Positions 1 through 32,000 of a stretch of DNA of 32,000 nucleotides are shown piece after piece (position 1 is the first letter of the stretch; each line of letters opens with the position of its first letter). The translations under genes were made by a program, and so were the position numbers. This stretch comes from an uncultured Lachnoclostridium sp. (lineage in GTDB: Bacteria > Bacillota > Clostridia > Lachnospirales > Lachnospiraceae): contig CAMMSL010000011.1 in assembly GCA_946499505.1 (NCBI GenBank), forward strand, positions 1 to 32,000, in the 5' to 3' direction. The notes under the pieces are model-generated. The model saw only the letters and a list, made by a program, of their open reading frames with translations, was not told where the DNA came from and made no database searches.

Positions 1-1
1 G

Positions 2-46
2 AAGAGGTATTGCCATGATAATTCTAACTTCATGGCAATACCTCTT
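2..46. terminator. Perfect 17-bp-stem hairpin at the window edge, terminator-like
   Basis: aagaggtattgccatga (2-18) is the exact reverse complement of tcatggcaatacctctt (30-46), with an 11-nt loop. A T-rich run follows on the + strand. Which gene it serves cannot be seen. Confidence 0.5.
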
Positions 47-395
47 TGTTCTAAAAACTATCGAATGTAAAGCAACAGGTAGATGCTATACCAAGTTCTT
101 GGATCCAGAATGCCTCGACAAGATATTCTCGTGGCTCAGATAATACTGGAACGATAAGTACTTCCAGGGGAACATTAAATATTTTAGCGAACACAATCAA
201 TTTTCACAACGAGCTGAAATATTGTGATCGGATTTCTCGGGTTTCTTCATAGCACTCATTTGGCAGTTTCTCAGATGAACTACCAAGTGAGTGCTCCCAG
301 GATTTATTATATTGGTCCGCTTATATTGATCAAGCTTCTCTTTTATTAATACATTTTCTAACACGAAAAAATACAGTGTGTTACATATTTTTAAA

Positions 396-1937
396 TTATT
401 CAATATCAAATGGCATCTCGATTCCGCAATATTCATCACAAACCCATTCCCATTGTCTAATTCGTTTTGTAAAAACAAGTTTGTTCAATGGATCTTGAAT
501 ATAGATAGCTTTATCGTCAAAAATCAAGCATATATAATACTGTTTTCCATATTGATGTGCAGCGGTATACTCATTATTTGTTATTGTAAACTCAGTATTT
601 ACGTTATTTAGGGATTTAACTTCAATATACCTTTTTTCACCTTTAGAAGTAGTACTTTCTATATCATAACCAACATTCATCCTGCTTACATCTTGCACCG
701 AATGTCCCATAAATTGTTCAAGCTGAACTACCCGCTGTTCTGCGGATCTCCATTTTGCAACTTTAGGCTTACTACTTTTTACTTCTTGATAAGATTCTCT
801 TTTAAAAAGATTAGTCAGATTCTTGTTTTCTACAATATAGGGATCTTCTTTATTCTTCAACTCAAGCTTAGCATTCGTATTTACATACTGTAGTTCTGAT
901 TCGCTCAATTCGCCACAAAGAGCATCCAATATCTCTGTTCCTTTTTTTGCTCTTTTTATATTATGGAAAGCATATTCAATATTGGTCTTTTTTCCATAGA
1001 GTCTTTGAGTTAATGATGCCTTTTTTACAATTTTTGCTGACATTTTCGTTATAGTATCTTTGGGCAGCTTTTCTAATATTATTTTTTCTTCTAAAATGCA
1101 AATTAATTCCTCATTCGAATACTCCAATGAAGAAAACTCTGTCAAAAACTCTTCTACCTGAAAATAATTTTGGTAAACTTCTATTGGTAAGGAAGTATCT
1201 CGTATTGTTTGACTATATATCCTTATAATTGCTTTTTCTTGTGGATCAAGCCATTCCGGAAGATTTTTATATTGTGCTATTGATATCTCTGAACTATCGT
1301 TCATTTTGATCCTTACGTCAGCAATCTTTTTCTTTAACTTACTAATCAGTTTTTGATTAGTTGACGAAAAGCTTTTTTGTCCTCGAAACAGAGAAAGCAT
1401 TTTTGCATCAGCGGTAACCTCACCGCGCAGTACACTTGCAACCAATTCACAAATTAAAGAAACCAAGTCATCTAGCGCTGCATCTGTAATTGAATCATTT
1501 ACTAAATGCTTCCTTGATGGATCTGTTGAAAAATCTGCATTTATTTTAAAATCAAAAGGAGACCTGTCTAAAGTAGGTAAAAAGCAATGATAGACAGCTT
1601 CCTTAGCATTACAATTAATTATTTCTCCATTTTCTTCCTTAAACGCTAATGCTGCGGATTTTGATCTCATAATTCTCCAAGATGTATCTTGAATAGAAAA
1701 GCATTCAATCCCATCAACTGTAATTCTTTTCATGATATAGTTTTGAGTAAAACATTCTTGAATAGAGATAAAACATTCTTGAATAGATTTCAAAAAAATA
1801 AATGAATCTGATGAAAATTCTCTAATCTCATCTACTATTTTCTGAACATTAGCATTTTTAAAAACGAATACAGTTGTATAACCTTGTTGAATAAAACTTT
1901 GTAGTTCCTTCTCTATATCAAAATTCACATTAGACAC
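396..1937 (-). CDS. DUF3883-domain protein (restriction-endonuclease-like C-terminal domain); looks like the C-terminal ~510 aa of a sacsin/GHKL-ATPase-type protein, with the N-terminal ATPase region absent
   Basis: The C-terminal ~120 aa (WRSAEQRVVQLEQF...GYDIES...RYIEVKS...TITNNEYTAAHQYGKQYYICLI) fits the DUF3883 pattern. The internal HCFLPT...FKINADFSTDPSRKHL resembles the post-ATPase segment of sacsin-like repeats. The start is a GTG, and the frame stays open upstream into the LysR stop at 1976-1978. Confidence 0.6.
   Translation of the reverse strand: MSNVNFDIEKELQSFIQQGYTTVFVFKNANVQKIVDEIREFSSDSFIFLKSIQECFISIQECFTQNYIMKRITVDGIECFSIQDTSWRIMRSKSAALAFKEENGEIINCNAKEAVYHCFLPTLDRSPFDFKINADFSTDPSRKHLVNDSITDAALDDLVSLICELVASVLRGEVTADAKMLSLFRGQKSFSSTNQKLISKLKKKIADVRIKMNDSSEISIAQYKNLPEWLDPQEKAIIRIYSQTIRDTSLPIEVYQNYFQVEEFLTEFSSLEYSNEELICILEEKIILEKLPKDTITKMSAKIVKKASLTQRLYGKKTNIEYAFHNIKRAKKGTEILDALCGELSESELQYVNTNAKLELKNKEDPYIVENKNLTNLFKRESYQEVKSSKPKVAKWRSAEQRVVQLEQFMGHSVQDVSRMNVGYDIESTTSKGEKRYIEVKSLNNVNTEFTITNNEYTAAHQYGKQYYICLIFDDKAIYIQDPLNKLVFTKRIRQWEWVCDEYCGIEMPFDIE
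1748..1789. repeat. Tandem 21-nt in-frame duplication inside the DUF3883 gene
   Basis: taaaacattcttgaataga occurs twice back to back (1748-1768 and 1769-1789). It encodes SIQECF twice (…KSIQECFISIQECFTQ…). Confidence 0.9.
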
Positions 1938-1975
1938 AAGAAATGGAATTCTAACTGTCGGTACTTGATTTGCAT

Positions 1976-2869
1976 TTAATCCAAGTTTTTGTTGAGGAAA
2001 TATAAAAATTCAGATAGCAGGCTTTCTTGATATTTTCTTTTGCGAGTGATGATGCTAAAACTTCTGGTTAAAGGGTAATCTCCTATAAAAGAAATGCTAT
2101 GAAATTTGTTGTTTTTTAATTCTTCCTTAATAGAAAACTCTGAGATAAAAGTAATACCCAGATTATTTTTTACGGAATTTTTAATTGCTTCGGTATTATG
2201 CATTTCATAAATAAAAGCAGGTTTAATATATTCAGAATTAAAAATATGTTCCGTAATTTTTCTTGTGCCGCTACCCTTTTCTCTTAATATGACAGTTTCA
2301 TCAGAAAAATCTTTTGCACAAACATCAGTTTTGCCCTCGATAATCCAATGATGGTTATTAGAACAAATAAGGCAAAGCCTGTCATCTAAAAAAGGAACAA
2401 CTTCCAAGTCTTGGGAATAGTTTTCTCCTTCAACAAATCCGACGTCAAGTTTATAGTCTAATACCATTTGTTCAATAATATCACTATTATTAATGGTAAG
2501 AGATAAATTAATATTAGGGTGTATTCTTTTGAATTCTGCCATAATATCGGGCATTATGTATATTCCAATGGTTGTGCTGGCACCAATACGTAACTGACCT
2601 AATTTTAAATTAGCGATTTCTGTCATTTTAGAATCTAAATCATTTGCGAAACTCATGATCTTTTCAGAATATTCAGAGAAAATTAAACCTGCATAGGTCA
2701 ATTCCATATTTCCATGACTTCTTATAAATAGTTTACAATGGTATTCCTTCTCAAGTTCGTTAATAGTCTGGCTGACAGCAGATTGAGACATAAAAAGCTG
2801 TCTACCAGCTTTTGACATGCTTTTGGTTTCTAAAACAGTCAAAAAAATACGAATATTTCTAAGATTCAT
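1976..2869 (-). CDS. LysR-family transcriptional regulator, divergent from the phosphite operon (PtxE-like position)
   Basis: N-terminal HTH MNLRNIRIFLTVLETKSMSKAGRQLFMSQSAVSQTINELEKEY is followed by a LysR substrate-binding region. I prefer the ATG at 2869 (MNLRN…); the ORF track extends to 2935 and an ATG at 2896 is an alternative. Confidence 0.85.
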   Translation of the reverse strand: MNLRNIRIFLTVLETKSMSKAGRQLFMSQSAVSQTINELEKEYHCKLFIRSHGNMELTYAGLIFSEYSEKIMSFANDLDSKMTEIANLKLGQLRIGASTTIGIYIMPDIMAEFKRIHPNINLSLTINNSDIIEQMVLDYKLDVGFVEGENYSQDLEVVPFLDDRLCLICSNNHHWIIEGKTDVCAKDFSDETVILREKGSGTRKITEHIFNSEYIKPAFIYEMHNTEAIKNSVKNNLGITFISEFSIKEELKNNKFHSISFIGDYPLTRSFSIITRKRKYQESLLSEFLYFLNKNLD

Positions 2870-3047
2870 AGTTGATACCTTTTTAATTCCTTTCATTATC
2901 TCTAAAATATATAAGTAATTACTTATATAATACAATAAAAATACGAATTTTGCGAAGACTTTTTTTACATTAGTTTGAATTGACTTTTACATTTGTTTTG
3001 TATACTACGGTTGTATCATAAAAAAAGTAAAGAAAAGGAGGAGAAAC

Positions 3048-3761
3048 TTGATAAATATAAGTCATATATATAAGAGCTTTAAGGAAAAGAGTGTGCTGGA
3101 AGATATTTCAATGAGCATAAAAGACGGAGAGTTTGTGGTTGTTCTTGGTTCCAGTGGAGCAGGAAAATCTACATTATTAAGGTGTATGAATGGGCTTTAT
3201 ATTCCAGAAAAAGGTAGCGTAGAAATATCAGGTATAGAACTTAATCGAAAAAGTATGAGAGAGATACGCAAACGTGTAGGATTTATTTTTCAGGGAAGTT
3301 GTGTAGTGGGAAATTTGAGTGTATTGACAAATGTCCTAATGGGAAGTTTGAGCAAAAAAAATTCCATGAGTCTCAGATTTACAAAGAGTGAAAAGGAAAA
3401 GGCGTTGGAATTGCTTGATATGGTAGGACTTAGTGAGTACGCATATATACGAACTGATAAACTTTCAGGAGGACAAAGACAAAGAGTAGGAATAGCAAGA
3501 GCTCTTTTGCAGGAACCGGAAATATTGTTAGCAGACGAACCGGTTGCAAGTCTTGATCCTGTTACGGCGAAAGAAATATTGGATTTGATTGAAAAAATTA
3601 ATAGAGAAATGAAAACAACTATTATATGCAATCTTCATCAAGTGGAATATGCAAGAGCATATGCGCAAAGAATTATAGGAATACGAAATGGAAAAATTGA
3701 TTTTGATGAAAACACAGAGTCTGTCACAACAAGACAGATACAGCATATTTATGAAAACTAA
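3048..3761 (+). CDS. phnC: Phosphonate/phosphite ABC transporter ATP-binding protein (PhnC/PtxA-type)
   Basis: Walker A GSSGAGKST, signature LSGGQRQRV and Walker B ILLADEP are present. It has a TTG start 6 nt after AAGGAGGAG. It is first in an operon with a PhnD-type binding protein and a PhnE-type permease. Confidence 0.9.
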   Translation: MINISHIYKSFKEKSVLEDISMSIKDGEFVVVLGSSGAGKSTLLRCMNGLYIPEKGSVEISGIELNRKSMREIRKRVGFIFQGSCVVGNLSVLTNVLMGSLSKKNSMSLRFTKSEKEKALELLDMVGLSEYAYIRTDKLSGGQRQRVGIARALLQEPEILLADEPVASLDPVTAKEILDLIEKINREMKTTIICNLHQVEYARAYAQRIIGIRNGKIDFDENTESVTTRQIQHIYEN

Positions 3762-3795
3762 AGAAATATATAAGTGAGAAAGGTGGATTATAATT

Positions 3796-4668
3796 ATGAA
3801 AAAAATTATAGTATTTATTAGTATGATGCTTGTAATAGCAATGAGTACAACAGCATGTTCAGGAACAAAAGAAACATCAAAAAAAGAAGTGTTGAATGTC
3901 GCATTGCTTCCTGATGAGTCACCGGCTGAGGTTATTAAAAATAATGAGAAATTGAAAGAGTATCTTAGTGAAACACTTGATATGGAAATTAATCTTATTG
4001 TAACAACAGATTATTCTTCTATGATTGAAGGAATGAGAAAAGGACATATTGATATAGGGTATTTTGGCCCACTTTCCTATGTTCTTTTGAAACAAAAGAT
4101 GGAGAATGTAGAGCCTTTTGCAGCTAAATTGGAAAATGGAAAACCAACTTATAGAGGAGTTGTTATTGGAAATGTTGCAGCAGGAGTGAAACAGTTAAGT
4201 GATATTGAGGGCAAAACAATGGCATATGGAGATGTTGCATCTACCTCAAGTCATCTTATTCCAAAAGAATTATTGCTTACAAAAGCGGGATTAAAGGCTG
4301 GTGAAGATTATGAAGAACAATTCTTAGGAGCGCATGATGCGGTAGCAATTGCAGTGCAAAATGGAAATGCACAGGCAGGAGGTCTTAGTAAACCAATTTA
4401 TGAGAAGCTGATTGAAGAAGGAATGATTGATGAAAATAAGGTACAGGTCATTGATGAATCTGATGACTATCCAAACTACCCATGGGCAATATGTACAGAT
4501 TTAGATCAAGATCTTCAGGAAAAAATTAAAAATGCATTTTATAATCTTGATGACGAGGAAATTCTTGAGAGTTTAAAGGCAGAAGGATTTGCAAAAATAG
4601 AAGATTCTGATTATGACATTATTCGTAATATGGTTGAACTTCTAGATGTAGATTTGGAGGATATGTAA
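3796..4668 (+). CDS. phnD: Phosphite/phosphonate ABC transporter substrate-binding protein (PhnD/PtxB-type), probable lipoprotein
   Basis: It has a signal peptide with Cys (MKKIIVFISMMLVIAMSTTAC), the PhnD-like core GHIDIGYFGPLSY, and a position between the ATPase and the permease. Confidence 0.85.
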   Translation: MKKIIVFISMMLVIAMSTTACSGTKETSKKEVLNVALLPDESPAEVIKNNEKLKEYLSETLDMEINLIVTTDYSSMIEGMRKGHIDIGYFGPLSYVLLKQKMENVEPFAAKLENGKPTYRGVVIGNVAAGVKQLSDIEGKTMAYGDVASTSSHLIPKELLLTKAGLKAGEDYEEQFLGAHDAVAIAVQNGNAQAGGLSKPIYEKLIEEGMIDENKVQVIDESDDYPNYPWAICTDLDQDLQEKIKNAFYNLDDEEILESLKAEGFAKIEDSDYDIIRNMVELLDVDLEDM

Positions 4669-5460
4669 ATGAAACAAGAGAAAAAGAAAAAACAAGATAA
4701 AACATTATCTATCTGTGCCTTAATTGGTGCAATTATCATAATTTTTTCTCTGATTTATACACCAATAGTGAGTTGGGAAAATCTGACCACTGGAAATATA
4801 CTTATGAATTTTGTTGGAATGATAGGCGAAATGATCCCACCAGATTTTTCCTCCATACAAGAATTGGGAACGCCTATTGTCGAGACACTTGTAATGAGTG
4901 TAGTTGCAACAATTCTTGCAGTTATTATAGCTTTTCCATTAAGCTTTTTAGCTGCACATAATATTACACCACATTCAATAATTGGAACGATTGTAAAAGC
5001 ATTTTTCAGCGCACTGCGTTCAATTCCGGAACTTATTATGGGTGTAATATTTGTTGCAGCAGCAGGCTTTGGGATTTTGCCGGGAATTCTTGCTTTGGGA
5101 TTTCATTCTATAGGAATGCTTGGAAAATTTTATGCGGAGGCAATAGAAAAAACGGATGCAGGATTGAATGAGGCTATTTCTGCATGTGGTGGATCAAAAT
5201 TTCATGTAATTATATTTAGTGTAATACCGCAGATTTTTTCCCACAGTATTGATTATTCCTTATATCGATGGGAATACAATTTCAGAGCTTCAACAGTAGT
5301 TGGGCTTATAGGAGCTGGAGGAGTCGGATTTCAGATTATAGCAGCACTCAGATTGATACAATATAAAAAGATATGCGCTATTTTAATTGTTGTATTTGCT
5401 CTGGTACAGCTTGTGGATTTCTTTGGAAATGTTATAAGAAAGCATCTTATAGACGCATAG
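4669..5460 (+). CDS. phnE: Phosphite/phosphonate ABC transporter permease (PhnE/PtxC-type)
   Basis: It is a polytopic membrane protein. Its start codon directly abuts the stop of the binding-protein gene. The PhnE-like segment is ALRSIPELIMGVIF…GAGGVGF. Confidence 0.85.
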   Translation: MKQEKKKKQDKTLSICALIGAIIIIFSLIYTPIVSWENLTTGNILMNFVGMIGEMIPPDFSSIQELGTPIVETLVMSVVATILAVIIAFPLSFLAAHNITPHSIIGTIVKAFFSALRSIPELIMGVIFVAAAGFGILPGILALGFHSIGMLGKFYAEAIEKTDAGLNEAISACGGSKFHVIIFSVIPQIFSHSIDYSLYRWEYNFRASTVVGLIGAGGVGFQIIAALRLIQYKKICAILIVVFALVQLVDFFGNVIRKHLIDA

Positions 5461-5486
5461 AATATTATAAAGGAGAATAGTTTTAA

Positions 5487-6491
5487 ATGGATAACAGACC
5501 ACAAATATTAATTACGGGATGGATGCCGAAGGAAGGAAGAGATATATTAGAAGAATACTGCGATTTGGATTTTTGTAACTCAGAAAAGCCACTTAGTAAG
5601 ACTGAGTTAATACAACGAGCAAAGAATAAAGACGGAGTTGTCATTTTTATGACAGATACAATAGACAAGGAAGTTATTCAGGCATGTAATAACCTTAAAG
5701 TGATTAGCAGTTTTGGAAAGGGCTTTGATAATATTGATGTGGAGGAGTGTGCAAAGAGGGGAATTGCAGTAACAATTAATAAAAATTCTCTGACCGAAGA
5801 TACTGCAGACATGGCAATGGGACTTGCACTTGCAAATGCAAGAAACATTTTAATTGGAGACAGTGAAGTAAGGAAGGGGACGACTAGAGGGTGGCAGCCT
5901 AAAAAAAATTTGGGAAGGAGTTTTAATCATTCTAATTTAGGAATTATTGGTTATGGAGAAATTGGCAAAGCAATAGCAAAGAGAGCGAAAGGTTTTTCCA
6001 TGACGACATACTATTATGACCCTACTGTTGAATCAGTATCATGGGGGGCACATAAATGTGAAAAACTTGAAGAAATGTTTTCTAAATGCGATTTTATTAT
6101 GATAACCGCAAATTTGAATAAAAACAGTTACCATTTAGTCAACAGGGATAACATAAGTTATATGAAACAAGGTGCCTTTGTTGTTAATGTTGCCAGAGGT
6201 TCGATTGTTGATGAAAAAGCTATAGAGGAAGCGCTTGATGCAAATAAAATTTCAGGATATGCTTCTGATGTGTTTGCTTTTGAGGATAAACTAGCTAAAG
6301 AATGTCCGCAATACATTAGTAGCGGATTGCTTGAAAAAACAGAAAAAACAGTGTTTACTCCTCATTTAGGAACCGGAACTGTAGAGACAAGAAAAGAGTT
6401 ATCAATATCTACAGCCAAGGGAATGCTGTCAGTGTTAAAGGGAGAAGAAACAGAACAGTTGATTACTTCTGGAGAAGCTAATATGAACTAA
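5487..6491 (+). CDS. ptxD: NAD-dependent phosphite dehydrogenase (PtxD-like, D-2-hydroxyacid dehydrogenase family)
   Basis: From memory of P. stutzeri PtxD, these motifs align. KGFDNIDVEECAKRG matches KGFDNFDVDACTARG. GWQPKK matches GWQPQF (Trp134). NVARGSIVDE matches NPCRGSVVDE (Arg237). GYASDVFAFED matches GYAADVFEMED (Glu266). FTPHLGTGTVETR matches FTPHIGSAVRAVR (His292, Arg301). It is also linked to phnCDE plus LysR, as in ptxABCDE. Confidence 0.8.
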   Translation: MDNRPQILITGWMPKEGRDILEEYCDLDFCNSEKPLSKTELIQRAKNKDGVVIFMTDTIDKEVIQACNNLKVISSFGKGFDNIDVEECAKRGIAVTINKNSLTEDTADMAMGLALANARNILIGDSEVRKGTTRGWQPKKNLGRSFNHSNLGIIGYGEIGKAIAKRAKGFSMTTYYYDPTVESVSWGAHKCEKLEEMFSKCDFIMITANLNKNSYHLVNRDNISYMKQGAFVVNVARGSIVDEKAIEEALDANKISGYASDVFAFEDKLAKECPQYISSGLLEKTEKTVFTPHLGTGTVETRKELSISTAKGMLSVLKGEETEQLITSGEANMN

Positions 6492-6590
6492 TACATATGT
6501 ATGAAAATATCTATAATAAAACATTATACCACGTGACATATATTATATATTATATCTTATTCGTATAATGTGTATATATGAGTATAGTAT

Positions 6591-6638
6591 CGGAGATGTT
6601 CCAAAGACCTAAAAAGTTTTTGAACATTTCCGATTTTT
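6591..6638 (+). terminator. Rho-independent terminator of the phosphite operon
   Basis: cggagatgttc (6591-6601) pairs with gaacatttccg (6622-6632) with one G-U pair, followed by ATTTTT. Confidence 0.6.
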
Positions 6639-6681
6639 AATTACCCAAAATATGTTGAATTTATTTGTTTTGGCACTTGAT

Positions 6682-6710
6682 TTGACATCTGTCTTGTCAG
6701 ATGCTATAAT
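6682..6710 (+). promoter_or_regulatory. Perfect consensus sigma-A/sigma-70 promoter with no downstream ORF
   Basis: TTGACA (6682-6687), an exact 17-nt spacer, then TATAAT (6705-6710). The spacer contains the palindrome CATCTG-N6-CAGATG. Confidence 0.7.
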
Positions 6711-7011
6711 GCCACCTAATGAAAACACGAAAGGGAAATACCGGTTCTTATATAATGCGAAAGATGGTTTTATATTTTAGATAAATTGCAAGAGCCAGAA
6801 CCGAAATATAACGGTTAAGTGATAGCATATCCGGTGAAGGTATTAGAATATGAATGATAAGATAGCACGTATTAAACAGCTTAAAGAAGCCTGCAAATAA
6901 AAAGTCAAGGCTAAATTAAAAGAACATTGAAAAATTTATACAGGTTGAAAAATTGGCATCACAATAAGACCACCACAATAGTGCTGGTCAAAAAATAGGT
7001 GATAAATTTAA

Positions 7012-7545
7012 TTAGTTTGATTCAGGGAGTGAGGCAAGATATTCTTTTACACGCCCATAGTAGATACGAAGAAATTTGTTCGCACCAGCTGTCATATAGA
7101 CATAATAAGGTTTTCCTTGTGCTCGTTTTTTATCAAGGAATAAATATACAGCATCGTCTGTCGGTTTTGTTTTGATAAGAACATCCATTACCTGAAAGAG
7201 AGTTTTTCGCAAATCAGCAGAGCCTCTTTTAGAAGTTGGTACACTTTTCTGAGCATAAGATCCAGATTCATTTACACCAGGATCCACACCCGCAAATGCA
7301 GTAAGGGCACCTTTATGAGTGAATCTAGAAACATCACCTATCTCGGCTATTAGTTGAGGACCCAAAGAAGGACCGACACCTTTCATAGCCATAACGATTG
7401 GATATTCAGGTAGTTTTGCTGCTGTATGATCCATAAGCGTGCGTAACTCTTCGACAGTGCTTGATGCAGAGTTGAGTTGGTCTATCGCTTGTTTAATAAT
7501 GAGTTTAGTCAAATCATCCTTAGGAAGTACAGGAACGAGACCGTT
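7012..7545 (-). pseudogene. IS110-family transposase, C-terminal (Transposase_20) fragment only; 5' part removed at the IS256 boundary
   Basis: …MAMKGVGPSLGPQLIAEIGDVSRFTHKGALTAFAGVDPGVNESG…KRGSADLRKTLF… is the typical IS110 C-terminal domain. The N-terminal DEDD domain is missing. The frame is open up to nt 7545, directly against the IS256 inverted repeat. Confidence 0.85.
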
Positions 7546-7546
7546 T

Positions 7547-9015
7547 CAAGTTTTGTGTAAACTGAAAAAACTGATATAAGATATGTCATTAGTTACTTTA
7601 GGCAGAGCCAATTTTTTGAGGTTCTGCCCTTTCTTGTATTATAATGCAGTTCCCAGACATGTCAAGCAGGGCTGGCTAACCCAGCCCTCCTAGACGGGAA
7701 ACTGCTTATAATCCGGATAGCCTTTCTTCAAAGAAAATCTCCAGCTGCGAATGGATCTGTCCCCAATCTTGTCGGTGGCCTGTCCATTTTTTCGTGATAT
7801 CCATCATGGCCAGATACAGCATTTTTAAAAGACTCTCATCGGAAGGGAACACTGTCTTGGATTTTGTGACTTTCCGGAGCTGGCGGTTAAATCCCTCAAT
7901 TGCATTGGTAGTATAGATCAGACGGCGTACCGCTTCCGGGTACTTAAAATAAGTCGAAAGATTCGCCCAGTTATCTTTCCAGGATTTCGCTATTTTCGGG
8001 TATTTTCCGCTCCATTTGTCATCAAAACTGTCCAGCTCTGCTAATGCGATTTCTTCTGTTGGAGCCGCATATACACGTTTTAGATCAGCCATCAGGGGCT
8101 TGATCTCCTTATAGGAAACGAACTTCGTTGTATTCCGGATCTGATGAATGATGCATTGCTGGATTTCTGTCTGAGGAAATACCGCCTCGATTGCCTGAGG
8201 AAATCCTGTCAGCCCATCCACACATGCAATCAGGATATCTTCTACCCCGCGGTTCCTTAGCCCGTTCAAAATGGAAAGCCAGAATTTCGCGCTTTCGTTT
8301 TGGCCCACATACATGCCAAGCACGTCTTTATGTCCTTCCATGTCAATCCCAATGGCGATATAAACCGCACGTTTTACAATCCGGCCTTCATTGCGCACAT
8401 GGTAATGGATGGCGTCCATGAAAACCACGGCATAAATCTCTTCCAATGGCCTTTCCTGCCATTCTTTCACAATGGGAAGAATCTTATCAGTGATCCGGCT
8501 GATGGTGCTGTCAGAGATTTCGATGTCGTATAGTTCACGCATATGGCTTTCAATATCATTCGTGGTCATTCCTTTGGCATACATAGAGATGATCTTTTCC
8601 TCCATGTCCTGAGTGACAGTATTCTGGTATTTCTTGACAATCTGCGGTTCAAACTCGCCTTTCCTGTCCCTGGGGATGTCGATTTCCATGTCTCCATAGC
8701 TGGTATGCATTGTTTTCTGAGAATGTCCATTTCTGGAATTATCCGTTTCCTTGTTACGATAATCATACTTAGAATAGCCTAATTCCTCGTCAATCTCCTG
8801 GTCCAGAGCACCTTCCAGAATGATGGACATCATATCCCGCATGATGGAGTTAACATCTGTCCCATCTTTGACTTTAACATTGTTTTCTTTCATGTAGTTG
8901 CCCATCATTTCTCGAAGAGCTGCTTTTTGTGGGGTATCCTTTTTCCTTGCCATAAAATAAACCTCCAAACTGGTAAGTCTATCTTACATCAGTTTGAAGG
9001 TTTACACAAACTTTG
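7547..9015 (-). mobile_element. IS256-family insertion sequence (~1.47 kb) with imperfect terminal inverted repeats
   Basis: The left end caagttttgtgtaaactgaaaaaactgat matches the reverse complement of the right end (ccaaagtttgtgtaaaccttcaaactgatg). It encloses a complete IS256-type transposase. The boundaries are approximate to a few nt. Confidence 0.8.
7706..8953 (-). CDS. IS256-family (Mutator-type) transposase
   Basis: The product MARKKDTPQKAALREMM…DEELGYSKYDYRNKETDNSRNGHSQKT…MYAKGMTTNDIESHM…VFMDAIHYHVR…ACVDGLTGFPQAIEAVFP…QQCIIHQIRN… is characteristic. GGAGG lies 8 nt upstream of the ATG at 8953. Confidence 0.95.
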   Translation of the reverse strand: MARKKDTPQKAALREMMGNYMKENNVKVKDGTDVNSIMRDMMSIILEGALDQEIDEELGYSKYDYRNKETDNSRNGHSQKTMHTSYGDMEIDIPRDRKGEFEPQIVKKYQNTVTQDMEEKIISMYAKGMTTNDIESHMRELYDIEISDSTISRITDKILPIVKEWQERPLEEIYAVVFMDAIHYHVRNEGRIVKRAVYIAIGIDMEGHKDVLGMYVGQNESAKFWLSILNGLRNRGVEDILIACVDGLTGFPQAIEAVFPQTEIQQCIIHQIRNTTKFVSYKEIKPLMADLKRVYAAPTEEIALAELDSFDDKWSGKYPKIAKSWKDNWANLSTYFKYPEAVRRLIYTTNAIEGFNRQLRKVTKSKTVFPSDESLLKMLYLAMMDITKKWTGHRQDWGQIHSQLEIFFEERLSGL

Positions 9016-9198
9016 GGATACTCCCATTTTAGCCATTTTTCGCAAAATATCTTCCCTTGGCTTCCTTTCCCCGGATTCGTATTGAGCGATACGGATATCA
9101 GCGGAGTTCTCGGAAAAGCCGAGTGCAAGACCAAGCTGCTTCTGTGTAAGATGATTTTTGTTTCTTAAGTGCTTAATTTTTTCTCCAAAAGTGATCAT
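9016..9198 (-). pseudogene. XRE-family HTH regulator, 3' end truncated by IS256 (the tail of ORF 8989-9198 is read from the IS inverted repeat)
   Basis: KIKHLRNKNHLTQKQLGLALGFSENSADIRIAQYESGERKP is a Cro/C1-type HTH. The last ~8 codons (QSLCKPSN) lie inside the IS256 right inverted repeat. Confidence 0.75.
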
Positions 9199-9279
9199 AA
9201 TAATAATTCTCCTCTCTGTGTGTTGTGTATTGGTTGGTATTAAGATGCCGATATATACGGCGTCTCTGATTGTAAAAGT

Positions 9280-9693
9280 TTATTTTCCAGTACTGCCAAA
9301 GGCTCCGGTGCCACGTTCAGTGCCAAGATCCAGTACAAAATCGGCAATAATCACAGGAGTGATGACCAGCTGGCCAATTCGGGTATCCTTCTTGATTGTC
9401 TGCCGGATATTGCTTACATTGCTGACAATGGCATGGATTTCACCACGATATCCGGAATCGATGGGCGGCAGTTCGCATACCAGACCTTTGACGGCCAGGC
9501 TGCTCCTGGGAAACACATATCCTGCGTATCCGTCAGGGATTTCCAGTCCAAATCCCAGTGGTATTTTTATGATATCACCGGGGTTCAGAGTACAGTCAAA
9601 GGGAACATATACATCCGCTCCGGCATCATTTTCATGAGGTCGGAAGGGACAATGTTCTTTGGAGACTCCAAAATCAATCAGTCGTATTTTCAT
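9280..9693 (-). CDS. dut: dUTP diphosphatase (trimeric dUTPase)
   Basis: All five dUTPase motifs are present: DAGADVY, PRSSLAVKG, IDSGYRGE, RIGQLVI and RGTGAFGSTG. Confidence 0.95.
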   Translation of the reverse strand: MKIRLIDFGVSKEHCPFRPHENDAGADVYVPFDCTLNPGDIIKIPLGFGLEIPDGYAGYVFPRSSLAVKGLVCELPPIDSGYRGEIHAIVSNVSNIRQTIKKDTRIGQLVITPVIIADFVLDLGTERGTGAFGSTGK

Positions 9694-10457
9694 GAGAGTT
9701 CACCTCCCATGAGAAGCGGATAATCCCGTAAGATAATATCAGCCGGAGTAAGGGATCGTTCAAGAGGATTTCTGCAACTCATTTTTCCTTCCAGGCATTT
9801 TCCACGTTGGCAGAATGGACCTGTCAGTTCCGGAAGAAAAAGTACCGGGCTTAAATCATACAGATCCTTCCAAATATTCAGGATCACGATTCTCATTTCA
9901 TCCGTGTTGCGTCTGCAGGAACGCTGCCCGATCATATGTTTCCACTGGTAAGGGGTCGCACTGATAAGCAGAACATTTCTTAACCCCTGTGGTGTCAGAT
10001 ATCCTGCCGAGTCGTGGCTGATGCCGGTTTTGCAGAGGCGCTCATAATTATCCATATCGGTCTGGCAGCTTTTTTCATATAATTCTTTGATAGCCGCCGG
10101 TGCGGTGAGGATCTCATAGGGTATTGCGAAATCTGCTTCCCCGGAATAGTTGCTGTACTGGAGGGATGCGCTCATGAATTTTACCTCATTCTGGTGCCGG
10201 GTGATCTGGGAAAGAAATCTCCGGCTGGCGCCTACTACAGCTACTGTAATCACGGCAAATTTCTGTATGGCAGGATGCGGGAGTTGTCCCATATTTTTTA
10301 CGGTATCATTAGTAAAGGACTGATTGTACAGTCGGATCAGATCTTCCATGTTGTGGATCAGATGCCCGCGCTGTGTCAGCCTGGCTGCAAATACCATCGT
10401 CTTTTCAGCTTCGCTAACGGCGGAGCAGTTCAGGATTTTTGTTTCAATTCTGTTCAT
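9690..10457 (-). CDS. thyX: ThyX-like FAD-dependent thymidylate synthase homologue with a divergent signature motif
   Basis: HPAIQKFAVITVAVVGASRRFLSQITRHQ…SASLQY occupies the position of the ThyX RHR…SxRY motif. AGYLTPQGLRNVLLISATPYQWKHMIGQRSCRR…EMR and GPFCQRGKCLEGKMSC match ThyX C-terminal features. It has an ATGA overlap with dut. Confidence 0.8.
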   Translation of the reverse strand: MNRIETKILNCSAVSEAEKTMVFAARLTQRGHLIHNMEDLIRLYNQSFTNDTVKNMGQLPHPAIQKFAVITVAVVGASRRFLSQITRHQNEVKFMSASLQYSNYSGEADFAIPYEILTAPAAIKELYEKSCQTDMDNYERLCKTGISHDSAGYLTPQGLRNVLLISATPYQWKHMIGQRSCRRNTDEMRIVILNIWKDLYDLSPVLFLPELTGPFCQRGKCLEGKMSCRNPLERSLTPADIILRDYPLLMGGELS

Positions 10458-10770
10458 AAGTACCCTCCTCTTTGATGATCGCTGCCAGCAGGAAGAGATA
10501 GTTCAGGCTGTCGGTGATCTTCTCATCCCATAATTCTTTTGTGAAGGAAGTATTCTTGGCATAACACATATCATATAAAGATACGATATGTTTTGCCATC
10601 ATCCCGACAAGAGCCCGCTGGGGCGTGCAGTCCTGAAGAGAAGCGGCGATCCGGAAAGCGCTGAGTCTGTCTTCGCGGTCGCCGGTATATTCTTTTTTCT
10701 TCATCCGTAATGTTTCTTCGCATTTATTGACCTGATCTGCAAAGATCAGTCTAAATTCTGATTGTGTCAT
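10444..10770 (-). CDS. DUF1599 / all-alpha MazG-like (nucleotide-modification-associated type) small protein
   Basis: KKKEYTGDREDRLSAFRIAASLQDCTPQRALVGMMAKHIVSLYDM…EKITDSLNYLFLLAAIIKEE fits the pattern I remember for this family (…DYG…D.LSNFR…G…KL.RL…E…D…NY..LL). This is a motif-level call only. Confidence 0.5.
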   Translation of the reverse strand: MTQSEFRLIFADQVNKCEETLRMKKKEYTGDREDRLSAFRIAASLQDCTPQRALVGMMAKHIVSLYDMCYAKNTSFTKELWDEKITDSLNYLFLLAAIIKEEGTYEQN

Positions 10771-12422
10771 AATGATTCTTCTTTCCTTTCTTTCTGTGAG
10801 TTGTGATGTGCTGCTGATTGAATGGGAACTTTTTCTGTCTCCATTGCCGTTCTGTCAAGAATGGCATCTACGTTATAGGAAACAGTCTCCAGTTCTGTGC
10901 AGCGGCTTCTTAGTTCTTGTAATGCCTGTTTCTGGGAACTGATTTTATCCTGCAGGTTCTGTTTGCGGGATTTTAATGATTTCATTGAAAGCATTTTCCC
11001 GTCAGTATAGAAGCTTTTCAGCCAGTCCCTGGCCTGTTCATATGCCTGCAGTTCAGAAGCATGCTCACTGCGGAATTTCTTTTTGCTTCTGGATCGTATG
11101 AATTCTGTATATGTTCCTTTAGATGAAAAGTACTGTCCTGTGTAGTGAATCTGCGAATTTAATGTCTTCAATTCTGCAGAGAGTTCATCTAAACTTTCTT
11201 GTGCCTCATTCAGTTTTGCACTTGCCTCCGATATGATCCTGGACAGGTTTTCTCTGGTGTCATAACCATGTTCCTGAATATAGATCAGGGTATTCGCCAT
11301 TTGCTGCAGATTGGTGATCTTAACTTTACGGGCATAAGCTTCACTCTGCATAGCTTTAACATTTGTCTGCAAATCAACCACAAGACGTAGATGTGTCCGA
11401 TAGTAGAAGATAGCAGTTGGATCTTTGTGGTAATCGCCATGGACAGAATGATGTGTAGTTGTTCTGTGTTCTGGCTGGATCCCATTATCGTTTTGGAGAA
11501 ATCTCTTTTCCAGGTGTTCCATGCCATAGTCTGTTCCCAGTGCTTTTTCAGTGATCCTGAGATCACGATCCGGATGCAGATATCTATATCTTCCTCTTTG
11601 CAAAATCACGGATATATTGTAATTTTCCAGAAGAAGAGATTGAAACTCTTTAAAATTTCTGGCTGATCCAGAGCATTCATCAATCGCCTTCCGGAGAAAA
11701 TCCTTCTTTGTCTGGAATGTTGTGGCCGTTGGTTTGAGACCTTTCTGTACAATTTCCTGATTAATCTGTTCCAGTTTTTTCTGTCCTCTGGTTATTGCAC
11801 GAAACTCTGCTTCTGTCACTTTTTCCGGAGCAGGAGAAAGAAGATCAACCTGATGTAGTCCTTCCCGCTCACACATGGCCATGACTTCCTTTTTCAGATG
11901 TTCCAGAAATCGGTTTGTGGACCGATGCTTATAGCCGGCCTTTTCTTCATTTGGCTTATCCATATAGTTCTGGCGTGCCACGGCATTTTTGCGGACACTG
12001 TTGATCACGATATGGGTATGGATGTTGCCGGAATGGTTTCCGCCGTCTGTGTGGGTAACCACCACCGCCTGATAGCCTGGGAAATTCTTTTTTGCAAATT
12101 CCAGGCAAAGCTCCTGTGCCCTTTTCCCAGTAAGCCCACATTCCGATACGTCCGCTGGATCGAAACTGATGATGTAATGGTGACTTTTTAATTCGTTTCG
12201 CCTGCGGTTTTTCTTAAATGCTTCATTTGTCATTCTGCATTCAATATCAAATGTATCAGGATTACAGTTGAGCCCGTCCAGATAGAATTCATCCCGGAGA
12301 ATTTTCTGTCCCAGTTCATTTTGAAGCATCTTGCCGGTTTTCTCATCATGCTGAAACAGCAGATACTCCATTGTGTCAGAATAATTGGCGTTATGACTTT
12401 TTATGTGTTTGATAACTGCCAA
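10767..12422 (-). CDS. Mobilization relaxase (MobA/VirD2-type, Relaxase/mobilisation nuclease domain) with a long coiled-coil C-terminus
   Basis: The histidine triad is HTDGGNHSGNIHTHIVINS, and HHYIISF lies upstream. I place the start at the TTG at 12422 (MAVIKHIKS…), 5 nt after AGGTGA; the ORF track starts at 12482. Confidence 0.9.
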   Translation of the reverse strand: MAVIKHIKSHNANYSDTMEYLLFQHDEKTGKMLQNELGQKILRDEFYLDGLNCNPDTFDIECRMTNEAFKKNRRRNELKSHHYIISFDPADVSECGLTGKRAQELCLEFAKKNFPGYQAVVVTHTDGGNHSGNIHTHIVINSVRKNAVARQNYMDKPNEEKAGYKHRSTNRFLEHLKKEVMAMCEREGLHQVDLLSPAPEKVTEAEFRAITRGQKKLEQINQEIVQKGLKPTATTFQTKKDFLRKAIDECSGSARNFKEFQSLLLENYNISVILQRGRYRYLHPDRDLRITEKALGTDYGMEHLEKRFLQNDNGIQPEHRTTTHHSVHGDYHKDPTAIFYYRTHLRLVVDLQTNVKAMQSEAYARKVKITNLQQMANTLIYIQEHGYDTRENLSRIISEASAKLNEAQESLDELSAELKTLNSQIHYTGQYFSSKGTYTEFIRSRSKKKFRSEHASELQAYEQARDWLKSFYTDGKMLSMKSLKSRKQNLQDKISSQKQALQELRSRCTELETVSYNVDAILDRTAMETEKVPIQSAAHHNSQKERKEESL

Positions 12423-12786
12423 TATAATCACCTGCCAATCGAAGCACTTCTTTCCGCAGCGCATAAAGTTCTGCAATTGCACGTTCTATCTCCTCCTGCA
12501 TGGCAAGAGAGCGTTCCCCACCACTGTTAAAATGCCTGGCGATCTGGTTCAGGTTGGATCCGATTTTCCCATATTGTGCGAGAAGTGATTTGACCTCCTC
12601 GCTGTCAATTACAATCTGGTATTTCGGAGTCAGTTTCCTGTTTAAGATCACGTTCCGGATGAAGTCTGATCTTGTCATCCTGCATTTTTCAGCCCGGTCA
12701 TCTAATACAGATAGTTCTATATCCGTCAACCGGAGGCAGATGATGTGTGTGCGTAGCTGTTCATTATTCTTTTTGATCTTTTTCAT
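12391..12786 (-). CDS. mobC: MobC-type relaxosome accessory protein
   Basis: The RHH-like N-terminus is LRLTDIELSVLDDRAEKCRMTRSDFIRNVIL and the MobC motif is GKIGSNLNQIARHFN. It lies directly upstream of the relaxase and overlaps it by 32 nt. The RBS is GGAAGGAGGAG. Confidence 0.9.
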   Translation of the reverse strand: MKKIKKNNEQLRTHIICLRLTDIELSVLDDRAEKCRMTRSDFIRNVILNRKLTPKYQIVIDSEEVKSLLAQYGKIGSNLNQIARHFNSGGERSLAMQEEIERAIAELYALRKEVLRLAGDYIGSYQTHKKS

Positions 12787-12836
12787 ACTCCTCCTTCCAC
12801 TGCGTGATAAATGGAGCCGCCAACAGCGGTGCCATT

Positions 12837-12897
12837 CACTGAAATGCCGGCTGTCCCTTCCGGATAGATTTCAGTGCTGCGCCCAACATTCTGTTGG
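12837..12897. other. Candidate oriT (inverted repeats upstream of mobC)
   Basis: cactgaaat (12837-12845) pairs with atttcagtg (12868-12876). It is followed at once by ctgcgccc, then ccaaca-ttc-tgttgg (12883-12897). A further hairpin atgggga/tccccat lies at 12967-12987. Confidence 0.45.
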
Positions 12898-13267
12898 AAG
12901 CCAATATAATTCCGATACATTTTTGATCACTGCTGGATAAAGAAATGTATGGGAATTGCCGAGGGTATGGGGAAACGGAATCCCCATCAAGAGCCCGACC
13001 ACGGAGAATGCAAAAGTCAGAAAATCTGCTTTTGTATTACGGGGTGGATCTTGCTCTTTGAAAATTCAAACCCTCTCATTAATAGAAACGAAAAGGGCTT
13101 GTTTTACAGTGTGGATCATGAAAAATTTCAAATTATTTTTTATTTGGACTGTCAAAAATAATCAAAAAAAGCTAATCACAGACGCTGTAAAATTCCCCGA
13201 TTTCCTTTCTATATATGAAGAGGCTAATATCATGGCCCTTCGTATTAATGAATGGAAAGAGGTATGC

Positions 13268-13453
13268 ATGATGGCAGAGAAAAGGTGTTACACAGTAGCA
13301 GAATTACAGGAAATTCTTGGAGTCAGCCGACCGACAGTTTACAGCCTTCTGAAAAGAAATGAATTTCGCTGGATCCAGTTGGACGGCGGAAAGTACCGGA
13401 TCTCCAAGAAAAGTTTTGACGACTGGCTGGATAAACAGCCTTCTGAAGAATAA
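13268..13453 (+). CDS. Excisionase-like HTH_17 (MerR-superfamily) DNA-binding protein
   Basis: YTVAELQEILGVSRPTVYSLLKRNEFRWIQLDGGKYRISKKSFDDWLD. The start is uncertain: ATGs at 13232, 13268 and 13271 each follow a purine-rich RBS. The upstream part of ORF 12956-13453 looks non-coding. Confidence 0.75.
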   Translation: MMAEKRCYTVAELQEILGVSRPTVYSLLKRNEFRWIQLDGGKYRISKKSFDDWLDKQPSEE

Positions 13454-13536
13454 TTTCCATATGAAAAAAGTTCATCGACATAGTAACGCTATTCTTATAT
13501 TTCCGTTATCCTTTCAGCAGGAAGGGAGAATTGATT

Positions 13537-14532
13537 ATGAATAAAAAGGAAGAATGGATGAAAGAAGAATACCAGGATATGATCGAGGCCATTGAATCCC
13601 ATAGTCCATACAAAAGAAAACCATCTCCTCAAAAGAAATGGATGAGTGTAGCGGAAATGGGAGAACTGTTAGGACTTAAGAAGACGGATCGGTACTGGCT
13701 TCTTCATAAGAATGTATTTGAGTCCAGAGAGATTGCCGGCAAGCTGCGGGTCAATATTGCCAGTTTTGAAAAGTGGTATGCCAATCAGGTGAAATATCAG
13801 AAAGTGACCGGGGAAGAGCCGGGACTGGAATTAAAAGAATGGTCCTTTTCTGTACGTGATATTGCGCAGCTTTTGGAAATTGAAGAAAGCGTTGCCTATG
13901 ACCTGATTAAAAGGGAAAAGCTTGAGACAGTTACGATCGATTACTGGAAGCGGATACCGAAAGATGTATTTTGGAATTGGTACAACGGACAGACGAAGTA
14001 TCAGACAGCTGAGGATCGTAAAGCAAAGAGAGAATTATATGAGGCAACCATCAGTATGCCGGATATGGCGAGACTGCTTGGTGTTAGCAGAGGAACTGTT
14101 TATACTTTGCTGAAAAGCAGAAAATATGGAAAATATTTTTCTACAGTTATTATTGCTGATCAGAAACGGATCACAAAAGAAAGCTTCCAGAAATTTCTTG
14201 ATGAGCAGGATGAGTATCAGTTGTCACCCTGCAATGATTATAAAGAACTTGCTATGGAAGAAAATATAGCATTGGCGAATTACCGACGAAAGAAACTTTT
14301 GCAGACCGGAGATCGGAGATGTAATGGGAATCTTAATTATCTGACTCCGGAAGAAGCAGCACTGATGGCAAAGGTTTCAAGATCCATGATTGTAAACTGG
14401 TACCAGAGGGAAGAATTTCCAATCATACATATTGGAAACCGGGTACGGATCTGCAGAAAAGAGTTTGAAGCATGGCTGGAAGAAAGGAGAAAGAAGAATG
14501 GCGTCCATACAGGAACGAAACCACAAGTATAA
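13537..14532 (+). CDS. Protein made of four tandem excisionase-like HTH_17 repeats
   Basis: Four ~75-aa units each read W/Y-x-S/T-…-A-x-LLG…-Y-…-I-…-F-x-x-W, for example WMSVAEMGELLGLKKTDRYWLL…FEKWY. The other three are WSFSVRDIAQLLEIEESVAYDLI…FWNWY, ISMPDMARLLGVSRGTVYTLL…FQKFL and YLTPEEAALMAKVSRSMIVNWY…FEAWL. The ATG at 13537 lies 8 nt after GGGAG. Confidence 0.8.
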   Translation: MNKKEEWMKEEYQDMIEAIESHSPYKRKPSPQKKWMSVAEMGELLGLKKTDRYWLLHKNVFESREIAGKLRVNIASFEKWYANQVKYQKVTGEEPGLELKEWSFSVRDIAQLLEIEESVAYDLIKREKLETVTIDYWKRIPKDVFWNWYNGQTKYQTAEDRKAKRELYEATISMPDMARLLGVSRGTVYTLLKSRKYGKYFSTVIIADQKRITKESFQKFLDEQDEYQLSPCNDYKELAMEENIALANYRRKKLLQTGDRRCNGNLNYLTPEEAALMAKVSRSMIVNWYQREEFPIIHIGNRVRICRKEFEAWLEERRKKNGVHTGTKPQV

Positions 14533-15898
14533 AGTGGTCTATTATTATAAGAATGATGCGGGCGAAAGAAAGCAAAAATGGGAAACATATGATACAAAGG
14601 CGGAAGCCCGCAAACGCAAGAAGGAAATTGAGTATAAGCAGGAGTTAGGAACATTTGTTGCACCTAAGTGTACCTACCTGTCGGATCTTCTCGATGAATA
14701 TGTTTTTATTTATGGAACAAAAGCCTGGGTAATGTCTACATATCAGGGAAAAGTTGGCCTGATCAGGAATTATATCAAGCCGATGATAGGTAAAGTGAAA
14801 CTTTCGGATTTGAATACGCATTTTATAGAAAAATACTATCAGACACTTTTGGAGACACCGGCTGTTGTCAATCCGATGACCAAAAAACCAAAAAGCGAGT
14901 ATGTTACAACAGGAACGATACGGGAGATTCACAAGCTGCTCCGCAACTGCTTTGAGCAGGCAATTAAATGGGAACTGATGGAGAAAAATCCCTGCCAGCG
15001 GGCGACTGTTCCTAAACATACGCCTAAAAAGCGCGAGATATGGGAAGCAGACACTATGATGCACGCAATGGATGTATGTGTTGATGAGAGAGTTGTCCTG
15101 GCCTGTAATATTATTTTTGCCGGTACACTCCGTCCCGGCGAGGTCACGGCGCTTTCCTGGGACGCTATGGATATTTCCATGGAAGCGATTGATGAGGATC
15201 GGGCTTATATCGTTATCAATAAAGAATTGCAGAGAGTAAGTAAGGAGGCTTTGAAAGCATTGGATGGAAAAGATGTACTCCTTGTATTTCCAGAAACCAG
15301 AAAATCCAACAAAACAGTCCGTATTTTAAAAAAGCCAAAAACAGAAGGCAGCGAAAGAAAAGTTTTCATCCCGCGAACTGTGGCGCTTATGCTTGTCGAG
15401 TGGAAGAAGAAACAGGATCTGGAAAAAGAAGTAATGGGGGATGAATATATGGACTATAACCTGGTACTGGCAACCCCCTATGGACTTCCTGTCGGTGAAG
15501 ATGTGATCTTGAATGGATTGAAGAAACTTATTGCTGAAAACAATCTGCCTTCTGTAGTTACACACAGCCTCCGGCATACCAGCGTTACTTATAAGCTGAA
15601 GCTGAATGGTGGTGATATCAAGGCTACGCAGGGAGATTCCGGTCATTCCCAGGCCAATATGATCCTGAATGTTTATTCTCATATCCTGGATGATGACAGG
15701 AGGAAAAATGCAAAACTTTTTGAAAAAGCATTTTATGAAAAGAAAGAACTTGATCCGGATATCCACCAGAAGATGCCGGAGAATATGCTGCAGGTGCCAG
15801 AGGGAGTGGATCCGGAATTGCTTGGAAAAGTGCTGGCTGACCCGGAGATGGCTGCGCTGCTGGTATCGATGGCATCAAAAATGAACAGTAAAGTGTGA
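14498..15898 (+). CDS. Tyrosine recombinase / site-specific integrase
   Basis: The N-terminal arm-binding type sequence is MASIQERNHKYKVVYYY…. The catalytic region contains RPGEV, HSLRHTSVTY and GHSQANMILNVYSHI (the final Tyr). The ATG at 14498 lies 8 nt after AAGGAG and overlaps the end of the 4xHTH gene by 35 nt. Confidence 0.92.
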   Translation: MASIQERNHKYKVVYYYKNDAGERKQKWETYDTKAEARKRKKEIEYKQELGTFVAPKCTYLSDLLDEYVFIYGTKAWVMSTYQGKVGLIRNYIKPMIGKVKLSDLNTHFIEKYYQTLLETPAVVNPMTKKPKSEYVTTGTIREIHKLLRNCFEQAIKWELMEKNPCQRATVPKHTPKKREIWEADTMMHAMDVCVDERVVLACNIIFAGTLRPGEVTALSWDAMDISMEAIDEDRAYIVINKELQRVSKEALKALDGKDVLLVFPETRKSNKTVRILKKPKTEGSERKVFIPRTVALMLVEWKKKQDLEKEVMGDEYMDYNLVLATPYGLPVGEDVILNGLKKLIAENNLPSVVTHSLRHTSVTYKLKLNGGDIKATQGDSGHSQANMILNVYSHILDDDRRKNAKLFEKAFYEKKELDPDIHQKMPENMLQVPEGVDPELLGKVLADPEMAALLVSMASKMNSKV

Positions 15899-16007
15899 TC
15901 AAGATAGACACGGAATCTGTATTTGCTTATAATGAAAGTATTAGTTTGAGTTATTTTTGTTTGTTGATTTTTTAGAAAGAAGATCAACAGAAAAATGGAG
16001 GTATGTT

Positions 16008-16448
16008 ATGCTGAGCATCTATCTGGGGCAAATGGAAGAGGCAATCTATTATCCGCCTGCTTATTTTAATAATACGTATGATGATGAGTGGATCACAGAT
16101 CCCCTGACTGTAGAAATGATAAAAGATGTAGATAAATCAGAAGTCATCGGTCCTCATCTTATAGAGAGTCCTGTATTGGGCCCGATTTCTGTAAAAGAGA
16201 TATCAGGCGGTGTAAAAACATTGATCTTGATGGCTTTTGATGATTCAGGAAGAATTTTTAATGCATCCGCTTGTGGCAACAATTGTGCGAAATGGATTCT
16301 GGAAATCGGAAAAAGGAAGGATCTGACAATTAATCTGCGGCATATTATGAATTTTGGAAAAGAGCCTTTTGAAATCAAAATTCTTAACAATGGGGAAATG
16401 GTTCAGGATCTTGATCGTTTTATAGCGGTGGCCGCTAAGTACGTGTAG
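16008..16448 (+). CDS. DUF4869-like small protein (146 aa), function unknown
   Basis: The sequence MLSIYLGQMEEAIYYPPAYFNNTYDDEWITD…EISGGVKTLILMAFDDSGRIFNASACGNNCAKWILEI…LTINLRH matches my recollection of DUF4869 proteins. The ATG at 16008 lies 6 nt after GGAGG; the ORF track starts at 15957. Confidence 0.6.
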   Translation: MLSIYLGQMEEAIYYPPAYFNNTYDDEWITDPLTVEMIKDVDKSEVIGPHLIESPVLGPISVKEISGGVKTLILMAFDDSGRIFNASACGNNCAKWILEIGKRKDLTINLRHIMNFGKEPFEIKILNNGEMVQDLDRFIAVAAKYV

Positions 16449-16456
16449 GTGAGAAG

Positions 16457-16915
16457 ATGACGGGAAAGCATAAGATTATTGTAAAAAACAACAGGCTTTA
16501 TTACGAGCTTGAAATAGAAGAAAAAATAACCATAATCCGTGGAGACAGTGCAACAGGAAAAACAACACTCATTGATATGATATGGCAGGCACGGCATTAT
16601 GAAGATTCCAGCGGAATAGAGCTGATCAGTGAAGTCCCATGCAAAGTATTGTACAGGGATAACTGGAAGTGGTCTGTGGAGGAGGCAGCAGATACTATAT
16701 TTTTTATTGATGACGGAAATGTTTTTGTCACTACAGAAGAGTTCGCGGATGCTGTAAAAAGAAGCGACAGTTATTTTGTCATTGTTATCAGAGAAAATCT
16801 GTATCATCTTCCGTATAGCACAGATGAAATATATGGGCTGCGCTGTTCCGGACGATATCGTGACACAAAAAGGATGTATCAGCAGATGTATCGGCTGGGT
16901 CCGGCGGAAACTTAG
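16457..16915 (+). CDS. Minimal P-loop NTPase (152 aa) with an ABC/SMC-head-like N-terminus
   Basis: A beta-strand lead-in KIIVKNNRLYYELEIEEKITIIRG precedes Walker A GDSATGKTT. A Walker-B-like TIFFIDDG and then YFVIVIRE follow. The RBS is AGGTGAG. The gap to the upstream gene is 8 nt. Confidence 0.65.
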   Translation: MTGKHKIIVKNNRLYYELEIEEKITIIRGDSATGKTTLIDMIWQARHYEDSSGIELISEVPCKVLYRDNWKWSVEEAADTIFFIDDGNVFVTTEEFADAVKRSDSYFVIVIRENLYHLPYSTDEIYGLRCSGRYRDTKRMYQQMYRLGPAET

Positions 16916-17068
16916 AATTGCGCTTTAATATAAATACAGTAAATCACGTAGATGAAGCATCTTAAAGAGTCAAGCAGAGGATGTGTCTTATGGATATGAG
17001 TTTCAGATAAATTATGACGATACAAAAAAGCCTATATTTCGTTCAGACAGATATCAGTCACGGTGGTG

Positions 17069-17303
17069 ATGTCAAATCTGAATTATGATGTCCCCCAGGA
17101 TGTCCCTCAGAATGTCCCCCAGGATAATATGGAGGATCAGATTATTGGCTTAATTCAAAAACAACAAGATGAGCACAGAAAAGATGGCTATGATTTTAGG
17201 CGTGAGTTCTAAGACGGTAAAACGCCGTATAAAACAAATGGATCACGTAAATTATATTGGACGGGGATCAAATGGCCATTGGGAGATTTCAGAGGAGAAG
17301 TGA
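17069..17303 (+). pseudogene. C-terminal remnant of an AlbA_2/'putative DNA-binding' type ATP-binding regulator: DVPQ repeats plus a wHTH, frameshifted
   Basis: MSNLNYDVPQDVPQNVPQDNMEDQIIGLIQK is in one frame. It continues as NNKMSTEKMAMILGVSSKTVKRRIKQMDHVNYIGRGSNGHWEI in another frame after the A5 run at 17157-17161. The large N-terminal domains of such proteins are absent. Confidence 0.6.
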
Positions 17304-17354
17304 TAGTTCACTTTTTAGATCAACTCCAACCTCTTTTTTGTTATTCTTTATAAT

Positions 17355-17684
17355 TTGAATTATAATGTTCCAGAAAAAGAGGTGTTAGTTGATCCGGAAA
17401 AGGTGTTAATTGATCCGAAAAAAGCGTTAATTGATTTGGAAAATATATCAATTCGTAATGCTATTGATAAACTGAATGCGAATCAGGCCACCAAAGAAAA
17501 AGCTAATCTTCTGTTTGAGAAAATGGGATTTGATAAGATTTTTGGAAGAAAAGAGATTATGGAAAATATTAATATCTCTATAACTGCGGCTGGGAACCTT
17601 TTGAACCATTTAAAAAATGCAGGATTAATTAAAACAGTCAAAGGATTTGGAAAAGGGAAATATCAATTTGTAAGACAAGAATGA
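17355..17684 (+). CDS. Small wHTH protein or fragment (tail typical of Fic/AlbA_2-associated regulators) with three 7-aa peptide repeats
   Basis: VLVDPEK/VLIDPKK/ALIDLEN is encoded by three 21-nt tandem units (17382-17444). The C-terminus is …FGRKEIMENINISITAAGNLLNHLKNAGLIKTVKGFGKGKYQF. It has a TTG start and no clear RBS, so it may be a remnant. Confidence 0.45.
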   Translation: MNYNVPEKEVLVDPEKVLIDPKKALIDLENISIRNAIDKLNANQATKEKANLLFEKMGFDKIFGRKEIMENINISITAAGNLLNHLKNAGLIKTVKGFGKGKYQFVRQE

Positions 17685-17993
17685 AGTAGTCGAAAAAACA
17701 TAGACAAACTGACCATTACACGGTATAGTATAGATAGTAAATCTGATCAATTGAATATTGTATATCATTCCTGCTAAGATGGGCATGGTAGCCGATCCTT
17801 TAGGAAGCCGTTGACAGTAAGCCGAACACCTTTTATTAGCCGCAGCCAATATCCGGCTAATATCCACCGGTTGTTCCGGGTTTACAGTGGCTGACAGCAA
17901 TTGACCAGAAACGATTTGAACTGTAGTAAAAGACCTTTTATTGCGAGCCTTGCGTGAACTGAACATGACTTAGATTGACAGTGGTCAGGAGAC

Positions 17994-18035
17994 CTCCTAA
18001 GCGGAAGGCCGGCGGTTCGAATCCGCCCAGGAACG
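17994..18035 (+). other. 3' half of a tRNA-Arg(CCU) gene (anticodon loop to discriminator); candidate attR core. No 5' half is present
   Basis: The parts read CTCCTAA (anticodon loop, anticodon CCT), GCGGA, AGGCC, GGCGG-TTCGAAT-CCGCC (T arm), CAGGAAC (acceptor 3' strand) and G. The upstream bases (…GAGAC) cannot pair with GCGGA. No GTTCCTG acceptor 5' strand lies within 90 nt. Confidence 0.7.
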
Positions 18036-18040
18036 TAACC

Positions 18041-18087
18041 GAGAAGCCGAAAATTTCTTGAAATAATATCAAGATTTTCGGCTTCTC
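18041..18087 (+). terminator. Long perfect hairpin immediately 3' of the tRNA fragment (native tRNA terminator-like)
   Basis: gagaagccgaaaat (18041-18054) pairs perfectly with attttcggcttctc (18074-18087), and an inner cttga/tcaag stem is present. Only a short T run follows. Confidence 0.55.
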
Positions 18088-19455
18088 TTATGTCTGTCAC
18101 TATATTTGCTATTTCTTTGATAATCGGCATAGGGAATAAGAAGGATCAACTGATTGTGATATTACAGGATGTTACGGATAATTCCATGAATCAGGAGGAA
18201 CAGTTATACCTTTTAGCATTCGTCACAAATGATAAAAACAAGATTTTGGTGTTAAAAAAGTAATTAAGAAGCTCCTTGTTATACTTAAAAAGAAGTAAGC
18301 TGTCAAGTATCAATTTTGTATAAGTCATAATATTTTCTGCTCTTGTTGAAGAAAATATTTACGCTTTATAATAAAAAATGATATATGAACTATAGAAATT
18401 GATTTAGGAGTTGCTTCTGTCTATTATTCACAAGGAGCACTTCATTCTCTATAATTTTGTTATCTGTGTTGCTGGTAGAATCCATATCATCGCTGTATCC
18501 GCTCTCCTTCCTCTGAGTTGCGGCGATATGGGACGGAGGCAGGCCTTACGGGAATATCGACGGTCTTTGTTGTTTTGTGGGAAATCAGTTGAAGTGCCGG
18601 AGAGATGAAACGACTGCTCTTGCGGAGAGCGGGATTGCTGTTACTGTGGGAGTTTGTCTTTCGCATGTCCCTGTTTGGAATCATTGGGAACGCAGAACTG
18701 GCTGACATGTCTGAGACATACAGGAAGGAGCTTGTAAGCAAAAAGACAAGAATCGTTATTTACGTGCTTGGGGTCCTAGACTTTGTCCTTTCTGTTGGAA
18801 GCCTGAGCAGGATTACAGAGGCTGAGATGAGCCTTCCCAGTTTCCTGATGTCCTATGTTATGTAGTGCCGGCAGGAGTGACATCACATTTTCAAGATGCT
18901 TTTTCTCAGATTCCAGTGCATTCTGTCTCTGAAAAGTATCCGGCGAATCCAGAAGAATTTTATAGACGATAGCCATGACGATGATCAGACCGCAGTGGAC
19001 AAGAAGAAAGGCGTGGTCAATATATTTTGCTCAGAAAAATTCCCTGTGGTCAGTAAAGAAAGCAGTGTTATAAAACAGCGGAGGAACCATACTGTCTTCT
19101 ATATAGGTGAATCGATACTGTACACCCTGTCAGCCATCTTACGAAAAAATTTCAGTATCACAGGAAACATTATCAAAAAGAACAGGAGACATAGTGCGAG
19201 TTTACTGTAGCGGCAGTTTTTTCCCCGAAGAAGAAAAGGGAGGTAAATACGGAAAGGCCATTGATAATGCTTCCATAGTTTACCATAAAAATATATGTAA
19301 ACAGCACTTTAAACAGATACAAAGGGACGATAAGAGTCGAAAAAGGATTAACAGCACTTTTTACAGAAAGATTATACGCTGTCTTCTCTGTACTATCAAA
19401 TCAAACTTCCGTCGGACGTGAAAATTTTGATTCCGGAAGACGACCCGATCCGTTT

Positions 19456-20664
19456 TTATTTTATACCTATTAAAGGAAGTGAGATATAAAAAGTGTTTTT
19501 TGAGATTTTATCAGTTTCAGCCCAAATATTTCCGCTATGTTCCTTAACGATCAATGAAGCAATAGCCAGCCCAAGACCATATCCGGGTGTTTTCGTTGCT
19601 CCTCTGTAAAATTTAGAAAAAATCTGTTCCATATCTTTTTCGGATATGGGTGTTCCGGTACTTTCTACAGCAAGGATAACAATATGTTTTACGGCATATA
19701 ATCTCACACTAATTGTACTTCTATCGGCAGAATATTTCATTGCATTATCTAATAGTATGTCAATAACTTGTCGGAGGTTTTGTTCATTTCCGTTTATGAT
19801 AATATTTTTTTTATGTTCAAAAGAAAGTGACTTCCCAATATCATATAAAATCGGTTCATAAGTATACACGCTATTGCACACAACAAAATCAAAATCGATA
19901 GGTTCTTTATGTACAGGTAGCGTTGAACTATCTAATTTTGCAAGCTGTAAAAGCTGTTCAATTAATTGTTTCATACGTCGTGATTCATCTTCAATATGGT
20001 CAAGTCTCTGCCGGGTAAGAGAATCCTTAATTGATATTTCATTTGACTTCTGAAGCATCTCAGTATTTGACAATATTACAGTCAAAGGTGTTTTCAGTTC
20101 ATGTGATGCGTTAGCTATAAATTCCTTCTGTGCGTTTATTGAGTTTTGGACAGGACGTGTCAGTTTTTCACTTAAAAAGAAACTCAGCACTCCGAAAACA
20201 AGTATTGAAACAATAGCAATAAAGATGGACTGGATCATTTGTCTTTTTAAAATCGACTGCTCTGTTTGAATATCGGTAAATGCGATTCGTATGTCAGATA
20301 AGCCGATACTTTTTCTGAGATATCGATAATGATCTTCAATTATACCGGTTTGAGATTTGAGATCCAGAACTTCATTCACCAAGTTTGTTATTTCCGTATA
20401 TGAAAATTCATCCATATCATTTAGTAGTAGTCTGATATTATTCTGATAGTCTACCGTTACAACAAGAAGCGGAATGGAAGAATCAGCCTGTAAAACAGCA
20501 TTGCTTGAATATGTTGTATGAATCGCCGAATTTAAGGTGGACATACAGCTGTCCTCAAGTGTTTTTTTAGTTGAAAGCCATGTACTTACCAGAATAAATA
20601 TTAATAACAATGAAAACACAAAGACAATACTGGAAATGATCTGAATCCGTAATTTTTTAATCAT
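19456..20664 (-). CDS. Sensor histidine kinase (two TM segments, HisKA + HATPase_c)
   Basis: The H-box is FIANASHELKTPLT, the N-box is LLDNAMKYS and the G-box is GYGLGLAIASLIV. The start at 20664 forms an ATGA overlap with the response-regulator stop; the ORF track starts at 20706. Confidence 0.9.
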   Translation of the reverse strand: MIKKLRIQIISSIVFVFSLLLIFILVSTWLSTKKTLEDSCMSTLNSAIHTTYSSNAVLQADSSIPLLVVTVDYQNNIRLLLNDMDEFSYTEITNLVNEVLDLKSQTGIIEDHYRYLRKSIGLSDIRIAFTDIQTEQSILKRQMIQSIFIAIVSILVFGVLSFFLSEKLTRPVQNSINAQKEFIANASHELKTPLTVILSNTEMLQKSNEISIKDSLTRQRLDHIEDESRRMKQLIEQLLQLAKLDSSTLPVHKEPIDFDFVVCNSVYTYEPILYDIGKSLSFEHKKNIIINGNEQNLRQVIDILLDNAMKYSADRSTISVRLYAVKHIVILAVESTGTPISEKDMEQIFSKFYRGATKTPGYGLGLAIASLIVKEHSGNIWAETDKISKNTFYISLPLIGIK

Positions 20665-21335
20665 ACTTTTTCCTCTAAATAATAACCTACTTTTCGGACA
20701 ACACATATTGCAACTTTAGATGATAGAAGGTGTAACTTACGACGGAGAAAAGAAACATATGCTTCCAGATTGTTATCTGTTGCATCCGAATCATAACCCC
20801 ATATTTTGGATAAAATCAGTTCTTTGGAAACAATGTTGTTTTTATTAAGGATCAGGAGACGCAGCAGTTCATATTCTTTTGAATTCAGCCTGATAGATCT
20901 GCCACAGCAAGTTACTTCGTGTGAAGCAGGAGAAAGAGACAGATCACCAAACTGAATAACGTCATTCACCCCGGAATCTTTTCTGCGCAGAATTGCATTT
21001 AAACATGCAGAAAACTCTGCAATTTCAAAAGGCTTTGTAAGGTAGTAATCCGCGCCGATATTTAGTCCGTGGACCCGGTCTTTCACCTCGCTTTTTGCTG
21101 TAAGCATGAGGACCGGTGTATTGACTTTTTCTTTTCGTATCTGATTTAGAATCTGAAATCCATCCATTCCCGGCAACATCACATCAAGAACGATAGCATC
21201 ATAAATACTGCTTCGTGCATATTCCAGTCCGGAGATGCCATCTAAAACAATATCTGCAGTTCCTCCGGATTCTTGAATGATATCTGCCAGCGTTTTAGCC
21301 AGTGATTTTGTATCTTCAATAATTAGTATTTTCAA
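20661..21335 (-). CDS. OmpR/PhoB-family response regulator
   Basis: The receiver domain is MKILIIEDT…LDVMLPGMDGF…LTAKS. The C-terminal winged-helix is …LSPASHEVTCCGRSIRLNSKEYELLRLL…VRKVGYYL. Confidence 0.92.
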   Translation of the reverse strand: MKILIIEDTKSLAKTLADIIQESGGTADIVLDGISGLEYARSSIYDAIVLDVMLPGMDGFQILNQIRKEKVNTPVLMLTAKSEVKDRVHGLNIGADYYLTKPFEIAEFSACLNAILRRKDSGVNDVIQFGDLSLSPASHEVTCCGRSIRLNSKEYELLRLLILNKNNIVSKELILSKIWGYDSDATDNNLEAYVSFLRRKLHLLSSKVAICVVRKVGYYLEEKV

Positions 21336-21419
21336 ATTATCTCAGCCTCCTCATTATTAAAAATAAGGATAACACTTTATTGTTAAAAATCAAGTAAATG
21401 TGCAAAAAATACTATAATT

Positions 21420-21447
21420 TTGACATACAACTTCTATCAGATATAAA
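21420..21447 (+). promoter_or_regulatory. Putative sigma-A promoter of the sugar ABC / arabinofuranosidase operon
   Basis: TTGACA (21420-21425), a 16-nt spacer, then TATAAA (21442-21447), about 100 nt upstream of the binding-protein gene. Confidence 0.5.
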
Positions 21448-21551
21448 AAATAAATAATTATTTATAAATTTTAAGAGTAATTTCAGCTTTATTTACTAAA
21501 ATATATTCATCAACAACAAAAATCTAATCAAAAAAGGAGGAACAACGTTTT

Positions 21552-22832
21552 ATGAAATGGAAAAAAATCTGTAGCATGCTGCTTGTATGTGCAACAACAA
21601 TGTCCTTATTTGCAGGGTGTGGAAATTCGCAGACACAGGAAAGCAGCGAAGGAAGCGATTCGGCTGGCTCGGATGAGACAATACTTTCTCTCTGGACTGT
21701 ATTTACCGGTTCGGATGGGGATGTGTTAAGAGAGATCATTGATGATTACAATGAAACAAATGAGGATGGAATCACTGTTCAGGTCGATATTATGGATAAC
21801 GATACATTACAGTCAAAACTTCCATCCGCTATTTCAACAGGGACTGCACCGTCGTTTGTACTTGTAGGAATCGAATATCTTCAGGAATATGTCGAAAATG
21901 ATTCCCTGGAAGATATCAGTGATTTCTGGGAAGCAACAGGTACCAATGAAGATAACTACTATGAAAATGTGGTAGCAAAATCATATGTTGGTGATAAACT
22001 GTATGGTGTACCAATGCAGTATAATCTTCAGTACTTATACTACAACAAAGATCTGTTTGAAGCCGCAGGATTGGATCCTGATGCTCCGCCGGCTACATTT
22101 GAAGAGCTGGAAGAGTGTGCAAAGGCTCTGACAGATCCTGATAAAGGGCAGTATGGACTGGCTCTTCCAACAGACTTTGGTTATTACGTTCAGTATTTGT
22201 GGGGAAATGGCGGGGATGTAATTAATACATCTACGAATGAAAATCTTTTGAACTCTGATCAGAATGTTGAAACCCTGACATGGCTGCAGGAACTCGCTCA
22301 GGCAGGTGTATCGCCAGAGGGATTGACATCAGCAGAAGCTGACACGATGTTCCAGTCAGGACAGATGGCTATGACGATTGCCGGTCCATGGAATATAAAC
22401 ATTCTGAATGATCTGGGAATGAATTACGGGATCACGGCTATGCCTGCCGGGTCTGACGGGGCATACTCAGCCGAGGGCGGATGTTCCTATATGATCCCGA
22501 AAGGAACAGACGAAGCGACAAAAGAAGCGGTTTACAAATTTATGGCATACTGGCTTACAGATGATGTCCTGAAGGAATGGTCAATGCAAAACGGTTTCCC
22601 TGTATGGTCCTATTCTCTTCTTGAAGATGAAGATATTAAATCAAACGATATTTTGAACAGCGTATCGGAGGCTTCATCGATTGGACGTGACTGGCATCTT
22701 GGTTACGAATATGGAAGCCAGATTGACAATGATGTTATGGCACCGATGATGGAAAGCATTTTATCCGGAGGAGATGTGAAAACTGAACTGCAGAGTGCGT
22801 CAGACCGTCTGGATGAGATTTTAGCTCAATAA
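21552..22832 (+). CDS. Sugar ABC transporter substrate-binding lipoprotein (family 1 SBP)
   Basis: It has the lipobox LFAGC after a signal peptide and a typical SBP_bac_1 architecture. It is first in an operon with MalF/MalG-type permeases. Confidence 0.9.
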   Translation: MKWKKICSMLLVCATTMSLFAGCGNSQTQESSEGSDSAGSDETILSLWTVFTGSDGDVLREIIDDYNETNEDGITVQVDIMDNDTLQSKLPSAISTGTAPSFVLVGIEYLQEYVENDSLEDISDFWEATGTNEDNYYENVVAKSYVGDKLYGVPMQYNLQYLYYNKDLFEAAGLDPDAPPATFEELEECAKALTDPDKGQYGLALPTDFGYYVQYLWGNGGDVINTSTNENLLNSDQNVETLTWLQELAQAGVSPEGLTSAEADTMFQSGQMAMTIAGPWNINILNDLGMNYGITAMPAGSDGAYSAEGGCSYMIPKGTDEATKEAVYKFMAYWLTDDVLKEWSMQNGFPVWSYSLLEDEDIKSNDILNSVSEASSIGRDWHLGYEYGSQIDNDVMAPMMESILSGGDVKTELQSASDRLDEILAQ

Positions 22833-22844
22833 GAAAATGCCAGG

Positions 22845-22876
22845 GAAAGTCCTGAAATTTCAGGACTTTCTTTTTT
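22845..22876 (+). terminator. Intra-operon rho-independent terminator/attenuator between the binding-protein and permease genes
   Basis: gaaagtcctga (22845-22855) pairs perfectly with tcaggactttc (22860-22870) across a 4-nt loop, then TTTTTT (22871-22876). Confidence 0.8.
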
Positions 22877-22893
22877 AAAGAGGAGTAACTTAG

Positions 22894-23784
22894 ATGAAAA
22901 AACAAGGTAAAATAAAAGTCAAATATCAGAATACAGCTTATCTGTTTATTCTTCCTTCTATGCTCATACTGACAGTGTTTGTTTTTGTACCATTGATCGC
23001 AGCTTTTGTTATCAGTTTTCTTAATATGGATCTGTATATGAGCGACATTTCACTGGCTGGATTTGATAATTTTATAAAAATGTTTCACGATGAACGCATG
23101 TGGGGCGCAACTAAAAACACACTGATATTTACTTTCGCAGAAGTTCCGCTTCAAGTCGGAGTTGCATTACTCATTACTATGTTAATGCAGAGAAACACAA
23201 AATTTCATAAATTTCTGCGTGCATCTTTCTATATTCCTTATGTATGTTCTATGACAGCAATAAGCATTCTTTGGTCCATGCTTCTGAATTCCAATTCGGG
23301 AATGCTTGCTTATCTGTTGAAGAAGATTGGTGTTGTAATGCCAAATCTTCTGTCAGATGCACACTATGCAATGGCCGTAGTGATCTTAGTCACTGTGTGG
23401 AGAAATTTCGGTTATACACTGACTATACTTACTGCTGCAACTCTTGATATTCCAAATTCTCTATATGAGGCGGCAGATTTGGATGGAGCTACGGGATGGA
23501 AAAAATTTATATACATAACCATACCTTCAATAAAACAGACAATAGGATTTTGCATTGTTACGACATTTATCCTCGCATTTCAGGCATTTGACCAGATTTA
23601 TGTCCTTACGGGAGGAGGCCCTCAGCATAAAACTGAAACTCTCGTCAGTTATATATATGATCGCGGATTCCGAACAGAACATGATCTTGGATATGCATCT
23701 GCAATCTCTGTATATTTGTTTATCATTATCGCTGTGATAACAATCGTAATGCGTCGATATCTAAACAGGGAGGAACAGAAATGA
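22894..23784 (+). CDS. Carbohydrate ABC transporter permease (MalF/UgpA-type)
   Basis: It has six predicted TM segments and the EAA-loop region YEAADLDGATGWKKFIYITIP. Confidence 0.9.
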   Translation: MKKQGKIKVKYQNTAYLFILPSMLILTVFVFVPLIAAFVISFLNMDLYMSDISLAGFDNFIKMFHDERMWGATKNTLIFTFAEVPLQVGVALLITMLMQRNTKFHKFLRASFYIPYVCSMTAISILWSMLLNSNSGMLAYLLKKIGVVMPNLLSDAHYAMAVVILVTVWRNFGYTLTILTAATLDIPNSLYEAADLDGATGWKKFIYITIPSIKQTIGFCIVTTFILAFQAFDQIYVLTGGGPQHKTETLVSYIYDRGFRTEHDLGYASAISVYLFIIIAVITIVMRRYLNREEQK

Positions 23785-24611
23785 AGAAAAAACATCGGAA
23801 AAAACTTCATATAGGCGGCAATATTATATTGTTCGTTGTCGCATTACTCGTATTTGTACCTTTAGTATGGCTTATAGTATCTTCTTTTAAAACAGATGCT
23901 GATGTAATCAAATATCCTCCAGCCTTTCTCCCGGAGCAATGGGTACTGACACAGTACAAATATGTTTCAGAGGCAATACCTGTTTTCAGTATGCTGAAAA
24001 ATACAGTTGTTTTTGCCGGCAGCGTAACAATTGTCAGCTTAATAATAGATTCCCTTGCTGCTTTTGCATTTGCGCGGATGGAATTCAGAGGGAAAAAAGT
24101 ATTATTTACGGTAATCCTTATGACGATGATGGTGCCCTTTCAAATTATTATGATCCCGCTATATATTGAAGAGTATAAACTTGGAATTCTGGATACTTTG
24201 TTAGGACTCATACTTCCACGAGCGTCAGGAGCCTATGGAATATATATGCTGACATCTTTTTTCTCAAGGATTCCCAAATCTATAGAAGAGGCAGCTCGGA
24301 TTGACGGATTAAATAATTTTCAAATTTATCATAAAATTGTAATACCATTATCAAAACCAGCGCTGATCACTCTTGGAATTTATCATTTCATGAATAACTG
24401 GAATGATTTGTTATATCCTATGATATTGACGAATTCCGTAGAGAATCGAACGTTGTCAGCCGGTCTCGCAATATTGGTAGGCAGCAACTCAATCAAGTAT
24501 GGACCGACACTTGCTGCTACTGTAATTTCAATTATGCCACTGCTTCTGTTATTCCTTTTCGGACAGAGATTTTTTATTGAGGGGACAGCAACAGGAGGAG
24601 ATAAAGAATAA
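23781..24611 (+). CDS. Carbohydrate ABC transporter permease (MalG/UgpE-type)
   Basis: The EAA loop is EEAARIDGLNNFQIYHKIVIPLSKP. It overlaps the upstream permease gene by 4 nt. Confidence 0.9.
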   Translation: MKKKHRKKLHIGGNIILFVVALLVFVPLVWLIVSSFKTDADVIKYPPAFLPEQWVLTQYKYVSEAIPVFSMLKNTVVFAGSVTIVSLIIDSLAAFAFARMEFRGKKVLFTVILMTMMVPFQIIMIPLYIEEYKLGILDTLLGLILPRASGAYGIYMLTSFFSRIPKSIEEAARIDGLNNFQIYHKIVIPLSKPALITLGIYHFMNNWNDLLYPMILTNSVENRTLSAGLAILVGSNSIKYGPTLAATVISIMPLLLLFLFGQRFFIEGTATGGDKE

Positions 24612-24623
24612 AGGAGAAATATC

Positions 24624-26144
24624 GTGTATAATGTAAAATTAATTGTGAATAAGTCATTTCAAAAAGGCCGGATCAGCCCGTATATTTATGGATCATTTAT
24701 AGAACATATGGGAAGAGTTGTTTATACTGGTATTTATGAACCGGGGCATCCCTGTGCTGATGAAAATGGCTTTCGTCTTGACGTGATCGAAAAAGTAAAA
24801 GAAATGGGGGTTACTTGTGTAAGATATCCCGGAGGAAATTTCGTCTCCTGCTATGACTGGAGAGATGGGGTCGGTGACAAGGAAAAAAGACCTCAGAAAA
24901 GAGAAATTGCATGGAAATCTATAGAAACAAATGAATTTGGAACGGATGAATTTATGAAATGGGCGAGAAAAGCAGATATAGCACCTGTGTTTGCAGTAAA
25001 TCTGGGAACAAAAGGAATTGAAAATGCCCTCTCTCTTCTGGAATATTGCAATTTACCTGCCGGCACATTATACAGTGACTGGAGAAAGGCGAACGGGGAA
25101 GAAAATCCTTATAATATTCCAATATGGTGTCTGGGAAATGAGATGGATGGCATATGGCAGATTGGCCATAAGTCTCCTGAGGATTACGGAAAACTGGCTG
25201 CACAGACAGCTCATGCGATGAAATCATTAGACGATAAAGTTAAACTGGTAGTGTGCGGCAGTTCATCAACTGATGTGCCAACATACACTGACTGGGAAAG
25301 GATTGTTTTAGAATATACATATGAGTTTATAGATTATATTTCGCTGCATCAATATTATGGAGGGCAGGACTGTGGTACAGAGGAATTCCTTTCCCAGTCC
25401 GTAAAGATGGAGAAATATATCCAAACAGTCGCCGGTATCTGTGATACTGTAAAAAGCAAGAAAAAATCAAACAAACAAATAGATATCTGTTTTGATGAAT
25501 GGGGAGTATGGGAAATCCCCGGCGATGAAGTAGCCGGCTCTGTTGCGTCAAGAGATTGGCAAGTTGCTCCGGCATTCAGTGAACAAATATATACATTGGA
25601 AGACGCTCTGTTATTTGCAAGCATGCTTATGACAATGGTCAAAAATTGTAGCAGGGTAAAGATTGCTTGCCAGTCCCTTCTTACCAATATCAGTGCAGCT
25701 ATTATGACCGAAAGTAATGGAGAAGTATGGGTACAGCCAATCTTTTATCCCTTTTCTTTCATGTCGAGATACGGCAGAGGAAACGTGATGGAAACTGTAC
25801 TAGAGGCTCCTGATTATACAAATGAACAGGGACTTAAAGTTCCTTATCTGGATCAAATTGCTATCTATAATCCGGCTCTGCAGGAGGTTGTATTCTTTTT
25901 TGTAAACAGAAGGAATGAAATGGCAAATGTCAATATTGATATTCAGGGATTCGGAAATCTGGAAATTACTGAGCAGATTGTCATGACTAATAAAAATATA
26001 AAAGCAGATAATCTGGCGGTTCATAAAAATGTAATTCCAAGAAAAATGGTTACGTTTTCTTGCAAAGGTAATCATCTGGTGGGACATGTTGAACCGTATT
26101 CATGGAACATGCTTCGAATAAAGGTGGTGCCGGACAATGAATAA
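24624..26144 (+). CDS. abfA: GH51 alpha-L-arabinofuranosidase
   Basis: It is near-collinear with Geobacillus AbfA as I remember it. Matching segments are YGSFIEHMGRVVYTGIYEPGHPCADENGFR, RYPGGNFVS, WCLGNEMDGIWQIGHK (acid/base Glu) and FDEWGVW (nucleophile Glu). It has a GTG start after GGAG. Confidence 0.93.
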   Translation: MYNVKLIVNKSFQKGRISPYIYGSFIEHMGRVVYTGIYEPGHPCADENGFRLDVIEKVKEMGVTCVRYPGGNFVSCYDWRDGVGDKEKRPQKREIAWKSIETNEFGTDEFMKWARKADIAPVFAVNLGTKGIENALSLLEYCNLPAGTLYSDWRKANGEENPYNIPIWCLGNEMDGIWQIGHKSPEDYGKLAAQTAHAMKSLDDKVKLVVCGSSSTDVPTYTDWERIVLEYTYEFIDYISLHQYYGGQDCGTEEFLSQSVKMEKYIQTVAGICDTVKSKKKSNKQIDICFDEWGVWEIPGDEVAGSVASRDWQVAPAFSEQIYTLEDALLFASMLMTMVKNCSRVKIACQSLLTNISAAIMTESNGEVWVQPIFYPFSFMSRYGRGNVMETVLEAPDYTNEQGLKVPYLDQIAIYNPALQEVVFFFVNRRNEMANVNIDIQGFGNLEITEQIVMTNKNIKADNLAVHKNVIPRKMVTFSCKGNHLVGHVEPYSWNMLRIKVVPDNE

Positions 26145-27111
26145 AGATAATTATATGGAAACAGCTTATAATAAACCGTTTATTAAAAACAGAGCAGATC
26201 CACAGATTTATAAAAGTGATACAGGAATCTACTATTTTACAGGTTCTGTTCCCGAATATGACAGAATTATTCTCCGAATGGGAAAAACACTTTCGGTTCT
26301 TGCTGATGCTAAAGAACGTATTATATGGCGTAAACATGAAACAGGAGATCAAAGCATTCATATATGGGCTCCTGAACTGCATAAGCTGTGGGGAAAATGG
26401 TATATCTATTATGCAGCAGGAGATAAAGATGATATATGGAATATCCGACCATATGTATTAGAGTGTACTGGTGATGACCCTTATATGGATGAATGGCGAG
26501 AAGTTGGACGTATGCAGGCAGCTAAAAATGACGAATTCTCTTTTAAGGCTTTCTCACTCGATGCAACAGTCATGCAGTACAACAGAGATTATTACTATAT
26601 TTGGGCCGAAAAAACAGGAGTTGGAAAAATGATCTCCAACCTCTATATTGCTAAAATGGAAACACCAAATAAACTTGCTACAGATCAGGTGCTGCTTTCT
26701 ACACCTGACTATCCATGGGAAAGACACGGATTTTGGGTAAATGAGGGACCAGCTGTTTTAAAGAAAGATGATAAAATTTTTCTGACTTATTCCGCGAGTG
26801 ACACAAGTCAGGCCTACTGTATGGGAATGCTTTCTTTAAAAGAAGGAGCAGATATTCTGGATCCTCAGAATTGGAAAAAAGAACGGACACCTGTTCTTCA
26901 GACAGATCAGTCCGCAGGAATTTTCGGACCCGGACATAACTCTTTTGTAAAGTCGGATGATAACAAGACTGATTTATGTGTATTTCATGGAAGAATGTAT
27001 GATGAGATTAAAGGAGATCCATTATATGATCCAAATAGACATACTATGATTTTGAAAATAAAATGGGATAATAATATACCGGTTTTTGATTTTAGAAATA
27101 TGCTTAAATAA
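26137..27111 (+). CDS. GH43 glycoside hydrolase (arabinofuranosidase/arabinanase type)
   Basis: RADPQIYKSDTGIYYFTGSVPEYDRIILR, IWAPELHKLWGKWYIYYAA and WVNEGPAVLKKDDKIFLTYSAS are five-bladed-propeller GH43 motifs. It overlaps the GH51 gene by 8 nt. Confidence 0.85.
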   Translation: MNKDNYMETAYNKPFIKNRADPQIYKSDTGIYYFTGSVPEYDRIILRMGKTLSVLADAKERIIWRKHETGDQSIHIWAPELHKLWGKWYIYYAAGDKDDIWNIRPYVLECTGDDPYMDEWREVGRMQAAKNDEFSFKAFSLDATVMQYNRDYYYIWAEKTGVGKMISNLYIAKMETPNKLATDQVLLSTPDYPWERHGFWVNEGPAVLKKDDKIFLTYSASDTSQAYCMGMLSLKEGADILDPQNWKKERTPVLQTDQSAGIFGPGHNSFVKSDDNKTDLCVFHGRMYDEIKGDPLYDPNRHTMILKIKWDNNIPVFDFRNMLK

Positions 27112-27404
27112 AGCATTCGCAACGCTTCTTGAAGGAATCTTTGTATCCTGTATAGATCATCATAATTCCTTATATAAACTATAATATTTATGATATTGGT
27201 CTGGACAATGTATTCTATATACTTCAGTGAAGTATGCTAGGTGGAGCAACAAAAGAAGAAATCGTGTTTATCAGTATCAGGTTTATAGATTCGGTTCAAA
27301 TTGCAGATGCGGATATGCATCAAACACTTTGGAATCTCCCACACAAGAGTATCGAAAGACATCTCAGGGTGTATGATTTTTTATTTATATTACTATTTGA
27401 ATAG

Positions 27405-27437
27405 GTGAAAGCTTTGAGTTAAGCTTTCATCTTTTTT
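27405..27437 (+). terminator. Rho-independent terminator
   Basis: tgaaagctt (27406-27414) pairs with aagctttca (27421-27429) across a 6-nt loop, then C+TTTTTT (27431-27437). Confidence 0.75.
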
Positions 27438-27540
27438 AATTCCTATACATTGTTATTTAAAAATACCTTAAGAATCTTTACAGGACATATTAAAAAACAT
27501 CAATCATAATGAACCCATCTTAAAAAGACGAGGTGAAAAT

Positions 27541-29094
27541 ATGATTAAACCAGATCAGTGCAGACAGAAAACAAACATTCTTGACTATCTGGAGCAGACA
27601 GCAGAGTGTTACAGATACAGTACAGCGGTTACAGGCGTTGACGGCGAGTTCACGTGGTATGAGTTTACCGCGATGGCGAGAAAGATCGGCAGCGGTATCA
27701 GCAGGAGAGTATCTCCGGGCAGTCCGGTTCCTGTGATGATGGAGAAGAGCCAGCTCATGCTTGCGGCTATGCTCGGAGCAGTATATGCAGGCTGCTTTTA
27801 TGTTCCGGTGAATCCGGACAACCCACCGGAGAGGCTGAAGAAGATTTTCCGGACGCTGCAGCCGGAGATCATTATAGCGGACCGTAATATACAGGAATTC
27901 CTTACGATGGAAAGTATCTGTGCCGGATTCGATAAAGAAGAGTACAGCATAATTTCAGCGGAAGAGCTCGTGAAGGAGGATGCGGATCCGGAGCGCCTTG
28001 CAGCGATCCGGAATGCATCGAGAGAGACAGATATCCTGTATGGTATTTTTACATCCGGCTCTACCGGGACGCCGAAGGCGGTCGCGGTAAGCCACGGGGC
28101 AGTTATCCGTTTTATCGGACATTTTACGAAGATATTCGGCATAAGTCACGAAGACGTGATCGGCAACCAGGCGCCCTTTGACTTTGATGTATCGGTAAAG
28201 GATATCTACTCATCCCTGATGACAGGCGCGGGGCTGGTGCTGATACCGAAAGAATATTTCTCTACGCCGCCGAGGCTTCTGGACTTCCTGTGTGAGAAAA
28301 ATGTTACGACGCTGACGTGGGCGGTATCGGCACTGACACTTGTCTCATCTCTGAAAGGATTGAGATACCGCATTCCGGAGAAGGTGAATAAGATCATGTT
28401 CAGCGGTGAGGCAATGCCGCCCAGGCAGCTGAGGATCTGGCAGGAAGCTCTGCCGGACGCCCGTTTTGTCAACTTGTACGGCCCCACGGAGATTACGTGC
28501 AACTGTACGTATTATCCGGTTGTCCGAATGTACGAGGACAGGGAGAAGATACCGGTGGGAAATGCATTTCCGGGCAGGACAGTATTCCTTCTTGATGAAG
28601 ATGATATTGAGATTGCTGAGCCGGGAAGACAAGGTGAGATCTGCGTGGCGGGAGAATCTCTTGCTCAGGGATATTATAGGAATGAGGAACAGACGAAGAA
28701 GCAGTTTGTCATGTATCCGGTCGGCGGCGGTGAACCTCAGAGAATATACAGAACCGGGGATATGGGATATTACGATGAAAAAGGCAGGATCATATTTGCC
28801 GGGAGAAAGGATTTCCAGATCAAGCACATGGGACACCGGATCGAACTGGAGGAGATCGAGAGCGCCATGAACGCCGTGGAAAATGTACAGCGAAGCTGCT
28901 GTGTATTTCAGGAGGAGAAAAACCGGATCGCAGGCTTCTATATGGGAGAGGCGGAGCCGTCGGAGGTACGGAGAAAGCTGAAAGAGAAGCTGCCTGTGTA
29001 TATGGTTCCGCCAAAGCTGATACGGATGCAGGTTATGCCTCTGAATAAAAACGGAAAGACGGACAGGGCATATCTGAAGAGATGGAAAGAGTAA
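27541..29094 (+). CDS. DltA-like stand-alone amino-acid adenylating enzyme (carrier-protein ligase)
   Basis: The adenylation core motifs are FTSGSTGTPKAV (A3), NLYGPTE (A5), YRTGD (A7), GRKDFQIKHMGHRIELEEIE (A8) and PLNKNGKTDR (A10). The DltA-like APFDFDVSVKDIY includes the Asp that binds a substrate amino group. Confidence 0.88.
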   Translation: MIKPDQCRQKTNILDYLEQTAECYRYSTAVTGVDGEFTWYEFTAMARKIGSGISRRVSPGSPVPVMMEKSQLMLAAMLGAVYAGCFYVPVNPDNPPERLKKIFRTLQPEIIIADRNIQEFLTMESICAGFDKEEYSIISAEELVKEDADPERLAAIRNASRETDILYGIFTSGSTGTPKAVAVSHGAVIRFIGHFTKIFGISHEDVIGNQAPFDFDVSVKDIYSSLMTGAGLVLIPKEYFSTPPRLLDFLCEKNVTTLTWAVSALTLVSSLKGLRYRIPEKVNKIMFSGEAMPPRQLRIWQEALPDARFVNLYGPTEITCNCTYYPVVRMYEDREKIPVGNAFPGRTVFLLDEDDIEIAEPGRQGEICVAGESLAQGYYRNEEQTKKQFVMYPVGGGEPQRIYRTGDMGYYDEKGRIIFAGRKDFQIKHMGHRIELEEIESAMNAVENVQRSCCVFQEEKNRIAGFYMGEAEPSEVRRKLKEKLPVYMVPPKLIRMQVMPLNKNGKTDRAYLKRWKE

Positions 29095-29130
29095 AAATGA
29101 ATTGTTCATACAGATGAAAAGGAGAAATTT

Positions 29131-30345
29131 ATGCAGAGAGAACAACTGGAATACGCGGCGGCACGTTACGGAACCCCGCTCTATATATTTGATCTGGATA
29201 TGCTGAAGAGACAGGCGGACAGACTGAAAGAGGCGCTCAGGAAAGAGGCAGGGCTGTGCTATGCCATGAAGGCAAACCCGTTCCTGACAAAAGAAATGGC
29301 GGAGCAGACGGACCGAATCGAAGTATGCTCAATGGGAGAGTTTGAGATATGCAGGCGGCTGGAAATTCCGCCGGAGAAGCTCTTCATATCGGGAGTGCTC
29401 AAGAAAAAAGAAGATATATACAATATACTGAATACATATGGAGATAAATGCATATATACAGTGGAGTCTGTAAAGCAGCTTCATTATTTCCTTGAGTGGA
29501 GCGACGCCCATATGAAGAAACTCAGGCTTTATCCAAGACTGACCAACGGCAGTCAGTTCGGTATGGACGAGGACACAATGCGCAGTGTGTTCGGAATCGT
29601 AAATATGTGTCCGTATCTGGAAATTGAAGGTATTCATTATTTCTCGGGAACACAGAAACGTCATCTGAGACAGTTCCGACAGGAGCTTGAAATGCTGGAC
29701 AGCTTTCTCCTGAAAATGAGAGACGAGTGGAAAGTGCGGATCACGCATCTGGAATACGGTCCGGGTACCGCGGTGCCGTATTTTCGTGGAAAAGAAGCGC
29801 AGACATACACAGATGAAGGACTGGAGGCCTTAAGAGAAGCAATCCGGTCCATGCAGTGGAAAGGCAATGTGACAATAGAGCTGGGAAGGGCATTTGCAGC
29901 GGAATGCGGATATTATCTCACAGAGGTCAAAGATGTGAAGAAAAACGGCGATACGAACTACTGTATTGTAGACGGCGGTAATCATCAGCTCAATTATGAC
30001 GGACAGATCAAAGGCATGTATCAGCCGGGGATACAGCTCATACCGGGAGAGCAGGCAGGGCACAAGAAGCCATGGACCGTATGTGGAACGCTTTGTACGA
30101 TGAATGATGTGCTATGCAGTAATGTAGAACTGTCAAATGTCCGGACCGGAAAAGTGCTTGTATTTGAGCGTACCGGCGCATATTCTGCGATGGAAGGAAT
30201 GGCTCTTTTCCTGAGCCATGCGCTGCCCGCTGTCGTGTCATACAGTAAGAATGCGGGATGGACTGTGCTGAGAGAGCATCATCCTACTTATCAGTGGAAT
30301 ATGCCGGGTGATGATCTCAATAAACAGATATATAAAGTAATTTAA
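29131..30345 (+). CDS. Fold-type-III PLP-dependent decarboxylase (Orn/DAP/Arg decarboxylase family 2, LysA/BtrK-like)
   Basis: GTPLYIFD, the PLP-lysine motif YAMKANP, IHYFSGTQ, ELGRAF, a CG…C region (VCGTLCTMNDVL) and TGAYSAMEG are collinear with DAP-decarboxylase-type enzymes. Confidence 0.8.
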   Translation: MQREQLEYAAARYGTPLYIFDLDMLKRQADRLKEALRKEAGLCYAMKANPFLTKEMAEQTDRIEVCSMGEFEICRRLEIPPEKLFISGVLKKKEDIYNILNTYGDKCIYTVESVKQLHYFLEWSDAHMKKLRLYPRLTNGSQFGMDEDTMRSVFGIVNMCPYLEIEGIHYFSGTQKRHLRQFRQELEMLDSFLLKMRDEWKVRITHLEYGPGTAVPYFRGKEAQTYTDEGLEALREAIRSMQWKGNVTIELGRAFAAECGYYLTEVKDVKKNGDTNYCIVDGGNHQLNYDGQIKGMYQPGIQLIPGEQAGHKKPWTVCGTLCTMNDVLCSNVELSNVRTGKVLVFERTGAYSAMEGMALFLSHALPAVVSYSKNAGWTVLREHHPTYQWNMPGDDLNKQIYKVI

Positions 30346-30382
30346 ATTTGCTTACAGAATCAAGAGAAGGAGAAATATTACA

Positions 30383-30610
30383 ATGGAAAAATTAATGGAA
30401 ATCTTAATGGAAATCGACGACAGCATTGACTATGAAAAGGAGAAAGCCCTGATCGATGACAGGCTTCTGGATTCTTTCGGTGTGATCACACTCGTATCCG
30501 AACTGGAGGACGCGTTTGACATTGACATTGAAGCATCTGAGATGACGCCGGATAATTTTAATTCCGCAGAATCAATCTATAACATGGTGAAAAGACTTCA
30601 GGAGAACTAG
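30383..30610 (+). CDS. DltC-like aminoacyl carrier protein (75 aa)
   Basis: The phosphopantetheine attachment context is LLDSFGVITLVSELEDAFDIDI. It has DltC-like size and a strong RBS (GGAGAA). Confidence 0.85.
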   Translation: MEKLMEILMEIDDSIDYEKEKALIDDRLLDSFGVITLVSELEDAFDIDIEASEMTPDNFNSAESIYNMVKRLQEN

Positions 30611-30613
30611 CAT

Positions 30614-32000
30614 ATGGCATATCAATCATTGGTATACGGGTTTGTATTTCTTCCGCTGTGTCTGCTGGTATACCAGATCGCGCCGCAGAAATGGCGCAGG
30701 AGAGTGCTGCTAGCGTTCAGCTATCTGTTTTTCTGGCTTCTCAGCGGAAAACTGATCGTATATCTGCTCGGGACAACTGTGTTCGTACACTGTATCGGTA
30801 TCTGGCTGGAGTGGCTCAGATCAGAACAGAAGACAGCTCTTGCATCTGCGGAAAGATGCGAAAAGAAGAGGATAAAGGGAATATATCAGAAGAAATCCAG
30901 AAGGGTGCTGGCATTCGGCGTACTCCTGCTCATTGGAATTCTTGCATATCTGAAATATTACAATTTCTTTGCGGGCAATCTGAACGGGATCTTCGGGAGC
31001 GCGCTGCCGTTTACTCTGGAAGAAAAAAATATCCTCATGCCGGTGGGAATCTCGTTTTATACGCTGCAGGCTATCGGCTATCTGGCAGACGTGTACTGGG
31101 GAAAGATCCGTGCAGAGGAAAAACTGGAGAATACGGCCCTGTTCCTCGCATTTTTCCCTCAGATCATGGAGGGGCCGATCTGCCGCTATTCGGATACAGC
31201 AGGTACACTTTACAGCGGAAAATCTCTGGAGATCGACAATCTGACAGAAGGATATATCCGGATATTCTGGGGACTGTTTAAGAAAAAGGTGATCGCGGAC
31301 AGGCTGGCCATCGGCGTGGATGCAATATTCGGGAACTATACGTCATACAGCGGAGCTATGACTGTATTTGCCGCTGCGGCATATACTGTGCAGCTCTACA
31401 TGGAATTTTCGGGATGCATGGACATTATTATCGGAAGCGGACAGCTCTTCGGAGTAAAACTCCCGGAAAACTTCCGGCAGCCGTTTGCGGCTCAGAGTGC
31501 GGCGGAGTTCTGGCGAAGATGGCATATTACGCTGGGAACATGGTTTAAGACATACATTTTCTATCCGGTTTCCATGTCCGGGCCGGTGAAAAAGTGGAAT
31601 CAGTACGGAAGGAAACATTTTGGAAAATATATTACTATGCTCGGGACGTCCGCTATGGCTCTTTTTCCCGTATGGCTATGCAACGGACTGTGGCACGGGG
31701 CGAGATGGAGTTATATCTTCTACGGGATGTATTATTTTACACTGATCCTTTTGGGGATTGCAGCGGAACCTTTGCGTGACCGGGTGCTGGAGCTTTTGCA
31801 TATCGGAGAAAAGTCCGCAGGGCTTAAGGTTGTGAGAATCGCAAAGACATGGCTTATCATATTTACCGGAGAACTGTTCTTCCGGGCGGACGGACTGCGT
31901 GCGGGAATCTATATGTTCCGCAGTATATTCCGGAATTTTGACCTTAACAGCCTTTTTGACGGAAGATTGCTGGAACTCGGGATGAGCAGGGCAGATCTGA
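30614..32000 (+). CDS. MBOAT-family membrane O-acyltransferase (DltB/AlgI-like), 3'-incomplete at the window end
   Basis: My own translation from the ATG at 30614 (8 nt after AGGAGA) has no stop to nt 32000. It reads MAYQSLVYGFVFLPLCLLVYQIAPQKWRRRVLLAFSYLFFW… and MPVGISFYTLQAIGYLADVYWGK… It continues FFPQIMEGPI…SAAEFWRRWHITLGTWFKTYIFYP (catalytic His)…NGLWHGA. It is absent from the ORF track because it is open-ended. Confidence 0.88.
   Translation, partial: MAYQSLVYGFVFLPLCLLVYQIAPQKWRRRVLLAFSYLFFWLLSGKLIVYLLGTTVFVHCIGIWLEWLRSEQKTALASAERCEKKRIKGIYQKKSRRVLAFGVLLLIGILAYLKYYNFFAGNLNGIFGSALPFTLEEKNILMPVGISFYTLQAIGYLADVYWGKIRAEEKLENTALFLAFFPQIMEGPICRYSDTAGTLYSGKSLEIDNLTEGYIRIFWGLFKKKVIADRLAIGVDAIFGNYTSYSGAMTVFAAAAYTVQLYMEFSGCMDIIIGSGQLFGVKLPENFRQPFAAQSAAEFWRRWHITLGTWFKTYIFYPVSMSGPVKKWNQYGRKHFGKYITMLGTSAMALFPVWLCNGLWHGARWSYIFYGMYYFTLILLGIAAEPLRDRVLELLHIGEKSAGLKVVRIAKTWLIIFTGELFFRADGLRAGIYMFRSIFRNFDLNSLFDGRLLELGMSRADL

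Follow-up and report, generated by a model that had tools for sequence, protein, structure and literature searches.

A Dlt-like five-gene operon of Lachnospiraceae with a BtrK-like decarboxylase and a possible role in acylation of the cell envelope

Within a 32,000-nucleotide stretch of DNA from an uncultured Lachnoclostridium sp., hereafter called the window, a gene for a PLP-dependent decarboxylase is inserted among genes resembling those of the Dlt system. This raises the question of what a decarboxylase might contribute to such a pathway. A preliminary description of the locus had proposed that a dicarboxylic amino acid is loaded onto a carrier protein, decarboxylated there or beforehand, and exported to a surface polymer. 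It had named three outcomes that would speak against this: a decarboxylase that is the housekeeping lysA, a ligase specific for D-alanine, and an arrangement not conserved in other genomes. As far as these could be addressed computationally, the results favoured the proposal each time. We found no literature on the five-gene operon described here.

Gene content and boundaries of the operon

The four open reading frames described previously were all present on the + strand. They encode a stand-alone, DltA-like amino-acid adenylating ligase (27541..29094, 517 aa, assigned by family matches and motifs), a fold-type III PLP-dependent decarboxylase of a BtrK-like subfamily (29131..30345, 404 aa), a DltC-like carrier protein (30383..30610, 75 aa) and a DltB-like MBOAT acyltransferase (from 30614 to the window end at 32000). 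Intergenic gaps of 36, 37 and 3 bp agreed with one tight operon, and a search for internal terminators within the four-gene block returned none that was convincing. The MBOAT gene was indeed missing from the open reading frame list, which showed out-of-frame ORFs instead, because its frame runs off the window: 462 of 528 codons are open to the window end without a stop. The full-length MBOAT (528 aa, loci L001-L006) and a fifth gene directly after it were read from longer contigs carrying an identical decarboxylase. The block is a five-gene operon, with four genes in the window and the fifth just past its end.

The upstream edge of the block is marked by a terminator-like hairpin with a 12-bp stem and a 6-nt loop followed by a T-run (27403..27442, + strand); it precedes the ligase gene by 100 bp, at the place where a terminator had been described. 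Terminator-like sites were rare in shuffled versions of this region (0.4 expected), and the genes upstream of the intergenic region bearing the hairpin varied between strains (L001 versus L002 and L006). The block was also richer in GC than the remaining window, as described before (0.483 versus 0.382), with GC3 values of 0.52-0.60 in its genes versus 0.27-0.34 in adjacent genes.

Conservation of the five-gene set

We found the decarboxylase family in 384 species-level genomes. Among 80 inspected loci from Lachnospiraceae, the set of ligase, decarboxylase, carrier, MBOAT and SGNH genes was complete in nearly all with a long enough contig; two lacked the MBOAT and SGNH genes and one was rearranged. 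The same five genes were observed in four of six distant relatives in three other gene orders, among them ligase-carrier-MBOAT-SGNH-decarboxylase (L088) and SGNH-MBOAT-ligase-decarboxylase-carrier (L091). The decarboxylases of the distant loci keeping all five genes showed about 35% identity to the distant query P0269. Conservation of the arrangement in other genomes was thereby confirmed, and the decarboxylase appears as an obligate extra member of the operon that the Dlt system does not have. Since the linkage outlasts permutation of the gene order, chance adjacency is excluded.

Assignment of the decarboxylase

The decarboxylase matched both domains of its family, Orn_Arg_deC_N (PF02784) and Orn_DAP_Arg_deC (PF00278), and the YAMKANP motif noted previously was present with K47 as the PLP lysine. 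Key residues further included H169, E250/R253, C322, D326 and Y351; the catalytic residues K47, H169, E250, R253, C322 and Y351 were intact and invariant in orthologues. The enzyme shares its fold, PLP-binding residues and two-domain architecture with LysA, and its best NCBIfam match was lysA (TIGR01048), but at 167 bits it stayed far below the equivalog cutoff of 298. The LysA motifs NDLxRPxxY, CE[ST]GD and YNxR were replaced throughout the family by BtrK-type motifs. Conversely, QFGMDE, GTQ, VDGGxH[QH] with an insertion, LCT and FLSHxLP were common to the decarboxylase and BtrK and absent from LysA. Unlike LysA, it is encoded within a ligase/carrier/MBOAT/SGNH set at almost every one of the 80 loci inspected. 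Judged by score and motifs, the enzyme is not the housekeeping lysA equivalog; a separate lysA in these genomes was not covered by the analysis.

An AF2 model of the decarboxylase (pLDDT 86) had BtrK as its best PDB match (7ru7, E 1.6e-30, TM 0.84). The margin over LysA was slight, with sequence scores of 92 bits for BtrK versus 98 for LysA and Foldseek E-values of 1.6e-30 versus 4e-29. A loop of about 15 residues present in both BtrK and LysA was missing from the family, which could therefore differ in activity.

The PLP enzyme might instead be a racemase or epimerase, or an unrelated lysA neighbour, in which case the remaining genes would form a D-aminoacylation (Dlt) system of the usual kind. 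Several orthologues carry the NCBI name 'alanine racemase', an enzyme of the same fold type, and the Pfam domain Ala_racemase_N was marginal (24.0 bits versus a cutoff of 24.1). However, the enzyme matched both decarboxylase domains, and decarboxylases made up all of the top 50 structural neighbours of the model. The linkage across gene orders and the missed lysA cutoff count against an unrelated neighbour, and the ligase was unlike DltA at the residues defining D-Ala selection. We consider this explanation highly improbable.

Predicted substrate of the ligase

The ligase matched PF00501 (E 2e-63) and the amino-acid adenylation model TIGR01733 (336 bits, above the cutoff of 317), and it scored 284-297 bits with DltA models, below their cutoffs of 476-560. 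Its specificity positions, corresponding to PheA 235/236/239/278/299/301/322/330/331/517, were D216, V217, K220, T259, M286, S288, L312, C320, N321 and K506. In the comparison with DltA that the preliminary description had suggested, six of these ten differed, and the set was invariant across the family, including the changes M→K (pocket position 239) and C→S (position 301). The motifs NQAPFDFDVSVKDIY, MFSGE, NLYGPTEITCNCT and NGKTDR were unchanged in 77 orthologues and in the distant loci; the DltA counterparts (PDB 3e7w, 3dhv) read NQAPFSFDLSVMD, F[ML]FCGE and NTYGPTEATVAVT. We know of no characterised code that matches the ten-residue code DVKTMSLCNK. In nonribosomal peptide synthetases, K239 marks Glu-activating domains, and the lysine at the pocket base suggests, from sequence alone, an acidic substrate for this ligase as well.

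The scaffold of the ligase is DltA-like by sequence comparison (203 bits versus DltA, 149 bits versus the side-chain-loading ANL enzyme VinN). This closeness to DltA counts against a model of side-chain loading, as does the conserved Asp216, which is also compatible with ordinary activation of the alpha-carboxyl.

Of the substrates proposed previously, Asp and Glu remained supported, whereas DAP with transfer of a lysyl group was disfavoured by the replaced DAP-binding residues. Meso-diaminopimelate might still be loaded via one carboxyl and decarboxylated at its distal centre to give lysyl-S-carrier and lysylation of the envelope; Lys220 could hold the distal carboxylate and Asp216 the proximal amine, and lysA was, after all, the best NCBIfam match of the decarboxylase. 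We gave little weight to this possibility. Three LysA residues, Glu in CE[ST]GD plus Arg and Tyr in RPxxY, are replaced family-wide; in LysA we take them to contact the amino and the carboxyl group at the distal end of DAP. The bulky M286 and L312 of the DltA-derived pocket presumably leave scant space for a chain of seven carbons.

Order of loading and decarboxylation

The carrier bears its phosphopantetheine attachment site at Ser31 in LLDSFG, and the DS motif was invariant in 74 orthologues. It matched DltC (NF003464) with 40 bits (cutoff 68) and PP-binding with 20.5 bits. Its best solved homologues were DltC chains of DltB-DltC complexes (8jf2_F, 6bug_A), in line with the DltC-like carrier described previously.

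A loader, a small carrier and a PLP decarboxylase of the Orn/DAP/Arg family also occur together in BtrJ/BtrI/BtrK of butirosin and CtaD/CtaE/CtaF of closthioamide biosynthesis, as well as in VinN/VinL/VinO (vicenistatin) and FlvN/FlvL/FlvO (fluvirucin), where VinN and FlvN are ANL ligases. These ANL precedents and the clostridial Cta proteins are closer to the operon than, or complementary to, the Btr proteins. Experiments have shown that BtrK uses Glu or Asp only when the amino acid is bound to a carrier. The same was found for CtaF, which rejects free Asp (PMC7183216), and for VinO and FlvO (PMC11284099, PMC11350588). In these modules the side-chain carboxyl of Glu or Asp forms the link to the carrier, where the alpha-carboxyl is subsequently lost (PMC11284099, PMC11350588, PMC7183216). 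A lysine in the ligase pocket would imply that the loaded substrate still has a carboxylate and hence that decarboxylation follows loading.

It is also possible that the decarboxylase first makes beta-alanine from free Asp, GABA from free Glu or lysine from free meso-DAP, and that the product is then loaded by the ligase for export via the MBOAT and the SGNH protein. Free substrates are used by most characterised enzymes of the decarboxylase fold among the PDB matches, the order of ligase, decarboxylase and carrier genes does not set the order of reactions, and the linkage data fit equally well. However, the invariant Lys220 would serve no purpose with beta-alanine or GABA and would repel lysine, the decarboxylase has BtrK-type motifs in place of the LysA residues for DAP, and its closest studied relatives in ligase-carrier contexts refuse free amino acids, as CtaF does. 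Decarboxylation before loading thus seems unlikely, though it should be kept in mind. Of the two orders left open in the preliminary description, that on the carrier is favoured by the pocket lysine and the BtrK motifs.

Export and transfer to the envelope

The MBOAT matched PF03062, scored 136 bits with the DltB model TIGR04091 (cutoff 375), and had DltB as its only solved homologues (72 bits). The catalytic His is conserved, with His304 (WRRWH) and His361 (GLWHG) inside the window. A C-terminal acyl-shuttle motif with Tyr525 (...VDMIYAGF) is located past the window end; the C-terminus read [LM]IYA[GNK]F in 68 of 69 orthologues and FMYEQF, PMYANF, FIYANF or FIYGNF in distant loci. Both the FXYXXF definition of this motif and the shuttle mechanism are taken from PMC12148441. 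In the Dlt system the motif resides on the microprotein DltX, which this operon lacks; with a motif of this type fused to the MBOAT itself, no DltX is needed. The earlier assignment as DltB-like therefore held for the closest solved homologue, but the protein is not a plain DltB. Its extra C-terminal sequence resembles that of PatA/PatB, AlgI/AlgJ/AlgX and WssH systems, and FIYANF of one distant orthologue is the motif of N. gonorrhoeae PatA.

The fifth protein (318 aa) has a predicted N-terminal TM helix and an SGNH fold, with an invariant Ser62 in GDSE plus D265-H266. At fold level it matched TesA and GDSL lipases, PatB and DltD, and no significant sequence match to the DltD, PatB or AlgX families was detected. 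The search for a DltD/DHHW/SGNH partner downstream that had been suggested thus yielded a membrane-anchored SGNH-like protein, separate from the MBOAT as in PatA/PatB-type pairs, but not a recognisable DltD. PatA/AlgI-type systems use acyl-CoA (acetyl) donors without a carrier protein (PMC12148441), whereas the operon encodes a dedicated ligase, carrier and decarboxylase, and the core of its MBOAT most resembles DltB.

With the Dlt system of Firmicutes (DltA, DltC, DltB, DltX, DltD) the operon shares a stand-alone adenylating ligase and small carrier as cytoplasmic donor, an MBOAT for transmembrane passage of the acyl group, and a transferase of SGNH fold outside the cytoplasm; among solved homologues, DltA, DltC and DltB come closest to the ligase motifs, carrier and MBOAT. 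All four window proteins nevertheless scored below the NCBIfam Dlt cutoffs. Another parallel is the exosortase-A-associated pair TIGR03098/TIGR03099, an AMP-forming ligase beside a DAP-decarboxylase-like PLP enzyme in surface-polysaccharide loci, but scores of 184 and 153 bits were far below the cutoffs of 592 and 478. The pair is part of the PEP-CTERM/exosortase loci found in Gram-negative bacteria and, to our knowledge, has no MBOAT linkage and no characterised function.

An MBOAT with a shuttle tyrosine motif together with an extracytoplasmic SGNH protein is a signature of envelope-polymer acylation. The neighbouring genes also have envelope functions: an OmpR-type response regulator and a HAMP histidine kinase follow directly downstream in about 25 loci, and genes for DedA, a CDP-alcohol transferase and a PS-decarboxylase adjoin the operon in one clade. 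That the operon is instead a non-canonical thiotemplated pathway of the closthioamide or butirosin kind, making a small metabolite for secretion or for the membrane, seems very doubtful to us. The characterised carrier-dependent decarboxylases all come from natural-product pathways, where they feed antibiotic assembly lines (transacylases, PKSs or ATP-grasp iteration) and use protecting groups. Two distant decarboxylase relatives (L087, L092) are likewise found in clusters without an MBOAT, with radical SAM, methyltransferase, PALP or cytidylyltransferase genes nearby. The family of the window, in contrast, is always partnered by the export pair, and no condensation, ATP-grasp, transglutaminase or PKS/NRPS genes were linked to its loci.

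Proposed pathway

We consider it reasonably probable, though far from settled, that the operon loads an acidic amino acid, decarboxylates it on the carrier and acylates an envelope polymer; biochemical or genetic data do not exist for any member, and the chemistry has not been demonstrated. The DltA-like ligase would adenylate the amino acid, most likely Asp via its beta-carboxyl or alternatively Glu via its gamma-carboxyl, and thioesterify it to the phosphopantetheine arm on Ser31. The BtrK-like decarboxylase would strip the free alpha-carboxyl, giving beta-alanyl-S-carrier (or 4-aminobutyryl-S-carrier). The MBOAT may then move the amino-acyl group via His304 across the membrane to the tyrosine of its own C-terminal motif, from where the SGNH protein would receive it and esterify a surface polymer of unknown identity (teichoic acid, wall polysaccharide or peptidoglycan).

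What was observed directly are the genes present, their conservation and family relationships, and the patterns of motifs and of conserved catalytic residues. The identity of the substrate is an inference that rests on a single pocket residue and on analogy, and the order of steps, the acceptor and the physiological role are inferences as well. Thioesters and esters of the beta-alanyl group are stable, while their 4-aminobutyryl counterparts tend to lactamise, a tendency that BtrJ counters by adding a gamma-glutamyl group. The operon contains no gene for a protecting-group enzyme, and together with the stability of the beta-alanyl group this favours Asp as substrate; the attached group is probably beta-alanyl. 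On balance, the envelope would gain an amino-acyl ester that is cationic and of a non-alpha type. If true, this would represent an envelope modification not described before, present in many gut Lachnospiraceae.

Arrangement and conservation of the operon

Four ORFs on the forward strand, all at the coordinates given in a preliminary description of this DNA, encode a DltA-like ligase (27541-29094, 517 aa), a PLP-dependent decarboxylase (29131-30345, 404 aa), a DltC-like carrier (30383-30610, 75 aa) and a DltB-like MBOAT protein (30614 to the window end, a frame of 462 codons that is still open there). As had been remarked there, the MBOAT gene is missing from the ORF listing, because its frame runs off the window. 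The intergenic gaps are 36, 37 and 3 bp, and no convincing internal terminator was found within the ligase-to-MBOAT block. The identical decarboxylase is present on 23 public contigs. On longer contigs the MBOAT protein comprises 528 aa and is followed 36 bp later by a 318-aa protein without Pfam assignment, the SGNH-like fifth member of the operon. Beyond it lie genes for a protein with a rubredoxin-like and a Glu_synthase FMN domain, and then LacI, PTS and GH32 genes.

A profile search with the decarboxylase revealed relatives in 384 species-level genomes. The best 80 loci of this search were without exception from Lachnospiraceae and included the genera Mediterraneibacter, Blautia, Schaedlerella, Sporofaciens, Extibacter, Merdimonas, Dorea and Bariatricus as well as Roseburia lenta. 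When the 80 loci were surveyed for synteny by tblastn with six candidate proteins as queries, the order ligase-decarboxylase-carrier-MBOAT-SGNH was found in essentially all loci of sufficient length, down to about 50% identity. Exceptions were L028, in which the MBOAT and SGNH genes were relocated upstream, and L059 and L074, which kept ligase, decarboxylase and carrier and lacked MBOAT and SGNH. The loss in L059 (uncultured Blautia) looks like a deletion, since its flanking genes match those of L061, a locus with the full five-gene set; the shortened modules of L059 and L074 may be in decay or may supply a different acceptor.

An exhaustive profile search yielded 653 clusters (50% identity) at E ≤ 1e-30. 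Four of the six more distant decarboxylase members that were looked up carry all five genes, in unchanged order in L089 and L090, as ligase-carrier-MBOAT-SGNH-decarboxylase in L088 and as SGNH-MBOAT-ligase-decarboxylase-carrier in L091; in the other two (L087 and L092) the decarboxylase is part of unrelated clusters without MBOAT. The frequency of the arrangement in other genomes had been proposed as a check, and in nearly all of the 80 loci and in these four distant relatives the decarboxylase gene proved to be accompanied by genes for a loader and a dedicated carrier. The persistence of the linkage despite permuted gene order is strong evidence for functional coupling and excludes a chance neighbouring lysA.

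Some relatives showed other surroundings or architectures. L087 encodes a 93-aa carrier-like protein and an unrelated AMP-ligase beside CTP_transf_3 cytidylyltransferase, GFO/IDH/MocA oxidoreductase, radical SAM and pentapeptide-repeat genes, and in L092 the decarboxylase occurs with radical SAM, PALP and methyltransferase genes; these clusters may represent other thiotemplated or sugar-modification pathways. P0185, a protein of 1046 aa matched in a representative-library search, combines the family decarboxylase (residues 16-394) with a long Ala/Ser/Thr-rich linker, a TM segment and, at the C-terminus, a large region of repeated domains, an architecture that remains unexplained for a cytoplasmic PLP enzyme. 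The rubredoxin-like/FMN-domain gene was considered as a sixth operon member and rejected, as it occurred in only about 2 of the 80 loci. It is confined to the closest relatives; in L001 (14109-15497) it encodes 462 aa with an N-terminal rubredoxin-like zinc ribbon and a Glu_synthase FMN domain, 45 bp downstream of the SGNH gene.

Substrate pocket of the ligase

The ligase matches the AMP-binding family, scored above the cutoff of the amino-acid adenylation model TIGR01733 (336 bits) and has intact adenylation core motifs. Scores against the DltA models remained under their cutoffs (TIGR01734, 284 bits, cutoff 560; NF003417, 297 bits, cutoff 476). Placement of the ten Stachelhaus positions via conserved motifs gave the code D216 V217 K220 T259 M286 S288 L312 C320 N321 K506, which is invariant among 77 orthologues and the four distant five-gene loci. 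DltA (PDB 3e7w, 3dhv) has the motifs NQAPFSFDLSVMD, VWTSTPSF, F[ML]FCGE and NTYGPTEATVAVT, and its pocket reads D L M T M/L C T V A K compared to D V K T M S L C N K in the ligase. This comparison, which the preliminary description had called for, showed that six of the ten pocket positions differ. The pocket base (position 239 in PheA numbering) is Met in DltA and Lys (K220) in the ligase, and position 301 is Cys in DltA, where it is reportedly implicated in the selection of D-Ala, and Ser (S288) in the ligase.

By its sequence the enzyme is clearly built on a DltA-like scaffold. With its sub-cutoff scores and altered pocket, the operon ligase nevertheless lacks the sequence features of a D-alanine-specific DltA. 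Lys at position 239 is a hallmark of Glu-activating NRPS domains. Its presence at the base of the predicted pocket argues that the substrate would bear a free carboxylate at loading, in which case decarboxylation would follow loading.

The decarboxylase resembles carrier-dependent enzymes

Matches to PF02784 (Orn_Arg_deC_N) and PF00278 (Orn_DAP_Arg_deC) identified the decarboxylase as a fold-III enzyme of the Orn/DAP/Arg type. The residues K47 (PLP lysine), H169, E250, R253, C322, D326 and Y351 are invariant in the family, and with this PLP catalytic set the enzyme is predicted to be catalytically competent, without activity data. In public databases it is variously named 'alanine racemase', 'decarboxylase' or 'diaminopimelate decarboxylase family protein'.

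The preliminary description would have been refuted by a housekeeping lysA, and the enzyme does share its fold with LysA. Against the lysA model TIGR01048, however, it scored only 167 bits, under the cutoff of 298. BtrK, an L-glutamyl-S-BtrI decarboxylase, was the sole carrier-dependent reference (not CtaF, VinO or FlvO) in a residue-level alignment to solved structures, and the decarboxylase family shares with it QFGMDE (LysA KFG[VL]D), GTQ (LysA GSQ), VDGGxH[QH] with an insertion (LysA DAGMNDxxRPxxY), LCT (LysA [IL]CE[ST]) and FL[SG]HxxP (LysA YNxR). In LysA structures, RPxxY and CES are the elements that bind the carboxylate and the amino group at the distal end of DAP, and in the decarboxylase family RPxxY and CE[ST]GD are replaced. 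In the AF2 model (pLDDT 86) the top structural neighbour was BtrK (7ru7, E 1.6e-30, TM 0.84) with LysA structures ranking just behind. In global scores the enzyme is only marginally more similar to BtrK than to LysA. The family is set apart as a distinct subfamily by the absence of a loop, about 15 residues long, that is found in both BtrK and LysA.

Neither the equivalog score nor the distal-DAP residues expected of LysA are thus found, and those traits of a carrier-dependent type that sequence and structural models can address (fold and catalytic set, linkage to loader and carrier, and the sequence features separating BtrK from LysA) are present. As far as sequence can decide, the score below the lysA cutoff and the linkage to dlt-like genes elsewhere speak for the preliminary description and against the housekeeping enzyme.

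Carrier, MBOAT protein and SGNH partner

The carrier scored 40 and 27 bits against DltC models, under the cutoffs of 68 and 52, and its top solved homologues were the DltC chains of DltB-DltC complexes. Its Ser31, the predicted phosphopantetheine site in LDSFG (LDSMG in DltC), is invariant. The MBOAT protein reached 136 bits against the DltB model TIGR04091 (cutoff 375), with DltB as the only solved homologue and an invariant His304 (WRRWH). It has a C-terminal extension that ends in [LM]IYA[GNK]F in 68 of 69 orthologues and in FMYEQF, PMYANF, FIYANF or FIYGNF in the distant loci. By sequence comparison this is the FXYXXF acyl-shuttle motif, with L, M or P rather than F at the first position in many proteins.

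The tyrosine of FXYXXF passes the acyl group from the MBOAT protein to its SGNH partner; in Dlt the motif resides on the microprotein DltX, and PatA and other MBOATs that depend on acyl-CoA carry it fused to their C-terminus (PMC12148441). The C-terminus of NgPatA, for instance, is FIYANF (PMC12148441). DltB itself has no C-terminal shuttle helices, in contrast to the operon MBOAT (528 aa) with its fused [LM]IYAGF, so that the description of a DltB without C-terminal shuttle is not met. A DltX-like microprotein was sought in the operon on all contigs and not found; the motif is fused to the MBOAT protein instead. A PatA/PatB-type system would likewise have a catalytic His, a C-terminal tyrosine motif and a separate SGNH partner, all of which are present, but it would use an acyl-CoA donor and no carrier, and every locus here has genes for a ligase and a carrier of its own. 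The operon is thus carrier-fed like Dlt, has a fused shuttle motif like PatA/AlgI and, unlike Dlt, no DltX. We regard it as a hybrid because fused-motif MBOAT systems otherwise lack a carrier protein and use acyl-CoA as donor (PMC12148441), whereas this operon encodes one.

The fifth protein (318 aa), publicly named 'SGNH/GDSL hydrolase family protein', has an N-terminal TM helix and invariant GDSE (Ser62) and GDH (D265-H266) motifs, and 17 of 21 orthologues gave sub-threshold GDSL_2 matches (Pfam). Single-sequence and profile searches against solved structures gave no match, DltD included. The SGNH assignment rests on an AF2 model (pLDDT 79) with an SGNH-hydrolase fold and on Foldseek matches to TesA and GDSL lipases (E ~1e-4) and PatB (3e-3); DltD followed behind these with a weak match (E 5e-3, TMq 0.41). 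The protein is not recognisably a DltD orthologue. In this sense the SGNH partner that the preliminary description had suggested seeking downstream was found on longer contigs.

Proposed pathway

BtrJ/BtrI/BtrK convert Glu to a 4-aminobutyryl-S-carrier. In CtaD/CtaE/CtaF of Ruminiclostridium, Asp is converted to beta-alanyl-S-carrier and free Asp is no substrate (PMC7183216). VinN/VinL/VinO and FlvN/FlvL/FlvO act likewise, with an ANL adenylating enzyme as loader (PMC11284099, PMC11350588). In the Btr, Cta, Vin and Flv modules, which all belong to natural-product pathways, attachment is via the side-chain carboxyl (PMC7183216, PMC11284099, PMC11350588). Decarboxylation on a carrier, for which BtrK had been invoked as precedent, is experimentally established for this enzyme family (BtrK, CtaF, VinO, FlvO).

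By analogy, the ligase would adenylate an acidic amino acid and load it onto Ser31 of the carrier, and the decarboxylase would strip the free alpha-carboxyl while the substrate sits on the carrier. The MBOAT protein would then move the omega-aminoacyl group to its own C-terminal Tyr525 on the external side of the membrane, from where the SGNH protein (Ser62) would hand it to an envelope polymer, the acceptor being unidentified. Among the substrates that might be loaded, we favour Asp, giving a beta-alanyl group, over Glu, giving 4-aminobutyryl. Asp216 and Lys220, one helical turn apart, are inferred to suit a beta-linked Asp, in which a single carbon bears both the amine and the carboxylate. 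Furthermore, no protecting-group enzyme is encoded, and 4-aminobutyryl thioesters and esters tend to lactamise while beta-alanyl ones do not. In butirosin, gamma-glutamyl protection serves to prevent this lactamisation. Asp216 would equally suit activation of the alpha-carboxyl, and the ligase is not closer to VinN than to DltA. We disfavour a route from DAP to a lysyl group, because the residues that bind DAP are lost. Substrate and chemistry are inferred throughout; there are no biochemical data, and no step has been demonstrated biochemically for this operon.

Genomic context

In about 25 loci, the genes directly downstream encode a response regulator of the OmpR type and a HAMP histidine kinase. 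In the Schaedlerella/Sporofaciens/Extibacter clade (L032, L034-L036, L038, L047), the SGNH gene and the regulator/kinase pair are separated by genes for a DedA/VTT-domain protein and for a phosphatidylethanolamine route (CDP-alcohol phosphatidyltransferase, phosphatidylserine decarboxylase). This suggests co-localised envelope-remodelling functions beside the operon in this clade, and the neighbourhood is compatible with an envelope role. A Bce-type peptide-resistance ABC transporter was dropped as conserved neighbour, as the recurring ABC ATPase pairs with a CbiQ (ECF) component.

The preliminary description had also taken the GC-richness of the operon, and the terminator just ahead of it, as consistent with acquisition. 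Within the window the GC-richness stands, with a GC content of 0.483 in the block and 0.382 in the remainder, and GC3 of 0.52-0.60 compared to 0.27-0.34 in the adjoining glycosidase and permease genes. As a general sign of mobility it had to be dropped, since the block-minus-flank difference averaged only 0.005 across 56 other loci. The GC excess is lineage-specific and fits an acquisition in this lineage rather than a generally mobile island. Upstream of the ligase, the window, L001 and L003-L005 carry an arabinofuranosidase (GH51)/GH43 sugar-utilisation cluster, and L002 and L006 carry lacto-N-biose phosphorylase, beta-lactamase-fold, AraC and DUF5107-TPR genes. Because strains with identical decarboxylase differ upstream, the intergenic region ahead of the ligase (about 27111-27540) is a recombination breakpoint and boundary of variation. 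This region contains a terminator-like hairpin with T-run (27403-27442). A 56-aa ORF (27234-27404; a gene call on L003) without family assignment stops at this hairpin and may be a gene remnant. The FXYXXF motif is not present in this sole small upstream ORF.

Other features of the window

A patch at 7012-15898 with a GC content of 0.42-0.47, above its surroundings, looks like an integrated mobilisable element. It encodes, on the reverse strand, an IS110-family transposase fragment (7012-7512), a Mutator-family transposase (7706-8968), a ThyX thymidylate synthase (9690-10457) and a MobA/VirD2 relaxase (10767-12482), as well as two HTH_17 excisionase-like proteins (12956-13453 and 13531-14532) and a tyrosine integrase (14432-15898); a DUF4869 protein (15957-16448) follows. 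A phnC/phnD/phnE-type phosphonate/phosphite ABC transporter (3048-5460) precedes a D-2-hydroxyacid dehydrogenase family protein (5487-6491) that reached no NCBIfam equivalog, with a divergent LysR regulator on the reverse strand (1976-2935). We take this layout (1976-6491) to resemble ptxABCD-ptxE phosphite-oxidation operons, a function inferred from layout only. For a 513-aa protein on the reverse strand (396-1937) the NO VEIN C-terminal domain (PF13020) was the sole match, without any NCBIfam family.

Possible significance

Literature searches recovered no description of this operon, and NCBIfam contains no model specific to it; the operon pair has a distant analogue in the exosortase-A-associated ligase/decarboxylase pair (TIGR03098, TIGR03099), which is itself uncharacterised. 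We rate the operon as a combination of two known kinds of system, Dlt/MBOAT-SGNH envelope acylation and thiotemplated decarboxylation. It joins classes kept apart in a recent paper, carrier-fed Dlt systems using DltX and acyl-CoA-fed MBOATs with fused motif, and therein provides a natural test case for the donor choice of MBOATs.

It is possible, although we would not yet call it probable, that abundant gut Lachnospiraceae place beta-alanyl or other omega-aminoacyl esters on a surface polymer, derived from carrier-bound decarboxylation of Asp or Glu. If so, thiotemplated decarboxylation would have its first known use beyond antibiotic biosynthesis, and no earlier MBOAT is known to combine supply by a carrier protein with a fused acyl-shuttle tyrosine. 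The resulting envelope modification, hitherto unknown, would resist hydrolysis better than D-alanyl esters and would tune surface charge and the interactions with host and antimicrobial peptides in the gut.

D-alanylation by Dlt is the textbook route of Firmicutes to a less negative surface and a drug target. To our knowledge, on-carrier decarboxylation was previously known only from antibiotic pathways. The present operon suggests the use of a cationic substituent of different chemistry, produced by on-carrier decarboxylation, in a large group of commensal gut Clostridia, and it is noteworthy for its breadth in gut commensals. Confirmation of the product would establish an envelope modification and a microbe-associated molecular pattern that are both new, and the operon would then serve as a marker for this modification across hundreds of Lachnospiraceae species.
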